From: a virus
Length of the DNA: 47,912 nt
Strand: one strand, 5' to 3'
Virus record (IMG/VR): IMGVR_UViG_3300050026_000188
Shown: piece after piece, positions 1 to 47,912 of the stretch
How the letters are laid out: each line of letters begins with the position of its first letter
How positions within the stretch are numbered: the stretch's first letter is position 1
Made by a program: the position numbers and the translations under genes
The notes under the pieces: model-generated
The model's database searches: none
What the model was told of the DNA's origin: nothing
Seen by the model: only the letters and a program-made list of their open reading frames with translations

Positions 1-77
1 GAGATCGCCCCCGCCGTGTTGAGGATGCTTGTCCCATCCGGCTTCACGCCTCCGAGCACGGTCGAAGTCGCCGTGGG
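1..77. repeat. Terminal direct repeat: bases 1..77 are identical to 47836..47912
   Basis: Exact 77-nt identity by direct comparison of the first and last lines of the window; a large minus-strand ORF reads through the junction in frame. Confidence 0.9.
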
Positions 78-907
78 TAGAACATAGGCAGATGGCGTCC
101 CACTCACCTGCGAGTAGGGCAGACTTAGGCTGGGCAGTGACGTAATCGCATTGGTGATATACCCGGAGGGATTCGCGGCGCTGTATGGGGTGAATCCCAA
201 AGCCGTCGTCACCATCGAGCCGGTGATGCCGCTGATGTACCCACTCGGGTTGGTTGCGTTGTATGGAGTGAATCCGAGTGCATTCTGCTTCCCATTGAAT
301 GCGGCCCAGTCAATGTGCGATAGGTAGCCGTCCACCGATGAAGTAGCCTGAGCCATCGCGCAATCTACGCTCGATCCGCTCGTCGTGCAATCCACCGGGG
401 CCGTGCCCGTGACCGCACTCAGCCCTCCGCCAGTTGAAGCCCCCCGCGCAACCATCGCGTTAGGGCTGGCAGTGAGCGTAAGGCTTACGCTGGTTGCCGT
501 GAACGTTCCCGAAGTCACGAATTTGATATGAGTCAGGCCGGCGAGATTGACTTGATAAAGCCCGTTCGCGGTCGCTGTCACGGTTGCGGTTGGGGTTGCG
601 CCTGGCGTTACCGCAGTGATTGGAATCGAGTAGTAAGTCGCTCCGTTGTCGCTACTCCCCAACACGGCGAAGGTTGCAGTTGTCAGGGAAGTTCCGGTTA
701 CAGCGATTGTCCCCGACGCGAAAGAGCTTCCGACGGTTGAGGGCACTACCAGGCCGTTGAGTTGAAATGGGGTACTGGTTTGCCCCGTGGCGGTAAAGAT
801 CTTCGCAGGGAAAACCGAATTGCTGTAAGGGCTCGCCAACTGAGCGCGAGCGGCGGGAGCCCCTAAACCAAAGCACAACGCGAGTGCGAGTAAAATCTTA
901 GTTCTCA
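1..907 (-). CDS. N-terminal part of a giant secreted tail-fibre-like protein (continues at 47835..44232 across the junction; about 1500 aa in total)
   Basis: ATG at 907..905 preceded by GGAGGG; N-terminus MRTKILLALALCFGLGAPAARA-QL looks like a Sec signal peptide; Gly/Thr/Ser/Ala-rich; repeated ALGFTPY..NPSGYI and ..VLGGVKPDG.. fibre-like motifs; frame continues into ORF 44232..47894. Confidence 0.6.
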
Positions 908-961
908 TTATTTGAAGCCCTCCGTTATTATTTATACGTTGCGGACTGATATTATGCATCC

Positions 962-1639
962 ATGAAGTTTTACGTTTACGCCCACAAAACGATATCCCCG
1001 CGTAAGGCGGGCGAGGTCTTTTATATCGGCAAAGGGCAGCGACGGCGCGCTTGGCTCGCAACTGGGCGCAATCCTCACTGGCAACGGGTTGCATCCAAGT
1101 ATGGATTCTCCGTCATTATTCTCGCGGACGGACTAAGCGAAAAGGCGGCTTTTGACCTAGAGAAGTCGATCATTCTCATTTGCGGCCGGGCGGCTCTCTG
1201 TAACCTTACAGACGGCGGCGAAGGCATCTCGGGTGCTTCGGAAGAGATTTGCCGGAAGATCAGCGAGCGTCACAAGGGTAAACCCAAGAGTGCTCAGCAT
1301 AAACAGAAAATAGCGGCATCGCATAAGGGGATTCGGCCATCAGAAGAAACCCGAGTCAGACTCAGAGCACGCCGACCGTCCGAAGAAACTCGCGCAAAAC
1401 TCAGTGCTTCTCAAAAGGCTCGCAATATAACCGCTCCCTCAGATTTTGCCGAGCGTAGCGCTTCCATGCGAAAGGCCGTTACTTGCTCCAACGGCATGAT
1501 CTTTGATTCGGTTAGTGCTGCTGCCACATGGGCTCGGAAGAACGGCTTCCCGAAAGCGGCTACAAGCAATATCAGCAACGTCTGTAATGGCCATCGCCCA
1601 TCAGCTTGCGGTGGCCTGACCTGGGCATTCGTCAAATGA
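962..1639 (+). CDS. GIY-YIG homing endonuclease with NUMOD3-like repeats
   Basis: N-terminal FYVYAH...GEVFYIGKG...R motif (GIY-YIG); twice-repeated SEETR..L (NUMOD3-like); free-standing immediately upstream of the large terminase. Confidence 0.8.
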   Translation: MKFYVYAHKTISPRKAGEVFYIGKGQRRRAWLATGRNPHWQRVASKYGFSVIILADGLSEKAAFDLEKSIILICGRAALCNLTDGGEGISGASEEICRKISERHKGKPKSAQHKQKIAASHKGIRPSEETRVRLRARRPSEETRAKLSASQKARNITAPSDFAERSASMRKAVTCSNGMIFDSVSAAATWARKNGFPKAATSNISNVCNGHRPSACGGLTWAFVK

Positions 1640-3099
1640 TTTCCATTACTGAGGACGAAACCGAGGAAGCCGCTGCCGAAGAGATATTCGCCCGTCGCAA
1701 CGGGCAGAAGACGATGTACGGGTATATCAAATACACGATGCTTGGTTATAAAACATCGACATTTGCCGAACGAGTATGCGCGGCGATTGACAAATTTATA
1801 ACTGATGTGCAAGCGGGCAAGCGTCCGGTTTTGATTCTTCAAGCTCCCCCGCAGAGCGGAAAATCTGAAATAGCTTCTCGCAAACTACCGGCTTATTTAC
1901 TTGGCAGGTTCCCCGATTGGCGCATTGCGGCTTGCAGTTATGGTGATGAATTGGCTGGAGCAATGGCGCAAGATGTTCGCCGAAATATCAACTCGCTTGA
2001 GCACCAAAAGCTATTTCCAGCCCCGGAAGAAAAGAAGAAATACGACGTAAACCGAATGGGAGATTTTACTGCGCCAGGTGGCACTGGCAGTTATTTGGGG
2101 GTGGGTGTCGGGGGCGGTCTTACTGGCAAGAGCGCGACCATTGGAATCATCGATGATCCAATCAAAAACGAAAAGGAAGCGCTCAGCGTTACAACTAAAG
2201 AGGGGCTATGGTCTTGGTATCAAGCTACTTTTACAACGCGGCTTTCCCAAAATTCAGGTCAAGTCATAATGGCTACATCTTGGGCGGTCGATGATCTGGT
2301 TGGGCGCATCATCGATCACTTCGCCGGCGATCCCCGTCTTACTCATTTGCGATTCCCGGCGATCAACCTGCCCGATGAAGTCGGATATAACCCCAAATTA
2401 CCAGAAGGTGCTCTCGTTCCCGAGCTTCACAGTCTCGAAAAACTATATGAGACTAAAGCTCTTTTTTCCGATTATTGGTTTTCATGCTTGTATCAGCAGA
2501 GCCCGAAGGCTCTGGGCGGCAACGTCTTCAAGGATTTTTGTATTCAGTATTACAACCCGAACGATCTGCCGAAGAAATTTGACAAGGTAATAGCGTCTTG
2601 GGATTGCACTTTCAAAGACACGGACGGGACCGATTTCGTAGTCGGGCAGGTATGGGGCAAAAAGGGAGCCAACAGTTATCTACTTGATCAGATCCGCGCT
2701 CGCATGAGTTTCAGCGTTACATGCAAAGCCATCGTTACCCAGAAACTAAAATGGCCGCAGATTCGCGAGGTGCTGATTGAGGACAAGGCTAACGGACCGG
2801 CAGTTATTGACGTGCTCAAGGCTCAGGTGCCTGGCATCATCCCGATTGAGCCCGACGGCTCGAAGCTCGCCCGCGCCCATGCGGTTACATGCTACTGGGA
2901 AGCGCTCAACGTATGGCTTCCTAATGAAGCTCTTTGCCCGTGGATAAAGGCTTACGTCTCCGAGATGACTACCTTCCCGGCGGCCGCCCATGATGATCAA
3001 GTGGATAGTACGACTCAGGCGCTCCGCCGGCTCTATCCCTTATTCGGAAGGCTCAAAATAAATCGGAATGCCATAAACAAGGCACTTGGGATAAGGTAA
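1636..3099 (+). CDS. terL: Terminase large subunit
   Basis: Walker A-like PQSGKSE, Walker B-like IGIIDDP, C-terminal nuclease motifs (ASWDCTF, AAAHDDQVDS); the ATG at 1636 overlaps the endonuclease stop (ATGA); the ORF track starts at 1606 with an alternative codon. Confidence 0.85.
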   Translation: MISITEDETEEAAAEEIFARRNGQKTMYGYIKYTMLGYKTSTFAERVCAAIDKFITDVQAGKRPVLILQAPPQSGKSEIASRKLPAYLLGRFPDWRIAACSYGDELAGAMAQDVRRNINSLEHQKLFPAPEEKKKYDVNRMGDFTAPGGTGSYLGVGVGGGLTGKSATIGIIDDPIKNEKEALSVTTKEGLWSWYQATFTTRLSQNSGQVIMATSWAVDDLVGRIIDHFAGDPRLTHLRFPAINLPDEVGYNPKLPEGALVPELHSLEKLYETKALFSDYWFSCLYQQSPKALGGNVFKDFCIQYYNPNDLPKKFDKVIASWDCTFKDTDGTDFVVGQVWGKKGANSYLLDQIRARMSFSVTCKAIVTQKLKWPQIREVLIEDKANGPAVIDVLKAQVPGIIPIEPDGSKLARAHAVTCYWEALNVWLPNEALCPWIKAYVSEMTTFPAAAHDDQVDSTTQALRRLYPLFGRLKINRNAINKALGIR

Positions 3100-3105
3100 T
3101 AATCT

Positions 3106-4614
3106 ATGACCTGGCTCCGTAATTTGTGGGATCGCTTCCGTAAGACACCCGCGCCGTTCTCAGTGACACCCGCCCCCGAACGTGGGGAGGGCTTAGCGCG
3201 GGCTCTCGCGAAGGCGAAAGAGACGGGCGGCCGCAAGAGCTATTGCTATCCCGTCAAGGCTCCCGATCTGATGCCCGGAGTTGTGCCCGCCACTGCGAAA
3301 TCTGGGATCGCGATGGATGCGAATTTCTCCGCGATGAATGGGGTACCAGGCGCGGCCGGCTACGCTTATGGTGATTCCGCCGGCTTCCCGGGATACCCCT
3401 ATCTCGCTATGCTCGCGACTCGCGCCGAATATCGGGCGTTTGCGTCCACCCTGGCGACAGAACGCACGCGGGAATGGATCGTGCTCAATAGCACGGATAC
3501 CGCCGGCGATGAGACGAAGACGAGGATCACCGAACTTACTCAAGCGCTCAAAGATATCAAACTGCAAAAGGTTATTCGGCGAGCGGCAGAGCAGGATTGT
3601 CTTTACGGCCGCGGGCAGATCTTTATCAAGATCAAGGGCGCTGATGACTCCCTTCCGCTCATCCTCAGCAATAAGACAATCAAAAAGGGCAGTTTCGACA
3701 GCGTTACGAATGTTGAGCCCATTTGGACAACGCCCAGCGCTTACAACGCTCTTGATCCAACGGCCGCGGATTTCTACAAGCCTTCTAAGTGGTGGATGCT
3801 CGGGAAGGAAGTTCATGCGAGCCGGATGATGACGATGATCACGCGGGAACTTCCGGACATACTCAAGCCCGCCTTCAATTTCAGCGGCATGAGCTTGAGC
3901 CAACTTGCAGAGCCCTATGTTGACAATTGGCTTCGCACGCGCCAGAGCGTCTCAGATCTGATCAATAACTTCTCAATCACTGCTCTCAAAACCAGCATGG
4001 GGCAAGTATTACAGGGCGGAGATGGACCGGACGCCGATGGTACCGATCTCTTTGAACGCGCCGATTTATTTACGGCCGGCCGAAGCAACAAAGGGCTCAT
4101 GCTGCTCGATAAGGACAGCGAAGAGCTAGTGCAAGTAAACACGCCCCTGGGCGGCCTGCATGAGCTTCAAGCGCAAGCTCAAGAGCAGATGTGTTCCGTT
4201 AGCCGTACCCCGGCGATCATCCTTACTGGCATCTCTCCGAGCGGGCTAAACGCTTCGAGTGAGGGCGAGATCAGCACATTTGAGGATTGGAACGCCGCTC
4301 TGCAAGAAGCCTATGATCGCGAGCCGATAGAAACAGTGCTCAAGGTTCTACAACTTTCGATGTATGGCGAGATTGATCCCGATATTACTTTTGCGTTTGT
4401 CCCGTTGCGGCAGATGACAAAGAAAGAACTCGCGGAGATCCGGACGGCCGACAGCACCACGGCCGGAACTTACATTGACCGCGGCGTGATCTCTCCGGAG
4501 GAAGAGCGCGAACGCCTGGCGCGAGATCCGGATAGCGGGTACCAGGGGCTAGATATGAGCCTTGAAATTGCAACTCCAAATGAGGGGAATACAGACAATG
4601 AAGACGATGAATAA
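3106..4614 (+). CDS. Portal protein (DUF1073-like)
   Basis: About 500 aa ORF directly after the large terminase; by-eye resemblance to DUF1073-type portals; acidic C-terminus. Confidence 0.65.
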   Translation: MTWLRNLWDRFRKTPAPFSVTPAPERGEGLARALAKAKETGGRKSYCYPVKAPDLMPGVVPATAKSGIAMDANFSAMNGVPGAAGYAYGDSAGFPGYPYLAMLATRAEYRAFASTLATERTREWIVLNSTDTAGDETKTRITELTQALKDIKLQKVIRRAAEQDCLYGRGQIFIKIKGADDSLPLILSNKTIKKGSFDSVTNVEPIWTTPSAYNALDPTAADFYKPSKWWMLGKEVHASRMMTMITRELPDILKPAFNFSGMSLSQLAEPYVDNWLRTRQSVSDLINNFSITALKTSMGQVLQGGDGPDADGTDLFERADLFTAGRSNKGLMLLDKDSEELVQVNTPLGGLHELQAQAQEQMCSVSRTPAIILTGISPSGLNASSEGEISTFEDWNAALQEAYDREPIETVLKVLQLSMYGEIDPDITFAFVPLRQMTKKELAEIRTADSTTAGTYIDRGVISPEEERERLARDPDSGYQGLDMSLEIATPNEGNTDNEDDE

Positions 4615-5128
4615 GAAGGTTTTGTTGGGGCTCATGCTGCTAGTTTGCGTCACGGTTGCTTTTGCCGCGGTCAACGTAAAAGGTTTGATCGTTGACGCGC
4701 TTACGGGCTACACAGTGGCCGGCGCTGCCCCGAATAACTACACACTATGCGGTAACGGGACCGTGGGCACTTACCAGGCGTCATGCGGCGCGGCGGCTCC
4801 TGTTCGCACTTGCAACGCTAACGGCTGCTATATCCGATACTCAGACGGTACAATACACGCCTGGGGAACGATCACCACGGCGTCATCAGGCGGAACGCTT
4901 TCGAGCGGTACGATCACTTTCCCCACGGCATTTACAACTGTCGTGCAAAGTCTGTTGGTTTCTGGACAGAGTCAACCTGACAGCACAGACGACGCATACG
5001 TTACTTACACGAAGAGCGGAACGACTAGCGGCGCTACCGTAGTAATACGGTGCTCCATCAACATTAGCGGATCTGGTTGCTCTTCACTAAACGCCGTTCC
5101 CGTTGGCTGGATAGCCGATGGATACTAA
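4598..5128 (+). CDS. Small secreted protein with an H-type-lectin-like C-terminal domain
   Basis: ATG at 4598 with GAGGGG upstream; MKTMNKKVLLGLMLLVCVTVAFA-AV signal-peptide-like N-terminus; C-terminal ITFPTAFTTVVQSLLV...VTYTKSGTTSGATVV...VGWIADGY pattern. Confidence 0.45.
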   Translation: MKTMNKKVLLGLMLLVCVTVAFAAVNVKGLIVDALTGYTVAGAAPNNYTLCGNGTVGTYQASCGAAAPVRTCNANGCYIRYSDGTIHAWGTITTASSGGTLSSGTITFPTAFTTVVQSLLVSGQSQPDSTDDAYVTYTKSGTTSGATVVIRCSINISGSGCSSLNAVPVGWIADGY

Positions 5129-5915
5129 ACCCACAGTTGTGCGTGCGGTACACGCCAACCGCGGCATCGCCGCTCTCTACCATCGCCGCATGATGGCTTT
5201 GATAGATGAGATGGACGCGAGCATTCTGCATTGGATCTCTGCGACGTACCGCCAGGCTCCCCCGCTACTCGCCCAGGACGCGAGCCCCGACTGGGAATAC
5301 AGCTTCGACGATCTGGGGAAGCGTTGGATCAAGCGCTTCGAGGATGCCGCGCCGAAGATCGCCGAAGCCTACCTCAAAGGGCAATTCAAGGCTACAGATT
5401 CCGCGATGCGCCAGGCTCTAAAAGATGCCGGTTGGACGGTCAAATTTGAGATGACTCCCGTGATGCGGGAAGCGTATGAGGCTTCGCTCGCTGAGAATAT
5501 CGGCTTGATCCGTTCGATCCCTCAACAGTATTTGCAGCAAGTTGAGGGAATCGCGATGCGGTCCTATACCGCCGGCCGCGACTTACAGCAGATGGTGACT
5601 GCCCTCAAGCGGCTTTACCCGAGAGCCGCTAACCGCGCCGTACTCATCTCGCTTGATCAGAGCAACAAAGCCAACGCAGTAGTTACCCAGGCGCGCCAGA
5701 CTGAGTTAGGGATCGTGGAATCCGTATGGATGCACTCGCACGCCGGCAAGACGCCGCGCCCTACTCACGTTGCCATGAATGGCAAGACGTACAAGGTAGC
5801 TCAGGGAATGTGGGATAGCGACGAAAAGAAGTGGATCTTCCCTGGAGAGTTGATCAACTGCCGTTGTACCGGCCGCTCAGTGATCCCCGCTTTCGCTGCC
5901 AGATCCGCTAAGTAA
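5118..5915 (+). CDS. Head morphogenesis protein (Mu F / SPP1 gp7 family)
   Basis: C-terminal GELINCRCTG motif typical of the family; position after the portal. Confidence 0.75.
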   Translation: MDTKPTVVRAVHANRGIAALYHRRMMALIDEMDASILHWISATYRQAPPLLAQDASPDWEYSFDDLGKRWIKRFEDAAPKIAEAYLKGQFKATDSAMRQALKDAGWTVKFEMTPVMREAYEASLAENIGLIRSIPQQYLQQVEGIAMRSYTAGRDLQQMVTALKRLYPRAANRAVLISLDQSNKANAVVTQARQTELGIVESVWMHSHAGKTPRPTHVAMNGKTYKVAQGMWDSDEKKWIFPGELINCRCTGRSVIPAFAARSAK

Positions 5916-5987
5916 CAAAGCCGTCAATAATATACGATAAAAATAACATTTGCAACTTGAAAATAATTGTGCAATGCTTTCCGTAAT

Positions 5988-7214
5988 ATGCCTCAGGATC
6001 TCAATCCCGCCGTTTCCGTAGCGCTTGACGCTTCGGCGCGTTCGTATGACGCAAACGGCCGGCTGCATATCAGCAAAACTCACATTACGAAGGCGACGGT
6101 AAACCCCTATTTCGGTATGGAGATCCCGAATAGCGCGGCTCTGGGGCTTGATCCTCAGAGGATTTATTATATGCTCCGTTCGCCCGAAGAGCTTGCGAAA
6201 GCCGCTCCCACCTTCGAGCGTATTCAAATTCTGATCAAGCATAAGCCGATTCTCAATACCGATCCCCCGAAGATGATCACGGTAGGGACAACGGGATCGG
6301 ATATCAGTTTTGAGTCCCCCTATCTCGACGCCGATGTATGTCTCTGGGATGAGACGGCTATCGCCGGTATCGAGACGAAGACTCTGCACGAATGGAGTTG
6401 CGCGTATCGCTACGTTGCCGTGATGACTGCCGGCATCTTTGAGGGACAGCGGTACGACGGAATTATGACCGATATTCAAGCCGATCATCTTGCAATCGTT
6501 GAGGATGGCCGTGCGGGAAGTGACGTAATAGCTGCAGATCAGGAGATCAAAATAATGCCGAAACCTACCAAACTGGGCACTGCCCTTATCGCGACTCTCG
6601 GAGGTATGTCCGCAAAGTTGGCGCTCGATTCCGCGCTCCCCACTTTGGTAGGGCAGGCCGTCAAGAAAACCTTCAACAAGGCCGACGTAAGCGCGAAGCT
6701 GATCGCGATGGACGCCGATCTCAAGCCCGCGGCGATCACCGCCGTTTTCGATTCGTTGCTGGCATTGGACGAAGAGAAAAAGGAAGTTGCCGAAGACGCC
6801 GACGAACATCCGAAGGATTGCGACTGTAAGGAATGTAAGAAAGTCGCCCAGGATGCCGCCGACGAAGAGGAAGAGAAGAAAAAGAAGATCGCTGAGGACG
6901 CCGAAGAGAAGGCAGAGAAGAAACTCGAAGGCGCAATGGACAGCTTCCGCAAGGATCTCCGCGCCGCGAACGAAGCCCGCATTGCCGTTCGGCCGGTTGT
7001 CGGCGATGTGATCGCCCAGGACTCAGCCGAAGAGATTTACGGCTTTGCTCTGGATCATTTGAAGGTTGACCGCGCCGGCGTTACTGGCGTGCCGGCTCTC
7101 AAGTCGCTCTTCACTCTGGCCCAGTCGCGCTCTTCCGCCCCCGTCGCTATCGCTCAGGACTCCGCCGGCGCTGCCGCCAGGTTCCCGAACGCGAGCCGTT
7201 TCCGTCAGGGATAA
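5988..7214 (+). CDS. Scaffold / prohead-associated protein (DUF2213-like)
   Basis: Position between head-morphogenesis and capsid genes; charged Lys/Glu/Asp-rich coiled segment (EEKKEVAEDADE...EEEEKKKKIAEDAEEKAEKK); likely ATG at 5988 (ORF track starts at 5967). Confidence 0.45.
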   Translation: MPQDLNPAVSVALDASARSYDANGRLHISKTHITKATVNPYFGMEIPNSAALGLDPQRIYYMLRSPEELAKAAPTFERIQILIKHKPILNTDPPKMITVGTTGSDISFESPYLDADVCLWDETAIAGIETKTLHEWSCAYRYVAVMTAGIFEGQRYDGIMTDIQADHLAIVEDGRAGSDVIAADQEIKIMPKPTKLGTALIATLGGMSAKLALDSALPTLVGQAVKKTFNKADVSAKLIAMDADLKPAAITAVFDSLLALDEEKKEVAEDADEHPKDCDCKECKKVAQDAADEEEEKKKKIAEDAEEKAEKKLEGAMDSFRKDLRAANEARIAVRPVVGDVIAQDSAEEIYGFALDHLKVDRAGVTGVPALKSLFTLAQSRSSAPVAIAQDSAGAAARFPNASRFRQG

Positions 7215-7273
7215 ACCGCAGAACGCCGCGCCTTTTTGTAACCGAAGCAAAGCAGTAAACCGGAGGACCAAAA

Positions 7274-8179
7274 ATGTTTCAGAAGTCCGTCAATCTTTAC
7301 AACCCGCTCGCAGTTGAGGGAGATTTCGCCGACGCGAATCCTCGCGCAACTGTACCCGCTGGGGAAGGCGGCCTTGTGGCCGGTCCCCTTGGAGTGACAG
7401 TCGGCCGCTTTGCCTGGGTTTCGGCAGACGGTAAGACAGTCACGAATTACGGAGAAGGCGCGGCCGCGCCGGATGGTTTCGTTCACCGCCAGGAAGGTGC
7501 AGCGCTGATTACTGCATACTTGGGGGAAGCGTCCAACCTGATCCTGGCTGGCTTCCCCGTCACTCTCCATAACGCCGGCAGTTTCTTCGCGAAGGCGAAC
7601 GGGCAGGCTTCCACTCTCCGCGGCTCGGTTTACGCGAGCTACGCAGACGGCTCCGTTTACATGGGCGCGGCTCCCGCCGGCTCGACTGCAACCGGCGCAA
7701 TCGGCGCAACGTTCACGGCGACGGGCACGGGTACCAGCCTGGCGGTCACTGCAGTAACCGGGCTGATCTCCATCGGAGACGTGATCTTGGGTACTGGCGT
7801 ACCTGCCGGGACCGCAATTCTCGCCCAGGTGAGCGGTCCAACCGGCGGCGCGGGAACGTATACCACCAGCGTTGCGACAACGGCAGCGGGCGTAACCGTA
7901 ACCAGCTTCGGCAACGTGCTCAACGTCTCCGCAGTTGCAACCGGCGTGCTCGCAGTTGGCGACGGCATTACCGGGACCGACGTACCTGCAGGCGCAACCA
8001 TCGCATCGCAGGTTAGCGGCGCGGCGGGCGGCGTGGGCGTGTATACGCTCAACATCCCGGCAACTGCTTACGCGGCTTCTACGGCGCTCACGGTTGCCGG
8101 CGGCGTCCTCACGAAGTTCGTAGCCAAGTCCGCTGTCAACGTCGGCGAGCTTGTCAAAATCTCAACGTGGGGGAACTAA
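7274..8179 (+). CDS. Head-associated structural protein with two internal ~45-aa Gly/Thr-rich repeats
   Basis: GDVILGTGVPAGTAILAQVSGPTGGAGTYT and GDGITGTDVPAGATIASQVSGAAGGVGVYT repeats; lies between scaffold and capsid genes. Confidence 0.35.
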   Translation: MFQKSVNLYNPLAVEGDFADANPRATVPAGEGGLVAGPLGVTVGRFAWVSADGKTVTNYGEGAAAPDGFVHRQEGAALITAYLGEASNLILAGFPVTLHNAGSFFAKANGQASTLRGSVYASYADGSVYMGAAPAGSTATGAIGATFTATGTGTSLAVTAVTGLISIGDVILGTGVPAGTAILAQVSGPTGGAGTYTTSVATTAAGVTVTSFGNVLNVSAVATGVLAVGDGITGTDVPAGATIASQVSGAAGGVGVYTLNIPATAYAASTALTVAGGVLTKFVAKSAVNVGELVKISTWGN

Positions 8180-8186
8180 GCCAGTC

Positions 8187-9218
8187 ATGGACCCAATACT
8201 CGTAGCGCTCGCAATGGACGCCGGCATTCACTTCATGGGCACGGAAGCCATGTTGCAACTGCCGAACGTGGCTCACAGCATCCGTGTCGCAATGGACGCT
8301 CAGCCGGCACTAATCACAACCAGCAACGCCGGTATCCCCGCGTTTCTTTCGACGTACATCGATCCCAAGTTGATTGAGATCCTGGTTGCGCCGATGAAGG
8401 CCGCGGAGATCGTCGGAGAGGAAGTCAAAAAGGGCGATTGGACAACGGATACAGCGATGTTCCCCGTTGTGGAATCAACCGGCGAGACTTCGAGCTACGG
8501 CGATTACAGCAATAACGGCGTGGCCGGCGCGAATACCAACTTTCCCCAGCGTCAGAGCTATCACTACCAGGTGATTACTCAGTGGGGCGAGAAGGAACTC
8601 GCGAAGGCGGCTCTTGCGAAAATCGACTGGGCGAATCGCGTCAACATCGCGAGCGTTCTCACCCTCAACAAATTCCAGAACAAGACGTACTTCTACGGCG
8701 TGGCCGGCCTGCAGAATTACGGCTTGCTCAACGATCCCAACCTTTACGCCCCCATCGCCCCCACCAACGAGGGCGGAAACATTACCTGGGCGAACAAGGA
8801 TGCTCTCGGGATCTACGCCGATATCCTCGCGCTCTTCACTCAGTTGCAGGCGCAGACCGGAAATACATCTCTGGTTGAGATGGATGCAAAGATGACGCTC
8901 GCGCTGTCTTCTGGCGCGATCGTCAACCTCGGTAAAGTCACTCAGTTCAACGTCAACGTCAAGACGACGATCAAGGATAACTTCCCCAACCTGCGAATCA
9001 TGACGGCTCCGGAATACTCGACAGCGGCGGGCAACCTTGTGCAACTCATCGTTGACGAAGTTGAAGGGCAGCGTACCGTTGAAGTCGCTTTCACCGAGAA
9101 ACTGCGGGCTCACCCGATTGTTATCGAGATGAGCGCCTTCAAGCAGAAGAAATCGCAGGGAACTTTCGGAAGCATTGTTTATCGCCCAATGTTTATCGCG
9201 GCGATGCTCGGCGTATAG
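8187..9218 (+). CDS. Major capsid protein (DUF2184-like)
   Basis: About 345 aa ORF in the capsid position; GGGGGA before ATG at 8187; family assignment is by gene order and general resemblance only. Confidence 0.55.
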   Translation: MDPILVALAMDAGIHFMGTEAMLQLPNVAHSIRVAMDAQPALITTSNAGIPAFLSTYIDPKLIEILVAPMKAAEIVGEEVKKGDWTTDTAMFPVVESTGETSSYGDYSNNGVAGANTNFPQRQSYHYQVITQWGEKELAKAALAKIDWANRVNIASVLTLNKFQNKTYFYGVAGLQNYGLLNDPNLYAPIAPTNEGGNITWANKDALGIYADILALFTQLQAQTGNTSLVEMDAKMTLALSSGAIVNLGKVTQFNVNVKTTIKDNFPNLRIMTAPEYSTAAGNLVQLIVDEVEGQRTVEVAFTEKLRAHPIVIEMSAFKQKKSQGTFGSIVYRPMFIAAMLGV

Positions 9219-9301
9219 CTCGGTAACTGTTGACGGTGTACAGTAATAAGAGGGCTGGGGGAATATCCTCAGCCCTCAAATTACATAACGAAGGGAATTT
9301 T

Positions 9302-9640
9302 ATGGCAAAGATTGTTATTGGCTGCAGGCTTCCAAACGGGTTGGTTTTGACTCACCCGATCAGCGGAGAGAGCGTGACTCTCGCGGGCTTGCATAGCTCG
9401 AAGATCATCGGCTCAACCCACGTATCAACCGAAGTCGATGCCGATTTCTGGGAAGCGTGGAAAGCAAAGTACAAGGATTTTACGCCGCTCAAGACTGGCG
9501 CGATCTTTGAGGCTCGCAACGAGACGGAAGCAATCTCGAAGGCGAAAGAACTCCGCAAGGAAAAAACAGGCTTCGAGCCGATGGCGACAGACGGCAAAGA
9601 TCCCAGGGCGAGCGGCGTAAAGAAAGCCGACGCAAAGTAA
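9302..9640 (+). CDS. Hypothetical head-module protein
   Basis: ORF with ATG at 9302 (MAKIVIG...); no recognised motif. Confidence 0.3.
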   Translation: MAKIVIGCRLPNGLVLTHPISGESVTLAGLHSSKIIGSTHVSTEVDADFWEAWKAKYKDFTPLKTGAIFEARNETEAISKAKELRKEKTGFEPMATDGKDPRASGVKKADAK

Positions 9641-9746
9641 CAATGAGCGAGAAGCGGCCTACGAAACGGACTCTTCCCCCGCAAGTCGGAGGAGTGCGAA
9701 TCAAGGCTAAACCTAACTTGGATTATTACGACGGGAGAAAATAACA

Positions 9747-9980
9747 ATGAGCGTCCGCGGGAAGTTTATGGTAAGTTCCGTCACGAACCTGAGTGCGACA
9801 AGCACTTACGTCAATGTGAAGTTGAGAGCGGTATACAGCAATAGCCCCGAAGACAATAGCTATTCGGCGGCAACACCGAGCGGAAGTATTGAGATGACCA
9901 TCACCAACCCGGCGGCGGTTGAGCAGCTACCAATCGGCGCACAATTTTACGTTGACTTCACCGCCGTAACCGAAGGGTAA
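9747..9980 (+). CDS. Small hypothetical structural protein
   Basis: 77-aa ORF with GGGAGA upstream; position in the head-tail joining block. Confidence 0.3.
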   Translation: MSVRGKFMVSSVTNLSATSTYVNVKLRAVYSNSPEDNSYSAATPSGSIEMTITNPAAVEQLPIGAQFYVDFTAVTEG

Positions 9981-9982
9981 CG

Positions 9983-10411
9983 ATGGCCGTTGCAGTCTTC
10001 AACTTGGCGAACTTCCAAGCTCGATATCCGCAGTTCAATGCCGTGAGTCCAACCAGGCTTGCGGCATTGTTCGTGGAAGCGGGCTTGTATCTATCCAACA
10101 CGGACTGCAGCCCCATTCAGGACTTGGGGAGACGCGGGATGCTGCTCAACATGCTTGTGGCGCACATCTCTTCTCTCTCAGGCGATCTCAGCGCAGACGG
10201 ACAGGCTCAGCCAGTGGGGAGAGTAAGCCAGGCGGCAGAGGGGACCGTATCCGCGAGCTTTGAGGGCGTACCGCCCACGCCGGGCACGGGCGCATGGTTC
10301 CAACAAACCCAATACGGCGCGGCCTTCTGGCAAGCTACGGCGAGCCTACGGGGTATGCGTTATCGTTCCCGCCCAACCGATCCCAACCAGGGGCGGCGCT
10401 GGGGGTATTAG
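9983..10411 (+). CDS. Head-tail adaptor-like protein (DUF4054-like)
   Basis: Size and position; N-terminal MAVAVFNLANFQARYPQF resembles DUF4054 proteins. Confidence 0.35.
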   Translation: MAVAVFNLANFQARYPQFNAVSPTRLAALFVEAGLYLSNTDCSPIQDLGRRGMLLNMLVAHISSLSGDLSADGQAQPVGRVSQAAEGTVSASFEGVPPTPGTGAWFQQTQYGAAFWQATASLRGMRYRSRPTDPNQGRRWGY

Positions 10412-10948
10412 ATGCAACTCCCAATATCCCAAAACGTAGAGAGGAAGATCAAGGCCATCGCCGTGAAAATGAGCGCATCCCTTGAGGTTGGATTCCTTGA
10501 GGGGGCAATTTATTCGGACGGTACGCCCGTCGCATCCGTCGCCTTCTGGAATGAGTTCGGGCACGGGGGGAACTTTCCCGCACCTCCACGTCCGTTTTTT
10601 CGACCGATGATCGCAAAAGAGTCCCCCTCGTGGCCTGCAAAGATGGCAGCTTTGGTAAAGGCTACCGATGGGGACGGGCCAAAAATAATGGTCATGATGG
10701 GCGAGGATATTCAGGGAGCTTTGATCGACAGCATTAGAAGTGCGGACGTTGCCCCATTATCGGATACCACTCTTGCTCTCCGCGCTAAGTTTGGAAATAG
10801 CCCTGAAAAAATTACACTCAAGGACGTATTGGCTGCACAGCGAGCGGTTGCGGACGGCACCGCTACATTGGCGAGCGGGACTCAGGCAAAGCCGCTCGAT
10901 TGGACAGGCCATATGCTCAACAGCACGGGATATAGGGTGATCAAATGA
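10412..10948 (+). CDS. Head-tail joining protein, HK97 gp10-like
   Basis: PLDWTGHMLNSTGY motif near the C-terminus resembles the HK97 gp10 family signature; gene order. Confidence 0.5.
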   Translation: MQLPISQNVERKIKAIAVKMSASLEVGFLEGAIYSDGTPVASVAFWNEFGHGGNFPAPPRPFFRPMIAKESPSWPAKMAALVKATDGDGPKIMVMMGEDIQGALIDSIRSADVAPLSDTTLALRAKFGNSPEKITLKDVLAAQRAVADGTATLASGTQAKPLDWTGHMLNSTGYRVIK

Positions 10949-11172
10949 CAATCAAGCGCTTCGATTTGCTCAAAGTGGATTGCGGGTATCAGGGCAGCGA
11001 TCACGTTATGGAGGAAACTGACGACGGCGAATACGTGAGCTACGAACTTTACTCAGACGCAGTCTTCGCATTGACGGCGCTGGTTGAGGAATTCAATTGT
11101 CTCCCTGGCGTTCAAAAGACTTCGGTGCAAGAGTGCCTTGAGGCCGCTCGCGACTTTCGTGAGGCTCTCTAA
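10945..11172 (+). CDS. Hypothetical small protein
   Basis: 75-aa ORF, start overlaps the upstream stop. Confidence 0.3.
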   Translation: MTIKRFDLLKVDCGYQGSDHVMEETDDGEYVSYELYSDAVFALTALVEEFNCLPGVQKTSVQECLEAARDFREAL

Positions 11173-11564
11173 TGGATTTGAGATCAGTGGCAAATTCCGC
11201 CAGCAATGCGATCAACCCCAACATGATCGTGAGCGTCAAGCGATCAACGGGCTATACCGTGGGAGCGGGGCTCAAGCAAGTTCCCGCTTACGCCGCGCCC
11301 GTCTCGGGACCGGCTCAGCTTCAAGCGCTTGACGGCTCCGAGCTTCGGCAGATCGAAGGGCTCAACCTGCAGGGAGTTATCCGCGGGATCTATCTCCGCG
11401 GCAACCTGGCGGGAGTGATACGCCCGAACGGTACCGGCGGAGATCTCGTAATTATCGCGCCGCCCGCGCCGGCCGCCTTCGTTGGTACCTGGCTTTGCGT
11501 GAAGATTTTAGAGACGTGGCCGCTCTGGGCAAAAGCTGTCGTGGTATTGCAAGAGGGATCATAA
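11172..11564 (+). CDS. Hypothetical tail-completion-region protein
   Basis: 130-aa ORF in the pre-sheath position. Confidence 0.3.
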   Translation: MDLRSVANSASNAINPNMIVSVKRSTGYTVGAGLKQVPAYAAPVSGPAQLQALDGSELRQIEGLNLQGVIRGIYLRGNLAGVIRPNGTGGDLVIIAPPAPAAFVGTWLCVKILETWPLWAKAVVVLQEGS

Positions 11565-12079
11565 TGCCCGCGCCTATACCCTTTCTGGCTTCGATCAGCA
11601 TTGACGCCGTAATCGAAGCCCTGGGCGCATTCCTGCAGCCATTCGTAGGAGCCGCACAGATCATCCGCGCCCAGGTGAATCGCGTTGCTCCGCCGGCCGC
11701 GCCTTACGTGGAACTCACCGAAATTCTGCAGGTACCGCTAGAGACTCCGATTGACGTAGACAACGGAGCCAACGCGCAAACGGACATTACCGGACCAAAG
11801 CGGATCGATATTCAAATTGACTTCCGCGGTCCCGCTTCGGGCGACTGGTGTACAGCCGTAACAACTATTTACCGGAGTCCTTACGCGCCGGCTCAATTTC
11901 CCGATGGCATAAAACCGTTGTATTGTTCGGACGGTCATCAGATGCCGCTTACCACGGGTGAGCAACAATACGAAACCCGTTGGACGCTTACGGCGAGCTT
12001 GCAGTACAATCCGACTGTAAGTATTCCGCAACAGTCCGCTAATACTTTGGCGGTAAATATTATGGAGGCTTCGCAATAA
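11564..12079 (+). CDS. Hypothetical structural protein (possible tail terminator)
   Basis: ATG at 11564 (MPAPIPFLASI...); immediately upstream of the sheath gene. Confidence 0.3.
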   Translation: MPAPIPFLASISIDAVIEALGAFLQPFVGAAQIIRAQVNRVAPPAAPYVELTEILQVPLETPIDVDNGANAQTDITGPKRIDIQIDFRGPASGDWCTAVTTIYRSPYAPAQFPDGIKPLYCSDGHQMPLTTGEQQYETRWTLTASLQYNPTVSIPQQSANTLAVNIMEASQ

Positions 12080-13602
12080 TGACTATTCCCGCGTCTCGAA
12101 TTGCAAGAGTAAACCCCGGCGTTGTGAATAGCGGCGGAACGTCGCTGGTGATGAATGGGCTCTTCCTCACTCAAAATACCGCGATGCCCACGGCTTCGGC
12201 TTTCAACTTCGCGAGCCCCACGGCGGTAGCAAATTTCTTCGGTCCAGCATCCGCCGAAGCCGCCCTAGCAAAGATCTATTTCGCCGGCTACAGCAATTCC
12301 ACGATCAAGCCTGGCGGGATGATCTTCGCTCCCTTCAATCTTGCCGCTCGCTCCGCCTTCCTGCAGAGCGGATCGCTCGCCGGATTGAGCCTGGCACAGC
12401 TTGAAGTGCTGAGCGGTACGCTCATCCTCACCGTTGCCGGCGTGGTAGAGACTTCGGCCGCGATTGATCTGTCTACCGCCGGCAGTTTCAGCGGCGCGGC
12501 TACTCTCATTCAAGCCGGTTTCACAACTCCCCCCTTCACCGTTGCGTGGAATCCCGTTACCAGTGCGTTCGTGATCACCACCACGGCAACCGGCGCAACG
12601 GAGACGATCACTTTCGCAAGCGGGACGCTCGCCGCCGGGCTCAATCTGACTCAGGCAACCGGCGCGATTCTCTCGCAGGGAGCCGCGCTCGATACGCCGG
12701 CTACCGCAATGGCGAACGCCGTGCGCGTGACGCAGAACTTCGCGAGCGTTGTAACGCTATGGGAGCCGACTCTCAGCGATAAGGAAGGCTTCGCGGCCTG
12801 GTTCAATGCGGCCAACCTTGAATATCTGTATCTCGGTTGGGATTCCGATCCGAACGCATCGGTACTCGGAAATACAACCTGTTTCGGCGCGGTAACGAAG
12901 GCCGCTCAGTGGAACGGCGTTGCGTGCATCTCCGGAGATCCGGCGTTAGCTCTCGCGAGCGGCACCACTCTCGCCGCGCTCGCGCTCAACGTCGCTACGT
13001 TCGTGGCCGGCGCGATTGCTTCGATCAACTCCGGCGCAACCAACGGGCGCGTTACTCTCGCCTTCCTTGCTCAGTCGGGGATGGCTCCCACGGTTGCAGA
13101 CGATCAGATCTCTCAGAATTTGCTCGCGAACGGTTACAGCTTCTACGGATCGTATGCGACGGCGAATGATGGCTTCGTTTTCTTCTACAACGGGCAGATG
13201 CCGGGCGAGTTCGGTTTCATCGATTCCTTCGTCAATCAGATTTACCTCAACGCACAATTTCAGTTGGCGATGCTCACGTTGCTTACCAACATCGGAGACT
13301 TCCCCTATACCCCATCCGGTTACGGGTTGCTTCGTTCGGCGCTGATGGACCCTATCAATGCGGCGCTTGCTTTCGGAACGATTCGCACGGGAGTTACTCT
13401 TTCGGCCGCGCAGATCTCCGAAGTCAACCTGGCCGCCGGCGTTGACGCTGCAAGCGTGATTCAGACGGCCGGCTACTACCTGCAGATCCTTGACCCTGGC
13501 GCTCAGGTTCGCGGGCTCCGCGGCAGCCCTATCGTCAACTTCTGGTATAGCGACGGCGGCGCGGTCCAATTTATCAACATGGCAAGCATTGACATTCTGT
13601 AA
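12079..13602 (+). CDS. Tail sheath protein (DUF3383-like)
   Basis: 507-aa ORF followed by a tube-like gene, then chaperone with frameshift and tape measure: the contractile-tail order. Confidence 0.65.
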   Translation: MTIPASRIARVNPGVVNSGGTSLVMNGLFLTQNTAMPTASAFNFASPTAVANFFGPASAEAALAKIYFAGYSNSTIKPGGMIFAPFNLAARSAFLQSGSLAGLSLAQLEVLSGTLILTVAGVVETSAAIDLSTAGSFSGAATLIQAGFTTPPFTVAWNPVTSAFVITTTATGATETITFASGTLAAGLNLTQATGAILSQGAALDTPATAMANAVRVTQNFASVVTLWEPTLSDKEGFAAWFNAANLEYLYLGWDSDPNASVLGNTTCFGAVTKAAQWNGVACISGDPALALASGTTLAALALNVATFVAGAIASINSGATNGRVTLAFLAQSGMAPTVADDQISQNLLANGYSFYGSYATANDGFVFFYNGQMPGEFGFIDSFVNQIYLNAQFQLAMLTLLTNIGDFPYTPSGYGLLRSALMDPINAALAFGTIRTGVTLSAAQISEVNLAAGVDAASVIQTAGYYLQILDPGAQVRGLRGSPIVNFWYSDGGAVQFINMASIDIL

Positions 13603-13911
13603 CTGAAAGAGGGCAGCATTTTGGACACTTCGATCAATGCGGCGCTCGCCTTCGGAGCCATTCGCACGGGCGTTACGCTTTCGGATGAGCAGATCTCCGA
13701 AGTCAACCAGGCCGCCGGCGTAGACGCTGCAAGCGTGATTCAGACGGCCGGCAACTACCTGCAGATCCTTGACCCTGGCGCTCAGGTTCGCGGGCTCCGC
13801 GGCAGCCCTATCGTCAACCTCTGGTACGCCGATGGTGACGCGGTCCAAACCATAACGATGGCAAGCATCGACATTCTGTAACTGAAAGAGGGCAGCATTT
13901 TGGACACTTCG
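13354..13911 (+). repeat. Tandem duplication, two 279-bp units (13354..13632 and 13633..13911), about 90% identical
   Basis: Base-by-base alignment: about 25 substitutions in the 249 coding nt, none in the 30 nt of stop + AGAGGG + TTG start region. Confidence 0.85.
13621..13881 (+). CDS. Free-standing paralogue of the sheath C-terminal domain (86 aa)
   Basis: Begins with the same AGAGGG-TTG-GAC-ACT-TCG as the tube gene, then encodes a diverged copy of the last 83 aa of the sheath. Confidence 0.4.
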   Translation: MDTSINAALAFGAIRTGVTLSDEQISEVNQAAGVDAASVIQTAGNYLQILDPGAQVRGLRGSPIVNLWYADGDAVQTITMASIDIL

Positions 13912-14334
13912 ATAACCTCAGCAAATTCCGTATTCACGATCTCTGTCCCCGGCTTGTTTCCTATCCCTCAGCAGTTGAAGGGATACTCCGCAGAGAAGGC
14001 TTGGAGCAGCGATAACCTCGACCTGGCAGAGACTCAGATGGGCGTAGATGGCCGCTTGACCGCCGGCTATACCCCGATGGCTGTAAAGCAGACGATCAGC
14101 CTGCAGGCCGACTCCCCGAGTAAGCAGATCTTCAAAACCATTCAGGCCGCGACTCGGGCGGCGCGGGATGTGTATTACATAAACGGCACGATTGATCTGC
14201 CGTCCACGGGTGAATCCTTCATCGGTACCCGCGGCGTGCTGCAGGCAGTGAAGCCCCTTCCGGACGCCGGCAAGGTTTTGCAGCCGATGGAGTTTGCAAT
14301 TGTGTGGGAGAGTCTGGTGCCCACTCTCCTGTAA
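13900..14334 (+). CDS. Tail tube protein (DUF3277-like)
   Basis: About 145 aa directly after the sheath; TTG start with AGAGGG upstream; YINGTIDLP region. Confidence 0.65.
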   Translation: MDTSITSANSVFTISVPGLFPIPQQLKGYSAEKAWSSDNLDLAETQMGVDGRLTAGYTPMAVKQTISLQADSPSKQIFKTIQAATRAARDVYYINGTIDLPSTGESFIGTRGVLQAVKPLPDAGKVLQPMEFAIVWESLVPTLL

Positions 14335-14370
14335 ATATGACAGAAGAAACGATGGGGGTTTAGGTAACTA

Positions 14371-14832
14371 ATGAATTACAGCAAAAATGCGCCGGCCTTC
14401 GCAGCATCGTTTGAGGGGTACTCGCCCGTTTCGGTGCATCATCCGGAAGATCCCCCGGACGTATGGACAATGGGATTTGGCTCAACATATTGGAGCGGCG
14501 CGAAGGTAACTGAGGGTATGACGTGTACCCGCGATGAAGCGCTCTTGCAGTTGGCGGGCGGCCTTGAGAGTGCGGCGCGATGCGTCAATCTCTCGCTGCA
14601 TGTGACCGTAACCCAGGACGAGTTTGACGCTTGCACGGATCTTACTTACAACATCGGCTGCTCGCGCTGGCAGGAATCCACCGCGAGGGAGCGGCTCAAC
14701 GCTGGGGATTACGCTGGCGCAGCATCAGCCTTCGAGATGTGGGATCGTGCGGGCGGCGTAGTGATGGCAGGATTGCTCCGACGCCGGAAGGCTGAGGAAG
14801 TTCTATTTGATACGCAGGGAGTATCGGCATGA
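14371..14832 (+). CDS. Lysozyme, glycoside hydrolase family 24 (T4/P22-type muramidase)
   Basis: FEG...D...WTMGFGST catalytic block (Glu/Asp/Thr) and C-terminal NIG...LNAGDY...W...GG...GLLRRRKAEEVLF pattern. Confidence 0.8.
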   Translation: MNYSKNAPAFAASFEGYSPVSVHHPEDPPDVWTMGFGSTYWSGAKVTEGMTCTRDEALLQLAGGLESAARCVNLSLHVTVTQDEFDACTDLTYNIGCSRWQESTARERLNAGDYAGAASAFEMWDRAGGVVMAGLLRRRKAEEVLFDTQGVSA

Positions 14833-15296
14833 GAAAGACGGCGAGTTATACAGTCACGCAAGAGGGCCGCGATCTCGGCAAGCGCTTCCTCATAACTGAG
14901 ATGGGCGCAGCGCAGGGGGAGTCGTGGGCGGCGCGGGCTCTGCTCGCACTGATGGCGAATAACGCGGAGATCCCCGAAAACTTTGCAGAGCTCGGAATGG
15001 CCGGGCTTGCTGAGTTGGGACTCAGGGCGCTGAGTAGTCTTCGCTGGGAAGTCCTCTCCCCCTTGCTTGAGGAAATGATGGCCTGCGTTCAAATCATTCC
15101 CGATGCCAAAAAGACTCAGGTTGTGCGTTCACTCATTGAGGACGATATCGAAGAGATTGCAACGCGGCTCAGTCTGCGTTTGGAGTGGTGGGAGTTGCAT
15201 ATGGGTTTTTTGCAAGCCGTCGCCCCCTCAATCTTAGGACACGGGCCGGCGGCGAAGGACGCCCCCCGGCGAGCTACAGCAACGTCCCGAAGATAA
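14829..15296 (+). CDS. Tail assembly chaperone (gpG-like); -1 frameshift predicted to extend it to 15418
   Basis: Position between tube/lysozyme and tape measure; overlapping -1-frame ORF 15185..15418; slippery heptamer in the overlap. Confidence 0.45.
   Translation: MRKTASYTVTQEGRDLGKRFLITEMGAAQGESWAARALLALMANNAEIPENFAELGMAGLAELGLRALSSLRWEVLSPLLEEMMACVQIIPDAKKTQVVRSLIEDDIEEIATRLSLRLEWWELHMGFLQAVAPSILGHGPAAKDAPRRATATSRR
15203..15209 (+). other. Programmed -1 ribosomal frameshift site, heptamer G GGT TTT
   Basis: Zero-frame codons ATG GGT TTT TTG; the -1 frame reads GGG TTT TTT and stays open to 15418. Confidence 0.5.
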
Positions 15297-15493
15297 TTGG
15301 GATACTGATCTCCCGGCGCATGGCGACGCTGCATGAGTTACAGACTTGCTATGGAGTGGAAGACGCTCACAACATGTTGGAAGTGGTGATTGTAGACGAT
15401 GCCAACAGACAGACATAAACTCGATCTCCAACGCGAACGATACGCCAATATGACTTCTGAAGAAAAGGTAGCTTGGCGTGAGAGGGCGTCCGG

Positions 15494-17275
15494 ATGCCTA
15501 CAATCATAGATTCTTTAGTAGTCAGCCTAGGCCTCGACTCCAAAGACTTGGATGCGAAGAGCGGCTCTGCGGGCAAGAAGCTAAAAGAAGTTGAGGGGCA
15601 ATCTGCAAAGACTGAGGGCGGCGTAAGGAAGATCGGCGTCGCCAGCAAAGAGGCGGCGGTCGGAGTCGGCGGGCTAACCCGCACGCTGGGGAGCTTCCTC
15701 GCGCTCATCGCCGGAACGATGGCGATCAAGGCGTTTGCATCCGACTTCATCGATGCCAACGCCGCATTGCTACGACTCTCTCAGAATCTCGGTCTAGGCG
15801 TCTCAACTATCTCAGCGTGGGGGAAAGCCTCCGAAGAGCTCGGCGGGAGCGCGGCGGGGCTGCAGGGCACGCTAGACATGCTCTCAATGTCGCAGACGGA
15901 GCTTCGTCTAACCGGGCAATCCTCTCTGATCCCCTATTTCTCAGCGCTCGGGGTATCGCTCGCCGACGTGAACGGCAAGGCGCGGCCGGTTGACGCAATT
16001 CTTTTGGATCTCGCAGATCGCTTCTCTCGTATGGACCGGACAACCGCAAACAACATGGGCCGGATGATGGGGATCGATCAAGGGACCATGAACCTGCTTT
16101 TGCAGGGGCGCAAAGAGCTTGAGCTAACGATCAAGCGCCAGAAGGAAAGTACGGCGGTCACGCAGAAGCAGGCCGAAGCCGCCCAGAAGCTACAGACTCA
16201 GATTGTGGAGACGAAGCAAAAGTTTACGGCGCTTGGGAATGCGCTGATGCTTGAGGCAGCGCCGGCGCTTGAGAGACTCGCTGATCTCTTCCTTCGCCTG
16301 GGCAACTGGGTACTCGACAATGAGGAACTCGTAACGGACTTCCTGAAGGTGATGGCGGTCGGGCTGGGAGCAATCGCGCTCATAACTGCCCCGATCAATC
16401 TCGCAGTGGTTGCCGTACTCGCGCTCGCCGCTGGCATCGCGCTGCTCTGGCAGGACTATCAGGTATGGAAGCGCGGCGGTACATCCTTTATCGACTGGGC
16501 GAAGTGGGAGCCTGAGATTAGGATGGCTACGAAGGCCATCACTCTTCTAGGCGACGCCATAGCGCGAGTGATCGGGCTCAAGAGCCAGCCTGCAAACAAT
16601 CACGCCCCAGGCTCGGGGTACACCCAACTCAAGGACAACGCCCCCGCGGGCTGGGCGAGTCCGGGCGGCGGTGAGCCCGGGGGCGCGGCCACTGGTGAGC
16701 AGATCAAAAAGTATTTCGAGGGGCAAGGATGGAGTTCCGCTCAGGCCGCCGGCATTGCTGCAAACTTTATGCGCGAGAGTGTCGGCCGAACTAAGGCACC
16801 GGGGGACGGCGGTCACGCATACGGTTTAGGGCAGTGGCACTCAGACCGGCAAGCCAACTTTGCGAAATTTGCCGGGCACAGTATCAAGTCATCTACTCTC
16901 CCTGAGCAATTGGCTTTTGCTCAGTACGAACTTACTCACGGTGAGAAGAGGGCGGGAGATGCGCTCCGCGGGGCGACTAACGCAGGGCAGGCCGGCGCGA
17001 TTGTGTCACGGATGTATGAGCGGCCGGCAGACGCAGACGGCGAAGCGAGACTGCGCTCATCTCTCGCTCTGGCGCTCGCGGGCGTCGGCGGGGCAACCGG
17101 CGCAATCGCGGCGGCGAGCCCCACGCCGGCGGGCTCTGGCGTGTCTTCGAGCGATAGCAGCGTTACAAACCATATCGGAGAGATCAAGGTTTACACGGCT
17201 GCCACTGATGCGAACGGCATCGCTCGGGGCATGAACTTCCTCTTCACCAGCCAGGCTAATGCGGGGCTCAACTAA
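15494..17275 (+). CDS. Tape measure protein with C-terminal lysozyme-like domain
   Basis: Long helical, Ala/Leu/Gln-rich protein with a hydrophobic segment (VMAVGLGAIALITAPINLAVVAVLALAAGIALLW); C-terminal GIAANFMRESVGRT...HAYGLGQW...R block resembling phage tail lysozyme domains. Confidence 0.8.
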   Translation: MPTIIDSLVVSLGLDSKDLDAKSGSAGKKLKEVEGQSAKTEGGVRKIGVASKEAAVGVGGLTRTLGSFLALIAGTMAIKAFASDFIDANAALLRLSQNLGLGVSTISAWGKASEELGGSAAGLQGTLDMLSMSQTELRLTGQSSLIPYFSALGVSLADVNGKARPVDAILLDLADRFSRMDRTTANNMGRMMGIDQGTMNLLLQGRKELELTIKRQKESTAVTQKQAEAAQKLQTQIVETKQKFTALGNALMLEAAPALERLADLFLRLGNWVLDNEELVTDFLKVMAVGLGAIALITAPINLAVVAVLALAAGIALLWQDYQVWKRGGTSFIDWAKWEPEIRMATKAITLLGDAIARVIGLKSQPANNHAPGSGYTQLKDNAPAGWASPGGGEPGGAATGEQIKKYFEGQGWSSAQAAGIAANFMRESVGRTKAPGDGGHAYGLGQWHSDRQANFAKFAGHSIKSSTLPEQLAFAQYELTHGEKRAGDALRGATNAGQAGAIVSRMYERPADADGEARLRSSLALALAGVGGATGAIAAASPTPAGSGVSSSDSSVTNHIGEIKVYTAATDANGIARGMNFLFTSQANAGLN

Positions 17276-18027
17276 TGCCGCCGGCAACAAACATTCCGTA
17301 CCCCAACGTTCCCGCGGTCCCGGGCGTGCCCCAGCTATTGCGTCAGGTGGGCGCGGTTGCGCCGATACCCGTTGTGACAATCGGGATCGGCGCTCTCGAA
17401 AACATCCTGGGCGCGGCGCTGCAACAGGCTCCGCAGTGGGGCATCTTCGACGCAGCCGGCAACCAGGTTGGCATCAGCCCCAACAGTTCTGCAACGCTCC
17501 TGGCAGCCATCGGTAACGCTGCACTGAGCCTGCTCTCGGGCGCGAGTGCGGTCCTCTCCACTTTTGGATTCGATTATATGAAAGAGATGGTAGTGAGCGA
17601 TTTCCCCGTTGAAGGGGGATCGTTCGCCAGCTACAACAAAGTAGAGAAGCCGGGCAACCCCGTGGTGACTCTAGCGCTCGCCGGTAGCGTGAGTGACCGG
17701 ACAACGTTTCTCAACGCTATCGATGCTGCTACCAAATCAATCAACGCCTATAGCGTCGTGACGCCCGAGATCACCTATTCCAATTACACTCTTGAGCGCT
17801 ATCGCTATCAGCGGCGAGCGGAGCGGGGCGCGACGCTGCTTATGGTCGAAGTGTCGCTCAAGCAAGTTCGGGGCGTGGTAGCTGCATTTACTACCGTGAC
17901 TGTCACTCCTATCGTCAATCCCCAAGATCCCGGCGCTACGTCTCAAGTGAGTAACGGACCTACGCAACCGATAGCGCCGCCGACTTCTACGTTTAAGTCA
18001 CTTGCAAATAAACTGGGGCTCCACTGA
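17275..18027 (+). CDS. Tail/baseplate protein, unassigned
   Basis: First ORF after the tape measure; start overlaps its stop. Confidence 0.35.
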   Translation: MPPATNIPYPNVPAVPGVPQLLRQVGAVAPIPVVTIGIGALENILGAALQQAPQWGIFDAAGNQVGISPNSSATLLAAIGNAALSLLSGASAVLSTFGFDYMKEMVVSDFPVEGGSFASYNKVEKPGNPVVTLALAGSVSDRTTFLNAIDAATKSINAYSVVTPEITYSNYTLERYRYQRRAERGATLLMVEVSLKQVRGVVAAFTTVTVTPIVNPQDPGATSQVSNGPTQPIAPPTSTFKSLANKLGLH

Positions 18028-18350
18028 TGCCCCAACAAATATCTACTCAACCCGTTCCCTCTCAGATATTGCAAGTGACACTTGCTGGGCAAAGTTGCCA
18101 GATCGCCATCTATCAGAAGACGCAAGGGCTCTTCGTGGATCTCAACGTAAACGGCATTGATATCTCTATAGCCGTGATCGCGCATGATGTTGTACCACTG
18201 GTTCCTACCGGTTATCTTGGATTTGTGGGGCAACTGATATTTACGGACACTCAGGGGGGTAACGATCCGACTTATGACGGGCTCGGGAGCCGCTATCAAC
18301 TCGTCTACCTGACACCGGCGGAGGTTGCGAGTGTTCAACTTCAATTCTGA
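18027..18350 (+). CDS. Small tail/baseplate protein
   Basis: 107-aa ORF, start overlaps upstream stop. Confidence 0.3.
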   Translation: MPQQISTQPVPSQILQVTLAGQSCQIAIYQKTQGLFVDLNVNGIDISIAVIAHDVVPLVPTGYLGFVGQLIFTDTQGGNDPTYDGLGSRYQLVYLTPAEVASVQLQF

Positions 18351-18488
18351 CGCCGGTTAGCAGCCCGATAATCCTAAATGCTATTCTGGTAAAGAAGAAC
18401 CGCTTAGAGCTTTCATCGGGCGCGGGCACGAGGGTAATCATGGTTTTTATTATGGAGAATTGTTGACTGTACTGTCAATAGCTAAATT

Positions 18489-19406
18489 ATGATCGGTTCC
18501 TTCCAAAATAAAAAAGAGCTTCGCTTCGTCATCACGCTCGCGACGGGGAGCTTCGGCTCAAGCTCTGCTAACCAGGTAACTCTTGAGGGGCTTCGTGCCA
18601 CTGCCGAAATTGACAAAGGCGGCGGCCAGATGAACGCCACTCTTTGCGCTCAAATTTACGGCGTGGCTCAAAGTGACATGAATGCGGTAACAACCCCGTG
18701 GGGACCACGCTATATCAATCGTAATACGATTTTGGTTTATGCCATCGACGGAGCGCAGGAGACGCTAGTATTTGCGGGAGAGATTGTAAACGCCTGGGGC
18801 AACTATCAGCAGATGCCTGATGTCTTCCTACAAATACAGGCTCAAGCTGGCGTGATCAATCAGCTTCAACCTATCCCTCCCACTAGCTACAAAGGCACCG
18901 TGGATGTTGCCACTCTGATGGCTCAACTCGCGGCAACGATGGGATACAAGTTTGAGAATAACGGCGTAAGCGTCCCGCTCGTAAATCCCTACGTGGCAAA
19001 CACCGGAATCGAGCAAGTAAAGTCTCTAGCGAAGCAGGCGGGAATAGGATGGGGACTTGATAACGGTGTACTCTTCATAGCGCCAGCAGATACGCCACGC
19101 GGGAGCTTGATCCCCCTGATCTCCTCTCAAACTGGGATGATCGGATACCCGACGTATGACAATCATGGGATCAATATCAGAACTCTTTTCAATCCGGCTA
19201 TCGTCTACCACGGGGCGTTCAAGGTAATCAGTTCGGTGCCGCGCCCGATGGGATCTCTCGATACTCAAGGCGCTGCTCTCGCGCCCAGTCTAATCGGACA
19301 ATGGGTAGCATTTTCAATCGCTCACAGTCTTTCGAGCGAGAAGCCGGGCGGCCCCTGGTGGAGCACAGTGAGAGGAAACCCCAGTGGCTTCGCAATCTCC
19401 AATTAG
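18489..19406 (+). CDS. Baseplate hub-like protein
   Basis: About 305 aa ORF just upstream of the spike-like gene. Confidence 0.4.
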   Translation: MIGSFQNKKELRFVITLATGSFGSSSANQVTLEGLRATAEIDKGGGQMNATLCAQIYGVAQSDMNAVTTPWGPRYINRNTILVYAIDGAQETLVFAGEIVNAWGNYQQMPDVFLQIQAQAGVINQLQPIPPTSYKGTVDVATLMAQLAATMGYKFENNGVSVPLVNPYVANTGIEQVKSLAKQAGIGWGLDNGVLFIAPADTPRGSLIPLISSQTGMIGYPTYDNHGINIRTLFNPAIVYHGAFKVISSVPRPMGSLDTQGAALAPSLIGQWVAFSIAHSLSSEKPGGPWWSTVRGNPSGFAISN

Positions 19407-20163
19407 TCTCGGTACTCTTTGGCCCTCTAGCACCTGGGGAGAGTACAACAACATCGTTTTTGCTATCCAAGCTGCCCTCGCCAAAATGCAAACCGGGACG
19501 CTGGTACGAATAGAGGCTTGCACAAACGCGGGTGATCTCTCGCCGGTTGGCTTCGTGGATGTAACGCCGCTGGTGAATCAAATTGACGGCTCAGTGCCCG
19601 CCAACCCGACGCCGCACGTTACGATTTACGGACTCCCCTATCTGCGAATGCAGGGCGGAACTAACGCCGTGATCTTGGACCCTCAGCCCGGCGATATCGG
19701 CGTGGCCGTCTTCGCCAGTCGCGATATAAGCAAGGTGAAGAGCACGAAGGCTCAGGCCAACCCAGGCAGCTACCGGCAGTATGATTTCTCGGACGGCATG
19801 TATCTGGGCGGAATGCTCAACGCCGTGCCCGTGCAATACGTTCGCTTTGGAACTGACGGGATAACCATCGTTTCCCCGACTGCGATCACGCTCACGGCTC
19901 CCACAATCACGCTAGGCGGCGCTGTAACTGTTGAGGGGGCGCTTACTCAGAGCGGCGGCGACGTGAGCATTACCGCCCCCGACACAATTACTCTGGCAGC
20001 CCCCGAGATCAACCTAGATGGCGCGTTGGCGTCAACCGGCGGCAATGCTACGATGAGCGGGGAGCTTACAACTACCGGCGATGTAATTGCCGGCGGCAAG
20101 AGCCTCAAAACTCACGTCCACACTAGCGAAGCCGTGGGGACGCAAACGAGCCCGCCTCTATGA
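19384..20163 (+). CDS. Baseplate central spike (gpV-like)
   Basis: C-terminal beta-helix-like repeats (ITIVSPTAITLTAPTITLGG, ITLAAPEINLDGA) and terminal GKSLKTHVHT. Confidence 0.55.
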   Translation: MASQSPISLGTLWPSSTWGEYNNIVFAIQAALAKMQTGTLVRIEACTNAGDLSPVGFVDVTPLVNQIDGSVPANPTPHVTIYGLPYLRMQGGTNAVILDPQPGDIGVAVFASRDISKVKSTKAQANPGSYRQYDFSDGMYLGGMLNAVPVQYVRFGTDGITIVSPTAITLTAPTITLGGAVTVEGALTQSGGDVSITAPDTITLAAPEINLDGALASTGGNATMSGELTTTGDVIAGGKSLKTHVHTSEAVGTQTSPPL

Positions 20164-20510
20164 ATACGCTTTTGCTTGACACCGAGCAGTGGGATTTAGT
20201 TTTGGACGCATCGGGGAATATCGCGATGGCGACGCCCCCGTATGCTCTGGCTCAGGACGTAGCAAGCGCGGTCAAAACGTTTCTCGGAGAGCTTTGGTAT
20301 GACACGACTCAGGGCATTCCCTATTTCTCTGAAGTCCTGGGGAAGCTGCCGCCGGCGGCGCTGCTCACTCAGCTTATAAGCGATCAGGCTCTAACCGTGC
20401 CGGGCGTTGTTACCGCAGAGTGCTCGATTACTTCCTTCAATGCTCGGGGCGTCTCGGGGCAAATCAACTTTACAGATGACACGGGGGAAACAACCATTGT
20501 CAATTTCTAA
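20160..20510 (+). CDS. Small baseplate protein (Mu gp46 / gpW-like)
   Basis: About 116 aa; position between spike and the J-like gene. Confidence 0.45.
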   Translation: MNTLLLDTEQWDLVLDASGNIAMATPPYALAQDVASAVKTFLGELWYDTTQGIPYFSEVLGKLPPAALLTQLISDQALTVPGVVTAECSITSFNARGVSGQINFTDDTGETTIVNF

Positions 20511-20522
20511 GGGAGCAATCTA

Positions 20523-21767
20523 ATGGGACTTCCCCCCGGCATTCCGAGCACGCAGGTACCTCAGATCCAATTTACGCCGCAAGGCCCGATCATCCCCGAG
20601 GATGGGGACATTCTCGCAGGTGTGCAGATCGATATGAATTACGCTTTCGGGGGCGGGCTCAATCCCGGCCTGACTACTCCGCAAGGGCAGCTTGCGTCGA
20701 GTACGGCGGCGATCATCTCCGACAAGGATGCGGAGATCGCTCTCATCTGCAATCAGGTTGATCCTCAGTACGCAACGGGGCGCTTTCAGGATGCCATCGG
20801 ACGTTTGACAGTTGGAATGGCTCCGCGCTTCCAAGCGGCAGGTACTGCGGTTGCTTGTATCCTCACCGGCCCAGGGGGAGTAGTACCAGCCGGAACTCTC
20901 GCGCGAGATACATCGGGCAACACTTATGCTTTGCTCGGGGCGGTCACAATACCCGGTACGGGCTCGGTTATGAGTTCATGGCAGAATCTTGCGACTGGTC
21001 CGATCCCTTGCCCTGCCGGAAGTCTCACGCAGGTATATCAGGCCGTCCCCGGTTGGGATGCAATTTCCAATCCAGCAGATGGCGTATTGGGCCGCGACGT
21101 TGAGACGCCTCAAGAGTTTGAGCTACGCCGCCAGAACTCAGTTGCAGGTAACGCCCGCGGCTCTGTGCAGGCGATTCAGGCCGGCGTCTTCGACAACGCG
21201 CCGAACGTGCTGGATTGCTACGTGATCGACAACCCCACTGGGCTGACGGTCAATAAGGGATCTACCAACTATCCGATGCTCCCCCACTCGCTTTACGTGG
21301 CAGTGGTTGGCGGGGTTGATGCCGATATCGCTAATGCTATCTGGCCCAAGAAAGACACGGGTTGCGACTACAACGGAAATACCTCAGTGACGGTTTTCGA
21401 TATGAGCCCTCAGTATGCCCCCGGTCCATATCCCTCTTACGCAGTGAAGTTCAACCGTCCTACGAGTACCCCCGTGCTCTTCGCAGTGTCAATCGTCAAC
21501 TCCCCGACGCTGCCGGCCGATATCGTAACCCTGATTCAAAACGCTATCATTGCTCAATTCAACGGGGGCAACGGGCAGATCCCCGCTCGCATCGGCGCTG
21601 CGATCACCGGCTCTAGCTATTACGGCGCGGTCATCGGCGTAGCGCCTGGCATCACGGTGCTGAGCGTCCTTGTTGGAGTCGCCACGCCAACTCTGCCTCA
21701 GGTCGTCATGGGTATCGATCAGTCCCCCGTGATCAGCGCGGGCGACATTACGGTTAGCCTCATATGA
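20523..21767 (+). CDS. Baseplate wedge protein (Baseplate J-like)
   Basis: About 414 aa in the conserved position after the gpW-like gene. Confidence 0.65.
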   Translation: MGLPPGIPSTQVPQIQFTPQGPIIPEDGDILAGVQIDMNYAFGGGLNPGLTTPQGQLASSTAAIISDKDAEIALICNQVDPQYATGRFQDAIGRLTVGMAPRFQAAGTAVACILTGPGGVVPAGTLARDTSGNTYALLGAVTIPGTGSVMSSWQNLATGPIPCPAGSLTQVYQAVPGWDAISNPADGVLGRDVETPQEFELRRQNSVAGNARGSVQAIQAGVFDNAPNVLDCYVIDNPTGLTVNKGSTNYPMLPHSLYVAVVGGVDADIANAIWPKKDTGCDYNGNTSVTVFDMSPQYAPGPYPSYAVKFNRPTSTPVLFAVSIVNSPTLPADIVTLIQNAIIAQFNGGNGQIPARIGAAITGSSYYGAVIGVAPGITVLSVLVGVATPTLPQVVMGIDQSPVISAGDITVSLI

Positions 21768-22336
21768 AAAATATAGAGCAAACCATCATTTCGCAGTACG
21801 GCAATAGCCCAGCTCTCACCGCGCTCATTCGTAACATGAACGAGTACATCCGGGTGGATGCTGATATCGACGGATTCTTCGACACGATTTGGAATGTGGA
21901 AACCGCCGTGGGCTTAGGGCTAGATATCTGGGGCAGCATCGTCGGCCTTCCGACCGGCCGCTATATCTACACCGAGCCAGTCACGGTGTTGAATGACGAT
22001 CAGTTTCGCACCCTCATTCTCATCAAAGCTCTGAGCAACATCTCGATTACAAGTTCCCCCAGCTTCAATCAAATGCTGAATATCTTCTTTGCTGGGCGCG
22101 GGCGCTGCTACGTGAGTGATCAGGGCTCCATGCAGATGCGGTATACCTTCGAGTTCCCACTGGAGCCTTGGGAGATTCAAGTTATTTCGGAGCCTGACAT
22201 CTTACTTAGGCCGGCTGGAGTGGGTGTTACACTCGCCATAATCGATTACCCGGTGTTTGGATTCTCCGAAGCAAATAGCCCCAAGTTTACGGGATTCAAT
22301 CAGGCACCCTTTGTTTCGGAGGCGATAGTAATCTAA
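21764..22336 (+). CDS. Baseplate/tail protein (gpI-like)
   Basis: About 190 aa following the J-like gene, start overlaps its stop. Confidence 0.45.
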   Translation: MKNIEQTIISQYGNSPALTALIRNMNEYIRVDADIDGFFDTIWNVETAVGLGLDIWGSIVGLPTGRYIYTEPVTVLNDDQFRTLILIKALSNISITSSPSFNQMLNIFFAGRGRCYVSDQGSMQMRYTFEFPLEPWEIQVISEPDILLRPAGVGVTLAIIDYPVFGFSEANSPKFTGFNQAPFVSEAIVI

Positions 22337-23148
22337 TGCTCTTAGCCAGCGCACCATCAAAAGTAGTTGAAGCTTTCGCAGCCGGGGGCGGCAAGAATGT
22401 AATCCCAGTGCCTTCGCAGATTGGCATTACTCCCGGCGCGGCATCATGGACTGACGGATTCCCACCACTCACTCGTACTGATCCGATTGCTGGTGGTGTA
22501 GGCCCGAGCGGTCTGGATATGAATGGGGCACTCAATGCCATCTCAGCTCTGTCCATCTGGTACAACGCTGGTGCTGGCTTCCCCTACGATGCCGTATTCT
22601 CTGCGACCGTTGGCGGCTACCCAGCGGGGGCGCGAGTCCTGCAGGCGAGCGGCGCGGGCTACTGGCGGAGTACGGTCGATAACAACGTGACCGATCCGGA
22701 CACCGGCGGCGCGGGCTGGGTACCGGAGGGCGCGAGCGTGCTATCAAGCGTCTACGCTTCTGCTCAGCAAACGCTCGCCCTGGGAACCTCGAAGATCCTC
22801 TTCGATACCGTCGAGTTCGATGACGGACTCTGGGATGTGACCGATCATCGCTTCGTTGCCCCCTACGCCGGCCGGTATCGAGTGGCCGGCTCTGTGATGC
22901 TCGCCGCCCCTGACGGGCAGCTTCTAGCGACTCAGATCTTCAAGAATGGAGCTATCGCAAAACAATGCTTTCAGGCTCCCCAGGTGAGCGACGGAAATAT
23001 GAGCTTGCCCTTTGATGCCGTGCTCAACCTGGCGGCCGGCGATTACCTCGAAGCATTCCTTGTAGCGCCAGGCGCGGCCGTGCTCGCCGGGCAGGTTGGG
23101 AGCAATCAGGCATATGTATTTGCTCAGGCTGAATATCTCGGCACATAA
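22336..23148 (+). CDS. Tail fibre protein with C1q/TNF-like C-terminal domain
   Basis: N-terminal PSQIGITPGAASWTDGFPPL fibre-type motif; C-terminal FDTVEFDDGLWDV...YAGRYRVAGSVML...LAAGDYLEAFL jelly-roll-like pattern. Confidence 0.6.
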   Translation: MLLASAPSKVVEAFAAGGGKNVIPVPSQIGITPGAASWTDGFPPLTRTDPIAGGVGPSGLDMNGALNAISALSIWYNAGAGFPYDAVFSATVGGYPAGARVLQASGAGYWRSTVDNNVTDPDTGGAGWVPEGASVLSSVYASAQQTLALGTSKILFDTVEFDDGLWDVTDHRFVAPYAGRYRVAGSVMLAAPDGQLLATQIFKNGAIAKQCFQAPQVSDGNMSLPFDAVLNLAAGDYLEAFLVAPGAAVLAGQVGSNQAYVFAQAEYLGT

Positions 23149-23156
23149 TTAGAGGT

Positions 23157-23420
23157 ATGGCTCAGGCCCCTGGGGAAATAATGACTCATAGTAGCGAAGT
23201 AGTCGATGCGGCCGATCTCGCCGTAAAGAAGGTTTTCTATTTGCTTGGGGTAGACGTTGACAACGCCGCTAGTATCGAAAGTTTCCGCGAAGATCTCCGC
23301 TTTGGCCGTAGGCTTCGTAAGCTCGCTAATAGTGGCGTGGCGGGGATCGTGGGACTACTGGCGTTGGGTTTAGTAACCGCGCTCTATAGCGGCATCCTCA
23401 ATTCGCTCAAAGGAAGGTAG
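23157..23420 (+). CDS. Small membrane protein (holin/antiholin candidate)
   Basis: One C-terminal hydrophobic helix (GVAGIVGLLALGLVTALYSGIL). Confidence 0.3.
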   Translation: MAQAPGEIMTHSSEVVDAADLAVKKVFYLLGVDVDNAASIESFREDLRFGRRLRKLANSGVAGIVGLLALGLVTALYSGILNSLKGR

Positions 23421-23425
23421 CCCCA

Positions 23426-23671
23426 ATGCTCGACAAACTTCCTTCGCCGTTCTGGGCGGTAATACTGGCAGGCATGGGAGCCGGGCTCGCGCTCGCATCT
23501 CTCTTTCATCCGACTCCCGAGAATATCGCGCTCGCAGTCCTGGGCGTTGGCTCCAACCTGGTGAGCGGAGCCCTGGGCGCGTTCGCCGGCCACGCTCAGG
23601 CGTCGGCGCAAAAAGCCGATGTGACAACTCCTGACGCCCGCGTTACTATCGGCTCAGACGACCAAAAATAA
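23426..23671 (+). CDS. Two-helix membrane protein (holin candidate)
   Basis: Two hydrophobic segments (FWAVILAGMGAGLALASLF; IALAVLGVGSNLVSGALGAFAG) and a charged C-terminus. Confidence 0.35.
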   Translation: MLDKLPSPFWAVILAGMGAGLALASLFHPTPENIALAVLGVGSNLVSGALGAFAGHAQASAQKADVTTPDARVTIGSDDQK

Positions 23672-23697
23672 CGGTTGCCACTCGGAGAATAATAATT

Positions 23698-24090
23698 ATG
23701 ACTGTTACCTCAGTGCTTGACGATGTAAAAGGCTGGTTCGCGAAGGTTTTCAAGAATGCACCTTCCGCCGAAGTTACGGCCCTCTCTGCCCTCAATACCG
23801 TTGCCCCCGAAGCGGAGATCTTGCTTGATCTGATCGATCCGGCCGCTGGCGCAATCGCAACCCCGATCATTACCGAAGTGCAGGCTGATCTCGGTACCGT
23901 CGCGAACCTGCTCAAGTCGGGCAATACCGTCAATCTCGGTACCTTCCTGGCTGCGATCAAGAGCAATTTGAGCCTACTGCTCACCGAGGGCCATATCACG
24001 GACCCGGCAAGCGTCACGAAGGCGACGGGGATCGTTGGCGCGATCTCTGGCGTTATTACCAGCCTGCAGAATCAGTACGCAACGGCGTAA
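23698..24090 (+). CDS. Hypothetical protein
   Basis: 130-aa ORF with AGGAGA-type RBS region. Confidence 0.25.
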   Translation: MTVTSVLDDVKGWFAKVFKNAPSAEVTALSALNTVAPEAEILLDLIDPAAGAIATPIITEVQADLGTVANLLKSGNTVNLGTFLAAIKSNLSLLLTEGHITDPASVTKATGIVGAISGVITSLQNQYATA

Positions 24091-24791
24091 TGAGCTATCA
24101 GTCTGAGTTTCGAGCAACGGCCGTCGCTCTCGCGGCGGTCTTTTGCTTGGGCTCTATCGGTTATCGCGTCCTGACCGCCCCCGAGATCCCCGATCTCGCG
24201 CCCACGGTTACAAAGCTCAACGCAACCATTACCGCGGCGTCTACGGCGCTGCAGGGGCTTCCGGCCGTTCTGACGCACGTTCAAACTACCAGCGACGCGG
24301 CTACGGGCGTCCTACGCTCAGCATCGCCCGTTGTGGCGAGCTTTGCGGGGACCGCCGGCAAGCTCAACGATACAATCGATCTCACATCCCATCGGCTAAA
24401 CGATCTCTGCCCGCTCCCCCCCGACGTAAGGCCGTGCGGAACGCTCGCCGACACTAACCGCACCCTGGCGACGTTGCGGGGCACATCAGGGCAGGTAGAG
24501 CGTTCGCTCATCCTCTTCAACCAGCATGAGGGGGATCTCTTCACTCAGGAGAGCGCCGCTTACGCTGGGATGAATAAATCAGTCTTGGATTTTGACGCGC
24601 TGGTATCCGATCCGGATCTCAAGGCGAACATCCACAACTCAGCGATTATTACCGGGAATTTTGCGGCCATATCGACCGAAGGAAAAGACTGGCTCCATCT
24701 GAGGCTCTATCCGACAAAGAAAAAGGGGTTTGTGTCGGGCTTTGAGGCAACTGGGGACGCAGCGAAACATTGGATGCCGCCCCTCTTTTAG
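24090..24791 (+). CDS. Membrane-anchored hypothetical protein
   Basis: N-terminal hydrophobic anchor (AVALAAVFCLGSIGY) followed by a soluble domain; no recognised motif. Confidence 0.3.
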   Translation: MSYQSEFRATAVALAAVFCLGSIGYRVLTAPEIPDLAPTVTKLNATITAASTALQGLPAVLTHVQTTSDAATGVLRSASPVVASFAGTAGKLNDTIDLTSHRLNDLCPLPPDVRPCGTLADTNRTLATLRGTSGQVERSLILFNQHEGDLFTQESAAYAGMNKSVLDFDALVSDPDLKANIHNSAIITGNFAAISTEGKDWLHLRLYPTKKKGFVSGFEATGDAAKHWMPPLF

Positions 24792-25041
24792 GGCACTCGG
24801 GGCGCTCTTCGTCGGCATCCCATATCAGGCCGCAAGTATCACAAACGATCTGATCAAGTTGCCGGCGAGCTTTACAGTTTGGCAGGTTCAAAGCTGGTAT
24901 CCCCCTCACGTTCTAAATAACTAGGCTCAAAACTCTCATCTTCCCATTCCGCATACGTCTGCCCAGTCACATCTAAGAACGCTCGCCAGGCAGCCTCTTC
25001 GCGTGCGTATTTTTGCTTGAGGTACCAATATTGGCGATTGC

Positions 25042-25290
25042 TCACTGTTTGAACGAACTACCCGTCTCACTGCCGTCAACCGTGGCGTCGGCGACAACCC
25101 ATACAACAACGCCGCCCGGCTTAGTCACCCGGTATAACTCGCGGGCGAGAGCTTCAAAATTCCAAGAAAATCCCTTGTATTCGCGGAGGTTGTCATACGG
25201 AGGGGACGTAACTGTTAGCTGTACACTCTCGCTCGCTACAAGGCAACTGAGAGCCATCACGTTATCGCAGTTATATAGTTGCATAGCCAA
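25042..25290 (-). pseudogene. Truncated beta-class N6/N4 DNA methyltransferase (N-terminal fragment only)
   Basis: 82 aa carrying motif IV (TSPPY) and the following YRVTKPGGVVVWV block, then a stop; no downstream FxGxG motif; start overlaps the polymerase stop. Confidence 0.5.
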
Positions 25291-27265
25291 TGTCCCTCAA
25301 TATCGCGTGGCAATTGTCGAGATACCAGGCGTAGTCAATGTCATCCGGCAGTGAGTCCGGCAGAGTCAGGCAGGGCTTAGCGCCGTAGCTGAGGCTTACG
25401 GTGTTGCCGTTAGTGTTGTAGATGATTGAGCCGGGCGCGGATGTCGAGTAGTAGAATCTGATCACTTTGCCCATATACTCGGGCCGTTGCGGGGTGAAGC
25501 AAGATGCGTAAGCGCTCCCCGCATCCGCCAGCACGCCCGCCCGCTGCCATTTACGGCCGCTCTTCACCCATCCGTTAGCCTGCAGAGTGGCCGTCATATC
25601 GCGTATCTTTGTGCCCTTGAGCGGTCCCTCGCCCCAGAGCTTCACAGCGCCGCCGGCAACCTTGCGGACTGTCACAAATTTGCGGATATCCCGGCTCGCG
25701 GCGAGCGTATAAAGGATCGGCGTCCCCTTGCTGAGATATTCGGCCACGGCATCTGAGCAGATCTCCACATCGGGATTCTTCTTTTCGACCAGGCCGGCCT
25801 TTGAGTATTCCCCTTTGCGCTTTACCTTCCCGTCGATCTTCACTGCAAAGTAATTATTTACGTCTTTGGAATAAATGGCCTTGTAAGTATTGCTTTCCAT
25901 CTCCAAACCCGTGCTCCGCTCCCACTCTTCGATGAGCCGATCGCTCGAAGCGAGCAGATGGCGCGGGCAAAATGCCACAAACCCGTCAGTATTCGCAGAC
26001 ACAACAGGGATGCCGTTCGATTCATGCCACTCAATCAGCATCATGAGCGCAAGTTGCCCGGTGATGGTGGTTTGAATGAGCATCTCAGGGGCGAAAAGGA
26101 TGGAGAACGGGCTCCCAGTCTTCCCGAAAACGCCGTTGATCATAATCTTGCCGCCCTCGTTCTCTACCTCAGCCTTCGTGTATTCGGGAGTTCCTTTAGT
26201 AAGTGTTTTCTGTAGAGCCTTCGCCTTCAGACGCTCATCTTTGATCGCTGCATACTCATGCAGGAACGCGGGGCCGAGAGCCTTCGGATATTTTCCGGAG
26301 TTCAAGATCAGACTGGGATAGTAGCTGGCAACATCCGAATCCCTGAGTACAGCGTTTTCGTCGCTTCGGTACGCCACGCGCTTCTCGGAGGAGTGCAGGC
26401 CGCCGATCCCGAGCCGGTAGCGCGACGAGCCGATTTGGATCTCAAGTCCGTCTAGCTGGGCGGGCATGACGACGGAGCCACTCGGGCCAAGCCGGAATAC
26501 GGCCTCTCTGACCAGGGAGAACGCCTGCATGAGAGGTGCCGTCTGAAATTTGAGGAAGGATGGCGGCTCGTATTTGAAGACCAGATTCCAGTCAATCTCA
26601 GGCTTATAAATCTTCTGACCTAGAGCCTGCTCACAGCGGCGCTTTAGAACGGCTTCGGCAAGCTGAGCATCTGACTTACTTCGCAGATCAATCCCGTAGC
26701 GCTTGCTCAACTCCTGGCGCTGGTGGAGTTGGGGCGCGAGTGCATCGAATAGCCCCTCTAGGACTGAGAGATCATTTCCGCAATAGTCGTCTACTTCGGC
26801 GATCTCCGCAGGCGTGAGGTATTGATCCGGCGAGTAGGGAAGATCTCGCATCGTCTTGCAGTGGATTCGACCTGCGTACTGCTTTTGGCTGCCCGCGCCT
26901 GGCGCTACTTCCATCACATCGATGTGATCAGCCGGCCGCCACTCGGGGAGCCCTAACTCCCAGGGCTTTAGCTTCTGGACAATGATTTGATCATTGAGCC
27001 ATTTGAGTTGATCTGGGGTATAGCCCGAGAGCGCCGCGGCGATCATCGGTACATCGTAGTAATTGCCGTTGAAGCTCACGGTTGTAAAGATCTGGAATAG
27101 CGTGGTGATGCTCGCAACCGCCGCGGGCTCTAACCTCTCGCCCGCCCTCAGCGCGAACGTAAAGCATTCGCCGCCCTGAGGACGGAACTTGAGAAGCCAA
27201 AAGTTAGGAAAACATTCTGTGTCGTAAAATGCTACCGGCTTACCTGATGGTGGAGTGGGGATCAT
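25271..27265 (-). CDS. DNA polymerase, family B, with 3'-5' exonuclease
   Basis: Exo motifs FYDTE, NGNYYD, YCGND; Pol motif A DVASYYPSLI, motif B KIMINGVFGKTG, motif C variant SANTDG. Confidence 0.75.
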   Translation of the reverse strand: MIPTPPSGKPVAFYDTECFPNFWLLKFRPQGGECFTFALRAGERLEPAAVASITTLFQIFTTVSFNGNYYDVPMIAAALSGYTPDQLKWLNDQIIVQKLKPWELGLPEWRPADHIDVMEVAPGAGSQKQYAGRIHCKTMRDLPYSPDQYLTPAEIAEVDDYCGNDLSVLEGLFDALAPQLHQRQELSKRYGIDLRSKSDAQLAEAVLKRRCEQALGQKIYKPEIDWNLVFKYEPPSFLKFQTAPLMQAFSLVREAVFRLGPSGSVVMPAQLDGLEIQIGSSRYRLGIGGLHSSEKRVAYRSDENAVLRDSDVASYYPSLILNSGKYPKALGPAFLHEYAAIKDERLKAKALQKTLTKGTPEYTKAEVENEGGKIMINGVFGKTGSPFSILFAPEMLIQTTITGQLALMMLIEWHESNGIPVVSANTDGFVAFCPRHLLASSDRLIEEWERSTGLEMESNTYKAIYSKDVNNYFAVKIDGKVKRKGEYSKAGLVEKKNPDVEICSDAVAEYLSKGTPILYTLAASRDIRKFVTVRKVAGGAVKLWGEGPLKGTKIRDMTATLQANGWVKSGRKWQRAGVLADAGSAYASCFTPQRPEYMGKVIRFYYSTSAPGSIIYNTNGNTVSLSYGAKPCLTLPDSLPDDIDYAWYLDNCHAILRDIGYATI

Positions 27266-28104
27266 TACGCAGCGGCCGCGGCCTTCGGTTTGATCTCTTC
27301 AACGTAGAGATAAAGATCTAGCAAGAGCTTGCGATCAACTTCGATAAACTCCCCGTACTCTTCATCAGCGAGCATCCCGGCCACGTCTTCGAGGGCGGCA
27401 GTAACGCGCCGGATGAGTTCGGGATCGCGAGCAACCGGCTTCGGAACTTTGACCGCGCCCGGTTTCTTTACGTCGCTCCGCTCGATAGTGCCCTCTTTTT
27501 TCAAAACCTCATGCTGCTGAGCTTTGCTGAGCTTCGCGATTGCAACGGCCGCCGACTCTTTGACCCGGCCGGATTTCACCGCTTCGGCGGCTTCCTCTGA
27601 CAGAGAGATAAGCGCGATGCGGTCCTTTACGAACTTGTGGGCGGCCTTGAGTTCGCCCTCAGTCTTCGCGGTCGGGAAGTAGACGCCGGCGATCTGCTCA
27701 TCCGTCATCGCGTAGACGTTGAGAAGCCGCTTGATGTTGTGAGCGTCGTCAAGGGGAGTTGCGGGATTGCGAAAGCGATTCTCTGAGATGTTGATCAGAA
27801 ACGCTTCGCCTTCGCTGCATTGCACGTAGGTACAACGAACCTGCAGTTTGACCGGCGCGAGCCCGCGCTTGTTGATCTCGCTGATCGCACGCCAGCGAGA
27901 GAAGCCGGCAACCAGGACGGCCGCGCCGCCATCGTTGCGGATGACAACCGGCGTATGCTGCCCGCGCGCCAGGATATCGGTAATGAGCCATTCAATCTCA
28001 GGCTTTTCGTGACGACCGTTGAGATCGGGCTTGATCGTAATGTCTTCAGGGTAGAAGCGATACTCGGAGGTTCGCTTATGCTCAACTGCAAACTGTACTG
28101 CCAT
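27265..28104 (-). CDS. ParB-like nuclease-domain protein
   Basis: N-terminal TPVVIRNDGGAAVLVAGFSRWRAI block resembling the ParB N-terminal domain. Confidence 0.6.
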   Translation of the reverse strand: MAVQFAVEHKRTSEYRFYPEDITIKPDLNGRHEKPEIEWLITDILARGQHTPVVIRNDGGAAVLVAGFSRWRAISEINKRGLAPVKLQVRCTYVQCSEGEAFLINISENRFRNPATPLDDAHNIKRLLNVYAMTDEQIAGVYFPTAKTEGELKAAHKFVKDRIALISLSEEAAEAVKSGRVKESAAVAIAKLSKAQQHEVLKKEGTIERSDVKKPGAVKVPKPVARDPELIRRVTAALEDVAGMLADEEYGEFIEVDRKLLLDLYLYVEEIKPKAAAAA

Positions 28105-28106
28105 TT

Positions 28107-28304
28107 CTAAGCCTCTTTCTCATATTCCAAAATTCGCCCGCACTCTTTGCAAAATGGTGCAGATTTCTCTACAACGCCACGGATGCGGGTAAGGATTGAG
28201 AGAAGGCCGAAACGCCGCGGCTCGCGCCAGTAGCGCTCCCCAGGACTGATGACGGCTTTACACTCTTTGCACTCCCGAACGATCTTGCTACGCTTCCAAC
28301 TCAT
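28107..28304 (-). CDS. Small zinc-ribbon protein
   Basis: Two CxxC pairs (CKEC ... CKEC) in a 65-aa ORF. Confidence 0.35.
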   Translation of the reverse strand: MSWKRSKIVRECKECKAVISPGERYWREPRRFGLLSILTRIRGVVEKSAPFCKECGRILEYEKEA

Positions 28305-28364
28305 CGCACGCGCCCCAGTGAAAAACGAAAGCGGCTCCCGATGATCTGAGAGCCGCGCTCGGGT

Positions 28365-29318
28365 TTAGCCCATCGTCATATAACCTTCGGCGATCAAGTT
28401 GGCTTGCGTCCAACCGGCCGATATAAACGCCTGGTACGAAGCGCCGGCAGCCTTCGCGGTCATCTGGGGACCGCTAGAAGGGGATGCAGGAGCAGGCGGT
28501 GGAGGCGTCGGGGGAGCCGCAGCAACCGCAGGGGACGGCGGGATAGCCGGGATCGCGGCGGGCGAGGAAGGGTTTGCCGGTACCTGCAGGAATTGGGGGT
28601 TAGGTTGTACCGGGATTGGGGGCGGCGGCGCGGCAGCGACAGTAGCGGAAGGCACAGGCACAGGCATAGGGACCGTAGAAGCTGCCGGCGTCATGCTTGC
28701 GCCGGCAGGCAACGCCGATTGACCAAAGCCCGCTTCGTTTACATCGGGACCGAAGACGATCTCGGGACCGTATCCGCGGAGGCAAATCATCGAATGGTTG
28801 AGATAGATGCCCGGCTGAGACTGCGAGCCGTTCCCGTCAACCGTGCCGGCCACTTCAATAAAGTAACCAGGCTTGACGTAATCAACTTCCATCACTTGCA
28901 CCATTCCGCTCGCGTCGGGGCGGTAAACCTTCGGAGCGAAGCCGCCAGAGAACTTGAGAATCCAGTGACCCTTCCAACCTTCGTTATCGCAGGGCTTCCG
29001 GCCGCGCTTGTTCGGGACTGCAGAATCACCGTTTTCGATTTTCCAAGCAAAGCTCGGGCTCTGGGCGGCTTGTGGAAACGCCTTGTGGCCAACTGCCCAG
29101 ATGATTGCGCCCCATGATGTCTCTGCCCAGTGCTGCTCAGCGCCCTTTGGAATCGCGAGCGCGAAAAAGAAGTTGGTGCGAGATTGGCCGGCGTTTGGTC
29201 CGTTTTTGATGACTAGGGGTTTACCCTCAGCATCAGTGGTACTCCCTTTGTATAGGCTTCCCATCACCATACGACCAACGGGAAGTTGCGGTGGATTGAT
29301 ATTTACGCGATCTGCCAA
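28365..29318 (-). CDS. ssDNA-binding-like protein (DUF2815 / gp2.5-like) with Pro/Ala-rich linker
   Basis: TTG start with AGGAGA 6 nt upstream; sits beside a DUF2800-like gene; about 70-aa Pro/Ala-rich low-complexity segment before the C-terminal tail. Confidence 0.45.
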   Translation of the reverse strand: MADRVNINPPQLPVGRMVMGSLYKGSTTDAEGKPLVIKNGPNAGQSRTNFFFALAIPKGAEQHWAETSWGAIIWAVGHKAFPQAAQSPSFAWKIENGDSAVPNKRGRKPCDNEGWKGHWILKFSGGFAPKVYRPDASGMVQVMEVDYVKPGYFIEVAGTVDGNGSQSQPGIYLNHSMICLRGYGPEIVFGPDVNEAGFGQSALPAGASMTPAASTVPMPVPVPSATVAAAPPPPIPVQPNPQFLQVPANPSSPAAIPAIPPSPAVAAAPPTPPPPAPASPSSGPQMTAKAAGASYQAFISAGWTQANLIAEGYMTMG

Positions 29319-29413
29319 GTTATTTCTCCTTAGTTAGATAATTGATTGCATTTTGAAGGGTTTCGAGGTTGTCTTTGAGAAGTCCTAAAGCAACATTGCA
29401 GGGATGGCAGTAA

Positions 29414-30544
29414 TCAACCCTTCCCAAATACTCTGCGTGCAGCAGTATTATTCTGTGGCACCAGTTTTACAGCGCCAGGAATAATTGAAGAGTAATTATT
29501 ACTGACGGCTTCGTCAAGTCCTAATCGATCCGCCTGAGCTGGCGAGACAACACCGGGTTTGCTAAGGTTTTTTCCCAGCATTTGACCGATAGTTATGAGT
29601 TGATCAATGGGAATATTCCACTGGCGGCGGCCCTTGCCCGGCTCTGCGACGTAATAGGGCACTGACGCGCCCGCTCTCAGGTTGGCGAGCGTCAACGCCC
29701 TAAGTCCTTCAACGCGAGCCCCTAGCCTCTCGTATGCCCTTTCGAGCATCCTGAGTTCAAGGCCGGCAGCCTGGGGCGTGAGGTTATGAGGTTGGCGAGC
29801 CGTTGCAAATTCCGCGTCACTGTATGCGGCTCTCTGCAGAGCTTCGCACGCATGGCGGCCGGGACAATGGCAGCACTCGGGATTTGTGGAAGCCATCGGC
29901 TTAGGGCTATACGCCTGGGTTGCCGCGGCCTGCATCGCGATCATATGGGCGCGGGCAGTGACTTCGCCCCATATGTAATTGTGCGTTCGGACGGGCTCGC
30001 CGCGGTGATAGCAGCGGGGTTGGATTACGGTAAAGCTCACTGAGATGTTGGCAGGATCTCCCAGTAGAGCAGGCTTCAACGTCTCGATAATTCCGGACGC
30101 ATAGAGCAAACCTTGCTTGTTGAAATACTCATCTACAAACCCGTGACCATACTTGTAGTCGAATACCTCAAGGTGCATTCGAGCGAGATCGAACGTCCAA
30201 ACGTCAGGAGTGCCGCCGCATTCCTCATGGATCTCGGGAATGCTAACCCACTCTTCGATATGAAGCATCCCCGGCGTGATTGGATTGATCCGGCGTGCAA
30301 CCGTCTCCGCGATGAGTTCCGCGCCGTCGAGCATCTCGCCGGTGATGATTACACCGTTGGGGGCGCTTGAGCCCTCAGAGTACAACCGGCCTGCCAACAT
30401 CTCAGTACCAACCCAATGGGCCGCGGTCCCTTCAACGCTCTCGGGGGTATCGTCTTGGGAAAACTCCTTATTCATTTTCGGCCATTGGGCACACTTAGAC
30501 CAGGCCGCCGCGCCAGAAGGGGGAAGAAACGCATGTACAGTCAT
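29414..30544 (-). CDS. PD-(D/E)xK nuclease, DUF2800-like (Cas4/RecB-like, Cys cluster)
   Basis: N-terminal FLPPSGAAAWSKC, internal ECCHCPGRHAC cysteine cluster; adjacency to the SSB-like gene. Confidence 0.55.
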   Translation of the reverse strand: MTVHAFLPPSGAAAWSKCAQWPKMNKEFSQDDTPESVEGTAAHWVGTEMLAGRLYSEGSSAPNGVIITGEMLDGAELIAETVARRINPITPGMLHIEEWVSIPEIHEECGGTPDVWTFDLARMHLEVFDYKYGHGFVDEYFNKQGLLYASGIIETLKPALLGDPANISVSFTVIQPRCYHRGEPVRTHNYIWGEVTARAHMIAMQAAATQAYSPKPMASTNPECCHCPGRHACEALQRAAYSDAEFATARQPHNLTPQAAGLELRMLERAYERLGARVEGLRALTLANLRAGASVPYYVAEPGKGRRQWNIPIDQLITIGQMLGKNLSKPGVVSPAQADRLGLDEAVSNNYSSIIPGAVKLVPQNNTAARRVFGKG

Positions 30545-31242
30545 CCGATTATCGCTTTCACGGCTGCCATAACTTGAGGTACCAGATCAAGCCGGTTTGC
30601 GAGCAATGGCAGAGAGGGCACGCCGACAGCGACAACGGCCGCGGAAAGCTGCTCATTCGTGAGCGTCTTCGCATTGATCGCCGCCGACGCAACCGAGAGA
30701 AGCGTTACATATGACTGGCGATCTTCTACAACGGCCGCCGGCACTGGGGGAGCGGGGATCGCGGGAGCGGCAGCGGCGGGCAACATCATCAGCGCTTTGA
30801 GTTCGGCTTCAACCAGCGCAACGGTACCCTCATCGATCCCGCGCTTCTTGCGCCAGGTAGAATCAGCGTTTTTCGCCCGGCTGCTCGCATGAATACGCTC
30901 ATCCCAGGGCAGGCCCGTTCTATCGAGACGATCATTCTCAGCGACGGCGGCCACTACCGGCGGGTTGGGAACCAGGGCGATACCTGCAGCCGGCGCAGTT
31001 ACGCCGAAGATTGCGGCAGCTTCAAGCTCGCTAACGGGCTCTTCGTCTACGTTTACGGCTTCGGGGATCGGATGGGCAGCAAAGACGGCCGCGGCTTCGA
31101 GATCCTCAGGCTCATCACCAGTTGTAAAGGCCGGAATCTCTGCCGCAGCTTCCTCTGAATAGGGAAAATCGAGAATGAATCCGCTAAGTGACTCACGTTG
31201 GGCTTTGCTCAGTAAAGATAGATCCACAGTAATTTGCAGCAT
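30541..31242 (-). CDS. Hypothetical replication-module protein
   Basis: ATG at 31242 with GGAGGGG upstream; conserved-looking LPWDERIHASSRAKNADSTWRKKRG block; Pro/Ala-rich segments. Confidence 0.35.
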   Translation of the reverse strand: MLQITVDLSLLSKAQRESLSGFILDFPYSEEAAAEIPAFTTGDEPEDLEAAAVFAAHPIPEAVNVDEEPVSELEAAAIFGVTAPAAGIALVPNPPVVAAVAENDRLDRTGLPWDERIHASSRAKNADSTWRKKRGIDEGTVALVEAELKALMMLPAAAAPAIPAPPVPAAVVEDRQSYVTLLSVASAAINAKTLTNEQLSAAVVAVGVPSLPLLANRLDLVPQVMAAVKAIIG

Positions 31243-31381
31243 ATAGATAATTTCCCCTCCCAAGGGTTTATATGAGAAATTTAGCTCATTACTAACGCCC
31301 GCGTCAACATGTAATTTACAAATACCGAGATACACGATACAAATAACGAAGCGGTCAACATAACGTCAGGTAGCTTACATA

Positions 31382-33124
31382 ATGCCCCCCGTCCTACGCC
31401 CCTTCCAAGTCGATTTAGAGCGCGATTGCTACGCAGCATGGGACGCCGGCGCGGTCAACGTTATGCCAGTGGCGGCCACGGGCAGCGGTAAGACGGTCCT
31501 GCTCTCCAAAATTGCTTATGACGAACCAGGGGCATCTATCGCGGTTGCCCATCGTCAAGAGCTTGTGAGTCAGATCGCCGTAGCGCTTGCCCGTAATGGC
31601 GTCAGGCATCGCGTAGTTGGCGCGAAAAAAGGCTCCGCCCTGGTGCGAGTGATTACGGCGCTGCAGGTTGCCGAACTCGGTTACAGCTTCCTCGATCCGA
31701 ACGCTAAAACCGGCGTGGGCGGCGTTGATACCGTAATCCGGATGGCTAATGAGCCCTGGTTTCTGCAGGTGCGATTACAGATCCAAGACGAAGGGCACCA
31801 CGTACTAAAAACTAACAAGTGGGGGAAGGTTGTTGAGATGTTCCCCAACGCCCGCGGGCTCTTCCCTACCGCTACGCCGTCGCGAGCGGATGGTAAGGGG
31901 CTGGGGCGGCACGCCGACGGCATCACAGACGCGTTAGTGCTCGCGCCATCCATGCGGGGCATTATCAACATGGGGTATCTGACGGATTACCGTCTTCTCT
32001 GCCCGAAGTCTACTTTGGATCTCACAAACGTAGCGATAAGCTCAGCAACCGGCGATTTCAATATTGATCAGGTACGGAAGGCCGTTCACGATTCGAGCAT
32101 CACGGGCGACGTTGTAAAACACTATCTGCAATTCGCCGCCGGCAAACTGGGGATCACATTCGCGGTAGACGTTGAGGAAGCCGGCAAGATCGCGAACGCC
32201 TTCAAAGCCCAGGGCGTACCGGCCGAAGTGGTGAGCGCGAAGACTCCCGATGCACTCCGCGCCGCGATCCTTCGGCGCTTCAAGCGGCGCGAGATCCTTC
32301 AACTCGTAAACGTCGATCTCTTCGGCGAAGGCTTCGATCTGCCGGCGATAGAGGTTGTGAGCTTCGCCAGGCCGACTCAATCCTTTGCGCTCTACTCTCA
32401 GCAATTCGGCCGCGCCCTACGGCTGATGATCGCCGATGAGCTTCAATCTCGCTGGGGAACCTTCACCGATGAGCAGCGCCGCGAGTTGATCGCTCGAAGC
32501 GTCAAGCCGAAGGCGATCATCTTGGATCACGTAAACAACATCGTTCGGCACAATGGACCGCCGGATAGGGCTCGCGATTGGACGCTTGACCGGCGAGAGA
32601 AACGGGCGAAGGATTCCGATGCGATCCCTATCCGCGTCTGTATTGCGTGCCTACAGCCTTACGAAGCGTTCTATAAGAAATGCCCATATTGCGGGTATTA
32701 CATGGCTCCCGATGCCATCGGCCGAAGTAAGCCCAAGTTTGTAGACGGGGATCTCACCGAATTGGATGCGGAGACGCTCGCAGCGCTCCGCGGGGATATT
32801 GCTCGGATCGATGGTGATTTCTACGCGCCCCAGGGCTTAGACCATTACGCCGCAATGGGGGCAAGGAAGCGCCACGCGGAACGGCAAGAGGGACAGAGAG
32901 CTTTGCGTAACGCGGTCGCGTGGTGGGCAGGTACAGAGCACGCCCGCGGGTACTCAGAGAGCGAGAGTTACCGGCGGTTTTTCTTCCGCTTCGGCATCGA
33001 TGTTGCAAACGCCCAAACTCTCGGGACACGGGAAGCCAGCGAGTTAGCCCTCAAAGTAAATTTGGAATTGCAGAAATACGGCGTTGACGGTACCGTTATT
33101 TCTACAGCGTTAGAGATAATGTGA
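31382..33124 (+). CDS. Superfamily-2 DEAH-type helicase with C-terminal zinc ribbon
   Basis: RPFQ, Walker A ATGSGKT, DEGHH box, CIACLQPYEAFYKKCPYC. Confidence 0.75.
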   Translation: MPPVLRPFQVDLERDCYAAWDAGAVNVMPVAATGSGKTVLLSKIAYDEPGASIAVAHRQELVSQIAVALARNGVRHRVVGAKKGSALVRVITALQVAELGYSFLDPNAKTGVGGVDTVIRMANEPWFLQVRLQIQDEGHHVLKTNKWGKVVEMFPNARGLFPTATPSRADGKGLGRHADGITDALVLAPSMRGIINMGYLTDYRLLCPKSTLDLTNVAISSATGDFNIDQVRKAVHDSSITGDVVKHYLQFAAGKLGITFAVDVEEAGKIANAFKAQGVPAEVVSAKTPDALRAAILRRFKRREILQLVNVDLFGEGFDLPAIEVVSFARPTQSFALYSQQFGRALRLMIADELQSRWGTFTDEQRRELIARSVKPKAIILDHVNNIVRHNGPPDRARDWTLDRREKRAKDSDAIPIRVCIACLQPYEAFYKKCPYCGYYMAPDAIGRSKPKFVDGDLTELDAETLAALRGDIARIDGDFYAPQGLDHYAAMGARKRHAERQEGQRALRNAVAWWAGTEHARGYSESESYRRFFFRFGIDVANAQTLGTREASELALKVNLELQKYGVDGTVISTALEIM

Positions 33125-33429
33125 GTGAGAGGCATTACCGAGCCGTGATGATCTATATTGCAGGACCGATGACCGGAACCCCAGAGTTCAATTTCCCAGC
33201 TTTTCATGCGGCGGCTAAAACTCTCAGGCACGAAGGCTTTGATGCTGTAAGCCCGGCTGAGATTTGCCCCGAACTCGGTAGAACCTGGGATTACTACATG
33301 CGAAAAGATCTCGCAGAGATGCTCAAGTGCGACACGATCTATCTGCTCAAGGGCTGGGAGAAATCAAAAGGCGCTTCGCTTGAGCATTGCGTTGCTGAAG
33401 CTCTGGGAATGACGGTGATCTTTGAATAG
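33121..33429 (+). CDS. DUF4406-like protein (nucleoside 2-deoxyribosyltransferase-like fold)
   Basis: IYIAGPMTG ... DTIYLLKGWEKSKGASLE pattern. Confidence 0.6.
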   Translation: MSERHYRAVMIYIAGPMTGTPEFNFPAFHAAAKTLRHEGFDAVSPAEICPELGRTWDYYMRKDLAEMLKCDTIYLLKGWEKSKGASLEHCVAEALGMTVIFE

Positions 33430-33904
33430 ATCGGTCATCCAATGGGCCATTCGCAACCGAGTGAATGAGATCGCGCTCAGGGAACTCCGCGCAATTTTCA
33501 ATCTCGAAGGCGCTCACGCAATTCCGACAATGCTGGCGACCAGTGAGGCAGCCGTGCAAGCCAAAGTGAGACTCGAAGCCGCTCACAAGGGGCTCAAGCT
33601 CTGGAGAAATAACGTTGGGGCGCTCTTAGATAGCAGGGGCGTGCCGGTACGCTACGGGCTCGCGAATGATAGCGCCATTCTCAATAAGAGCATCAAGTCG
33701 GGGGATTTGATCGGATGGCGGCCGGTGCTGATTGGACCTGAGCACGTCGGGAGCATGATCGCCCAGTTTGTAAGCCGTGAGTGCAAGCGTCCCGACTGGC
33801 AATACACCGGCGACGATCACGAAAAGGCCCAGTTACGCTGGGCGGAAGCGGTGGTAGCGGACGGCGGCGATGCGGCTTTCTGTAACTCAGAAGGTAGCTT
33901 ATAA
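33422..33904 (+). CDS. VRR-NUC-like nuclease
   Basis: LWRNNVGA...SGDLIGW...AQFVSRECKRP...Q pattern resembling the VRR-NUC PD-(D/E)xK core. Confidence 0.5.
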   Translation: MNRSVIQWAIRNRVNEIALRELRAIFNLEGAHAIPTMLATSEAAVQAKVRLEAAHKGLKLWRNNVGALLDSRGVPVRYGLANDSAILNKSIKSGDLIGWRPVLIGPEHVGSMIAQFVSRECKRPDWQYTGDDHEKAQLRWAEAVVADGGDAAFCNSEGSL

Positions 33905-34609
33905 ATGGTCTACGTCGGAGGTAAATCTAAAGTCGCGAAAGATCTGGCTGCCATTATCTCGCTCTTCAGTCCCCGCGTTTATTGGGAGCCCTTCGTGGGA
34001 GCCGGGACCGTCATCCAATACGTCAAAGCTCCCGTAAAAATTGGAAGCGATTTAGACATTCATATCGCTTCGTTTTTGGAGTGCGTTCGAGACGGATGGC
34101 TTCCGCCGGCTGAGGTTTCCGAGAGTGACTATCAGTTTCTCAAGAGTTATGTACCTCTCACTCGCGAGTGCTACGCGACAAAGGCGGCCATCGGTTATGG
34201 ATGCTCTTTCGGAGGTAAATGGTTTGGCGGATTTGCGCGAAACACCCGGCATAGTTCCTATGCCGGGTATGTCTATAACTCATCCCGCAAACAAAGCCCT
34301 TTGTTGCAAGGTATTCAATTCAAAAATCAGAGTTACCTTGACGGTCTGCCCGAAGGTGTTGATCTCATCTATTGCGATCCCCCTTACGCAAATACCACCA
34401 GTTGCGGGAGCGGCCGACAGTTCGATTCAAAGCTATTTTGGGACTGGTGTAGAGCCGTAGCTCTTCGAGGTATCACCGTCCTGGTTACAGAGTTCACCGC
34501 GCCGGATTTCGCAATGGAGATTTGGCGCAAAGAGAAGCCGGCCGATTTGCGGCGCGGAGATAACAAAGGTATGACAGAGAAATTGTTTCTAGTTAGGGGA
34601 GCAGCATGA
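33905..34609 (+). CDS. DNA adenine methyltransferase, Dam family
   Basis: Motif I YWEPFVGAGTV and motif IV LIYCDPPY in alpha-class order. Confidence 0.85.
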   Translation: MVYVGGKSKVAKDLAAIISLFSPRVYWEPFVGAGTVIQYVKAPVKIGSDLDIHIASFLECVRDGWLPPAEVSESDYQFLKSYVPLTRECYATKAAIGYGCSFGGKWFGGFARNTRHSSYAGYVYNSSRKQSPLLQGIQFKNQSYLDGLPEGVDLIYCDPPYANTTSCGSGRQFDSKLFWDWCRAVALRGITVLVTEFTAPDFAMEIWRKEKPADLRRGDNKGMTEKLFLVRGAA

Positions 34610-34926
34610 GCAACAAGCGATTCAAACCAACCATCAGACGCGAGCTTATTTTGAGAGCAGCAATCGAGAGCGCCAGGCAGCCCGGCGGCTGGTCACTGAT
34701 TACGCGCCAGGTAATCGCCAACGCTGCCGGCTGCTCTGAGGGATTAGTATCCCGCTACCTGGGCGATATGAAGGATGCGCGGCGTGTCATTATGAAAGCC
34801 GCGATTCGGGACGAAATTACGGAAATAATTTACCAAAGTCTTGTCGCACACGACGGTTACGCCGTAAAGAAGTGGCTTCCCGAACCCCTCAAGCAAAAGG
34901 CCCTTCGCAGCGTAATGGATCTGTAA
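34606..34926 (+). CDS. Small helix-turn-helix DNA-binding protein
   Basis: ITRQVIANAAGCSEGLVSRYLGD resembles a TetR-type HTH. Confidence 0.4.
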   Translation: MSNKRFKPTIRRELILRAAIESARQPGGWSLITRQVIANAAGCSEGLVSRYLGDMKDARRVIMKAAIRDEITEIIYQSLVAHDGYAVKKWLPEPLKQKALRSVMDL

Positions 34927-34932
34927 CCGAAA

Positions 34933-35022
34933 ATGTTCTACATCTACATTCATTGCAGACCAGACGGCACCCCCTTCTACGTCGGTAAGGGGCATGGCGC
35001 TCGGGCTAGAAACTTGGAATAA
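34933..35022 (+). pseudogene. Remnant of a GIY-YIG homing endonuclease (29 codons)
   Basis: MFYIYIHCRPDGTPFYVGKGHGARARNLE-stop: a GIY-YIG N-terminal motif cut short; below the ORF-track size cutoff. Confidence 0.55.
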
Positions 35023-35037
35023 GGGGCTCAAGCAAGC

Positions 35038-37401
35038 GTGAATCAATTCATCGTTTACCGAAGGTCCGACAAGGCTCCCGTTGACTACCGCACGGGCAAG
35101 CCCGCGAACGCTCACGATTCCTCAAATTGGACAGACGTAGCAACAGCATCCAGTGTTGCTCAGGCATGGGGCGCTGAGTGGGGCATCGGTTTTGTTCTTA
35201 CGGAGCAATCGCAGATCGCTGTGATCGATGTGGACGGTTGCCGCAATCCGCAGACTGGGGAAATAAGCCTCATCGCTCAAACATTGATCACCATGCTTGC
35301 TGGTGCTTATGTTGAGATCAGCATCGGTGGGAAGGGCATCCACATCTGGTTTCGTTATAGCGGGGCGATGCCCCCGCACGCGAGCAGGGCGGCCGGAATT
35401 GGCGAGTTTTATCACAAGGATAGATACATCGCGATTGGCGCTCCTTATGCGGCTCCCAGCTTCACAAACGGAAGTCTGGGGACGGACCATACTGTATCTC
35501 TTCCATCTCTGATTGCTACGTTCTTTCCCCCTGACGCTTCGAGCGTCGGTGAGAGCGAATGGACTACCGAGCCCCGCGAAGATTGGAACGGGCCGCTAGA
35601 GGATAGCGAGTTGTTGCGCCGCGCCATGCAGAGCCGCTCGACGGCAAGCGCCTTCGGCGGTAAGGCGTCCTTTGCGGACTTGTGGCTCGCTAACGAGTCT
35701 GTACTCGCTGTGAGCTACCCTGACGCCAACGGGAGAGCCTACGACGCGAGCGCCGCCGATGCTGCCCTGGCTCAGCACTTGAGCTTTTGGACGGGTGGAG
35801 ATTGCGCTCGTATCGAGCGATTGATGAGGGGCTCAAAGCTAGTCAGGGAGAAGTGGGAACGTAACGCAGACGTGTACTCCGGTCCGGGTATGGGATATAT
35901 CCCCCGCACCATCCTGGGCGCTTGTGGTCGGCAGCTTGAGGTACTCTCTGATGCCGCCAGCGCCCCCGTACCGCCCCCGCCGGGCACGGTGAGCCATGCG
36001 CCCACCCCCAGGGGCGGCGATGGCTTCCTGGACTCTGAGAAGCAACAGGCTCACTTTGGGCAGTGCGTCTATGTGAGCGGCCAAAACAGAGCCTTAGTGC
36101 CTGACGGCTCGCTAATGAAGCCCGACGCCTTCCGCGTGCGATACGGCGGTTTCAATTTCAATCTCGATACTCAGAATATGAAGACAACCCGGGACGCCTG
36201 GGAAGCGTGGACGCAAAACCAGGTTTACAAATGCACTGAGGTAGACGGGATATGCTTCAAGCCCAATCTACCGGCGCGGAGCATCGTACACGCCAACGGT
36301 CAGACCTTTATCAACACCTTTATCCCCGTCGACATTCGGCGCGTTGTGGGCGACGCCAGTCCCTTCCTCAACCATCTCGCGAAGGTACTGCCCGATGAGC
36401 GCGACCGTACGATTTTGCTCTCGTATATGGCGGCGTGCGTCCAACATCAGGGAATCAAATTCCAATGGGCTCCCTTGCTGCAGGGCGTTGAGGGGAACGG
36501 CAAGACGCTCTTTGCGCGATGCGTAGAGCAGGCCGTTGGTACTCGATACACCTATTGGCCGAAGGCAGCGAAGATCTCCGCAACCTTCAATGCATGGATG
36601 GCTAACAAAGTCTTCTATGCGGTCGAAGATATTTATGTTCCCGACTCGAAGCGCGAGATCCTCGAAGACTTGAAGCCGATGATCACGGGGGACAAAATCG
36701 AGATCGAAGCGAAGGGCATCGATCAATTCATCTCGGATATTTGCGGTAACTTTATGTTCAATTCCAACCATCTTGACGCGATCCGGAAGACTGAGAATGA
36801 TCGCCGCTTTTGCGTGCTCTTTAGCGCTCAGCAACAGTCAAGCGACCTGAGACGGGACGGACTAACGGAGAGTTACTTTGTAGCCTTGTACAACTGGCTT
36901 AGAGAAGAGGGCTACGCGATAGTCAACGAGCTTCTATTTACCTACGCGATCCCCGCGGAGTTGAATCCCGCCGGCGACTGCCAGCGAGCGCCGGTCACCA
37001 CCAGCACCTCTAAGGCCATCAAAGACGGCCTGGGCAGCCTTGAGCAAGAGATCGCGGAAGCCGTCGCCCAGGGCTTGCCGGGCTTCTCTGGTGATTGGAT
37101 ATCTACAACCTGGCTTGAGCGCCTTCTAGAGCGGATGCGGCTAAACAAGATATCACACTCGAAGCGTAAACAGATCCTTGAGCAGATGGGTTATATCTAC
37201 CATCCCGCGCTCACTGACGGCCGCCCCAACAATCCCGTGCTGCCCGACAACACAAAGCCGCGGCTCTTCGTACTCGCCGGATCCCTGACTTCGCAGATCC
37301 CGACGGCCGCGGCAGCCACGAAGCATTATGAAGCCGCCAACGCAAATAAGAGCCCCGTAGGGCTCCCGTTCGCTGCTCATCAGTTTGGGCGCTCTAACTA
37401 G
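35038..37401 (+). CDS. DNA primase-helicase (PrimPol-like N-terminus + SF3 helicase)
   Basis: IAVIDVDG primase-type DxD motif; Walker A GVEGNGKTLF and Walker B FYAVEDI; GTG start with AAGGGG upstream. Confidence 0.75.
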   Translation: MNQFIVYRRSDKAPVDYRTGKPANAHDSSNWTDVATASSVAQAWGAEWGIGFVLTEQSQIAVIDVDGCRNPQTGEISLIAQTLITMLAGAYVEISIGGKGIHIWFRYSGAMPPHASRAAGIGEFYHKDRYIAIGAPYAAPSFTNGSLGTDHTVSLPSLIATFFPPDASSVGESEWTTEPREDWNGPLEDSELLRRAMQSRSTASAFGGKASFADLWLANESVLAVSYPDANGRAYDASAADAALAQHLSFWTGGDCARIERLMRGSKLVREKWERNADVYSGPGMGYIPRTILGACGRQLEVLSDAASAPVPPPPGTVSHAPTPRGGDGFLDSEKQQAHFGQCVYVSGQNRALVPDGSLMKPDAFRVRYGGFNFNLDTQNMKTTRDAWEAWTQNQVYKCTEVDGICFKPNLPARSIVHANGQTFINTFIPVDIRRVVGDASPFLNHLAKVLPDERDRTILLSYMAACVQHQGIKFQWAPLLQGVEGNGKTLFARCVEQAVGTRYTYWPKAAKISATFNAWMANKVFYAVEDIYVPDSKREILEDLKPMITGDKIEIEAKGIDQFISDICGNFMFNSNHLDAIRKTENDRRFCVLFSAQQQSSDLRRDGLTESYFVALYNWLREEGYAIVNELLFTYAIPAELNPAGDCQRAPVTTSTSKAIKDGLGSLEQEIAEAVAQGLPGFSGDWISTTWLERLLERMRLNKISHSKRKQILEQMGYIYHPALTDGRPNNPVLPDNTKPRLFVLAGSLTSQIPTAAAATKHYEAANANKSPVGLPFAAHQFGRSN

Positions 37402-37603
37402 CCGCCTTTCTCGGATGCACGTAGCCGCACTTAGAGCACGGCTTGCGGCGTTGGGTTGCTGTGAGTGGCGTCCCGCACTTAGCGCACGGCTTGAGCTTGA
37501 CGTTGGTAGCCTTCGGCGCTTTGGCGCGGTTGCGCCGCCCGTGCTCGCTGCGAAACTCAGAGTCGGGAATCGTGGTGAGATCCCAATGCGGCGTGTACTT
37601 CAA
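37394..37603 (-). CDS. Small zinc-ribbon-like protein (uncertain)
   Basis: CAKCG ... CSKCG pairs in a 69-aa ORF; overlaps the primase 3' end. Confidence 0.25.
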   Translation of the reverse strand: MKYTPHWDLTTIPDSEFRSEHGRRNRAKAPKATNVKLKPCAKCGTPLTATQRRKPCSKCGYVHPRKAAS

Positions 37604-37824
37604 TTTGAGCCCCCTTATTCAGACAGGTTACTAGTGGGATGATACTATGCGGTGAAGCGCAAGCGGGGCAGGAAATCGCAGAGTCTATAACACTCTGGCA
37701 ATTCTCGCACCAGTAAGCGCCGCTAAGGGAGATGTGAGCCATTAGGCCATCCTCTTGATGAAGAGCGAAACTGCGAGCCCTACGGCGATGCCGGCCACTA
37801 CTCCGACGGTGAAAGCGATTGAGA

Positions 37825-38457
37825 TCATTTGCTCACCCGCTTTAGAAATAATGCCTTCTGACGTTCAATAGCCGCCGAGTACGCCGCCCAGTACGCCGAG
37901 TCCGCCGCCGAGTCCGCCGCCGAGCGCGCCGCCGAGCGCGCCGCCAAGCGCGCCGAGTACGCCGCCGAGTCCACCGCCGAGTCCACCGAGTCCACCGAGT
38001 CCACCGCCGAGTTCGCCGAGTCCGCCGCCCAGTACGCCGAGTCCGCCGCCGAGTCCGCCGCCGAGTACGCCGCCGAGTACGCCGCCGAGCGCGCCGCCGA
38101 GCGCGCCGCCGACTTTTTATCTTCTAACTGAGCAAGCGTAATTTTTCCGTCCATAAAATCGCTCGCGGCTTGCAGCGCTTCGCGAGGGCGCTTGTCGTCA
38201 GGAAACGCCTTCTCAAAATTACCCAGAACTTCCATTGCAAAATCAACAGAGAGTAAAACGATGGCTCGCTTACAGGGCTCCGTAGTCGCTCGCATTGCCC
38301 AGATCGCATGATCTAAGCCGTTGGATTTGAGGATGCGTTTTAGACTGATTTCTTTATCGTCAGTCCACTTGGAGCCGAGTGAAGCTGTCAGAGTTTGTAA
38401 TCCAGCAGAGCAGGCGTTTGCCTTGTGAAGTAGAGCGAGCGTGGTTTTGAGCATCAT
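37825..38457 (-). CDS. Protein with a C-terminal SAA(R/Y/D) tetrapeptide repeat array
   Basis: ATG ATG at 38457 with AGGAGG upstream; non-repetitive N-terminal domain of about 110 aa, then SAARSAARSAAYSAAYSAADSAADSAYW... repeats. Confidence 0.45.
   Translation of the reverse strand: MMLKTTLALLHKANACSAGLQTLTASLGSKWTDDKEISLKRILKSNGLDHAIWAMRATTEPCKRAIVLLSVDFAMEVLGNFEKAFPDDKRPREALQAASDFMDGKITLAQLEDKKSAARSAARSAAYSAAYSAADSAADSAYWAADSANSAVDSVDSVDSAVDSAAYSARLAARSAARSAADSAADSAYWAAYSAAIERQKALFLKRVSK
37871..38112. repeat. GC-rich 12/9-bp tandem repeat array (GCCGCCGAG + 3 nt) inside a coding region
   Basis: About 20 consecutive units readable directly in the sequence. Confidence 0.85.
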
Positions 38458-38483
38458 TGTGAGCGCCTCCTGAGCGCTGATAC

Positions 38484-38512
38484 AGAGTATCAATTTACTA
38501 GTAAGCTGTCAA
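38484..38512 (-). promoter_or_regulatory. Promoter-operator cassette copy 1
   Basis: Minus strand: TTGACA - 17 nt containing TTACTAGTAA - TACTCT, then leader with AGGAGG. Confidence 0.4.
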
Positions 38513-39237
38513 ACATCAGGCTCTACCAGTGGAGCCAGACATTTCGCGGTAATACTGCCGATCCGTTCGGGCGTGAGCTTGGCGGCCTTCTGGCGAGCGT
38601 CTAAGAGCGCTTGCTTGGGGGTATCGCCAGCGCCGCCGCGTTGCCCGGTGTTGATCTCGGTTATGGTGAAACGGACGTTATCATCAGCGACGGTCCCGAA
38701 GCGGATGAGCGCAAAGCTCAGGAGAGGAAACTCGTGGATGCTTACGGGTACGCCCATCCGCTCCGTCTTCGGATCTGTTACCAGTTTGCCGGCAACCATT
38801 ACGGGGATCATTCCCTCTCCGTCTTCATCAAACTTCGCCCGCTTGAGCGCCTTCCTTTGATCCGTCGTCAACGCGCCGGTAAGCGATCTCTTTTGAAGCC
38901 GCTCGCTCTCTTTGTCACTCCAAGCGCTGAGAGTCTTGATCGCAGCGCCGCGGGCAATGATCAGGAAACGCGCCCGCGTCTTTACGTGGCCGGCCTGCCC
39001 CACCACTTCAAGCAGACGGGTACCAACCGGCAGCTTTACGCCGAAGGGCGGATGCCCCTCCTCTAAACCCATTCCTTCGATTTCGTGCTCACTCTCAACG
39101 ATCCTCACCGATTGGATGGTTACGCCCTTCGCCCAGGCTCGCAGGCGCTTACCGTCAATGCAGGCCGGCGCGTGCCCTTCTACGGGGATCGCTACGATGG
39201 GGGCTTTGGCTTTGAGCAGGCTCTTGATATTCATCAT
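38509..39237 (-). CDS. Hypothetical early protein
   Basis: 242-aa ORF downstream of a promoter-like cassette; no recognised motif. Confidence 0.35.
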   Translation of the reverse strand: MMNIKSLLKAKAPIVAIPVEGHAPACIDGKRLRAWAKGVTIQSVRIVESEHEIEGMGLEEGHPPFGVKLPVGTRLLEVVGQAGHVKTRARFLIIARGAAIKTLSAWSDKESERLQKRSLTGALTTDQRKALKRAKFDEDGEGMIPVMVAGKLVTDPKTERMGVPVSIHEFPLLSFALIRFGTVADDNVRFTITEINTGQRGGAGDTPKQALLDARQKAAKLTPERIGSITAKCLAPLVEPDV

Positions 39238-39243
39238 TCCTCT

Positions 39244-39272
39244 AATCTACCAGGTTACTAGTTATCTGTCAA
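39244..39272 (-). promoter_or_regulatory. Promoter-operator cassette copy 2 (variant palindrome, leaderless layout)
   Basis: TTGACA - 17 nt with TAACTAGTAA - TAGATT, then 6 nt to ATG. Confidence 0.4.
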
Positions 39273-39459
39273 TCCAATTCTTTGCCATTATCTCAGCGTC
39301 CCGGCGAAGGATCGTTAGCTCAACGTCGCCCCCGAGTGCCTGACGTTTGAAGCCCAGGGCGACGGCGTATTTATACGGGCTCTGATCTACGGGACCGGCG
39401 ATCTGGCTCACCTTCGCCCAGCGCCGGCCGCGGCGATAGTATTTGACGGGCGGGATCAC
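39262..39459 (-). CDS. Hypothetical small protein
   Basis: 65-aa ORF. Confidence 0.25.
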   Translation of the reverse strand: MIPPVKYYRRGRRWAKVSQIAGPVDQSPYKYAVALGFKRQALGGDVELTILRRDAEIMAKNWIDR

Positions 39460-39502
39460 CAGCGGTCAGCTTTCGCGAAGCAAACGATGATGACTAGCCT
39501 GA

Positions 39503-40180
39503 TCATGCGTCCAACCTCTCGGGGCGGCCGTTGTCGTCTTCGTCGAGATGCCGAGCGGTTTCGGCTTCCTCAGCGCGTATGCGAGCTTGCACCGAGAGAA
39601 AGTGTAGATCGTCGGCGTCAGTCCCCGTGGCATCGCGATCACGCCCAAGAGAGTTTTGCAGATCAAATAGTTCGGGGTGATTAGCCTTGAACGTTTTGAA
39701 GAAATAAGCATCCCGCTCAAGGCCGCGAGTCACTGGTAATTTATTGGTCAGAAGATCCGGCATTTGAATCGAAGGGTCTATTTCCATTGCTAGAGCGAGC
39801 ATCCTGGCCTTGAAATACTCACGGTCGTCCCAGTGGAGAACGATGCATATGGGGGCCAGATCTTGACGCTTAGGCTTCGGGCGGAGAGCTAGTTTACGCT
39901 CTTGCAGTTCAGCGTGAGCTTTGGCGAGTTCGATGCGCTGTCGCCGCTGATCACTCTTTTCGCGCTCGATAGCTAACCGCTCTTCCTGTAACTCAAGCCG
40001 CCGCGCTCGGTTAGCGTCACTCTCAGAAGATGAGTATGCTACGGCTGATCCCCGGATGCACATCTCACAAGTGCTGCTCTGCAAATAACGCTCAGCGATG
40101 TGTCCATTTTTACAGGGCTCACCTGTAAAATACTTTTTGAGCCCCAACGTTATTGCTTGCTGCCGCGTAATTATTTCCAT
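39503..40180 (-). CDS. Zinc-finger plus coiled-coil protein (regulator candidate)
   Basis: N-terminal KKYFTGEPCKNGHIAERY...CEMC; Arg/Glu/Gln-rich coiled segment; first gene leftward of the AT-rich control region. Confidence 0.4.
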   Translation of the reverse strand: MEIITRQQAITLGLKKYFTGEPCKNGHIAERYLQSSTCEMCIRGSAVAYSSSESDANRARRLELQEERLAIEREKSDQRRQRIELAKAHAELQERKLALRPKPKRQDLAPICIVLHWDDREYFKARMLALAMEIDPSIQMPDLLTNKLPVTRGLERDAYFFKTFKANHPELFDLQNSLGRDRDATGTDADDLHFLSVQARIRAEEAETARHLDEDDNGRPERLDA

Positions 40181-40435
40181 GAGTCAAACATTACGCTGGG
40201 AATTATTATCTGTCAAATACCGTATGTAGGATTACCCCGTCGCCCTCACCCCGAAGGCACTTCCGTAGCGCTCTAGGAACGAAGTTTGTCGAAATCAAAT
40301 GTCGTCATATCTATGTATGTAATGATTCCTACCTATTAGTATGTACTATTTCTATTTCTCCTTATTTCTCTCTATGTGTTGATTTGATATATATAAGGGT
40401 AATAGAGAAAAGAGGGTGTAACTCCAATAGAATCA
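40181..40435. promoter_or_regulatory. AT-rich divergent control region with short direct repeats
   Basis: AT-rich island in a GC-rich genome between divergent genes; repeated TATGTA and ATTTCT motifs. Confidence 0.4.
40188..40216 (-). promoter_or_regulatory. Promoter-like element without the palindrome (leaderless layout)
   Basis: TTGACA - 17 nt - TAATGT, then 7 nt to ATG of gene 39503..40180. Confidence 0.35.
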
Positions 40436-41335
40436 ATGACACCCAATAACTACCCCGTAATTACACCGCTAGCCATTCGGGGTAATTCTAAGCGCCCGTT
40501 TGCATTGTGGATGCCCGGCGCGGTAATGTGGGAAGCCAGGGATATGCTCAGTGATCGTCAAAAACGTTTCGTCTTCCATCAGGCTCGCATTACTGATGGT
40601 GCAAAGGCTTACGTATTGGCAGGTTACAGCGAGCAGGGAGCGGCTCAAGGCGCTTCGCGTCTGTTACAGAACGTTGAGATACAGGAAGCTATAGAGGTTG
40701 AGCGGGCGGACCTGGCCCGTGTCGCGAGCCTGAGCCCCGAATGGGTTTTGAATCGATGGATGTTGATCGCCAGCGCGGACCCGAGAGATCTGATCCATAC
40801 CCGCATCGGCTGCTGTCGGCATTGCTGGGGCATTGATAACAAACGGGAATGGATGGAACACGAATACGCTACCGCGCTCAACGAAGCTCTGACTTGCATG
40901 TTGCTGCCGCCGGCCTTCGAGGGTGGCCTAGGGTACTCGCCGACTCGCGAGCCTAACCCTGACTGCCCTAAGTGCAAGGGCGAAGGCTTGCCGCGGACCT
41001 GGCTCGCCGACTCCCGCAAGCTGAGCCGTTCGGCCGCGGCTCTCTTCGCTGGCGTAAAGCAGACGAAGGATGGGATTGAGATCAAGATGCACGATCAGCC
41101 CGAAGCGCTCAAGTCGCTCGCCGATTACCTGGGGATGCAGAACAAGAGCAGCGCCGATGTAAAGCTGGCTGCGGCTCTGGTGGTGGGCGGGAGCGCTAAG
41201 GATCTCTCAGACGATGAGCTTGCCGGCATCATTGAGCGGGGGCGGTTGCGGAGGGCTCGAGCTGCGACTTTGGGGGTATCTGCGGGGGTATTATCGCCGG
41301 CGGCGTTGCCAAGTAAGACAATCGAGGGCACTTAG
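40436..41335 (+). CDS. terS: Terminase small subunit-like protein (SPP1 G1P / Terminase_2-like) with Cys-rich insert
   Basis: LSDRQKRFVFHQARITDGAKAYVLAGYSEQGAAQGASRLLQNVEIQEAI...RVASLSPEWVLNRWMLIASADPRDL matches the small-terminase N-terminal pattern; CCRHC / CPKC cysteines. Confidence 0.65.
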   Translation: MTPNNYPVITPLAIRGNSKRPFALWMPGAVMWEARDMLSDRQKRFVFHQARITDGAKAYVLAGYSEQGAAQGASRLLQNVEIQEAIEVERADLARVASLSPEWVLNRWMLIASADPRDLIHTRIGCCRHCWGIDNKREWMEHEYATALNEALTCMLLPPAFEGGLGYSPTREPNPDCPKCKGEGLPRTWLADSRKLSRSAAALFAGVKQTKDGIEIKMHDQPEALKSLADYLGMQNKSSADVKLAAALVVGGSAKDLSDDELAGIIERGRLRRARAATLGVSAGVLSPAALPSKTIEGT

Positions 41336-41467
41336 TGCCGGCTTCGAGTCCCTAAGTAGGAGCGATGCACTAAAAAGCCCCCTCAGTTGAGGGGGCTGGC
41401 GGCACTCGGGGAGCCGGTTAGATGTGCATAAGAGCGCGATTGGATGCGAGCGAACGGGGGAAGCGTC

Positions 41468-41641
41468 TCAGCGTCGCATTCTTCCGGCGAAGGGATCAGG
41501 GCGGCCCAGGGCTGCTGTGACGCGCGCCAGCTCGATCTGATCAAGCATCGGCAGATCGGGTTTGGAGCCGATCTGATCTTTGATCGTCAGGGCTAAGATG
41601 GTGAGCAAGCTGAGTGCGGCAGGGATAAACAAAATGTACAT
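41468..41641 (-). CDS. Small membrane protein
   Basis: ATG with GGAGGA upstream; hydrophobic helix ILFIPAALSLLTILALTI. Confidence 0.3.
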   Translation of the reverse strand: MYILFIPAALSLLTILALTIKDQIGSKPDLPMLDQIELARVTAALGRPDPFAGRMRR

Positions 41642-41659
41642 GGAATCCTCCAAGTTGAG

Positions 41660-41688
41660 ATATTACCAAGTTACTAGTAAGCTGTCAA
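41660..41688 (-). promoter_or_regulatory. Promoter-operator cassette copy 3
   Basis: TTGACA - 17 nt with TTACTAGTAA - TAATAT, then leader with GGAGGA. Confidence 0.45.
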
Positions 41689-41858
41689 GAGTTATTTTCA
41701 TTTATTTCGAGCGTTTCCGCGTCGCATTCTTCCGGCGAAGGGATTGGGGCGGCCTTTACAACCTGGGCGCATACCAGGTGCATCGCGGCGCGGCGGGCTT
41801 TGCTACTGGGGGACGCGAGCAGGATCGCCAAGCTATCAGAGAGGATCTTCGCGGTCAT
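41685..41858 (-). CDS. Hypothetical small protein
   Basis: Short ORF; 3' end carries the same ~35-bp element as the neighbouring gene. Confidence 0.25.
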   Translation of the reverse strand: MTAKILSDSLAILLASPSSKARRAAMHLVCAQVVKAAPIPSPEECDAETLEINENNS

Positions 41859-42103
41859 GCTGCTACCTCCCACGCCCACGCGCCAGGCTTGTAAGTGCTC
41901 TGCGAGAGCTTCGAGCCGCGGAGAGTGATCACGCGAAGGCTACCGTCTGCCCGCAACACCAGAGCGCCCCCGCGCCGGCGAGCCCAGGCGTTGACGGCCG
42001 CCTTCCATGATGCCGCTTTCGTGGCGTTCGCGAGATTGCGCCATTCGGCAACGGTGAGAAGGTTGGTAGGCTGAGCGTTCGGGTTGAAGTTCGTAACTGT
42101 CAT
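41855..42103 (-). CDS. Small protein, paralogue B (MTVTNFNPNAQPT... N-terminus)
   Basis: Shares N-terminus and 5' leader with the upstream gene. Confidence 0.3.
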   Translation of the reverse strand: MTVTNFNPNAQPTNLLTVAEWRNLANATKAASWKAAVNAWARRRGGALVLRADGSLRVITLRGSKLSQSTYKPGAWAWEVAA

Positions 42104-42406
42104 TTTTGGGGTATCCTCTCGACTGCAGATACAAGAGCCTCAGCGATCCGCCGCAACGTTGCAGCATCGAAGGCGTAGTTATTCGCGGCGTTGATCCTGG
42201 CGGCCATCTCTTCGCAGGTGAGTTCCGGCGTGTTGAGGTAACGAGTGATCTCTTGAAAGAGATCCCCAGTAACTTGGTAATCTATATATGCAGTCGAGAG
42301 GATACAGCAAAATGCTTTCGTGGCGTTCGCGAGCTTGGTAGGCTGAGCGTTCGGGTTGAAGTTCGTAACTGTCATTTTTGGGGTATCTTCTCGACTGCAG
42401 ATACAG
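42015..42406. repeat. Direct repeat of about 95 bp (42015..42133 and 42314..42406) carrying leader + N-terminal coding sequence of two adjacent small genes
   Basis: Near-identical copies differing by one 28-bp indel and one substitution. Confidence 0.8.
42100..42375 (-). CDS. Small protein, paralogue A (MTVTNFNPNAQPT... N-terminus)
   Basis: ATG at 42375; the ORF track starts at 42414 with an alternative codon. Confidence 0.3.
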   Translation of the reverse strand: MTVTNFNPNAQPTKLANATKAFCCILSTAYIDYQVTGDLFQEITRYLNTPELTCEEMAARINAANNYAFDAATLRRIAEALVSAVERIPQK

Positions 42407-42433
42407 ATTAGCAAGTTACTAGTAAGCTGTCAA
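42405..42433 (-). promoter_or_regulatory. Promoter-operator cassette copy 4
   Basis: TTGACA - 17 nt with TTACTAGTAA - TAATCT. Confidence 0.4.
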
Positions 42434-42825
42434 CATAATAATGAATCTAATTTATATTCGGCCTGCAGGCGAACGCGAACGGCGTCAAGCGCCAGACATT
42501 CGGCCTTTACGAATTCGTAAGCCTTCGGGAAGCCCATCGCCGGCAGTGCGTTGCGCTGAGCAAACTTCGCTTCCTGGGCGCGGTACTCTGGGGACTGGCG
42601 AAGGATTGCTTGAGCCGCCCTGGTGCGTTCGGCGCGGTACTCATCAGCCGCCGTCTTCGGGTGAGCGATGCCAGTGTTGCGGGTAACGCATACCGAGCCG
42701 TAATGAAGGATCTCACCAGATGAGAGAAGCTCAACGGCGAAGGTTCCCTTGAGCCCAGTCTTACCGCAACAATCGCAGTTTGTAACCTCATCAGTGAAGC
42801 CGAAGATCTTGAATTTGTTTTCCAT
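42430..42825 (-). CDS. Cys-rich hypothetical protein
   Basis: NCDCCGKTG ... C motif; ATG 6 nt downstream of a -10-like hexamer. Confidence 0.35.
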   Translation of the reverse strand: MENKFKIFGFTDEVTNCDCCGKTGLKGTFAVELLSSGEILHYGSVCVTRNTGIAHPKTAADEYRAERTRAAQAILRQSPEYRAQEAKFAQRNALPAMGFPKAYEFVKAECLALDAVRVRLQAEYKLDSLLC

Positions 42826-42831
42826 AAAGAG

Positions 42832-42860
42832 ATATTACCAAGTTACTAGTAAGATGTCAA
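42832..42860 (-). promoter_or_regulatory. Promoter-operator cassette copy 5 (leaderless layout)
   Basis: TTGACA - 17 nt with TTACTAGTAA - TAATAT, then 6 nt to ATG; the 44-bp surround is nearly identical to copy 3. Confidence 0.45.
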
Positions 42861-42869
42861 GAGTTATTT

Positions 42870-43026
42870 TCAAATTCTTTTAGAAGCAATCGTTCCCTTG
42901 CTTCGCGGTATCCTGAGCTTGCGATAGAGGGTTCCCCTTCCAATCTGGATCAGCTTGGCTGCTTGGCGCTTATCGCCGTCGCATCGACGTACGGCCTCAT
43001 GGATCAGTCGCATCTCAAGCTCTGCC
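42870..43026 (-). CDS. Fis-type helix-turn-helix DNA-binding protein
   Basis: MAELEMRLIHEAVRRCDGDKRQAAKLIQIGRGTLYRKLR matches the Fis/NtrC C-terminal HTH pattern; ATG at 43026 (ORF track starts further upstream). Confidence 0.5.
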
Positions 43027-43153
43027 ATCGTTGGCAGTGTGTCGCCAAGTTCAAGGATCGGCTTCGGGAGTGGCCGCCGGCATCGTACACAGAAGGCTCG
43101 AACAAACTGATTTAGACCGCATGAGCAGCGCACTGATGGCCGCACATCGCACG

Positions 43154-43354
43154 TCACTCCGCGCCCCCGATCTCAGCGATCAGCGCCCGTATGCTCTCAA
43201 CGCTCCAAACCCGAATACGCGGGCTGAGCAGCCGGCCGGCCGGGAAGCGGCCACTTTTGACGCCCGCCCACCAGGTTGCACGGCAGACGGGGATGACGGC
43301 GAGTATTTGGGGCAATCTCACAAAACCAACTTCAGGAAGGTTCATACACTCCAT
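43154..43354 (-). CDS. AlpA-family regulator / excisionase-like HTH protein
   Basis: FVRLPQILAVIPVCRATWWAGVKSGRFPAGRLLSPRIRVWSVESIRALI matches the AlpA pattern. Confidence 0.6.
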   Translation of the reverse strand: MECMNLPEVGFVRLPQILAVIPVCRATWWAGVKSGRFPAGRLLSPRIRVWSVESIRALIAEIGGAE

Positions 43355-43442
43355 TGTAGTCCATTACCCTCTATCGTTGGGCATAACACGCAAGCGCCAG
43401 TTACCTTGACGTGACTTTGGTTACCGGGGTACTGTTGGCGAT

Positions 43443-43703
43443 ATGGCAACCCCCAACCCGCTAGACGAGATGAATTGGGAAGATCGCTTTATGTATGCGT
43501 TCCGCAGCGTGCTAGTGCTTGAGAACAGGCTCGAAGATGCGCTCGCACTACTCAAAGAGCAACGCCCTGAGATTGTGATTTTGCACAACGGCGATCAGGT
43601 TCAAAAGCTACGCGAGCGCCATCAGATCAGACAGCTACGCAAAGAAGGTGTGAGTTATCGGAACATCGCGAAGCGCATTCAACAGTTGCGGAAAGTAATT
43701 TGA
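43443..43703 (+). CDS. Hypothetical small protein with basic C-terminus
   Basis: 86-aa ORF; C-terminal RQLRKEGVSYRNIAKRIQQLRK could be a DNA-binding helix. Confidence 0.3.
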   Translation: MATPNPLDEMNWEDRFMYAFRSVLVLENRLEDALALLKEQRPEIVILHNGDQVQKLRERHQIRQLRKEGVSYRNIAKRIQQLRKVI

Positions 43704-44133
43704 CAGCGGCAATTACTGCGGGTACTGTGTTGGCTTACGGAGAGCGGCGAGACTCAACTCGTAGGGGCCATCTCTCGCCGCTTCCCCGGCAACTAACTGC
43801 GACCAAACGTCACAGCGAGCAAAAGAGCAATGTGTTGGCTTTCCGCCCCCGCACTGCTCCGATGCAAATGGCAGCCTAAAAACTGTCGGGGTACGCCGGA
43901 TGCTCTACCTGGCAACAGAAAAGGCCGGCACTATTTTAGGAGACAATCAGTGACCGTCGCAGAGCAAGTCAACCAGATCCAAAAGAAACTGCGCGAGCGG
44001 ACGATGGGCTCGCAGTTGCCGGTTGATCGCGTAGATGCTCCGTGCTGGTTGGACCTGCCGCGGGAGCGGGTGACGCTTAGATGGGGGTATTTGACGGAGA
44101 GACAGGGACACTAAGCGAGTTTGTAACCTTCAC

Positions 44134-44165
44134 AAACTAGAAGGGATACGGGCAATTGATCGCGC
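44134..44165 (-). terminator. Stem-loop between convergent genes (candidate intrinsic terminator)
   Basis: 11-bp perfect stem GGGATACGGGC / GCCCGTATCCC with a 10-nt loop; on the minus strand it is followed by UUCUAGUUUGUG. Confidence 0.4.
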
Positions 44166-44231
44166 CCGTATCCCCAAAAATACCCCTCTCGGCTTGCGCT
44201 TTACCCGCCCAGAGGGTGGTGCTAGTTACTC

Positions 44232-47200
44232 CTAGTTACCAATGCAAATATAGCGAATTGCGTCACTACCTAAACCGCCATCATCTGAAAATGTCACCGA
44301 CGATCCACTTGTGTAAGTAACTCCCAGTGCGTTAAGATTGATGGTGCTGACTGTTGCGCTCGTCATACAGGCATAAGAGGATGAACTGGTAAATATGGCT
44401 GACCCGCTAAATGTCACCGTTGCAGCACCACCAGAAAGCGTCGTCAAGCCCATCACTGTGTGCGCAGATGTCAGTTGCGTCCCGGCGGCGTTGTAGAGCG
44501 TTCCACCAGGGCACCCCGTCCCATCCGCAAGGCAGTGGGCTTCTGGTACTCCGCTACCATTCAAGTCTGTGCTGCCCGCTCCTGCTGAAGATACACCTGT
44601 GCTACTTACTTGAAACTGGCTACTTGAACCAACGGATAGCAACGCCGCTGGCGAAGTCGTCCCGATGCCGACGTTGCCTTGGAAAATACCTCCACCTGTT
44701 CCAACCCACAGACTCTTCCAACGTTGGCCCGTAACCCCAAGGTTAATCGTATTATCGAAGGCGGGGGCCGGATTAAGACCAGTTGCGGTTAATTGCATTA
44801 CATCCTCATAAGCTGGGGAACCCGGCAGCTCAAAAGCGAGCGTGGTATACGTGCTCTGCGCACCAATCCTTAAAACATTATAGGTGCTGTCCAAATATAT
44901 AAAGGCTGGCGGCGTCTGCCCATTTATTACGATTGGGTTGGCAAAGACTGTAGGATTTCCGGCGATAGTCAGGCCGCCCGTGCGCAATGCGCCAGTGCCA
45001 AGATCAAGAGCCTGTACAGGGCTCGTCGTCCCGATACCGACGTTGCCGTTATTATCTATCCTGACCTTTTCCGTTGGTCCACTAAGACCATCATTTTGCG
45101 TGAGAAAACGAATCTGCGATAGTGTATTTTGCGAACCAGATACGATGTCAAGTATTCGTGCATAGATGCCTGCCGTTGGGAAATTTTGAGCTTGGTAAAA
45201 ATTGAAAACACCTTGGTCACTAATACCATATGTTCTTAAATTAGTATCAGTAGACGGATTTCCCAAAGACAACTGCCCACTCGGCCCCGTCGTCCCGATG
45301 CCGAGTCTATGATTCGTCGCATCCCAGAAGAAATTGGAATTGTCTTGTGCGATGGTTGAGCCATTTGAGAACAACACGGAGCCAGAGGTTAGCGAAGGCA
45401 AAGTGAATGTCCCGTAAGTATTTGTGTCCAGCGCAAACGTCCCTGCTGCCGTCATCTTTACGAATGGTGTGCCCGTAGTCCATGTCGGATAATTCAACGC
45501 GCCCCATGTGCCTACGGAAGGCAGAGCCGTGCATCCCCCGCTGGACATCAATGCGCCAGAGCAAGAGCCGGAACCAAACAGCGCCGTTATATCGCTGTAT
45601 AGCGGAGTGCGCCACGCCGTGTTCCCACTATTCGCCACGCCAATCGTGTTTGCTCCGGGGTAGGTCATGGTACTGCCCGGAGTCTGCCATCCCTGAGCTG
45701 TTGCCCCAGAGTTCATCCCCCAGACTTGGTTTGCCGTGCCGTTGGTGCTGAGGTTTGTGGCTGTGGATGAGTTGCCAGTAAAAGCGGCTCCATGAAGTGT
45801 CGCTAATCCGGCTGCACTACCGAAGTATTCATCAGTTACCGCAGCATTGCCAATTACTGCTGTGTTGGAACCTGCTCCAACTGCCGTCGATCCTACTACA
45901 ATTTCGTTTGTGTTACCATTCGCACTTGCCTGTGTGTTCTGCCCCAGGAAAGTCCCGTAGCTACCCGTTATATTATGATACCCAGTAGGAAGTAAAGTTC
46001 CTGCTAAATAGCCCGCTGCTGTATTACCATTGCCCGTAGTAGTGAACTGAAGCGCCCCACTTCCAATTCCGGTACTGTAACTCCCAGAAGAGTTTGTAGC
46101 TAGGGTATTATTTCCGATTCCTATGTTATTGCCCCCACTTGTAAGATTGTAGAGGGCAGAGTCCCCTAAGCCTATATTGTTACTACCTGTCTCTATGCCA
46201 CCGTAACCTATTGCCTCAGCACCTATCGCGATATTGAATGATCCAGAGGCACCAAGTAGGTTTGATGTACCTATGGCAATGTTCACTGTGCCGGTAGAAC
46301 TTGCTAAAGTGCTACTATTACCGATGGCAATCGAACTAGCTCCTCCATACGTCAAGGGCAAACCGCCCCCTAAATTCAGATTAGAAGATGGGATGGTATA
46401 AATTGCGACCCCACTATCCTGAACCTGGTCCCCTGTTCCGGTAAAGGTTACGGCATCATTGGCGGTTGCGCTGCCGGGTCCGGTGACTGGGTTGGTAAGC
46501 GCGAGTTGGAAGTCCGTAGCCGCATGAGTCGCCGCCGTCCCTACCGTTGTAGAACAGCCGCTCGCTCCGTTGCTCAGATCGCCACATGCTGCTTGACTGA
46601 ATGTTGCGCTGCCGTTCGACTTGACCGCGCCTGTCACGGCCCCCGCGTTGTCCGCCTTCGTGCCTTGTGCCGCCGTGGCATAAGCCGTGGACGCGGTGTA
46701 AGCCGCCGACCCAACCGCACCGCTGCCAAGCAGCACCGAGCCACTTCCATAGGTACTTAGCTCGCCCAGCACGCCGCTGTTGTTGTACTCGATGTGGCCA
46801 GTCGTGCCACCCGCAATCGTCGTGGTGCCTACGGTGATCGTTCCAGCAGATGCGGATATGGTACAGGTTCCACCCAGGGCGCAGTTCTGGCCGTTGACCG
46901 TAGTCACCGAGTTTGCTAAGGCTGCGTTCGGTACCGCCTCATACGTCACCGTGTTCGTACCGGTCACTACCGGTACGGTGTTGGTTGAAGGGCTGGAACC
47001 GTAGCTAACTCCATTCACCACTGCAACCGTGGGAGTTGCGGTCGTCACTGCTGTCAACTGCCCCGCTGCGTTGTAGGTGATAACTGGTATCGCTGTCGCG
47101 CTTCCCGTCGGCCCTGCCGCCGTAATGACCCCACCCGAGGGGACGTGGCTTGCCGATGTGCCGATAGGGAGGTAGGAATAGCCCACAGTCCCAGACGAGA

Positions 47201-47912
47201 TGTTGCTGGCGTTGGAGGCGTAAGTTTCAGCATTCGATTGAGCCGTGGAAGCTGCGCCAGAAGCATCATAGGCCGTTGATGCGGTAAACGCCGCAGTACC
47301 AAATACGCCCCCAGCCGCAGTCGTCAGATAGGAAAGCGTCGTTACGGTTGGCGCAACCGGAGTGTAGGTCAACGCGGTAGTCACCTGGCCAGAGGTCATG
47401 CCGGTTAGGTTCGCCATACTGAAGGTCGGTGCCGCCGTGAAAGTCGGAGCCGCGCTGCTGCCGGTGAAGTTGCCAAAAACGGTGTTCGCCGCCTGATTCT
47501 TGAGTGTTGCCGTGACCGTTCCGCTGGTTGTTACCGCTGTACTCGGAGTCGAACTGTCCACCGTGCCATCGCCCGTGAAGGTCACGCTGCTTACGCTTCC
47601 CGTAGATGTTCCGCACGTTGGGCAAGAGATCGCTCCCGTTGCCGCGACTACAATTGGGAGTGTTCCGCTCAGTCCAGCCGAACCAACCGAGCCGATGGGA
47701 ATGCCAGTCGGCAGATAACTCACTCCAATGGTTCCAGTGTTGATGTGGCTGGCATTCTGCGCGTAAGTCTCGGCATTGCTCTGAGCCGTTGCCGCCGCAC
47801 CGGAAGCATCCGCTCCCACACTTGCCGCTGTTGCCGAGATCGCCCCCGCCGTGTTGAGGATGCTTGTCCCATCCGGCTTCACGCCTCCGAGCACGGTCGA
47901 AGTCGCCGTGGG
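44232..47912 (-). CDS. C-terminal part of the giant secreted tail-fibre-like protein (N-terminal part at 907..1)
   Basis: ORF is open to the window edge and matches 1..77; A..S..A..S fibre-type repeats (TAQSNAETYA.NAS twice); several N.GIGTTSP motifs. Confidence 0.6.
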   Translation of the reverse strand, partial: PTATSTVLGGVKPDGTSILNTAGAISATAASVGADASGAAATAQSNAETYAQNASHINTGTIGVSYLPTGIPIGSVGSAGLSGTLPIVVAATGAISCPTCGTSTGSVSSVTFTGDGTVDSSTPSTAVTTSGTVTATLKNQAANTVFGNFTGSSAAPTFTAAPTFSMANLTGMTSGQVTTALTYTPVAPTVTTLSYLTTAAGGVFGTAAFTASTAYDASGAASTAQSNAETYASNASNISSGTVGYSYLPIGTSASHVPSGGVITAAGPTGSATAIPVITYNAAGQLTAVTTATPTVAVVNGVSYGSSPSTNTVPVVTGTNTVTYEAVPNAALANSVTTVNGQNCALGGTCTISASAGTITVGTTTIAGGTTGHIEYNNSGVLGELSTYGSGSVLLGSGAVGSAAYTASTAYATAAQGTKADNAGAVTGAVKSNGSATFSQAACGDLSNGASGCSTTVGTAATHAATDFQLALTNPVTGPGSATANDAVTFTGTGDQVQDSGVAIYTIPSSNLNLGGGLPLTYGGASSIAIGNSSTLASSTGTVNIAIGTSNLLGASGSFNIAIGAEAIGYGGIETGSNNIGLGDSALYNLTSGGNNIGIGNNTLATNSSGSYSTGIGSGALQFTTTGNGNTAAGYLAGTLLPTGYHNITGSYGTFLGQNTQASANGNTNEIVVGSTAVGAGSNTAVIGNAAVTDEYFGSAAGLATLHGAAFTGNSSTATNLSTNGTANQVWGMNSGATAQGWQTPGSTMTYPGANTIGVANSGNTAWRTPLYSDITALFGSGSCSGALMSSGGCTALPSVGTWGALNYPTWTTGTPFVKMTAAGTFALDTNTYGTFTLPSLTSGSVLFSNGSTIAQDNSNFFWDATNHRLGIGTTGPSGQLSLGNPSTDTNLRTYGISDQGVFNFYQAQNFPTAGIYARILDIVSGSQNTLSQIRFLTQNDGLSGPTEKVRIDNNGNVGIGTTSPVQALDLGTGALRTGGLTIAGNPTVFANPIVINGQTPPAFIYLDSTYNVLRIGAQSTYTTLAFELPGSPAYEDVMQLTATGLNPAPAFDNTINLGVTGQRWKSLWVGTGGGIFQGNVGIGTTSPAALLSVGSSSQFQVSSTGVSSAGAGSTDLNGSGVPEAHCLADGTGCPGGTLYNAAGTQLTSAHTVMGLTTLSGGAATVTFSGSAIFTSSSSYACMTSATVSTINLNALGVTYTSGSSVTFSDDGGLGSDAIRYICIGN

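What the first reader, a model, noticed from the sequence alone, without database searches (positions are those of the whole stretch)
1..77. 77-bp exact terminal repeat indicates a complete circular or terminally redundant genome
Bases 1..77 and 47836..47912 are identical and a long ORF reads through the join in frame. That is the signature of a circularly assembled viral contig (or short terminal redundancy), giving a unique genome length of 47,835 bp and placing all genes in one closed map.
Basis: seen in the sequence. Interest (0 to 1): 0.45.

Follow-up and report, generated by a model that had tools for sequence, protein, structure and literature searches.

The report
Assembly overlap closing a phage genome
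The identical 77 bases at both ends are one single-copy stretch of a phage genome that the assembler wrote twice when it closed a circle, so the contig is a complete ~47.8-kb phage genome, which is an ordinary result.

Summary
Confirmed: window 1-77 equals 47836-47912 exactly, and this cannot be chance. Joining the ends gives 47,835 bp and restores a 1,503-aa minus-strand ORF; the 77-mer encodes residues 278-303.

The closure is independently supported:
- An IMG/VR contig from another sample (L001) runs unbroken through the join at 99.93% identity over 5,791 bp.
- Sister and family-level relatives keep the same gene order across it.
- Six unrelated proteins align collinearly over the junction residues.

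The window holds a full myovirus gene set, with no integrase, host genes or tRNA. The repeat is therefore an assembler k-mer overlap (77 is a standard k), not a physical terminal repeat.

One twist: the cut is not arbitrary. In L001 the same 77-mer is exactly the longest exact repeat between two modules of this gene. It was therefore probably a branch node created by co-occurring strain variants, one of which has a gene 1,011 bp longer. So 47,835 bp is one haplotype's length.

Virion DNA is probably linear, headful-packaged and circularly permuted. This is inferred only from 43% TerL identity to the pac-type Bcep781 group.

Side lead: the junction protein has a conserved signal peptide and an XepA/YomS-like N-terminal fold, so it may not be a tail fibre.

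The parts
1..77 (.). Left copy of the 77-bp terminal overlap. It is single-copy in the real genome and encodes residues 278-303 of the junction ORF on the minus strand.
   Evidence: Exact identity with 47836-47912 and only two copies in the window. It is internal and contiguous in independent contig L001.
47836..47912 (.). Right copy of the overlap. It is a redundant duplicate written by the assembler and should be trimmed to obtain the 47,835-bp unit genome.
   Evidence: CheckV reports that terminal repeats of 55, 77 and 99 bp match assembler k-mer lengths (PMC8116208).
1..908 (-). 5' part of the junction ORF (codons 1-303). It contains a signal-peptide-like N-terminus, a conserved ~155-aa XepA/YomS-like beta-sandwich domain, and widely shared fibre-type motifs at residues ~200-300.
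44232..47835 (-). 3' part of the junction ORF (codons 303-1503 plus the stop). It is a Thr/Ser/Gly/Ala-rich repetitive protein with no family match.
47761..47835 (-). Downstream half of the ~212-bp module (window 137..1 joined to 47835..47761) that is present three times in the sister-strain gene of L001.
   Evidence: Extra L001 copies at 6392-6603 and 7166-7353 are ~94% identical.
78..137 (-). Upstream part of the same repeated module, beyond the 77-mer.
45780..46400 (-). Haplotype-specific 621-bp segment of the junction ORF. In L001 it is replaced by 1,632 bp, an in-frame gain of 1,011 bp that includes module copies 2 and 3.
962..1639 (+). Homing endonuclease (NUMOD3 type) inserted between the junction gene and terL. 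It is absent from relatives L006, L007 and L013.
   Evidence: phrog_314 at 3.4e-20, NUMOD3, synteny comparison.
1606..3099 (+). Large terminase subunit. It was used to find relatives and to infer the packaging type.
   Evidence: phrog_38 at 2.6e-97. It is 43-53% identical to TerL of cultured 42-48 kb phages, including the Bcep781 group.
40436..41335 (+). Small-terminase-like gene. In about eleven relatives it directly abuts terL, so closing the circle restores the family order primase-terS-terL-portal.
   Evidence: phrog_51 at 8.1e-27, synteny.
3106..23148 (+). Structural module: portal, MuF-like head morphogenesis protein, protease/scaffold, major head protein, tail sheath, tape measure, baseplate and the recognisable tail fibre (22336-23148).
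25271..37401 (.). Replication module: family A DNA polymerase, ParB-like protein, gp2.5-like SSB, exonuclease, helicase, methyltransferase and primase.

Best explanation
The 77-bp terminal repeat is not a structure of the phage DNA. It is one single-copy stretch, lying inside a 1,503-codon gene, that a de Bruijn-graph assembler (most likely k = 77) printed at both ends of the contig because its path returned to the k-mer where it began. Trimming one copy gives a closed 47,835-bp map of a complete, previously unsequenced myovirus-type phage. The cut point was not arbitrary. This 77-mer is the only exact block of at least 77 nt shared between paralogous modules of the same gene in a co-circulating sister variant, so it was probably a branch node where the assembler stopped. 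The closure is nevertheless correct for this haplotype. Packaged DNA is probably linear, filled by a headful (pac) mechanism, circularly permuted and terminally redundant by far more than 77 bp, which is why it assembles as a circle. Shown: the repeat, the in-frame join, independent contiguity across the join, conserved synteny, and coincidence of the 77-mer with the sister-strain repeat. Inferred: the assembler's k, the presence of the variant in the source sample, and the packaging mode.
For: (1) The identity is exact, terminal and non-chance. (2) 77 is one of the over-represented terminal-repeat lengths that CheckV attributes to assembler k-mers on circular templates (PMC8116208, Extended Data Fig. 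3). The longest exact repeat inside the unique sequence is 65 nt, so a k of 77 would leave the rest of the genome unbranched. (3) L001, from a different sample (IMGVR_UViG_3300048814_000046), contains a 140-nt junction-spanning probe exactly. It aligns as one ungapped 5,791-bp block with 4 mismatches to window 4356..1 joined to 47835..46401. (4) L006 (84% TerL identity) carries g43031, g43830, the junction gene (minus strand), terL and portal contiguously. About eleven further relatives carry primase, a g39503-like gene, terS, terL and portal contiguously. (5) Six independent proteins align collinearly over residues 278-303, for example P0003 at 82% over residues 243-309 and P0001/P0004 at 61% over 245-344. 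(6) The packaging, head, tail and replication gene set is complete. No ORF of at least 250 aa is left without an assignment that could be an integrase, and there are no host-type genes, no tRNA and uniform GC. (7) The size matches cultured TerL relatives of 42-48 kb. (8) In L001 the 77-mer occurs twice. At the second site the exact match to the window is window 77..1 precisely, bounded by a SNP on each side, and the other shared blocks are 71, 62, 47, 23 and 20 nt. The chance that an arbitrary cut lands there is about 2e-5. (9) Bcep781-group terminases are pac-type and their genomes are highly circularly permuted (PMC2771037).
Against: No reads or assembly graph are available, so the assembler's k, the branch node and read pairs across the ends are unverified. 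The source contig was not found in any searchable collection. No endolysin was recognised, so a small missing segment cannot be excluded from gene content alone. Two ~42-45 kb relatives that I tested are not terminal-overlap contigs, so closed maps are not demonstrated across the family. The headful inference rests on only 43% TerL identity to a group whose permutation is itself described as 'maybe completely' permuted.
Confidence: 0.88

Rival explanations
1. False circularisation. The two ends lie in two different copies of the repeated module, and a segment between them (extra modules of the junction gene, or more) is missing, so the true genome is longer than 47,835 bp.
For: The 77-mer is a true internal repeat in the sister-strain gene. 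That gene is 1,011 bp longer. L002, from a third sample, ends inside the 77-mer at window 60. False circularisation through unresolved repeats is documented (PMC8172020; PMC7111523). No endolysin was found.
Against: In L001 the first copy of the 77-mer is flanked on both sides by exactly the window's two ends, as one 5,791-bp ungapped block at 99.93% identity. The window's downstream flank matches the flank of copy 1, not those of copies 2 or 3. L001's extra modules lie 1.4 kb further into the gene, at a place where the window is itself contiguous. The join is in frame and collinear with unrelated homologues.
Confidence: 0.07
2. A real physical short direct terminal repeat: linear virion DNA with fixed ends carrying 77 bp at both termini, as in T7-type packaging.
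For: Exact terminal direct repeats exist in some phage groups, and short-read assemblers cannot distinguish them from circles (PMC8116208; PMC7111523).
Against: The repeat lies inside codons 278-303 of a 1,503-codon ORF, so every virion would carry the gene split. Its length equals a standard assembler k. Its borders coincide with SNPs between gene modules in another strain, which is an assembly-graph property and not a terminase cut site. The nearest characterised terminases are pac-type.
Confidence: 0.02
3. An integrated prophage or chromosomal region in which two paralogous fibre genes share 77 bp, so the contig is an excerpt and not a closed genome.
For: Parts of the family are temperate. 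L085 has a tyrosine integrase next to the homologous gene, and L084 has host efflux and ABC-transporter genes directly beside it.
Against: The window has no integrase, no host-type genes and no tRNA. L001 extends beyond both window ends and finds the other end of the window, not host DNA. The join restores one gene whose N- and C-terminal parts are contiguous in L001.
Confidence: 0.01

Closest known systems
Terminal-overlap ('DTR') contigs from de Bruijn-graph assembly of circular or circularly permuted viral genomes, as catalogued by CheckV (PMC8116208)
   Same: An exact direct repeat at both contig ends, of a length equal to a standard k-mer (77), non-repetitive, on a contig with viral hallmark genes and a size typical of its relatives.
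   Different: CheckV describes the break as random. Here the break coincides exactly with a 77-nt exact repeat between gene modules of a sister strain, so it was most likely forced by strain heterogeneity in the graph.
Bcep781-group virulent myophages of Burkholderia and Xanthomonas (46-49 kb, pac-type, highly circularly permuted; PMC2771037)
   Same: Myovirus-type structural genes, a genome of ~48 kb, TerL 43% identical, gene clusters on alternating strands, no integrase, and no recognisable lysis cassette.
   Different: There is no nucleotide similarity to any phage in GenBank/INPHARED, no tRNA, and terS and terL are separated by an ~8-kb accessory island. The window phage is not a member of that genus. 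The closest TerL matches are Proteus phage RS51pmB and Stenotrophomonas phage B2 at only 51-53%.
False circularisation through unresolved repeats in metagenome-assembled genomes (PMC8172020; PMC7111523)
   Same: The contig ends sit in a sequence that is repeated in the population's assembly graph.
   Different: Independent contiguity in L001 and conserved synteny show that the adjacency is real, so this is a repeat-positioned but correct closure.
XepA (PBSX exported protein) and YomS of Bacillus prophages (PDB 6i56, 6i5o; PMC6834076)
   Different: Only 14-15% identity. Here the domain heads a 1,500-aa repetitive protein, the gene is next to terL and not in a lysis cassette, and the host is probably Gram-negative. 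Oligomeric state and activity are unknown.

Membership tests
Assembler terminal-overlap contig of a closed viral genome (CheckV 'DTR contig' criteria) | [quoted passage not shown] | tested here: met
   77 nt exact.
Assembler terminal-overlap contig of a closed viral genome (CheckV 'DTR contig' criteria) | Repeat length equal to a k-mer length used by common assemblers | tested here: met
   77 is listed with 55 and 99 in PMC8116208, Extended Data Fig. 3. The actual assembler is unknown.
Assembler terminal-overlap contig of a closed viral genome (CheckV 'DTR contig' criteria) | Repeat is not low-complexity, does not occur many times in the contig, and the contig has no duplicated region of 20% or more | tested here: met
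   Two copies only. The largest other repeat is a 279-bp tandem pair, and the longest internal exact repeat is 65 nt.
Assembler terminal-overlap contig of a closed viral genome (CheckV 'DTR contig' criteria) | Viral gene content, not a provirus with host flanks | tested here: met
   TerL, portal, MCP, sheath, tape measure, PolA and primase are present. No integrase or host genes were found.
Assembler terminal-overlap contig of a closed viral genome (CheckV 'DTR contig' criteria) | The adjacency of the two ends is real (normally shown by read pairs spanning the ends) | tested here: met
   Reads were not available. As a substitute, independent contig L001 is contiguous across the join, synteny is conserved in relatives, and homologues are collinear.
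Assembler terminal-overlap contig of a closed viral genome (CheckV 'DTR contig' criteria) | Break at a random position | tested here: not met
   The ends coincide with the only block of at least 77 nt shared by module copies in L001; the chance of this is about 2e-5. This does not negate membership, but it changes the cause of the cut.
Physical short direct terminal repeat (fixed-end, T7-type genomes) | Repeat marks the molecule's ends and does not interrupt an essential reading frame | tested here: not met
   The repeat lies in codons 278-303 of a 1,503-codon ORF.
Physical short direct terminal repeat (fixed-end, T7-type genomes) | Doubled read coverage and read-start peaks at the repeat borders | not testable with these tools
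   No reads.
Headful (pac) packaging with circular permutation | Large terminase related to experimentally pac-type terminases | tested here: inconclusive
   43% identity to Bcep781-group TerL, which is described as pac-related with permuted genomes (PMC2771037). No phylogeny was built.
Headful (pac) packaging with circular permutation | Closed contigs of relatives cut at different positions | tested here: inconclusive
   TerL lies at scattered offsets in 41-51 kb relatives, but the two tested (L065 and L014 contigs) have no terminal overlap, and some relatives are prophages.
Bcep781-like phage genus | Nucleotide or proteome-level similarity to Bcep781; one tRNA; 46-49 kb | tested here: not met
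   No megablast hit, no tRNA, and TerL only 43% identical. The size fits.
   No Pfam, PHROG or PDB sequence hit. A different gene, 22336-23148, matches tail-fibre PHROGs.
   About 27 proteins share residues 1-155 at 60-73% identity and nothing else. Short motifs are shared with proteins carrying PF13884, PF18454 or PF11133. There is modular variation between 99.9%-identical strains.
   A conserved signal-peptide-like N-terminus is present in all homologues, which argues against a cytoplasmic location. No dedicated predictor was run.
XepA/YomS prophage proteins | XepA-type beta-sandwich fold | tested here: met
   [not shown]
XepA/YomS prophage proteins | Detectable sequence homology; pentameric disc; location in a lysis cassette | tested here: not met
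   There is no sequence hit to PDB chains, and the gene neighbours are terL and small ORFs, not holin or lysin genes. Oligomeric state is not testable here.

The most novel reading that the evidence does not exclude
The gene that the contig ends fall in may not be a tail fibre. It could be a Sec-exported, XepA-like-headed giant modular protein (about 850-1,500 aa) encoded in a variable island beside terL across a whole group of uncultured phages and prophages. It gains and loses ~70-aa modules between otherwise 99.9%-identical strains. If so, it would be a hypervariable secreted or cell-envelope phage effector with a role in lysis, exclusion or adhesion, and its intragenic repeats are what break assemblies at this spot.
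Probability: 0.25. Interest if true: 0.5.

Novelty: already known. Interest (0 to 1): 0.15.

Why it matters
In practice it means the contig can be treated as a complete genome. One 77-bp copy should be trimmed, the split 1,503-aa gene should be annotated as one gene, and the length should be reported as 47,835 bp for this haplotype. The wider lesson is methodological. A k-mer-length terminal overlap is usually read as a random cut of a clean circle. Here the cut sits exactly on a repeat created by strain-level variation in a modular gene, which is the configuration that can also produce false circularisation. Independent contiguity and synteny were therefore needed before the closure could be trusted. 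The phage itself is a new species-level lineage with no nucleotide match among deposited phages, but it is of a familiar kind.

Tried and rejected
- **Megablast against deposited phages:** window 1-25000 gave no match.
- **Exact-protein look-up of TerL in public assemblies:** not on record.
- **Metagenome scan:** the bare 77-mer has 0 hits in JGI metagenome contigs. In IMG/VR only L001 carries it, twice. The source contig was never found.
- **Shared contig ends as physical termini:** several relatives' contigs end 2.6-3.9 kb upstream of terL. I rejected fixed termini because those ends fall in a tandem-repeat region downstream of primase, and L030, L065 and L068 read straight through it.
- **Closure of ~42-45 kb relatives:** the first 35 nt of the L065 and L014 contigs do not recur at their other ends, so closed maps across the family are not shown.
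- **GC and GC skew:** composition is uniform, with no clear origin or terminus signal and no foreign block.
- **Host assignment by genome scan:** only MAG-binned phage-like contigs (Proteobacteria and Rhodospirillaceae bins, 63-72% TerL identity) and distant Firmicutes, cyanobacterial or acidobacterial prophages were found. No firm host emerged.
- **Family searches for the 1,503-aa protein:** Pfam, PHROG and PDB sequence searches gave nothing.
- **First blastp without composition correction:** it gave long spurious low-identity alignments. I discarded it in favour of a corrected search filtered at 45% identity or more.
- **Endolysin search:** none was recognised, only holin-like small transmembrane proteins at 23157-23671.
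- **Errors:** one malformed DNA search and one off-by-one alignment (corrected).

Full report
**1. Observation**

Window 1-77 and 47836-47912 are identical over exactly 77 nt. This is the longest prefix that equals a suffix, and the 77-mer occurs nowhere else on either strand. For a sequence of this size and composition the expected number of exact 77-nt repeat pairs is about 1.6e-37. Removing one copy leaves 47,835 bp.

On the circularised sequence a minus-strand ORF starts at window 908, runs down to 1, continues from 47835, and stops at 44232. It is 1,503 codons long. Codon 303 is split by the join, and the 77-mer encodes residues 278-303.

**2. What the contig is**

Profile searches give a complete tailed-phage gene set:
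- Packaging and head: homing endonuclease (962-1639), TerL (1606-3099), portal, MuF-like head morphogenesis protein, protease/scaffold, minor and major head proteins.
- Tail: sheath (12079-13602), tape measure (15494-17275), Dit-like, hub, spike, baseplate-J and DUF2612 baseplate proteins, and a recognisable tail fibre (22336-23148).
- Replication: family A DNA polymerase, ParB-like protein, gp2.5-like SSB, exonuclease, helicase, nucleoside deoxyribosyltransferase-like protein, endonuclease, methyltransferase and primase (35038-37401).
- A small-terminase-like gene (40436-41335).

Every ORF of at least 250 aa has one of these assignments or is a shadow ORF. I found no integrase, repressor, host-type gene or tRNA, and GC is uniform at 0.52-0.59.

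There is no nucleotide match among 50,697 deposited phages. By TerL the closest cultured phages are Proteus RS51pmB and Stenotrophomonas B2 (51-53% identity), followed at 43-44% by the Bcep781 group and Xanthomonas and Ralstonia myophages. All of these have genomes of 42-48 kb.

**3. Is the join real?**

Four independent lines say yes.
- **Exact contiguity.** A 140-nt probe made of window 47806-47835 plus 1-110 is found exactly, in the interior of IMGVR_UViG_3300048814_000046 (L001, 8,617 bp, another sample). L001 aligns as a single ungapped 5,791-bp block with 4 mismatches (99.93%) to window 4356..1 joined to 47835..46401. In L001 the junction ORF is open from its ATG to the contig end, and its first 781 residues are identical to the window's.
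- **Sister-species gene order.** L006 (84% TerL identity) carries homologues of g43031, g43830, the junction gene (minus strand, N-terminus 75% identical), terL and portal contiguously. L007 and L013 show the same divergent junction-gene/terL pair.
- **Family-level gene order.** In about eleven more distant relatives whose contigs do not break here, the order is primase, a g39503-like gene, terS, terL, portal, with terS abutting terL. In the linear window, primase and terS are at the right end and terL and portal at the left end. Closing the circle restores the family order, with an ~8-kb accessory island inserted between terS and terL (small ORFs, the junction gene and the homing endonuclease).
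- **Collinear homologues.** Among database proteins, six align at 45% identity or more collinearly across residues 278-303. Examples are P0003 (82% over 243-309) and P0001/P0004 (61% over 245-344).

**4. Why 77, and why here?**

CheckV's survey of 751,567 terminal-repeat contigs found spikes at 55, 77 and 99 bp. It attributes them to assembler k-mer lengths left behind when a circular template is cut (PMC8116208, Extended Data Fig. 3). The longest exact repeat inside the unique 47,835 bp is 65 nt, so a k of 77 would leave the genome itself unbranched.

The cut, however, is not random. In L001 the junction gene is a longer variant. Window 46400-45780 (621 bp) is replaced by 1,632 bp, which is 1,011 bp more and in frame. 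The replacement contains two further ~94%-identical copies of the module that spans the window's join. The 77-mer itself occurs twice in L001, at 4280-4356 and 6452-6528.

At the second site the exact match to the window is precisely window 77..1, with a SNP immediately on each side. The other exact blocks shared between module copies are 71, 62, 47, 23 and 20 nt. So the window's terminal overlap is exactly the one block long enough to fuse two module copies into a single node of a k = 77 graph.

The chance that an arbitrary cut of the circle starts there is about 2e-5. The simplest account (inference) is that the source sample contained an L001-like variant alongside the assembled haplotype. 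The 77-mer was then a node with two ways in and two ways out, and the assembler's path began and ended there.

L002, from a third sample, matches window 10651..60 at 99.97% and ends inside the 77-mer. That is consistent with assembly trouble at this spot, although its end does not coincide with a block border. Relatives behave the same way at another repeat: six contigs begin in the tandem-repeat region downstream of primase, while others read through it.

**5. Does the repeat undermine the closure?**

This configuration is the one that can cause false circularisation (PMC8172020; PMC7111523), so I treated that as the main rival. It would require the window's two ends to belong to different module copies.

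They do not. In L001 both flanks of copy 1 are the window's two ends. The window's downstream flank (…QNASHINTGTIGVSYLPTGIPIG…) matches the flank of copy 1, not those of copies 2 and 3 (…SNASNLSSGTV…). L001's extra modules lie 1.4 kb further into the gene, at a point where the window is itself contiguous.

I therefore give about 0.07 to a missing segment. I note that 47,835 bp is the length of one haplotype, and an L001-type genome would be about 48,846 bp. The absence of a recognisable endolysin is weak evidence, since Bcep781-type phages scatter their lysis genes (PMC2771037).

**6. Physical form of the DNA**

A true 77-bp terminal repeat is very unlikely (about 0.02), for three reasons:
- It would split a 1,503-codon gene in every virion.
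- Its borders are defined by SNPs between gene modules of another strain.
- Its length is an assembler parameter.

The terminases nearest to this one with any characterisation, the Bcep781 group, are described as pac-related, and their genomes as 'highly, maybe completely, circularly permuted' (PMC2771037). I therefore infer, with moderate confidence of about 0.55, linear headful-packaged DNA that is circularly permuted and terminally redundant. A fixed-end genome with termini elsewhere cannot be excluded without reads. An attempt to show that ~42-45 kb relatives are closed contigs cut at different places failed for the two I could test.

**7. The prophage alternative**

The family includes temperate members. 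L085 (ENA, 48,914-bp contig) has a tyrosine integrase between terS and the homologue of the junction gene. L084 (JGI, 47,991-bp contig) has RND-efflux, ABC-transporter and other host genes directly beside that homologue. The window has none of this, and L001 shows phage sequence, not host, beyond both window ends. This rival is rejected for the window at about 0.01.

**8. The junction gene (side trail)**

It has no Pfam, PHROG or PDB sequence match.
- **Conservation.** About 27 database proteins of 830-1,430 aa share only its first ~155 residues (60-73% identity), always from their own residue 1. Residues ~200-300 carry short motifs shared with many large mosaic proteins, some with PF13884, PF18454 or PF11133. 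That pattern fits a receptor-binding protein.
- **Signal peptide.** All N-terminal homologues keep a basic n-region and a sequence-variable hydrophobic core, followed by a strongly conserved Q(L)ASPYSNSVF start. That is the signature of a functional signal peptide.

This is a lead, not a classification. Sequence identity is 14-15%, and the genomic context differs.

**9. Comparison with the known, and verdict**

The phage is a new lineage of a familiar type. What is slightly unusual is that the cut point was dictated by strain-level modular variation in one gene. That matters for how much trust such overlaps deserve, but it is not a new biological system. Interest 0.15; novelty: already known.

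Noticed in passing
[not shown]
   Followed up: partly
window 45780-46400 versus L001 5792-7423: Two strains that are 99.9% identical in their flanks differ by a cassette-like replacement plus a 361-aa in-frame insertion that duplicates ~70-aa modules of the junction gene. This is rapid modular variation of one gene within a phage population.
   Followed up: partly
L084 10001-13270 and L085 10001-12556, versus window, L006, L007 and L013: In L084 and L085 the homologue of the junction gene is co-directional with terL and immediately upstream of it. In the window lineage it is inverted and divergent from terL. L085 has an integrase beside it, and L084 is an integrated prophage whose boundary lies beside it. 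The gene therefore sits in an att-proximal variable island between terS and terL.
   Followed up: partly
window 38481-38524, 41657-41700, 42402-42445, 42829-42872 (weaker copy at 34112-34155): A repeated 44-nt motif reads on the minus strand as TTGACA-N17-TAATAT, a near-consensus sigma-70 promoter. It lies upstream of small minus-strand ORFs. This is probably a battery of strong early promoters, and it hints at a host with a sigma-70-type (proteobacterial-like) promoter consensus.
   Followed up: partly
window 13354-13632 and 13633-13911: A 279-bp tandem duplication (91% identical, 26 mismatches) includes the stop codon of the sheath gene. It creates a stand-alone 86-aa ORF (13621-13881) that copies the sheath C-terminus. 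It is either a real duplication or two strain alleles assembled in series. It also contains the longest internal exact repeat, 65 nt.
   Followed up: no
window 37861-38132, inside ORF 37825-38493 (minus strand): A 12-nt-period array encodes SAAxSAAx repeats in a protein matching Imm5_like (PF21805, 2.8e-9) and phrog_18326. Six relatives' contigs begin in the homologous repeat region, so it is a recurrent assembly break point in this family.
   Followed up: partly
window 962-1639: A homing endonuclease (phrog_314, NUMOD3 motif) lies between the junction gene and terL and overlaps the terL start by 34 nt. It is absent at this position in L006, L007 and L013, so it is a recent mobile insertion.
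   Followed up: partly
window 41462-42405: Several ~270-300-bp-spaced direct repeats occur here: 74 nt at 97% (42060 and 42332), 45 nt at 91% (41462 and 41710), and 24 nt (42015 and 42314). There is also a 28-nt inverted repeat (42104-42131 and 42285-42312). These indicate tandemly duplicated small early genes or regulatory units.
   Followed up: no
window 23157-25354: The presumed lysis region has two small transmembrane (holin-like) ORFs and a 233-aa protein with an N-terminal transmembrane segment, but no endolysin is recognisable by Pfam or PHROGs anywhere in the genome.
   Followed up: partly
L002 (IMGVR_UViG_3300037097_000002), end of contig = window position 60: A contig from a third sample, 99.97% identical to the window, terminates 17 nt inside the 77-mer. 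The cause is unknown, and the end does not coincide with the exact-block borders seen in L001.
   Followed up: no

Follow-up and report, generated by a model that had tools for sequence, protein, structure and literature searches.

An intact GIY-YIG homing-type endonuclease gene at the terminase start codon and a 29-codon remnant of another lineage at the primase of one uncultured phage genome

Genes for homing endonucleases are concentrated near those of the terminase and the replisome and coincide with boundaries of genetic exchange, as described for ICP1-like phages (PMC10055350). The viral record IMGVR_UViG_3300050026_000188, a stretch of 47,912 nts analysed at its full length and called the window hereafter, was proposed in a preliminary description to carry two such genes, one intact beside the large terminase gene (TerL) and one surviving only as a short stub beside the primase-helicase gene, and hence to record both an active and a decayed invasion. 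The question is therefore whether the stub is a true endonuclease remnant, how it relates to the intact gene and what became of the host genes at the two sites. The numbers preceded by L and P below denote the related loci and proteins that were compared.

The first 77 nts of the window (1-77) are identical to its last 77 nts (47836-47912), indicating a phage genome that was assembled as a circle of about 47.8 kb. The stub recurs in L001, an IMG/VR record from another sample with 99.96% identity to the window, while the intact gene recurs at 99.9-100% identity in L028 and L029, two independent IMG/VR contigs from other samples, and neither element can thus be an assembly accident. A sequencing or assembly error at the stop codon of the stub was also ruled out, because L001 is identical there. 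Megablast of both regions against GenBank phages returned no match, hence no annotated close relative exists.

A family HMM of the N-terminal domain, ~95 aligned residues long, was derived from 119 database homologues that included no window sequences, and compared with all 1360 six-frame stop-to-stop segments of the window. Two segments matched, the intact ORF with 117 bits and the stub with 36.1 bits (E 4e-10, HMM positions 5-33), while the third-best segment scored 8.9 bits (E 0.13); near the stub, the search found no other GIY-YIG-like segment in any frame. In a direct alignment by BLASTP, 13 of 28 residues are identical between the two elements (E 4e-6). Their neighbours are indeed conserved phage genes, TerL (phrog_38) and the primase-helicase (phrog_1829). 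An Rfam scan of the whole window gave no hit and thus no indication of a group I intron next to the two elements. The reading favoured here, with a probability of about 0.8, is that free-standing GIY-YIG genes from two lineages of one family invaded this genome at least twice and independently, by the mechanism outlined below for each site.

The primase junction comprises the following features:

34606..34926, plus strand: conserved HTH-like gene, 106 aa (phrog_8723, E 4e-23), which directly precedes the primase in relatives (~35 loci)
34933..35022, plus strand: the stub, an N-terminal remnant of a second GIY-YIG endonuclease, 29 codons, with the GIY, YIG and Arg motifs kept, in the same frame as the primase
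35021..35037, plus strand: spacer with a Shine-Dalgarno-like AAGGGG, which overlaps the stub TAA and lies 11 nts before the primase GTG
35038..35570, plus strand: N-terminal primase-polymerase domain of the primase, a foreign allele with 30-40% identity to L010 and L024
35571..37401, plus strand: remainder of the primase-helicase, the native allele, closely related to L010 and L024

The ORF of the stub reads MFYIYIHCRPDGTPFYVGKGHGARARNLE and ends at a TAA. The catalytic Glu and Asn as well as the DNA-binding part are absent from its 29 codons, which makes it a remnant that cannot be a nuclease. The resemblance between FYIYIH... in the stub and QFIVYR... in the primase raised the possibility of a diverged duplicate of the primase N-terminus, which was ruled out since the family HMM covers all 29 residues with 36 bits.

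The primase-helicase of 787 aa (phrog_1829, E 6e-118; DUF5906; NrS1-1 HBD) has its GTG start at 35038, 15 nts after the stub and in the same frame. In ~35 related loci, the primase follows the HTH gene directly, within a few nts and with no endonuclease in between, and begins with M(R/H)xLPxALxxxxAYR-QFIVY. The closest relatives, L010 and L024, read ...SLLG-stop, (I/R), MH(A/S)ALFGLTAYRQFIVYR at this junction, where the window reads ...VMDL-stop, PK, MFYIY...RNLE-stop, GAQAS, VNQFIVYR. Hence the ATG of the stub occupies the place of the primase ATG of the relatives, 3-6 nts after the HTH stop, and the window primase is devoid of the conserved first 12-13 codons of its family. Rather than lying simply upstream of the primase-helicase, as in the preliminary description, the stub stands in place of the primase start and of these 12-13 codons. 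The first usable primase start is GTG 35038, with no other start codon between the stub TAA (35020-35022) and this GTG, and translation would presumably begin there. A heptamer, GGGCTCA, found just after the stub TAA is common to the window and L010/L024, a homology that is statistically insecure; the spacer 35021..35037 possibly represents degenerate primase codons 7-13, with GGGCTCA corresponding to about codons 7-9.

Among ~45 related loci, taken from collections of viruses, metagenomes and genomes, none was found to have an intact GIY-YIG gene at the HTH-primase junction, which may reflect sampling; as no relative carries one, decay in place is something that we infer. The junction itself is an insertion hotspot, given that it accommodates two methyltransferase genes in L026 and another gene, of 251 aa, in L002.

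Further variation was seen on the other side of the HTH gene. A Dam-like (D12 class) methyltransferase gene at 33905-34609 of the window constitutes an indel relative to L010, in which a 160-aa gene abuts the HTH gene, and other relatives hold 1-3.6 kb of different cargo either at this site or between the HTH gene and the primase. Such varied cargo marks the surroundings of the HTH gene as an accessory-gene hotspot. Within the primase gene of another relative (L061:4001-6535), the match is split between residues 299 and 314 by ~235 extra nts, which may be another insertion.

The peculiarity of this primase is not limited to its start. Sliding identity to L010 and L024 amounts to 30-40% over the first ~180 residues and to 80-100% over the remainder, whereas L010 and L024 are 75-94% identical to each other in both parts. 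In the N-terminal region, L010 has 50-74% identity even to the distant L017 and L003, more than to the window. At the DNA level (blastn), the similarity to L010/L024 breaks off close to where the HTH gene ends and is found again from 35560-35581 onwards, so that the stub forms the left edge of a ~630-nt block with the divergent primase N-terminal domain. These comparisons thus identify the block made of stub and N-terminal domain as foreign to the DNA on either side. The domain itself is most similar to P0121 (65%), P0122 (52%) and the Acidobacteriaceae MAG loci L069 and L070 (51% and 45%). P0121 still carries a 13-residue leader before QFIIYRRSDK, which identifies the absence of the leader in the window as a loss. 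A donor of the allele was sought by pattern scans with P0121 in viral and genome collections, which found nothing, and by profile scans, which yielded no more than three loci, the two in Acidobacteriaceae MAGs and a weak one of viral origin, all lacking a GIY-YIG gene. L069 and L070 are the closest genomic relatives of the domain and hint at which hosts the donor lineage or the phage group infects; this uncultured group may infect Acidobacteriaceae.

According to the favoured reading, a second endonuclease gene would once have occupied, or arrived at, the interval that separates the HTH gene from the primase, and an exchange at this site would have brought the divergent primase 5′ region. Deletion or illegitimate recombination would then have removed everything after endonuclease codon ~27-29 together with the primase start and its first 12-13 codons, leaving the primase to begin at GTG 35038 behind the AAGGGG that overlaps the stub stop. 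Most likely, the ~530 nts of foreign primase DNA arrived with the endonuclease, either as a co-conversion tract or in the same recombination event. The order given to these steps is our inference. Such a remnant would explain both the presence of a 29-codon ORF before the primase and the GTG start of a primase without the conserved N-terminus of its family.

It is also possible, if unlikely, that the stub has acquired a function as an upstream ORF, in which case it would be translated by ribosomes coming from the HTH gene, which would terminate at TAA 35020-35022 and start anew at GTG 35038, and selection would keep this coupling. The location of its ATG at the place of the primase ATG of relatives, shortly after the HTH stop, is what such a role would call for, as are the AAGGGG over its stop, 11 nts before the GTG, the lack of start codons between TAA and GTG and an ORF that is unbroken for exactly the conserved N-terminal stretch. 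However, the arrangement is known from one genotype only, L001 being 99.96% identical, and a recent deletion would give the same picture. This possibility leaves the remnant origin of the stub intact. It can be extended into a rather doubtful scheme, in which the remnant serves as a coupling ORF for a chimeric primase whose domain swap and loss of the start and 12-13-residue N-terminus were a single endonuclease-driven exchange. If so, the decay product of a selfish element would have become an expression signal of an essential replication gene.

A different origin of the stub, as a fragment at the edge of the tract that imported the foreign primase domain, with an illegitimate junction inside the donor endonuclease gene, is improbable. 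It would agree with the location of the stub exactly at the left edge of the divergent block and with the role of nuclease genes as exchange boundaries in other phages (PMC10055350). However, with the order endonuclease-primase in the donor, the part of the endonuclease gene brought by a tract that enters from the right would be its 3′ end and not its 5′ end, the retention of codons 1-29 alone needs a separate internal deletion, and no donor was found in either the pattern or the profile scans. As the surviving part is the 5′ end of the gene, this origin is less parsimonious than the invasion and later decay favoured here.

The invasion at TerL, the other half of the favoured reading, concerns these features:

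902..931, plus strand: promoter-like element TTCTCA-18-TATTAT from a consensus scan, a hint only
938..1635, plus strand: inserted endonuclease cassette of ~696-698 nts, made of a 22-24-nt leader and the ORF, absent from L030, L031 and L032
962..1639, plus strand: intact free-standing gene of a predicted GIY-YIG homing endonuclease, 225 aa; residues 1-93 catalytic, ~94-169 helical NUMOD3-like repeats, ~172-225 C-terminal DNA-binding (predicted)
1636..3099, plus strand: TerL gene (Pfam Terminase_6N/6C; phrog_38, E 4e-97), the presumed homing target or anchor
Immediately 5′ of TerL in L008/L052: endonuclease homologue, 50% identity to the window protein
Immediately 5′ of TerL in L071: endonuclease homologue P0002, 52% identity to the window protein
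Immediately 5′ of TerL in L072/L073: endonuclease homologue P0005, 45% identity to the window protein

The ORF 962..1639 begins with an ATG and ends with a TGA at 1637-1639, which overlaps the TerL ATG at 1636 to form ATGA. Its protein matches the PHROG family 314, annotated as homing endonuclease (E 3e-20), and, among annotated phage proteins, the Seg-like or intron-associated endonucleases of Rhizobium, Sinorhizobium, Proteus, Synechococcus and crAss-like phages. Of its 770 database homologues, most carry NUMOD3 (PF07460), which also holds for the best 120, and some carry LEM-3-like GIY-YIG (PF22945) or NUMOD1/I-HmuI-type domains. The catalytic motifs occur in the right order, FYVY (Y4, Y6), FYIGKG (Y21, G23), R29, E67 and N81, in columns that are invariant or nearly so in an alignment of 39 sequences. 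All of the family-invariant residues are present (Y6, H8, Y21, G23, K24, G25, R29, W40, E67 and the GG-G motif), and so is N81 in its nearly invariant column. The alignment to the GIY-YIG HMM spans residues 4-97. A confident AlphaFold model (mean pLDDT 90) has the GIY-YIG fold of a three-stranded sheet with helices, followed by short helices at residues 94-169.

Pfam support for the protein is weak. NUMOD3 scores 19.9 bits at residues 139-152, 0.5 bit under the gathering score of 20.4, PF01541 is not reported, and PF22945, which several of the homologues do carry, falls below threshold (E 0.022, 15 bits for a cut-off of 27). The results for the two GIY-YIG models reflect the sensitivity of these models and do not contradict the fold. 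On its sequence and its modelled structure, the protein is a GIY-YIG homing-type endonuclease with predicted nuclease activity. The GC content of the cassette is no outlier (0.54 vs 0.56 for the genome, 28th percentile), hence composition gives no sign of a foreign origin.

Evidence for an insertion comes from L030, L031 and L032, which are endonuclease-free, encode a TerL 82-84% identical to that of the window and have the upstream non-coding block in common with it. DNA homology to the window ends at 937 in L030 and at 939 in L031, i.e., at the base before the TerL start codon and at the first two bases of the start codon, respectively, and resumes at ATGATTTCC, the window TerL start at 1636. 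The endonuclease-less junction of the L030 type reads ...TATTATTTCTAC / ATGATTTCTGTTACCGACG..., with the slash at the junction. In ~15 further, more distant relatives, TerS abuts TerL, also without an endonuclease. The gene is therefore a presence/absence polymorphism with precise boundaries in collinear DNA.

The same site is used elsewhere. The closest homologues of the endonuclease lie immediately 5′ of TerL in diverged genomes, as listed above, and have TerS as the upstream gene wherever this is known; in L008 and L072, the endonuclease stop overlaps the TerL ATG as it does in the window. Upstream of the window gene lies non-coding DNA, TerS being located at 40436..41335. Because the upstream neighbour varies between TerS and non-coding DNA, the constant partner of these endonucleases is the TerL 5′ end, and they form a TerL-start-specific clade in an uncultured phage group. 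Homologues at 37-42% identity adjoin other genes, namely tail or baseplate genes in L075 and a large unannotated gene in L074. Patchy distribution, precise boundaries and site constancy together are what characterizes a free-standing homing endonuclease gene in genome comparisons. In TerL, no co-conversion tract is readable, the N-terminal ~45 aa being hypervariable in all pairs of relatives.

The intact gene would thus represent a ~697-nt cassette inserted exactly at the TerL start codon, which would be transcribed together with TerL, with TerL translated by coupling at the ATGA. If the protein acts like I-TevI and the T4 Seg enzymes, its NUMOD3 repeats and C-terminal domain would attach it to the TerL 5′ junction of a co-infecting relative that lacks the endonuclease, and cleavage close to this site would fall to the GIY-YIG domain at its N-terminus. 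The broken genome would then be repaired by recombination with the endonuclease-bearing one and would thereby acquire the gene along with part of the flanking DNA. An insertion would also explain why TerL is without upstream signals of its own. The cassette leader contains no obvious Shine-Dalgarno sequence. The promoter-like element 902..931 belongs to a block that is nearly invariant across the window, L030 and L031, and in the endonuclease-free relatives, it ends 6-7 nts before the TerL start. If the element is a promoter, the cassette landed between promoter and start codon; this is no more than a hint, because the consensus scan showed no enrichment over shuffled sequences.

It is very improbable that the protein has never been mobile, or has lost its mobility, and is instead a domesticated packaging nuclease working with the terminase, like the HNH proteins of HK97-like phages. 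The gene adjoins TerL and is translationally coupled to it, in four lineages, and cooperation between HNH proteins and terminase of the HK97 type is discussed in PMC10055350. However, the closest relatives (TerL 82-84%) and ~15 others have an otherwise identical packaging module without it, and this absence makes domestication unlikely. Moreover, family members at 37-42% identity adjoin tail or polymerase-like genes, and the domain architecture is that of I-TevI/Seg-type endonucleases.

Several other features of the packaging region were observed. The ~860 nts 5′ of the endonuclease and TerL genes (~78-940, especially 445-939) contain no convincing ORF and show 74-78% DNA identity to L030/L031; a 70-codon ORF at 528..740 is less conserved as a protein (46-56%) than as DNA, which suggests that it is non-coding. 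This stretch is possibly a packaging or regulatory region. TerS (40436..41335) is ~7 kb from TerL in the window, unlike in most relatives. The TerL Walker A motif (residue ~77) is PPQSGKS in the window and PPQHGKS in the five relatives aligned there. The TerL homologues of L035-L038 (e.g., L035:1884-4286) are 800 aa long and carry a ~310-aa insert with LAGLIDADG_3 directly after Walker A (PPQHGK/...). This insert is an intein, and the TerL family is thus targeted by a second kind of selfish element.

With both sites described, the relationship between the two elements can be addressed. The stub can be aligned to full-length family members from its own Met and their initiator Met onward, with up to 64% identity (P0120, 16/25). 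In a tblastn search of GenBank phages (2.3 Gb), with E-values as low as 3e-4, the stub matched annotated GIY-YIG/Seg-like endonucleases at their extreme N-termini, the same annotated endonucleases that the intact gene matches, and three PHROG families match the stub at their N-termini (E 2e-4 to 4e-3). When extended to 51 aa as a query for a large protein database, the stub had three 5-mers in common with no entry. A chance ORF that merely resembles the GIY-YIG motif, as the length of 29 codons and the absence of a Pfam GIY-YIG match might suggest, is effectively refuted by the gap between 36.1 and 8.9 bits in the six-frame search with an HMM free of window sequences, and is further opposed by the tblastn and PHROG matches to N-termini and by an alignment that begins at the initiator Met of the family. 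The intact gene ranks only 83rd among 122 family members by similarity to the stub, so the stub is no copy of the resident gene and two separate invasions are recorded. The lineage of the stub is represented by a single phage genotype.

The outline given by the preliminary description thus stands, with an intact gene overlapping the TerL start, a 29-codon GIY-YIG motif at the primase that resembles endonuclease N-termini far above chance, and relatives that are free of an endonuclease at either junction. The pairing of an active with a decayed invasion is borne out insofar as the endonuclease gene at TerL, predicted to be active, has its conserved residues and fold intact and the stub is a remnant that probably decayed in place; neither of the two is a copy of the other. 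Beyond that description, the present comparison adds the different lineages of the two elements, the replacement of the primase start by the remnant and the swap of the adjoining primase N-terminal domain.

The mechanism expected of Seg-type endonucleases is that they cleave the endonuclease-less allele, upon which markers are co-converted. Among the closest known systems to the intact protein is I-TevI, the endonuclease of the phage T4 td intron (PDB 1ln0 for the catalytic domain, 1i3j/1t2t for the DNA-binding domain). The T4 Seg proteins (SegA-G) and the Seg-like homing endonucleases of Rhizobium/Sinorhizobium phages (RHph_X2_25, NV1.1.1, AP-16-3) are free-standing GIY-YIG enzymes encoded between conserved phage genes, as in the window. 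The Seg-like endonucleases are 36% identical to the intact ORF over 80% of the query (E 4e-15) and 57-60% identical to the stub over 25-28 aa. However, the Seg and Seg-like enzymes are only distantly related, belong to another phage group and have another target, while the window gene sits at the TerL start codon. The GIY-YIG restriction endonuclease PD-T4-3 (PDB 9u75) differs in that it serves bacteria in anti-phage defence and has a different C-terminal domain, whereas the window gene belongs to a phage packaging module and has a patchy, insertion-like distribution.

The life cycle of homing endonucleases set out by Goddard and Burt (1999) reportedly runs from invasion and fixation to degeneration and loss. 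The window genome shows both an intact and a degenerate copy, as in that cycle, and as with the exchange-boundary endonucleases of ICP1-like phages, its remnant lies where an essential replication gene has an abrupt mosaic breakpoint. It differs from both cases in that the remnant took the start and 12-13 codons of the host gene and is still an open 29-codon ORF in the frame of this gene. It is already well known that terminase and replication genes can have homing endonuclease genes as neighbours, so that the main use of the finding lies in annotation, and the two elements are ordinary for phages, though unusually cleanly documented here. Nevertheless, a single junction that joins an endonuclease remnant, the loss of host-gene coding sequence and a domain-sized allele swap in an essential gene provides a clean natural example, which, together with the clade at the TerL start, could be of use in work on the contribution of selfish nucleases to phage mosaicism.

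Elsewhere in the genome, a 222-aa ORF on the minus strand (37825-38493) contains a long, imperfectly repeated alanine/serine tract (AARSAAYSAADSAADSAYWAADSA...), and a 1220-aa ORF, also on the minus strand (44232..47894), runs up to the circular junction of the window. A unit of ~152 nts matching window positions 47761-47912 occurs three times in L028 (1265-1416, 2015-2166 and 4187-4338) at 97-100% identity, which suggests repeats or assembly variation near the genome junction.

Follow-up and report, generated by a model that had tools for sequence, protein, structure and literature searches.

A predicted exported miniature tail fibre with an exchangeable foot domain, encoded between the portal and Mu-F-like genes of uncultured myoviruses

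We analyzed a stretch of viral DNA of 47,912 nucleotides (hereafter, the window) and found that a small gene between its portal and head-morphogenesis genes, here called X, encodes a predicted signal peptide, a tail-fibre shaft repeat and a C-terminal 'foot' domain of the kind that tips phage and pyocin fibres, and that the foot domain is swapped as a cassette among related uncultured phages. Our preferred interpretation, which we hold tentatively and which concerns an inferred function, is that X is an exported glycan-binding mini-fibre that works at the cell envelope, where it would mask receptors or exclude superinfecting phages. The window is assembled as a circle, with 77 identical nt at its two ends and a unique length of 47,835 bp. 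The features discussed below are collected in Table 1.

Table 1. Coordinates of the features discussed (positions in the window; ↓, predicted cleavage)
Feature	Position	Strand	Basis
Portal gene, 5' neighbour of X	3106..4614	+	Pfam Phage_portal_3, E 4.7e-72
Shine-Dalgarno-like GAGGGG	4582..4587	+	Read from the sequence; 10 nt 5' of ATG 4598
Gene X, predicted exported mini-fibre, 176 aa	4598..5128 (including stop)	+	ORF/translation, Pfam, homologues, synteny
Predicted Sec/SPase-I signal peptide of X, aa 1-23, MKTMNKKVLLGLMLLVCVTVAFA↓A	4598..4666	+	n-h-c architecture, AXA rule
Conserved N-module of X, aa 24-66, Cys51/Cys63 variant of the tail-fibre shaft repeat	4667..4795	+	Alignments A1, A2
Exchangeable cassette in X	4765..5107	+	blastn HSP boundaries versus L009, L019, L032, L008, L031
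C-terminal 'foot' domain of X, aa 67-176, Cys pairs 72/77 and 152/161	4796..5125	+	Pfam match aa 82-176
Mu-F-like head-morphogenesis gene, 3' neighbour of X	5118..5915	+	Pfam Phage_Mu_F; PHROG 324
Baseplate tail fibre, 270 aa, no signal peptide	22336..23148	+	PHROG tail-fibre families; BLASTP to gp81
1,503-aa fibre-like protein, N-terminal part (MRTKILLALALCFGLGAPAARA↓QLASPYSN...)	1..908	-	Homologous signal-peptide N-termini in relatives
1,503-aa fibre-like protein, C-terminal 1,220 aa	44232..47912	-	77-nt terminal overlap, reconstructed ORF

X is a conserved gene of the head gene block

The original prediction described an ORF of 177 residues inside the head gene block and over the portal stop. 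The ORF and its placement were confirmed, X overlapping the stop of the portal gene by 17 nt and the start of the Mu-F-like gene by 11 nt; the length was not, as the 177 codons include the stop and the product has 176 aa. In a 99%-identical homologue (P0001), Ile replaces Met at codon 4, and the start was therefore assigned to position 4598 rather than 4607. A genome of 56% GC yields many long spurious ORFs in other frames, and X might on this ground be taken for a chance ORF or a non-functional remnant; the probability of this is negligible, because X matches a Pfam domain above the gathering score, is modelled with a confident fold, is preceded by a ribosome site and has homologues, strictly syntenic and of conserved architecture, in at least 67 clusters. 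Fusion of the portal to X by frameshifting was considered and rejected, since no obvious slippery site was seen and X has its own ribosome site, as was the long portal of Orisa03 as a parallel for such a fusion, its extra tail being unrelated and ADP-ribosyltransferase-like.

The clusters of the X family (at 50% identity) all come from metagenomes, and their members are named 'hypothetical' or not at all. In every locus retrieved, X lies between the portal and Mu-F genes and usually overlaps both, the one exception to this order being a locus that ends just after the X gene. The loci represent at least nine lineages, divergent subfamilies included, with portals 57–100% identical to that of the window, and the clade that carries them consists of uncultured, E217/AsaM-56-like myoviruses. 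By portal identity, the closest cultured phages are Pseudomonas Amjad_SA (63%), Orisa03 (58%) and Aeromonas vB_AsaM-56 (56%), in which Mu-F directly follows the portal. A comparison of this slot across related phages, which the original prediction had singled out as informative, showed X to be absent from the three cultured phages and present in all uncultured clade members examined. A tblastn search with X found nothing in 50,697 phage records, and megablast of positions 3000–8200 against phage records gave no cultured relative with X.

Profile scans of metagenome contigs for the X family also found nothing, and its 'HGN' subfamily was not found in IMG/VR. Profile scans of genome contigs gave one match, a lipoprotein-like protein encoded on the chromosome of an Acidobacteriota MAG. 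It has only the Cys-variant module in common with X and may be a weak hint of an Acidobacteriota host. There is no tRNA in the window. We found no description of an X-type family in the published literature; the foot domain is known, whereas the architecture of signal peptide, fibre repeat and swappable tip, the portal/Mu-F slot and the family itself are undescribed in the database names and papers found.

The C-terminal domain is exchanged as a cassette

We compared X and its surroundings with those of the five relatives named in Table 1, whose flanking DNA is 72–91% identical to that of the window (blastn). Nucleotide homology extends from the portal gene into X up to codon 55–63 or so (window 4761–4788), stops there and returns at 5108–5145, at the start of the Mu-F gene. 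Given the sharp break in homology and its return with the Mu-F gene, the C-terminal domain of X is a replaceable cassette; across the family, the signal peptide and the fibre-repeat module are conserved and the C-terminal domain is swapped. A diversity-generating retroelement is an unlikely source of this variation, as whole domains are replaced and no template repeat or paralogue was found.

Longer members of the family carry optional linker modules ('FYQT..NG..L.QR..LNF' and 'ATPTQCSGG.P.ATGIQANGNANC'), which, judged by eye, resemble fibre segments.

The N-terminus of X resembles a cleavable Sec signal

A signal-peptide-like N-terminus had been proposed for X from the sequence, and our analysis bears this out: judged by heuristics, the N-terminus (MKTMNKKVLLGLMLLVCVTVAFA↓AV) has all the features of a cleavable Sec signal. 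Its n-region, MKTMNKK, has a charge of +3, its h-region (VLLGLMLLVCVTV) consists of 13 uncharged, hydrophobic residues and its predicted cleavage site, AFA↓AV, has small residues at –3 and –1 (AXA rule), in agreement with the Sec/SPase-I sequence criteria of a positive n-region, a core of 7–15 residues and small residues at –3 and –1. X also came first when the start codons of the whole window, in its six frames, were scored with a crude heuristic: it reached 4.44, and no other start codon exceeded 2.84. The N-terminus contains neither a lipobox ([LVI][ASTVI][GAS]C), Cys17 being preceded by L-L-V and not conserved among family members, nor a twin-arginine motif, and residues 6–19 were modelled as a helix by AlphaFold2.

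In 67 family representatives, the signal-peptide architecture is kept while its sequence turns over (AFA↓AV, AFA↓QV, LHA↓QV, AAA↓QV, ASS↓VN), and in 62 of 66 members the predicted cleavage site is followed by A, Q or S. Taken together, these sequence features strongly indicate, short of proof, that X is exported by the Sec pathway. Signal peptides of the 'AFA↓QV' type were also seen in the Acidobacteriota MAG mentioned above.

Mature X consists of tail-fibre modules

The region that follows the predicted signal peptide, residues 24–66 (AVNVKGLIVDALTGYTVAGAAPNNYTLCGNGTVGTYQASCG), is the most conserved stretch of the family, with Cys51 and Cys63 invariant. An exhaustive search of 1.84 billion representatives with a profile of this N-module gave 143 hits. 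About 67 of them are small proteins whose signal peptide is immediately followed by the module, and the others are large fibre-like proteins of up to 4,053 aa in which it forms an internal repeat; a protein of 3,232 aa contains as many as 18 copies of the core motif '(I/V)NA.TG(F/Y).v.GAA..G.YLRGNGT.FV'. Some of the large proteins are encoded on viral contigs, one of them directly 3' of a baseplate-J gene. The repeat has no Pfam family, a search of the protein database with a broad N-module alignment returned two fragments only, and the AlphaFold2 model of X is weak in this module.

For the C-terminal part, Pfam PF21882 (Gp53-like_C) matched X with 29.2 bits against a gathering cutoff of 24.9 (E 1.3e-6), the match covering profile positions 3–84 of 84. 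The AlphaFold2 model is confident over most of residues 70–176 (pLDDT 86–94), and the foot domain matches the fold of 4MTM and of the R-pyocin foot; in PDB, the foot-domain profile retrieved the R1-pyocin fibre (6cxb, E 1e-3) and AP22 gp53 (4mtm). The named PHROG matches of X are tail-fibre families and one virion structural protein, and its BFVD matches with a functional name are all tail or tail-fibre proteins except one decoration-protein entry. The C-domain profile also matches N-truncated fibre fragments (P0014-17). As it combines a shaft repeat with a foot, X is built wholly from tail-fibre parts.

The original prediction had likened the C-terminus of X to H-type lectins. This likeness probably stands at the level of fold or superfamily and fails at the level of family, where the match is to Gp53-like_C: Pfam H_lectin (PF09458) gave no match to X at E ≤ 1, and foot domains of phage and pyocin fibres match X best in both sequence and fold, so that membership of X in the H-type lectin family is not supported. 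In the fold search with the X model, the C-domains of the LKA1 and phi297 tailspikes ranked below the best foot matches and were followed by the H-type lectins discoidin I (6.1), SLL-2 (5.4) and Helix pomatia agglutinin (5.3), with 14–21% identity to X. A homologue of X (P0019) scores on both families (H_lectin, 36.9 bits; Gp53-like_C, 16.6 bits) and is an indirect link only between X and H_lectin. The fold neighbourhood of X is the same as that published for the pyocin 'foot', a discoidin-like lectin domain proposed to bind core LPS via variable distal loops (PMC6363177).

Mature X contains six cysteines in three close pairs (51/63, 72/77 and 152/161), and the cysteine count of the mature part is even in 63 of 66 family members (binomial tail 6.5e-16, relative to an even/odd coin flip). 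Cysteine pairs are also present in the true fibres of the phage, and therefore the even count does not discriminate between exported proteins and fibres; judged from sequence, cysteine pairing points to extracellular disulfides and not specifically to export.

X lacks transcription signals of its own

We scanned the surroundings of X for promoters and terminators, limiting the scan to sigma-70-type signals, and found no such promoter and no intrinsic terminator flanking 4598..5128, the counts being equal to the shuffle expectation. The GC content of X (0.54) is close to that of the genome (0.56), and its GC3 falls among the values of the adjacent genes. These results bear on the suggestion that X is a moron-type insertion. 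Like a moron, X is present in some relatives and absent from others at the same position; however, neither a promoter nor a terminator nor a shift in GC sets it apart, and it is therefore not a classical moron; it is also translationally overlapped with both neighbours and is fixed and syntenic across a clade with portals down to 57% identity. The fuller form of the suggestion, namely that X is an H-type-lectin moron that was acquired recently and is expressed autonomously, could draw on its absence from the closest cultured relatives and on its probable fold-level similarity to H-type lectins. Nevertheless, the signal counts at shuffle expectation, the unremarkable GC content, the overlaps with both neighbours, the presence of X in all clade members examined and the lack of a Pfam H_lectin match already largely refute it, and we give it a very slim chance.

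Other fibre-like proteins of the phage and its relatives

Over its N-terminal 126 aa, the 270-aa baseplate fibre of the window is orthologous to AsaM-56 gp81 (34% identity, E 7e-15). It ends in a C1q/BclA-like knob (weak Pfam BclA_C match) and not in a foot, whereas AsaM-56 gp81 ends in a foot domain (BFVD match H9C0Y1), and the fibres of PHROG 1396 join an N-part like that of the 270-aa fibre to a C-part like X. The foot that tips the orthologous fibre in the relative is therefore carried here by X, the predicted exported protein; that is, its carrier is a 176-aa signal-peptide protein and not the tip of the virion tail fibre. Since the baseplate fibre has no signal peptide, X is additional to the fibre of the virion. 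No paralogue of X was found in the window, tblastn and an N-module HMM both returning X alone. The idea that X copies the fibre tip of its own phage finds no support at the sequence level, where X shows no similarity to other proteins of the genome.

A second fibre-like protein, of 1,503 aa and with a predicted signal peptide, is encoded across the circular junction (908..1 joined to 47912..44232, minus strand). The relatives show the same giant-protein design, divergent from TerL, with a signal peptide, a conserved N-domain (motif 'SPYSNSVFP.KIFTATGQTG.PIQLNGL') and unrelated remainders. The giant protein of L005 contains an SGNH-esterase-like domain (32.4 bits, just under the Pfam cutoff of 32.9) and that of L008 a Laminin_G_3 domain; in L031, the giant gene adjoins an integrase in the same orientation, an arrangement classic of conversion genes. 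Among the cultured relatives, nothing corresponds to the 1,503-aa protein: in Amjad_SA and AsaM-56, the large genes on the minus strand encode no signal peptides, and that of AsaM-56 looks spurious. Because a second such protein occurs here and in the relatives, and none in the cultured phages, the predicted export of modular fibre-like proteins would be a trait of the clade. In hhalign comparisons, nothing was found between the foot profile and the C-terminus of the 1,503-aa protein or between the type-B profile and the 270-aa fibre, and the giant proteins of the relatives gave no match to the foot, type-B or N-module HMMs.

The fibre-like composition of these proteins raises the possibility that X is a component of the virion (a neck, collar or head fibre), in which case its hydrophobic N-terminus would be no signal peptide, or X would fold oxidatively in the periplasm and join particles after holin action. 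A conserved N-terminal part with an exchangeable receptor-binding tip is indeed the architecture of virion fibres, and the same reading is favoured by the tail-fibre origin of all X modules, the position of the gene in the head/neck structural operon with overlaps to portal and Mu-F, the cysteine pairs throughout the family and the second, 1,503-aa protein of the same design. However, tailed-phage virions assemble in the cytoplasm, and we know of no tailed-phage structural protein with a cleavable Sec signal. In addition, the 13-residue h-region of X is too short for a membrane anchor, a canonical AXA↓Q/A site is conserved in the family, the baseplate fibre that the phage already possesses carries no signal peptide, and the cultured relatives build their virions without X. 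We consider a virion role decidedly improbable on balance. A more specific version, in which both X and the 1,503-aa protein are true virion fibres that are exported for periplasmic disulfides and dock via their N-modules after holin action, is a long shot; if true, periplasmic maturation and post-holin docking would amount to assembly in two compartments, for which tailed phages offer no precedent, and would overturn the assumption that their assembly is wholly cytoplasmic.

A possible role at the cell envelope

We tentatively favour the idea that X acts at the cell envelope. X would be a Sec-exported, probably trimeric, disulfide-stabilised miniature tail fibre in three parts, namely a cleavable signal peptide of 23 aa, a shaft repeat of about 43 aa with one putative disulfide and a foot of about 105 aa, a Gp53-like_C domain with a predicted discoidin/H-type-lectin-like jelly roll. 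In R-pyocin fibres, such a foot is the proposed distal LPS-binding, specificity-determining domain. Encoded by a gene that is probably transcribed together with the late head genes and coupled to them in translation, the exported protein might bind a saccharide at the envelope via its tip and thereby occupy or mask a surface receptor, which could lead to superinfection exclusion or spare the progeny from loss on debris. The logic would be that of T5 Llp or Cor, carried out with the tip of a receptor-binding protein, and this tip would be exchanged as a cassette among related phages in the way host-range determinants are.

Several points count against exclusion. In a diderm host, a Sec signal reaches the periplasm only, and the targets of foot domains are usually on the outer surface; expression would be late and coupled to the portal, whereas exclusion proteins are typically early or prophage-made; and a conserved N-terminus with a variable C-terminus is also a virion-fibre design. 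Among exclusion and anti-phage families, X had no match in PADLOC and no functional match in PHROGs, and its NCBIfam matches were all sub-threshold, far below the cutoffs and, with one exception, confined to the signal-peptide region.

X might otherwise be an accessory lectin that binds surfaces or matrix and has no part in exclusion. Together with the giant exported protein, it would bind or remodel exopolysaccharide or LPS, and so ease the release or dispersal of progeny or serve as an adhesin in lysogens (lysogenic conversion). The putative lectin-type tip of X agrees with such a role, as do the companion exported proteins with an SGNH esterase (L005, below cutoff) or Laminin_G_3 domain (L008) and the giant gene beside the integrase in L031. 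However, X has no enzymatic domain and is encoded within the late head operon rather than close to an attachment site, and the phage of the window has no recognisable integrase and encodes its own DNA polymerase, Gp2.5-like SSB and helicase, along with a primase-polymerase, a ParB-like protein and a homing endonuclease. In our estimate, the accessory-lectin role is unlikely.

Receptor-binding tips are the currency of phage host range, and X is such a tip off the virion, with a predicted export signal and a constant genomic slot, swapped as a cassette across an uncultured clade. If X masks receptors, it would represent a new, modular form of competitor exclusion through mimicry of receptor-binding proteins, in which the type of tip would report which receptor is contested. 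Whether X masks receptors or is a virion fibre matured in the periplasm, the family is a defined, testable target, and it may be a source of small, soluble, disulfide-stabilised domains with putative glycan-binding activity.

Comparison with known systems

The foot domains of R-type pyocin fibres (6CL6, 6CU2, 6CXB) and AP22 gp53 (4MTM) tip fibres that are attached to the baseplate, whereas the corresponding domain of X sits on a mature protein of 153 aa with a predicted Sec signal, is encoded in the head module and contains two additional pairs of cysteines. The H-type lectins (Helix pomatia agglutinin, 2CCV; discoidin I, 2W94; octocoral SLL-2, 3WMP; PF09458) are eukaryotic, in contrast to X, which has no H_lectin match. 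PBSX XepA and SPbeta YomS (6I56, 6I5O) are pentameric proteins of the lysis cassettes of PBSX and SPBc2, two B. subtilis prophages (PMC6834076). The match to XepA and YomS belongs to the type-B tip, not to the X of the window, and lies in the generic TNF/C1q jelly-roll neighbourhood.

Morons of the HK97 gp15 type are accessory membrane or envelope proteins encoded within a morphogenesis operon and absent from relatives. X resembles them as a predicted accessory envelope protein in a morphogenesis operon that is missing in relatives; unlike them, it has no transcription signals or compositional signature of its own and is syntenic across its clade.

T5 Llp, phi80/N15 Cor and T4 Sp are functional analogues of X only and have no sequence or fold relationship to it. 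Cor and Sp are small phage proteins that an N-terminal signal directs to the envelope and that target either the receptor or the incoming phage. The lipoproteins Llp and Cor differ from X, which has no lipobox. T5 Llp is likewise a small phage protein, sent to the envelope via an N-terminal signal, that acts on the receptor or on incoming phage (PMC9586334 and a 2026 bioRxiv preprint); according to the preprint, it is made shortly after infection, whereas X lies in the late head operon. In contrast to Llp, Cor and Sp, X uses the tip of a receptor-binding protein and swaps it.

Genome ends and terminase region

The first 77 nt of the window are identical to the last (1-77 and 47836-47912); the sequence is therefore a complete phage genome of 47,835 bp, assembled as a circle (or with terminal redundancy). 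On the circle, the small and large terminase genes, TerS and TerL, are separated by approximately 8 kb, an interval occupied in part by an inverted block with two genes, one for the giant predicted-exported protein and one of 131 aa. A homing-endonuclease-like ORF is found in the gap that separates TerL from the divergently oriented giant gene, and it extends across the TTG annotated as the TerL start codon (1606). The coordinates are summarized in the table below.

Features of the window and of the compared loci
Feature	Locus	Coordinates	Strand	Remarks
Giant fibre-like protein, 1,503 aa	window	908..1 joined to 47912..44232	-	across circular junction; own predicted Sec-type signal peptide
Homing-endonuclease-like ORF	window	962..1639	+	PHROG 314, E 3.4e-20
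TerL	window	1606..3099
Imm-5-like putative immunity protein	window	37825..38493	-	PF21805, E 2.8e-9
TerS	window	40436..41335
Giant-protein counterpart	L031 (relative)			1209 aa
Giant-protein counterpart	L005 (relative)			981 aa; near-threshold SGNH esterase match
Giant-protein counterparts	L008 (relative)			452 aa, and 841 aa with Laminin_G_3
Giant-protein counterpart	L010 (relative)
Lipoprotein-like protein, 452 aa, chromosomal	L020 (Acidobacteriota MAG CAVTRS010000015.1)	4346..5704
Portal, 703 aa	L012 (Pseudomonas phage Orisa03)	2270..4381
Extra 46-aa ORF	L033 (locus of divergent family member P0055)	654..794

A giant fibre-like protein across the junction

Only the last 1,220 aa of the giant protein are visible in an ORF listing of the window. 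Its design is common to the relatives, in which a signal peptide is followed by a conserved N-domain and then by an unrelated remainder. By eye, the last ~100 aa (44232..~44600, minus strand; '...ATVTFSGSAIFTSSSSYACMTSA...IRYICIGN') look like a very diverged pattern of the foot (the Gp53-like_C tip domain of tail fibres) or H-lectin, a likeness unsupported by Pfam and hhalign.

In L031 (1..175 and 1417..5046), a close relative whose portal is 70% identical to that of the window, a tyrosine integrase adjoins the giant predicted-exported-protein gene, and the clade therefore contains temperate members; unlike L031, the window has no recognisable integrase. The DNA adjoining the Imm-5-like gene contains no obvious toxin partner.

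Fibre repeats elsewhere and a possible host

Three further giant proteins, P0022 (3,232 aa), P0023 (4,053 aa) and P0024 (1,716 aa), carry the un-named repeat '(I/V)NA.TG(F/Y).v.GAA..G.YLRGNGT.FV' in up to 18 copies; no Pfam family corresponds to this repeat. The lipoprotein-like MAG protein contains the same Cys-containing fibre-repeat variant (LCGNGTAYVDSPTCG) as the family of the 176-aa protein encoded between the portal and Mu-F genes, and other proteins of this MAG have 'AFA|QV' signal peptides resembling those of the family. These sequence likenesses hint weakly at Acidobacteriota as a possible host. The domain after the repeat is, by eye, similar to the tip of the family members P0006 and P0012.

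The portal/Mu-F junction in relatives

The extra ORF of L033 is located between the portal and the P0055 gene. In Orisa03, the C-terminal ~200 aa of the portal have the look of an ADP-ribosyltransferase toxin domain (YRG...STS...EKEVLL), and cargo would therefore occur at the portal/Mu-F junction in cultured relatives too.

Follow-up and report, generated by a model that had tools for sequence, protein, structure and literature searches.

A 279-bp tandem duplication at the sheath-tube boundary in a myophage population: probably a young structural polymorphism that joins two sheath alleles

The DNA analysed here (47,912 nt, IMG/VR record IMGVR_UViG_3300050026_000188, referred to as the window) belongs to one myophage population with a complete genome of 47,835 bp, for at least part of which a permafrost-thaw site is the source (origin checked for contig L033). 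The features around the genes for the tail's sheath and tube are listed in Table 1. The sheath spans positions 2-490 of the 493 positions of the PF11863 profile, and a phmmer search matched it to 8fvg/8env, which are chains of the E217 gp31 sheath, and also to 9b42, with E values of 1e-16 to 1e-17. The N-terminus of the tube protein, M[DN][TD]SITSANSVF, is kept in relatives.

Table 1. Features at the sheath-tube boundary of the window.
Feature	Position	Strand	Description or basis
Tail terminator gene	11495-12079		PF23961; adjoins the sheath gene
Tail sheath gene, 507 aa, E217 gp31 / DUF3383 type	12079..13602	+	PF11863, E = 2e-106
Repeat copy 1 (allele 1)	13354..13632	+	Sheath codons 426-507, TAA, 18-nt spacer with GAGG, first 12 nt of tube start
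65-nt core without copy 1/copy 2 difference	13475..13539 (second: 13754-13818)	+	Encodes YLQILDPGAQVRGLRGSPIVN; crossover site of the hybrid single-copy forms
42-nt invariant tail	13591..13632 (second: 13870-13911)	+	Direct comparison of the copies
Novel duplication junction	13619..13634	+	Tube start ...TTGGACACTTCGAT joined to sheath CAATGCG...
ORF86, 86 aa, TTG start	13621..13881	+	Tube-gene MDTS, followed in frame by the final ~82-83 sheath-allele codons
Repeat copy 2 (allele 2)	13633..13911	+	Differs from copy 1 at 26 sites; stop, spacer and tube start unchanged
Tail tube gene, 144 aa, TTG start	13900..14334	+	PF22764 (E217_Gp32), E = 4e-23, aligned from residue 4

The final ~82-83 codons of the sheath gene form copy 1 of a head-to-tail repeat of two copies, for which a repeat search of the window gave a spacing of 279 nt, equal to the unit length, so that nothing lies between the adjacent copies. 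The pair was recovered at E = 5e-109 when the window was compared with itself by BLAST, and direct comparison of the copies gave 26 mismatches, no indels and 90.7% identity. The tandem duplication proposed in a sequence-only reading of the window, which begins within the sheath gene and extends to tube codon 4, is borne out as genuine. The unit preserves the reading frame (93 codons), and the 12 nt of tube start that terminate copy 1 are here the start of ORF86. The mismatches are confined to 13368-13590, fall on 26 of the 249 coding positions and lead to ten amino-acid changes from copy 1 to copy 2 (T>A, A>D, A>E, L>Q, Y>N, F>L, S>A, G>D, F>T and N>T); the divergence noted earlier is therefore real, while the counts of about 25 and nine given for it were slightly low. 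The differences are clustered in two patches, with 14 of them in 51 nt (p = 0.0004). They are absent from the invariant tail (hypergeometric P = 0.012), which consists of 9 coding nt, TAA, the 18-nt spacer with the ribosome-binding site (RBS) and TTG GAC ACT TCG, the 12 nt with which the tube gene opens; the identity of stop, RBS and start had been recognised before, but over 30 nt instead of 42 nt. The corresponding spacers of the relatives L005 and L009 differ from that of the window and also from each other. Contigs L001-L003 and L035 have their first base inside the 65-nt core.

At the novel junction, TTGGACACTTCGAT is joined to CAATGCGGCGCTCGCC, the parental contexts being CTGATGGACCCTAT/CAATG in the sheath gene and TTGGACACTTCGAT/AACCTC in the tube gene, with a microhomology of 2 nt (AT) within the imperfect homology TGGAC.C.T..AT. 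The junction is carried by the window, L001-L004, L007, L008, L010, L036, L038-L042, L045 and 13 further similar contigs. Contigs of many samples have it in identical form, whether they stem from JGI, from IMG/VR or, under two naming styles, from ENA, in total more than 20 contigs, a count that represents many samples from probably one or few shared sites and not independent populations. An assembler could in principle have stitched the different sheath 3' ends of two strains into a false tandem repeat, as the population does hold two alleles (L037 as opposed to the copy-1 sheaths) and the repeat boundaries coincide with the break points of several contigs. However, strain mixing in a de Bruijn graph cannot make this junction, because the parental contexts share only AT, the junction sequence is found in no single-copy genome, and it recurs unchanged in all three contig sources. 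Judged from these sequences, the artefact reading, to which we give next to no probability, is effectively refuted. The sequence-only reading had named single-copy reads, as a sign of two collapsed strains, among the things that would speak against it. Genomes with a single copy do occur, yet the tandem form is genuine and no collapse of two strains.

As read before, the duplication creates a free-standing reading frame with the RBS and TTG start of the tube gene, which encodes a second version of the last 83 residues of the sheath. The motif GAGG lies 7 nt 5' of the ORF86 start, at the same distance as before the tube gene start at 13900, and translation of the 86-aa fragment is probable, given that the tube RBS and start were duplicated along with it. 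ORF86 is on record in 24 JGI contigs, 3 ENA contigs and 1 further contig. Its junction peptide, MDTSINAALAFGAIR, is the sole diagnostic one, the remaining copy-2 peptides being common to the L037-type sheath. In Pfam, ORF86 matched DUF3383 alone, at positions 409-490 of the 493 positions of PF11863 (E = 3e-13), and not the full-length profile with its three domains and N- and C-terminal arms. An AlphaFold2 model (pLDDT 72.9) predicts three short helices (residues 3-12, 22-32 and 37-43) followed by a beta-hairpin and a C-terminal strand (strands at 45-49, 65-71 and 74-80), and alignment to 9b42/8fvg together with the predicted strands assigns the C-terminal beta-hairpin and C-terminal arm of the sheath to ORF86. 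In E217 gp31, the C-terminal beta-turn (460-488) and C-terminal arm (491-504) build a four-stranded intermolecular sheet and bind the C-terminal extension of the terminator (PMC10329688). By this alignment, the fragment would comprise the beta-hairpin and C-terminal arm, two of the three lattice-building elements of the sheath. Foldseek found no match for the model in the PDB at E <= 0.001, the E217 sheath being placed at rank 10 with E = 0.67, and neither Pfam nor Foldseek against the PDB revealed a gp25-type sheath initiator or terminator family or structural neighbour. The predicted structure indicates that ORF86 is not an autonomous domain.

The duplicated contigs are 99.8-100% identical and represent a single strain-level lineage, in which the duplicated form is the majority, with about 28 ORF86-bearing contigs against 3-4 single-copy contigs. 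Contig L037 corresponds to the window less 279 nt, has no mismatch in flanks of 2,097 and 2,935 nt, and encodes a full-length single-copy sheath whose 3' end agrees with copy 2 at 26 of 26 diagnostic sites; the corresponding protein P0157 and the sheath of the window have identical bodies. With no more than 14 nt in common at the left edge of the unit, an assembler collapse cannot account for L037. Contigs L033 and L044, likewise with no mismatches in the flanks, are single-copy hybrids in which the state switches between copy 1 and copy 2 across the 65-nt core, and these two could be assembler collapses through that core. Both copies are kept in L042, which shows the copy-2 state at 13474, a one-site conversion and the single candidate for a transfer with the cassette retained. 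The partial contig L043 was typed at the diagnostic sites alongside these three, and a nonsynonymous SNP in L045 is the sole ORF86-specific change in the population. Patch-wise exchange is also seen elsewhere within the sheath gene. The single-copy junctions (copy 1 only, copy 2 only and hybrid) had no match in IMG/VR, and a genome with copy 1 only on the window backbone, the parent needed in a two-allele crossover model, was not found. With single-copy forms living on the same backbone (L037, L033 and L044), ORF86 appears to be dispensable.

Outside this lineage, one copy is present in L005 (94% nucleotide identity), L009, L018, L015-17, L012-14, L019-27, L031, L032 and the P0022 contig, and no relative at 94% nucleotide identity or below carries the duplication. 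The 194 GenBank phages with this sheath family each have one matching place and no second copy; at the nucleotide level, GenBank phages gave no match. The phage was not found in the scanned metagenome contig collection, and a scan of genome contigs gave no match and hence no clue to a host or prophage. Other proteins of 86 aa from a search of 5.8 billion proteins were rejected as free-standing homologues, as they start at a conserved internal Met (MIDPI...) of ordinary sheath genes, and L006 does not contain the duplication but an in-frame TAG inside the sheath. L018 carries a gene for a GIY-YIG endonuclease with NUMOD3 at the sheath-tube boundary, while no endonuclease gene is present in the sheath-tube gap of the window (13603-13899). 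As a donor of copy 2, L018 was rejected at a difference of about 20%.

The sequence-only reading had taken the divergence of about 10% as the mark of a maintained, diversifying paralogue. The comparisons argue against this, since copy 2 is the C-terminus of the single-copy L037 sheath at every diagnostic site, 17 of the 26 sites show its base in sheath genes from other phages as well, and the sheath-tube junctions of all diverged relatives hold a single copy. Moreover, dN/dS between the units is 0.28, the same as for orthologous sheath ends (0.22-0.32). With regard to purifying selection on the ORF itself, the changes unique among diverged relatives gave an omega of about 0.5, indistinguishable from 1 (p = 0.25). 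Copy 1 is 96% identical to the single unit of L005. Copy 2 has the base of L009 at 12 of the 26 sites, including the adjacent codons GATGAG (Asp-Glu), where a rough estimate of the chance expectation is about 1-2, and five more of its sites match L018 or L015/16. These agreements suggest that copy 2 is another working sheath allele, and nothing indicates a new gene that is being maintained. An old duplication whose copies diverged in place, with L037 and the single-copy relatives arising by secondary loss, would fit the whole-unit branching, which puts copy 2 outside the pair of copy 1 and L005, the roughly clock-like change counts on both branches and a dN/dS below 1. However, the copies do not differ in the 42-nt tail or in the 65-nt core although the orthologous spacer has diverged in L005 and L009, the derived states common to copy 2 and L009 at 13392, 13398, 13406, 13409 and 13549 conflict with a simple tree, the differences are clustered in two patches, and no diverged lineage has retained the duplication. 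Divergence in place is accordingly considered quite improbable.

We therefore regard a young and unstable 279-bp tandem duplication, which segregates as a structural polymorphism in one myophage population, as the probable explanation. The duplication arose by illegitimate recombination at the 2-nt microhomology, which connected tube codon 4/5 with sheath codon 425/426 and kept the frame. Its two copies are different alleles of the 3' end of the sheath gene, copy 1 being L005-like and copy 2 a mosaic that is partly L009-like and at the same time the genuine C-terminus of the full-length L037 sheath. We infer that the 26 differences, for the most part or entirely, either came in from related phages through homologous exchange or were already allelic at the time of the duplication, and that they did not accumulate in place. 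Recombination between the copies would then yield single-copy derivatives, either with copy 2 only (L037) or as hybrids via the 65-nt core (L033 and L044), and through this process the duplication may now be decaying. The order of events may have been from duplicated to single or from single to duplicated. ORF86 is most likely a tolerated by-product without a dedicated function.

The majority status of the duplicated form and the intact, in-frame and RBS-placed ORF86 could reflect selection. A functional small protein, in other words a free lattice-forming module kept by selection, would be in keeping with this predominance, with a reading frame that is intact and has the RBS and TTG start of the highly expressed tube gene, and with the presence of exactly those parts by which E217 gp31 forms its intermolecular sheet and binds the terminator (PMC10329688). 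The modes proposed for such a protein are binding of sheath subunits or the terminator to cap or tune polymerisation and poisoning of the sheaths of co-infecting relatives. Copy 2 also changes lattice residues, among them Y>N where strand 1 begins, F>L within strand 2 and a change of DGG to DGD in the hinge, but all three changes are present in the full-length L037 sheath and were thus rejected as decay or neofunctionalisation of the free ORF. As ORF86 occurs in no diverged relative, can be lost from the same backbone, is no autonomous fold and shows no detectable selection signal of its own, a selected function is unlikely. The more specific proposal, in which ORF86 is translated at tube-like levels, acts as a free lattice module that caps or times sheath growth or as a dominant-negative weapon, and owes its predominance to selection, would amount to a gene caught as it is born from part of a structural protein, and is likewise an improbable one.

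A role of the second copy as a recombination reservoir had also been suggested. Descriptively, this finds support in the hybrids and in the conversion in L042, as the identical backbone bears sheath C-termini of copy 1, copy 2, hybrid and one-site-converted copy 1 type; nothing shows that the exchange is adaptive. Against a donor cassette that serves adaptive switching of the sheath C-terminus by recombination or conversion stand three of the four variants, which are deletions that destroy the cassette, as expected from any decaying tandem repeat; the hybrids may also be assembly collapses. There is a single cassette, dedicated recombination machinery is absent, and a selective agent on the sheath lattice strands is not known. 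Adaptive switching is therefore highly doubtful.

As a gene, ORF86 is probably unimportant, and activity of its product is nowhere shown. The value of the locus lies in a natural snapshot, in which one population shows, on an identical backbone, the duplicated form next to deletion products of two kinds and a variant due to conversion. Illegitimate recombination combined with allele exchange can instantly produce what resembles a diverged paralogue, complete with a low dN/dS and a perfect RBS, which is a caution against reading maintained function from the divergence of tandem copies when just one assembly is at hand. Should the fragment prove to be expressed and active, it would be a rare documented birth of a new gene from the lattice-forming end of a sheath protein.

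Contractile injection systems are known to have sheath proteins that are paralogous or split, such as Afp2/3/4, Pvc2/3/4 and TssB/TssC of the T6SS, where they are full-length or complementary subunits conserved across whole families. The window resembles these systems in having more than one polypeptide with sheath lattice elements, but ORF86 is a redundant fragment limited to one strain-level lineage. Compared with the E217 gp31-type sheath (PF11863; 8fvg, 8env), ORF86 aligns to the last ~82 profile positions and is a fragment in which domains A and B, the greater part of domain C and the N-terminal arm are missing. In Pakpunavirus, free-standing GIY-YIG homing endonuclease genes lie between the sheath and tube genes (PMC12846349). 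The same intergenic site is filled by extra DNA in the close relative L018, and the patchy allele exchange near the site resembles the product of endonuclease-driven co-conversion; in the window, however, the extra DNA is a copy of the end of the neighbouring gene and an endonuclease gene is absent. Double-strand-break repair as the cause of the duplication is speculation. With the tandem segmental duplications that arise in phages by illegitimate, microhomology-mediated recombination and disappear again when their copies recombine homologously, the window shares the head-to-tail arrangement without a spacer, the junction at a 2-nt microhomology, presence and absence on an identical backbone and deletion crossovers in the longest identical tract. 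It differs from them in that the copies are already 9% apart, since they are, or have turned into, two alleles of the phage gene pool, and in that the event is also in frame and RBS-carrying, which results in a translatable fragment of a structural protein.

The repeat search of the window returned one family, consisting of two 279-nt direct repeats spaced by exactly one unit, and in self-BLAST the copies matched each other with E = 5e-109. In the direct comparison, 26 mismatches and no indels were found, all within 13368-13590. The unit comprises 93 codons, in frame, from sheath codon 426 to past the fourth tube codon, and the 86-aa frame encoded via the second copy, referred to here as ORF86, inherits the tube gene's GAGG box, its 7-nt spacing and its first four codons. 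The tandem duplication and the ORF created by it, as proposed in the sequence-only reading, were borne out by these analyses; the copies do differ as described there, at 26 rather than about 25 nucleotides and with 10 rather than 9 amino-acid changes, and the identical 3' tail is present with a length of 42 nt instead of 30.

Features of the sheath-tube region, other repeats and nuclease genes (window coordinates unless a contig is named)
Feature	Location	Strand	Description
Tail terminator gene			upstream of sheath gene
Tail sheath gene		+	507 aa; DUF3383 / E217 gp31-type; PF11863 E = 2e-106; phmmer to 8fvg/8env/9b42
Repeat copy 1	13354-13632		279 nt
Repeat copy 2	13633-13911		279 nt
ORF86	13621-13881	+	TTG start
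Tail tube gene	13900-14334	+	144 aa; E217 gp32-type
Phage lysozyme gene	14371-14832		PF00959; directly 3' of tube gene
593-aa protein	15494-17275		farther downstream; second lysozyme domain (PF18013)
Direct repeat pair	41462-41506/41710-41754		91%
Direct repeat pair	41657-41700/42829-42872		98%
Direct repeat pair	42060-42133/42332-42405		97%
ORF upstream of terminase	962-1639		just upstream of large terminase gene
Homing endonuclease gene	L018:537-1142		GIY-YIG + NUMOD3; ORF as listed: 417-1142
Endonuclease_7 gene	L032:5426-5875		PF02945; between 156-aa gene and large lysozyme-domain tail gene

The identities of the sheath, tube and terminator genes are secure. In JGI gene calls (e.g. L036:2501-2797) the tube gene begins at an internal ATG and yields 98 aa, the TTG at 13900 being missed; the 144-aa product is supported by the Pfam profile and the conserved N-terminus. 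Sheath, ORF86 and tube share one reading frame, with nothing but TAA and 18 nt between neighbours (13600-13620, 13879-13899) and no further stop; TAA readthrough would fuse the adjoining products, which is probably irrelevant. The first 77 nt (1-77) recur exactly at the end (47836-47912), an overlap typical of a circular assembly, and the window is therefore a whole phage genome, 47,835 bp long. Its cluster of short direct repeats at 41462-42872 could be a regulatory or origin-like region.

The new junction reads ...TTGGACACTTCGAT directly followed by CAATGCGGCGCTCGCC..., and the parental contexts are CTGATGGACCCTAT followed by CAATG in the sheath gene and TTGGACACTTCGAT followed by AACCTC in the tube gene. 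Because these two contexts have only 'AT' in common, a k-mer graph is unable to invent the junction from single-copy strains. The exact junction occurs in contigs from ENA (L001-L003), JGI (L004/L041, L036, L038-L040, L042, L045 and 13 similar places) and IMG/VR (L007, L008/L030, L010/L028), and ORF86 is recorded on 24 JGI, 3 ENA and 1 further contig. An assembly artefact was rejected in view of the 2-nt shared context and a junction identical base for base across the three sources. Several short contigs start at repeat-boundary nodes, namely L002 with the last 55-mer of the 65-nt identical core (13475-13539), L035 30 nt before the core end and L034 where the identical tail begins, which is normal assembler behaviour for a true repeat.

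Contigs with the duplication all match the window at 99.8-100% identity, and the duplication is therefore limited to one strain-level lineage. A maintained paralogue had been suggested, for which related phages should be informative; in IMG/VR, JGI, Logan and ENA the duplication was not found in diverged relatives, and all those compared have a single sheath C-terminus followed by the tube gene. They include L005 (94% nucleotide identity), L009 (87%), L018 (84%) and L015-17 (about 70%), as well as L012-14, L019-27, L031, L032 and the P0022 contig. GenBank phages reach at most 47% sheath protein identity, with 194 matching records and one matching place each. Other "86-aa" proteins from the protein search were rejected as free-standing homologues, as they begin at a Met (MIDPI...) that is conserved inside ordinary sheath genes. 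In the 68%-identical relative L006, an in-frame TAG (2041-2043) replaces a conserved Tyr codon of the sheath (SG*SLIR) 18 nt before this Met, so that gene callers give 400-aa and 86-aa products; the TAG may stem from a sequencing error or a defective genome, or may be overcome by stop-codon suppression. L032, whose tube protein is 83% identical to that of the window, carries an Endonuclease_7 gene, another mobile nuclease of the tail module, which the window lacks at the equivalent place.

The decisive result is the coexistence of duplicated and single-copy forms on the same backbone. The 26 differing positions were typed in all contigs encoding the identical tube protein. In the majority form, found in the window and about 20 or more others, the sheath ends in copy 1 and is followed by ORF86; L042 has this form with the copy-2 base at 13474 of copy 1, a conversion. 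The contig L037 (JGI 3300037097, 35.3 kb) has a single copy with the copy-2 state at 26/26 sites, joined to the sheath body as ...GATGGACCCTAT followed by CAATGCGGCGCTCGCC..., and its sheath, P0157, combines the same body as the window's with a pure copy-2 end. Its upstream flank (2,097 nt) and downstream flank (2,935 nt) match the window with 0 mismatches, so that L037 equals the window minus 279 nt; a repeat collapse is excluded, as the two unit starts have just 14 nt in common (ATCAATGCGGCGCT). A hybrid form, in L033 (NCBI GCA_003191745.1, a permafrost viral population set) and L044, has copy-1 states at sites 1-12 and copy-2 states at sites 13-26, with the crossover inside the identical core, and the downstream 4.4 kb of L033 match the window at 100%. 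The hybrids may be genuine recombinants or deletion products, or the assembler may have walked through the core; L043, a partial contig, is hybrid-like as well. The IMG/VR junction search gave no "copy 1 only" genome with this backbone. The only ORF86-specific polymorphism seen in the population is V39A (T>C at the equivalent of 13736) in L045, a contig whose sheath body likewise shows patch differences.

Many of the differences between the copies recur in relatives. The single unit of L005 matches copy 1 at 96% identity. Of the 26 sites, copy 2 has the base of L009 at 12, among them those in the neighbouring GATGAG codons (Asp-Glu), with 1-2 sites expected by chance as a rough estimate. At 5 further sites the copy-2 base is that of L018 or L015/16; among diverged relatives, 8 sites are unique to copy 2 and 1 to copy 1. 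The states common to copy 2 and L009 at 13392, 13398, 13406, 13409 and 13549 are derived relative to outgroups, which conflicts with a simple duplication tree and indicates recombination. Along the unit, successive stretches of 60, 60, 66, 51 (13540-13590) and 42 nt contain 9, 2, 1, 14 and 0 differences (permutation tests: p = 0.0004 for the 14 in 51 nt, p = 0.018 for the 65-nt gap; hypergeometric probability of the empty tail, 0.012). The spacer inside this tail differs among the window, L005 and L009, yet is identical in both window copies, which thus look recently common here, unlike in the coding patches. Elsewhere in the sheath gene, patches are exchanged on the same backbone at 12813-12837 (L010, L045), 12681-12769 (L045) and 12501-12646 (L033), L010 having all 8 of its mismatches over 4.4 kb within 25 nt; the mismatch profile of the window against L005 ranges from 0 to 19 per 100 nt. 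Judged from the sequences, such clustered substitutions indicate frequent patch-wise exchange with relatives.

The dN/dS between the copies (0.28) matches that of orthologous sheath ends (0.22-0.32) and would therefore mirror selection acting on full-length sheaths rather than on ORF86. For changes unique to copy 2, omega is about 0.5, indistinguishable from neutrality (p = 0.25). These changes, with Y>N, F>L and G>D at conserved lattice positions among them, were rejected as a signature of a free-standing protein, since all of them occur in L037's full-length sheath. The divergent sequence thus also ends a single-copy sheath and shares many sites with other phages, against a "maintained, diversifying paralogue"; the apparent signature of a diverged, constrained paralogue is explained by allele mixing.

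In E217 gp31, extended-sheath subunits are linked solely by a four-stranded sheet whose three elements come from three neighbouring subunits: a C-terminal beta-turn (460-488) and arm (491-504) together with the N-terminal arm (1-23); the terminator binds the same beta-turn through its C-terminal extension (PMC10329688). The AlphaFold2 model of ORF86 (pLDDT 72.9) has helices at 3-12, 22-32 and 37-43 and strands at 45-49, 65-71 and 74-80, and by alignment and this model the predicted product corresponds to three domain C helices, the beta-turn and the C-terminal arm; unlike gp31, it has only the latter two of the sheet elements. No significant structural neighbour of the isolated model was found, and the model points to a piece of a domain that is not autonomous. 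ORF86 could in principle bind sheath subunits or the terminator.

Of the sequence-only reading, the duplication and ORF stand and the maintained, diversifying paralogue does not. We consider it likely that this is a tandem partial-gene duplication via illegitimate recombination, polymorphic and decaying, whose paralogue-like appearance stems from allele mixing. Microhomology-mediated recombination would have joined the tube start to sheath codon 425/426, either by a crossover between two co-replicating genomes with differing allelic patches at the sheath 3' end, or within one genome with later patch import from relatives. The tandem form would then have spread, and homologous recombination between the copies would yield single-copy derivatives, the crossover point setting which one. 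That the 86-aa product has a real function seems unlikely to us, though it would make the case much more interesting. The majority status of the duplicated form is no proof of a use for ORF86: in most deletions the C-terminus of the sheath itself also becomes copy-2 or hybrid sequence, and such an end may be less fit in its own right; moreover, the samples probably derive from one or a few sites, origin having been looked at for L033 only.

In the relative L018, a homing endonuclease gene lies exactly between the sheath stop and the tube start, and the same kind of insertion is described for Pakpunavirus (PMC12846349); the window's duplication occupies the same intergenic site. Conjecturally, endonuclease-induced breaks could underlie both the patchy allele exchange and aberrant repair. 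For the window's ORF upstream of the terminase gene, the match to NUMOD3 stays below threshold (E = 7e-4) and tblastn links it to the L018 endonuclease (E = 4e-5), with no GIY-YIG domain detected. The process behind the duplication is a familiar one, of which the sheath-end duplication is a new instance.

Follow-up and report, generated by a model that had tools for sequence, protein, structure and literature searches.

Probable endolysin role of a GH24 lysozyme encoded among the tail genes of an uncultivated myophage, apart from the remaining lysis genes

A stand-alone GH24 lysozyme gene lodged between two tail genes probably encodes the endolysin of the phage analysed here, at a distance from its other lysis genes; we would put the probability of this reading at roughly 0.65. 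The window, i.e. the whole stretch of 47,912 nt that was analysed (IMG/VR record IMGVR_UViG_3300050026_000188), represents the greater part of an uncultivated myophage's genome; the phage has a contractile tail of the E217/AP22 type. Its gene order is unusual but its parts are ordinary: a lysozyme gene lies between tail genes, and a second wall-cutting domain is found in the tape measure protein (Table 1). We infer that the lysis genes are split over two places in the genome, the tail operon and a block of four small genes that follows the tail fibre gene. Since a megablast search of region 12000-25000 against 50,697 phage records gave no match, the phage has no close cultured relative.

Table 1. 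Tail genes, lysozyme domains and post-fibre genes of the window
Feature	Size	Position	Strand	Basis
Tail sheath	507 aa	12079..13602	+	PF11863 DUF3383/E217_gp31_N, E=2e-106
Tail tube	144 aa	13900..14334	+	PF22764 E217_Gp32, E=4e-23
GH24 lysozyme, stand-alone, proposed endolysin	153 aa	14371..14832	+	PF00959, phrog_7, PDB relatives
Tail assembly chaperone	155 aa	14829..15296	+	phrog_1932, E=7e-42
Tape measure protein	593 aa	15494..17275	+	phrog_9570, phrog_2276 among several PHROG tape-measure families; directly after chaperone gene
Lysozyme-like domain in tape measure protein	residues 402-523	16697..17062	+	PF18013 Phage_lysozyme2
Tail fibre, last structural gene before small-gene block	270 aa	22336..23148	+	phrog_12796, phrog_1396 tail fibre
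p87, small membrane protein	87 aa	23157..23420	+	hydropathy; sole match phrog_6420, function unknown
p81, small membrane protein	81 aa	23426..23671	+	hydropathy
p130, conserved, all-helical, without signal peptide	130 aa	23698..24090	+	38 homologues; AF2 model
p233, N-terminal membrane anchor, long helices, two conserved cysteines	233 aa	24090..24791	+	47 homologues; AF2 model

A sequence-only reading of the window had proposed a free-standing GH24 lysozyme between the tube and chaperone genes, and profile searches upheld both the motif assignment and the identity of the neighbours. Residues 13-142 of the ORF match the PF00959 Phage_lysozyme profile (117.5 bits, cut-off 22.3; E=6.1e-34) across profile positions 2-125 of 125. 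The protein also matches the PHROG family phrog_7, 'endolysin' (E=9e-38), and its closest solved structures are the lysozyme chains 6et6 and 9kbq (E ~1e-29); E-values of this order rule out chance. The protein has the typical size of an endolysin and consists of a single domain, with no extra domain and nothing for virion anchoring. Its N-terminus, MNYSKNAPAFAASFEGY, contains no hydrophobic stretch when read from the sequence, and neither a signal peptide nor a signal-anchor-release segment is present. In an alignment of 16 sequences including T4 lysozyme, E15 and T33, the equivalents of T4 E11 and T26, respectively, are invariant, and the column of T4 D20, eight residues past the Glu, holds His24. 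The clade to which the protein belongs carries a 3-residue insertion (HHPEDP) giving the spacing E-x11-D-x5-T, and within the clade D27 is invariant and the D-x5-T spacing is preserved. We therefore propose E15, D27 and T33 as the putative catalytic residues, D27 by virtue of its spacing.

The neighbours of the lysozyme gene are the tail tube gene upstream and, downstream, the gene of the frameshifting tail chaperone, whose start codon overlaps with the lysozyme stop codon in the sequence ATGA. The chaperone gene has a slippery heptamer, GGGTTTT, at 15203-15209, and the -1 frameshift product computed from it would end at 15418; an identical heptamer, likewise at G127, is described for Burkholderia phage phiE067 (PMC7266877). 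The sheath is 41-47% identical to the matching region in Burkholderia, Pseudomonas and Aeromonas myophage genomes, the counterpart in Aeromonas vB_AsaM-56 being annotated as 'tail sheath'. In Burkholderia phage vB_E177, the tube, chaperone and tape measure genes follow each other with nothing intervening, whereas the window has the lysozyme gene there, and adjacent GH24 and chaperone genes were found in none of the 50,697 deposited phage genomes searched by tblastn with a concatenated query. The order tube-GH24-chaperone is, however, kept in two diverged metagenomic relatives (L007 and L008) whose tail proteins are only 43-63% identical to those of the window; the lysozyme is the best-conserved gene in the comparison with L007 (76%) and among the best in that with L008 (71%). 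We take the arrangement to be old and under selection. The GC content of the gene (0.58, against 0.57-0.60 for its neighbours) and its GC3 are unremarkable and thus give no sign of a recent foreign origin, and since a promoter and terminator scan around it returned nothing beyond shuffled expectation, there is no sign that it forms an independent transcription unit.

The sequence-only reading had placed a lysozyme-like domain near the end of the tape measure protein, at about 16680..17040, which is close to the span matched by PF18013 (E=7.9e-25, 88.1 bits, cut-off 28.2); a phmmer search of this C-terminus against PDB gave no match. The domain contains the motifs FMRES (with E428) and GLGQW, both conserved in the L008 and vB_E177 tape measure proteins, while those of L007, Pseudomonas phage Orisa03 and AsaM-56 have another module in their place. 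By analogy with the E-S motif of lysozyme-like transglycosylases, E428 may be the catalytic residue. Muralytic domains are known from the tape measure proteins of mycobacteriophage TM4, T5 (Pb2) and phiIPLA35 (cited in review PMC6116005), and as in the window these lie in the C-terminal part and are expected to act at entry, although the domain family of the window protein differs from several of them. Virion lysins are mostly components or domains of larger structural proteins (review PMC6116005), a description that fits the tape measure domain but not the single-domain GH24 protein of 153 aa. Apart from the GH24 lysozyme, the 48-kb window showed no free-standing wall hydrolase in individual Pfam and/or PHROG scans that, together with precomputed Pfam calls on near-identical contigs, covered ~60 of its called ORFs.

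No holin gene adjoins the lysozyme gene. From its end to p87, the first of the small membrane-protein genes, the distance is 8,325 nt (~8.3 kb, rather than the 9 kb initially estimated). Hydropathy analysis of the post-fibre proteins gave one membrane segment near the C-terminus of p87 (residues ~55-84), preceded by a basic stretch, two Gly/Ala-rich segments followed by a hydrophilic C-terminus in p81, and one N-terminal segment in p233 (residues 7-30). p87 is thereby a candidate holin or antiholin and p81 a candidate holin of class II topology, 'holin-like' being in both cases a term for topology alone; neither protein matches a holin family in Pfam or PHROGs. The p81 counterpart in L007 is 69% identical, and by eye a similar protein of 70 aa precedes a p130-like/p233-like region in Acidobacteria bacterium AB60 (L032). 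The p130 and p233 genes were detected together in 11 of the 16 loci scanned. In the p130 family, to which a 152-aa protein of L023 is homologous (hhalign 92%, E=5.5e-7), E40, D64 and H99 are invariant; the AF2 model is all-helical but poor (pLDDT 56). The AF2 model of p233 (pLDDT 64) has helices at residues 3-29, 37-105, 119-172 and 175-206, and DUF948 occurs in 6 of 29 members of its family. As modelled, p233 resembles an inner-membrane spanin, a likeness in architecture only, and no sequence homology with Rz was found. Two further proteins considered as family members, one of 106 aa in L007 for p130 and one of 234 aa in L020 for p233, had no detectable homology and are positional analogues at best.

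That no lysozyme adjoins the small membrane-protein genes also held: searches of Pfam, PHROGs and PDB-sequence profiles, and fold searches of the low-confidence models, revealed no recognisable wall hydrolase, hidden or otherwise, in 23157-24791. When profiles of the p130 and p233 families were run against PDB, only coiled-coil noise came back (for p233, weak matches to coiled-coil and fusion proteins), and fold searches with the models of these two proteins gave no significant match. A six-frame scan for an outer-membrane spanin lipobox yielded no candidate in 23157-25172; the sole nearby match, at 25175-25354, has no hydrophobic signal region.

Homologues of three of the four post-fibre genes are also present in other phage contigs and in Acidobacteria-linked genome contigs, and at five other loci the p130/p233 pair has a wall-active gene immediately upstream or no more than ~1 kb away. 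These genes encode PF00959 proteins in L023, L042 and L041, a glucosaminidase-like protein in L040 and a Tlde1-domain protein in L036. Gene context of this kind suggests that the post-fibre block of the window behaves like a lysis cassette missing its enzyme. More distant homologues of the GH24 lysozyme (40-48% identity) are in turn found in or beside lysis-type gene clusters of other phages. A homologue in L018 (45%) has a GTA_holin_3TM gene as its immediate downstream neighbour, and one in L009 (48%) lies 3′ of a beta-helix (tailspike-like) gene. A closer homologue (61%) is present in L015, a contig that also encodes a protein-primed DNA polymerase B. The ORF adjoining it has a Walker-A motif and may encode a packaging ATPase.

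Adjacency of endolysin and holin genes is not needed for function, the two being distant from each other in T4 (e and t) and in T7 (3.5 and 17.5). The window phage is like T4 and T7 in this respect, but their lysozyme genes do not lie between the tail tube and tail chaperone genes. A closer comparison is provided by Acinetobacter phage AP22, in which the sheath is of the same type and the annotation gives the tape measure protein a lysozyme-like domain, and whose annotated endolysin is likewise a PF00959 protein of similar size (~41% identity) with the conserved Glu and Thr and no signal sequence. In AP22, however, the endolysin gene is found 3′ of the tail fibre genes and of two small membrane proteins predicted by hydropathy, whereas here it lies between tube and chaperone, 8.3 kb away. 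In Orisa03, the fibre gene is followed contiguously by membrane proteins, a lysozyme, and inner and outer spanins, so that both the position of the cassette (3′ of the tail fibre gene) and the order with the small membrane proteins first are the same as in the window. Holin, lysin and spanins are also consecutive in phiE067 (PMC7266877), and all three of these cultured phages with related tails have their lysis genes grouped in one place. While the cassettes of Orisa03 and phiE067 have a lysozyme and annotated Rz/Rz1-type spanins, the block in the window has neither; in their place it encodes p130 and p233, and it includes no lipoprotein gene.

The sequence-only reading had left two options, an endolysin encoded away from its holins or a second virion-associated hydrolase. 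Comparative evidence favours the former, because elsewhere a wall hydrolase gene is located directly upstream of the post-fibre gene homologues, distant homologues of the lysozyme lie in or beside lysis-type clusters, and the lysozyme itself carries no additional domain. The latter, according to which the lysozyme would be synthesised alongside the tail proteins and would travel on or inside the tail to help penetrate the wall, for instance sharing the tube lumen with the tape measure protein, now seems unlikely. A tail-associated protein would admittedly look alike in gene position, ATGA overlap and retention of that position in L007 and L008, and L007 keeps the lysozyme although its tape measure protein is without PF18013, which fits an entry enzyme there. 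Yet the lysis enzyme would then be unrecognised and the genome left with no recognisable endolysin, even though homologous cassettes elsewhere include a GH24 gene; the PF18013 domain would already supply an entry enzyme, and a small protein of one domain with no virion anchor is not what most virion lysins look like (PMC6116005). We infer that the GH24 protein is absent from virions.

It could also be that the lysozyme is the lysis enzyme and that some copies are in addition built into particles, a dual role for which we see an equally small chance. The small muramidase P15 of PRD1 is a lysis enzyme reported to occur in particles as well, co-expression with tail assembly genes would ease incorporation, and the homologue on the polymerase B contig L015 lies by the possible packaging ATPase ORF; the tape measure protein, however, already has a hydrolase domain. 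Least probable by some way is that the true endolysin is an enzyme among the post-fibre proteins and the lysozyme a horizontally acquired accessory gene: p130, the sole soluble candidate, has the three invariant residues named above, occupies the position of the relatives' lysozyme and has a model of such low quality that an enzyme fold could have been missed, but it matches no hydrolase family or fold, its homologues coexist with a separate wall-active gene at the five loci named above and are thus no substitute for one, and the lysozyme gene is strongly conserved with no compositional anomaly.

If the GH24 lysozyme is the endolysin, one can envisage that it would build up late in infection as a soluble protein in the cytoplasm, being without a signal sequence. 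p87 and/or p81 would then open the inner membrane, whereupon the lysozyme would gain access to the peptidoglycan and cleave it, and p130 and p233 would finish the disruption of the envelope. The lysozyme-like domain of the tape measure protein would be a separate, virion-borne enzyme that opens the wall locally at DNA injection. With the GH24 enzyme acting in lysis and the tape measure domain at injection, one hydrolase would therefore serve exit and the other entry.

A further idea, which we offer tentatively and consider rather doubtful, is that the conserved trio p81-p130-p233 constitutes a previously undescribed lysis module of Acidobacteria phages, recurring in phages of several types and used with interchangeable wall enzymes (GH24, glucosaminidase-like or Tlde1) and never with a recognisable Rz/Rz1 pair. 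If so, p233, a membrane-anchored coiled coil, and p130 would replace spanins in the disruption of the outer membrane. Such a module would work with any muralytic enzyme, and the enzyme gene would consequently be free to lie elsewhere, in the present case in the tail operon.

Annotation pipelines and endolysin mining usually seek the lysin beside the holin, and in the environmental phage clade described here it would be found in the tail operon, where a GH24 enzyme might wrongly be annotated as a tail lysozyme. The two wall enzymes of the window would be set apart by role, the free GH24 protein and the tape measure domain each having its own stage of infection. The more interesting by-product may be the p81/p130/p233 module, which is linked to Acidobacteria, seems to take different muralytic partners and is without known spanins, and which would offer a tractable lead on how phages of these poorly studied bacteria breach the envelope.

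The region under study lies within the long plus-strand block holding the head and tail genes of the myophage. Both peptidoglycan-hydrolase domains that the sequence-only reading had placed in the tail module, a stand-alone lysozyme (GH24) and a lysozyme-like domain of the tape measure protein, were recovered by Pfam and PHROG matches at essentially the coordinates proposed. Baseplate genes come after the tape measure gene, and the tail fibre gene closes the series. The further claim that no lysozyme adjoins the holin-like genes also held, as the four ORFs after the fibre gene (p87, p81, p130 and p233, named by length in amino acids) had no functional match in Pfam or PHROGs.

Features of the window discussed in the text
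Feature	Coordinates	Strand	Match or remark
Homing-endonuclease-like ORF	962-1639		phrog_314
Presumed large terminase gene	1606-3099		
Tail sheath gene	12079-13602	+	PF11863
Tandem duplication	13354-13911		279 nt, 91% identity
86-aa ORF	13621-13881		phrog_205 (sheath C-terminus)
Tail tube gene	13900-14334	+	PF22764 E217_Gp32
GH24	14371-14832	+	PF00959 Phage_lysozyme, E=6.1e-34; PHROG phrog_7 'endolysin', E=9e-38
Tail assembly chaperone	14829-15296	+	phrog_1932, E=7e-42
Chaperone -1 frame product	14829-15418		~196 aa
Heptamer GGGTTTT	15203-15209		chaperone residue G127
Tape measure protein	15494-17275	+	several PHROG tape-measure families
Tape measure residues 402-523	16697-17062		PF18013 Phage_lysozyme2, E=7.9e-25
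Tail fibre gene	22336-23148		
Four small ORFs (87, 81, 130 and 233 aa)	23157-24791	+	after the tail fibre gene
664-aa ORF	25271-27265	-	no Pfam match
Small terminase-like gene	40436-41335		PF03592 Terminase_2 on near-identical contigs
Fibre-like ORF, >1220 aa	44232-47912	-	no Pfam or PHROG match

Several other features of the window were noted. The tandem duplication copies the intergenic spacer together with the sequence on either side of it, the sheath gene's 3' end and the opening codons of the tube gene, and in doing so creates the 86-aa ORF; metagenome contigs L003 and L005 share it. Contig L004 has no called ORF of this kind between sheath and tube, and the spacing there leaves no room for a second copy; the duplication is thus polymorphic or else a variant of the assembly. 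The chaperone gene carries a perfect -1 slippery heptamer, and an identical one at the identical residue has been described for the chaperone of Burkholderia phage phiE067 (PMC7266877). At the tape measure C-terminus, PF18013 is found in the window, in contig L008 and in phage vB_E177, and a different module in contig L007 (11023-12756) and in phages Orisa03 and AsaM-56 (handles L013 and L014), a distribution that indicates module swapping inside this protein. Outside the structural module, the 664-aa ORF opens the replication module, near genes for a Gp2.5-like single-strand DNA-binding protein, an exonuclease, a helicase and a primase-polymerase. The giant fibre-like ORF has a high content of Gly, Thr, Ser and Ala and runs off the window end without closing; it is encoded on the other strand from the structural module and is distant from the remaining tail genes. 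It belongs to the several kb that separate the small terminase-like gene from the presumed large terminase gene, whose start is overlapped by the homing-endonuclease-like ORF.

GH24 is a one-domain protein of 153 aa without an N-terminal hydrophobic segment, and its closest solved relatives are the lysozyme chains 6et6 and 9kbq (E about 1e-29), which we take to be Acinetobacter phage or prophage enzymes. In an alignment of GH24, its relatives and T4 lysozyme, E15 (T4 E11) and T33 (T4 T26) are invariant. Because of a three-residue insertion (HHPEDP) in the window's GH24 clade, the canonical Asp column is occupied by His24, and an invariant D27 retains the D-x5-T spacing; we infer that the catalytic set is probably E15-x11-D27-x5-T33. 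The GH24 stop codon shares bases with the start of the chaperone gene (ATGA), the GC content of GH24 equals that of the neighbouring genes, and no promoter- or terminator-like sites above shuffled expectation were detected between GH24 and its neighbours. A homologue 61% identical to the window's and sharing the HHPEDP insertion was found at 9531-10013 of contig L015, which also has a gene for a protein-primed DNA polymerase B, and the subfamily has thus moved between unrelated phage types; an adjoining ORF, with a Walker-A motif seen by eye, may encode a packaging ATPase.

Contigs in 52 blocks of the assembly collection encode exactly this GH24 protein, with identical neighbours in all of the four places shown, and its homologues with 61-88% identity make up a large uncultivated family. 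Contigs L007 and L008 also carry GH24 between tube and chaperone genes, with 76% and 71% identity, respectively, to the window's protein, among flanking tail proteins only 43-63% identical; in L007 it is the best-conserved gene of the comparison. Since GH24 is conserved in place among diverged tail proteins, the arrangement is old and under purifying selection. No record among 50,697 deposited phages had GH24 and the chaperone adjacent in a tblastn search with the two concatenated as query. Judged by sheath identity (47.5%), the closest cultured relative is Burkholderia phage vB_E177, in which no gene separates the tube, chaperone and tape measure genes.

The sheath of Acinetobacter phage AP22 is related to the window's, and a lysozyme-like domain is annotated in the tape measure protein of this phage. 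After its tail fibre genes come two small proteins, predicted from hydropathy to be membrane proteins, and then a GH24 that shares 41% identity with the window's and carries the annotation endolysin. The fibre gene of Pseudomonas phage Orisa03 is followed by membrane proteins, a lysozyme, an inner spanin and an outer spanin. More distant GH24 homologues (45-48% identity) also lie near lysis-type genes, directly before a GTA_holin_3TM gene in contig L018 and after a beta-helix, tailspike-like gene in contig L009. Holin, lysin and two spanins are consecutive in phiE067, and lytic activity of its lysin on spheroplasts was shown experimentally (PMC7266877).

Of the post-fibre proteins, hydropathy gives p87 a single C-terminal membrane segment and p81 two Gly/Ala-rich ones. 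In a low-confidence model of p233 (pLDDT 64), an N-terminal membrane segment precedes long helices; two cysteines of the protein are conserved, and its weak profile matches are limited to coiled-coil and fusion proteins and DUF948. A poor model of p130 (pLDDT 56) is all-helical. Neither family matched hydrolases in Pfam, PDB profile or fold searches, and a six-frame lipobox scan near the block yielded no outer-spanin candidate. p130 and p233 were detected together in 11 of 16 loci scanned, other kinds of phage contig included, and in several a wall-active gene is directly upstream: PF00959 in L023, L042 and L041, a Tlde1-domain gene in L036, and in L040 a glucosaminidase-like gene (28.3 bits, just below the 30.2 cut-off). 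The window's block thus behaves as a lysis cassette with an empty enzyme slot in its clade. The L023 contig belongs to an Acidobacteriaceae genome and has an integrase gene ~400 bp downstream. The pair is found in several phage types and two Acidobacteria-linked genome contigs (L023, L032, L036, L040-L043), and in L032 and L033 visual inspection shows a membrane protein with two segments, similar to p81, upstream of it. Both reference-genome matches (n=2) are to Acidobacteria, an Acidobacteriaceae MAG and Acidobacteria bacterium AB60, which suggests Acidobacteria as the host phylum.

The most economical reading, to which we give a probability of about 65%, is that GH24 is the endolysin, which the late tail operon would express, and that the tape measure domain would serve as entry enzyme. 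p87 and p81 may permeabilise the membrane and p130 and p233 may disrupt the envelope, roles proposed solely from topology and gene neighbourhood. No other wall hydrolase was found in about 60 of the called ORFs by Pfam and PHROG scans and precomputed Pfam calls on near-identical contigs, and the window makes up 47.9 kb of its contig, which is no longer than 49.1 kb. GH24 could instead be purely virion-associated, or act in both lysis and the virion; L007, which retains GH24 although another C-terminal module replaces PF18013 in its tape measure protein, speaks for such a role, but we regard either version as unlikely, and equally so. A cryptic enzyme in p130 is more improbable still, because p130 homologues coexist elsewhere with separate wall enzymes.

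The families of the two hydrolase domains are well known, and dispersed lysis genes are familiar from T4 and T7. The novelty lies in a lysin whose place between tube and chaperone genes is conserved in an environmental phage clade, and in its companion p81/p130/p233 module (23426-24791) without recognisable spanins; of the two, the module is the more promising lead.

Follow-up and report, generated by a model that had tools for sequence, protein, structure and literature searches.

The window, that is, the whole stretch of 47,912 nucleotides that was analyzed, has the appearance of a near-complete phage genome, with genes for terminase, portal, protease, and the major head proteins as well as replication genes. 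Matches to Pfam and PHROGs profiles identified its tail module as a contractile tail of the E217/Pam3 type. Besides the sheath, tube, and tape measure genes listed in Table 1, this module includes genes for a Dit-like protein, a Pam3 gp18-like plug, and a baseplate hub. The tube gene is followed by gene G, by an open reading frame (ORF) in the −1 frame of G that extends to 15418, and by the tape measure gene. An endolysin gene is intercalated between the tube and chaperone genes, and its stop codon overlaps the start codon of G (ATGA). A pair of overlapping ORFs is thus found between the tube and tape measure genes, which is the arrangement by which G/GT-type loci are recognized. A megablast search with positions 12000-18500 against GenBank phages returned zero nucleotide-level relatives, and no promoter-like or terminator-like sites were found near the candidate shift site.

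Table 1. Position and basis of the features described at the tail chaperone locus and of the neighboring tail genes
Feature	Position	Strand	Basis or details
Tail sheath gene	12079..13602	+	DUF3383, PF11863; phrog_205 tail sheath
Tail tube gene, E217 gp32-like	13900..14334	+	PF22764
Gene G, tail assembly chaperone, 155 aa	14829..15296	+	phrog_1932, ORF list
GGAG, Shine-Dalgarno-like tetramer, 8 nt upstream of heptamer 1	15191..15194	+	Sequence
Candidate slippery heptamer 1, G GGT TTT	15203..15209	+	P site GGU to GGG, A site UUU to UUU
Candidate slippery heptamer 2, T TTT TTG	15206..15212	+	P site UUU to UUU, A site UUG to UUU
−1-frame segment after the predicted shift, 69 codons plus TAA	15209..15418	+	Translation, phrog_3976, tblastn
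Stem-loop, probable frameshift stimulator	15216..15253	+	Folding, covariance model
Tape measure protein gene, 593 aa, C-terminal tail lysozyme domain	15494..17275	+	PF18013 and tape measure PHROGs

By sequence and predicted fold, the zero-frame ORF is a member of the tail assembly chaperone family. The G protein matched phrog_1932, "tail assembly chaperone," with an E value of 7e-42 over 130 of the 134 profile positions. Its AlphaFold model (pLDDT 82) was compared with BFVD by Foldseek and retrieved predicted phage tail assembly chaperones (E values of 2e-8 to 1e-5, TM scores of 0.6 to 0.7), a name that in these matches is an annotation and not a tested function. The Pfam search of the G protein matched no family and hence no Pfam chaperone family, and the sequence and fold searches of the PDB with this protein matched no solved structure. 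Homologues of G numbered 273; the best 120 of these 273 matches were all G-only proteins of 119 to 166 aa, and none of these 120 was an in-frame fused G-T protein. An identical G protein was also seen on many metagenomic contigs, the longest being 49 kb.

In the frame of the ATG at 14829, positions 15201-15212 read ATG GGT TTT TTG, within the wider zero-frame context GAG TTG CAT ATG GGT TTT TTG CAA GCC. The first-pass annotation had placed a G GGT TTT heptamer in the chaperone overlap and had described the −1 frame as open to 15418. The codon phase confirmed the heptamer at 15203-15209, and the −1 frame was indeed found to be open up to the TAA at 15416-15418. Its opening reaches back to 15140, and in the ORF list it begins with the GTG at 15185. 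With (15185−14829) mod 3 equal to 2, the frame relation is −1; a +1 shift was excluded, the +1 frame being open only over 15238..15336. A second heptamer, T TTT TTG (15206-15212), which was absent from the first-pass annotation, overlaps the first one, and both have the strict form X XXY YYZ in frame 0.

Strict in-frame heptamers occur at 16 of the 7185 codon positions in the plus-strand genes of the window (0.0022 per codon), and about 0.1 would be expected by chance in the 52-codon overlap. Taken by itself, the heptamer is thus only mildly improbable. Among the 16 heptamers, the −1 frame passes the zero-frame stop only for the pair at 15203/15206 and for the one at 19376. The codons of the site are all minority codons in the window, GGT accounting for 12% of Gly, TTT for 35% of Phe, and TTG for 14% of Leu codons.

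Past the predicted shift, translation in the −1 frame would add a basic RR motif, a Gly-rich linker, and a conserved T domain (about 15272-15415). The predicted G-T fusion has 196 aa, namely, 127 frame-0 residues followed by FASRRPLNL...DDANRQT from frame −1, and its residues 148-195 matched phrog_3976, a PHROGs family of "unknown function" (E = 4e-16). When the fusion was searched against GenBank phages by tblastn, 34 matches were obtained at an E value of ≤1e-5, and 30 phage records matched it as two pieces in different frames. The hosts of these two-piece phages are Burkholderia, Aeromonas, Pseudomonas, Pantoea, Klebsiella, and Acetobacter. Among nine aligned fusions, conservation was highest in the T part, with the motif LATLHELQTVYG..D...LEI..V...N and the invariant positions ATL.EL.T.Y..D...E. 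The zero-frame product is predicted to release the tryptic peptide LEWWELHMGFLQAVAPSILGHGPAAK, and the fusion would yield the junction peptide LEWWELHMGFFASR after a shift on G GGU UUU or LEWWELHMGFLASR after a shift on U UUU UUG.

The site stands well beyond chance because it is conserved at the homologous codon in relatives. A scan of genome contigs with the single fusion protein as the query found no relative. IMG/VR was scanned as well; 586 relatives were confirmed and 80 loci retained. The frame relation was tested at 89 loci by running tblastn once with G and once with T as the query. T was in the −1 frame relative to G at all 89 of these related loci. Strict heptamers of the form GGGTTTT, TTTTTTN, or both were present in 77 of the 89 loci at the codon that corresponds to Phe127; GGGTTTT was found at this position in 43 and TTTTTTN in 66. 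The combination seen in the window, GGGTTTT plus TTTTTTG, was the type of 32 loci, while TTTTTTT was found in 17, GGGTTTT alone in 9, TTTTTTG alone in 7, and other heptamer combinations in 12. The 12 loci with no strict heptamer mostly read GAT TTT TCN, and a T5 run was still present in most of them. What is common to the family is the run NNT TTT T, with 5 to 8 T residues, and not GGGTTTT as such. With these 12 of 89 loci, part of the family falls outside the canonical two-tRNA model.

Synonymous codon choice at the site was strongly biased. The Phe127 codon was TTT in 76 of the 80 unique loci, compared to 36% TTT at the other Phe codons of these genes, and codon 126 ended in T in 77 of 80, compared to 16% third-position T elsewhere. 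The amino acid at codon 126 was Gly, Asp, Ser, Ala, or Asn. The corresponding binomial p values (7e-29 for Phe127 and 5e-58 for codon 126) overstate the independence of the loci, which are phylogenetically related; despite this kinship, the synonymous-codon effect spans deeply diverged lineages. GGT at codon 126 nearly always follows a G, so that GGGTTTT is complete, and the commonest relatives read AAA TTG CAC ACG GGT TTT. At five loci (L058, L069, L072, L085, and L087), a −1-frame TGA directly precedes the T-run (within xT GAT; xT AGT in L072). In four of them (L058, L069, L085, and L087), the overlap of the two frames is only 25 nt long and contains the T-run. At those loci, the shift must therefore occur at the T-run.

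We then considered the RNA downstream of the site, where the first-pass annotation had proposed to look for a stem-loop or a pseudoknot. A stem-loop was found that is recurrent in relatives and weak in the window alone, and no convincing partner was found for a pseudoknot. The basal stem pairs GCCGUCG (15216-15222) with CGGCGGC (15247-15253), and two inner helices of 3 bp each complete the structure. The stem is separated from GGGUUUU by a spacer of 6 nt and from UUUUUUG by one of 3 nt. The predicted energy is −18.9 kcal/mol, and the z score of −0.08 to −1.28 obtained in the window alone is not distinctive for GC-rich sequence. Across relatives, the 60 nt after the site ranked at a median of the 10th percentile among windows of their own locus, and 80% ranked below the 25th percentile. 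With dinucleotide shuffles, the mean z score over 67 unique loci was −1.17, compared to −0.10, −0.18, and −0.19 at three control positions in the same genes. The only pseudoknot candidate was a weak 7-bp pairing, AUCUUAG/UUGGGAU, which includes three G·U pairs and lies 44 nt beyond the stem; we treated it as a chance occurrence. A search of positions 14800-15600 against Rfam matched no family.

Because loop lengths vary, the 3′ arms could not be aligned by MAFFT, and a covariance model (R1) was built from 12 near-identical relatives. On the plus strand, this model placed the stem-loop at the expected site in 39 loci, one of them the window (41 bits, E value of about 3e-7). Standard pairs filled 92% of the cells, compared to 23 to 64% when the partners were slid by 1 to 3 nt, in an alignment that was itself fitted to the model. 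Two-sided changes were seen at 7 of the 10 pairs, among them G-C/C-G, G-C/A-U, and U·G/C-G/A-U/U-A. With an alignment fitted to the model and with related loci, this covariation provides moderate evidence for the hairpin. Among close relatives (73 to 77% protein identity), L099 and L100 keep the hairpin at equal spacing with a U·G pair changed to U-A, while in L097 the structure is differently placed and the hairpin displaced. In the −1 frame, the nucleotides of the 5′ arm are also those of the conserved Arg-Arg codons, and the 3′ arm falls on Gly-Gly codons in a linker that otherwise varies, which suggests that RNA structure and protein constrain each other. Upstream of the heptamers, the GGAG tetramer was considered as a conserved stimulator similar to that of dnaX and was rejected in this role, being missing from most relatives. 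In this phage, GGAG could nevertheless act like the internal Shine-Dalgarno sequence of dnaX, whose signal combines such an element about 10 nt upstream with a heptamer and a stem-loop 5 to 9 nt downstream of it.

Taken together, we propose, with a probability of about 0.9, that ribosomes shift to the −1 frame at 15203-15212 and thereby produce a G-T fusion. Most ribosomes starting at the ATG at 14829 would terminate at 15294-15296 and release the 155-aa G protein, while a minority would slip back by one nucleotide on G GGU UUU UUG and read the −1 frame to 15418. The slip would consist of tRNA re-pairing centered on the tRNA-Phe at UUU 15207-15209. On G GGU UUU, tRNA-Gly would re-pair in the P site and tRNA-Phe in the A site, giving the junction ...HMGF-FASRR. 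On U UUU UUG, tRNA-Phe would occupy the P site and tRNA-Leu the A site, and the junction would be ...HMGFL-ASRR. G GGT TTT may well be the operative site, and a spacer of 6 nt to the hairpin fits this first route better; TTTTTTN is commoner family-wide, and both heptamers may be used. Neither GGGUUUU nor UUUUUUG is among the most efficient shift sites in bacteria, unlike A AAA AAG (PMC5009743). The GC-rich stem-loop probably pauses the ribosome and would thereby raise the shift frequency. By analogy with the model established for lambda G/GT (PMC5009743) and P2 E/E+E′ (PMC3091744), many G and few G-T molecules would coat the tape measure protein, and the T domain may recruit the tube protein so that the tail polymerizes to the correct length. 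As in lambda and P2, neither G nor G-T is expected to end up in the virion.

A different route to the same polypeptide would be slippage of the RNA polymerase. In this case, one extra U would be added while the T6 run at 15206-15211 is copied, and a subset of the mRNAs would encode G-T in a single frame. One inserted nucleotide gives exactly the −1-frame product. In addition, what all family members share is a T-run of 5 to 8 residues and not one heptamer; 12 of the 89 loci have no strict heptamer, and some loci harbor T7 to T8. However, transcriptional slippage typically needs at least 8 to 9 A or T residues (PMC5009743 and general knowledge), and the run here has 6. Moreover, neither the fixed codon phase NNT TTT T nor a G in front of GGT would be needed for it, and a hairpin at a conserved downstream spacing of 5 to 6 nt has the geometry of a ribosomal stimulator. 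We thus regard this explanation as very improbable.

The ORF 15185..15418 could also be a small gene of its own that is translated from a GTG, with the heptamer being incidental. The window does have GTG codons at 15185 and 15188, the T domain is annotated as an ORF of 50 to 60 aa by itself in several GenBank relatives, and PHROGs keeps the T domain as a family of its own (phrog_3976). However, the −1 frame of the window offers no other start codon before the T domain than these two GTGs. With a GGAG that overlaps the GTG at 15185 and is 2 nt away from the one at 15188, neither has a usable Shine-Dalgarno spacing. In the relatives, a recurrent −1-frame GTG at offset −19 is a by-product of a conserved zero-frame Trp codon. 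A start codon before the T domain was absent in 22 of 79 unique loci, and one with a preceding Shine-Dalgarno core was present in only 3 of the 79. On the six contigs with an identical G protein that we examined, no gene was called in the space of the −1 ORF, and the sequence of its product was absent from the protein collection searched. The first-pass annotation had named a functional start of the −1 ORF as an observation that would speak against frameshifting; the survey of start codons and Shine-Dalgarno sequences found no usable one, and by this survey the ORF has no credible start of its own. A separate gene would in addition leave the synonymous-site constraint on the T-run unexplained, and we consider it even less probable than slippage of the polymerase. 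Least probable of all is a coincidence in which only the 155-aa protein is made. Long alternative open frames are frequent in GC-rich DNA, and the roughly 0.1 heptamers expected in an overlap of this size would not make a chance occurrence exceptional. Yet across phages of six host genera, no segment of the locus is more conserved than the one encoded in the −1 frame, and the uniform −1 relation and the strong synonymous constraint add to this, so that coincidence is effectively refuted by the comparative data. The programmed −1 frameshift of G/GT type, as first read from the heptamer and the overlap, is thus supported by the chaperone identity of G, the frame relation (89/89), the conservation of T, the lack of a usable start of the −1 ORF, and the codon bias.

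A broader proposal, which we put forward only tentatively and hold to be rather less than an even chance, is that the U-run, the spacer of 5 to 6 nt, and the covarying GC-rich stem-loop form a unified, hitherto undescribed RNA module that is kept in hundreds of genomes of E217/Pam3-type myoviruses. The arms of the stem-loop, located in the Arg-Arg and Gly-Gly codons, would shape the linker, and the members with only GAU UUU UCN would shift by slippage of a single tRNA in the P site instead of the canonical two-tRNA route.

The main value of these findings lies in annotation. Here and in nearly all GenBank relatives, the long form of the chaperone is missing or split off as a "hypothetical protein," most of the relatives other than those discussed below being annotated with G alone or with G and a small hypothetical ORF as a second gene. 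In PHROGs, the T domain appears as families of unknown function (phrog_3976 and phrog_4625), and joining the two frames gives the predicted 196-aa tail assembly protein. The family data, with a T-run in fixed phase and a recurrent hairpin, also represent a natural set of variants of a bacterial −1 frameshift signal. The understanding of phage tail assembly and recoding is unchanged, and a specialist would expect such a site upstream of a tape measure gene.

Pairs of chaperones made as a short and a long form from one gene by a −1 frameshift are known in most long-tailed phages. The closest described case is Burkholderia phage ΦE067 (PE067), for which a 204-aa chaperone, gp16.1, has been predicted to arise by a frameshift at 5′-GGGTTTT-3′ at G127 of gp16 (PMC7266877). 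The ΦE067 gene is homologous to that of the window, with 49% identity to the fusion over both frames (tblastn), and it too lies upstream of the tape measure gene with GGGTTTT at the equivalent residue (G127, compared to G126-F127 here). The fusions are also of similar size (204 and 196 aa), both being predicted from sequence. Unlike the window, ΦE067 has no endolysin gene between the tube and chaperone genes. In phiE131 (L001), which is related to ΦE067, GGGTTTT is followed by CTC and the second heptamer is thus missing; here, in contrast to the window, an HNH endonuclease is inserted between T and the tape measure gene. The heptamer of this chaperone family is therefore already in the literature, and the signal is, by its sequence and conservation, real but ordinary. 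Modestly new are the overlapping second heptamer, the constraint on the T-run, the pinning of the shift by the 25-nt overlaps, and the recurrent covarying hairpin.

Burkholderia phage BcepB1A (NC_005886) is a more distant relative, in which gp15 E and gp15′ E′ are annotated, as a prediction, as "pre-tape measure frameshift protein." Its T domain is homologous to that of the window (38% identity over 71 aa, E = 3e-6 by tblastn), and the sheath (DUF3383 type), tube, chaperone, and tape measure genes follow in the same order, although the G part is too diverged to be detected by tblastn. BcepB1A has a T TTT TTC heptamer where the overlap starts and does not have GGGTTTT.

In P2, a −1 frameshift at TTTTTTG produces E (91 aa) and E+E′ (142 aa), a short and a long product with a shared N terminus (PMC3091744, citing Christie et al. 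2002). As in the window, the tail is contractile and the tape measure gene directly follows the chaperone pair, and TTTTTTG corresponds to positions 15206-15212. P2 and its relatives have no downstream hairpin (PMC3091744), in contrast to the recurrent one in the clade of the window. No P2-like record was among the 34 tblastn matches at an E value of ≤1e-5, and nothing but the slippery sequence TTTTTTG is shared. By analogy, the chaperone of the window would thus work like P2 E/E+E′ without being a detectable sequence relative.

Lambda is a siphovirus whose slippery sequence is G GGA AAG, with tRNA-Lys in the A site; its G/GT pair was reportedly studied by Levin in 1993 and by Xu, Hendrix, and Duda in 2004, 2013, and 2014. 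There, a low-level −1 shift occurs on an X XXY YYZ sequence, and the T domain is made only as part of the fusion (PMC5009743). Although the lambda protein has no sequence similarity to that of the window, the order of major tail protein, G, −1-frame T, and tape measure is the same in both.

Residues 148-195 of the predicted 196-aa G-T fusion, in which the zero-frame tail assembly chaperone G is joined to the conserved -1-frame T domain, match phrog_3976 and phrog_4625, both labelled "unknown function". These two families appear to represent the chaperone's T domain, which is read in the -1 frame. Many phage annotations give this domain as a separate small ORF. Such stand-alone calling is an annotation artefact, and its correction would be worthwhile.

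Further slippery heptamers were found in related loci and in the window. L014-type loci harbor an additional in-frame A AAG GGT in the overlap, directly 3' of the hairpin and approximately 60 nt past the main site (e.g., L014 1052..1058). The related locus L013 has no strict heptamer at the main site and carries an additional in-frame A AAA AAA in the overlap (3429..3435), close to the G stop. Because the strict heptamer is missing from the main site, the shift may occur elsewhere in L013. In the window, the only strict in-frame heptamer besides the main site whose -1 frame extends beyond the zero-frame stop is A AAC CCC (19376..19382), which lies in the baseplate hub gene (18489..19406), near its 3' end. 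Its -1 frame stops after 43 codons and does not reach the next gene, and this heptamer is probably due to chance.

Other ORFs of the window are listed in the table.

Additional ORFs in the window
Feature	Window coordinates	Strand	Location	Match
Endolysin gene	14371..14832		Within the tail module, between tube and chaperone genes	PF00959, phrog_7
86-aa ORF	13621..13881		Between sheath and tube genes	Pfam PF11863 (sheath family)
Homing-endonuclease-like ORF	962..1639		Directly 5' of large terminase gene (1606..3099)	phrog_314
1220-aa ORF	44232..47894	−		

The endolysin stop overlaps the chaperone start (ATGA, 14829-14832). An endolysin gene is also present at this junction in the closest relatives (L097, L099, L100, and the P0002-carrying contig); the GenBank relatives lack this insertion. 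In other relatives, genes of other kinds are inserted in this block. In phiE131 (L001), an HNH homing endonuclease (3108..3599) lies downstream of the T ORF and upstream of the tape measure gene, and in Klebsiella phage ST15-VIM1phi2.1 (L008), a Rha-family regulator (1858..2415) separates tube from chaperone. The junctions of the tube, chaperone and tape measure genes have the appearance of a hot spot for insertion.

The 86-aa ORF, for which a gene call is present on an identical metagenomic contig, may represent a fragment of the sheath gene or a duplication. The homing-endonuclease-like ORF overlaps the start of the large terminase gene. A Pfam search (E ≤ 1e-5) gave no match for the 1220-aa ORF, nor for the − strand ORFs 25271..27265 and 27265..28104.

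Finally, the window has one 593-aa gene (15494..17275) for the tape measure protein, which ends in a C-terminal lysozyme domain. The record of Aeromonas phage 2_D05 (L002) gives this protein as two genes (3111..4163 and 4187..4744), which are named tape measure protein and "tail injection transglycosylase".
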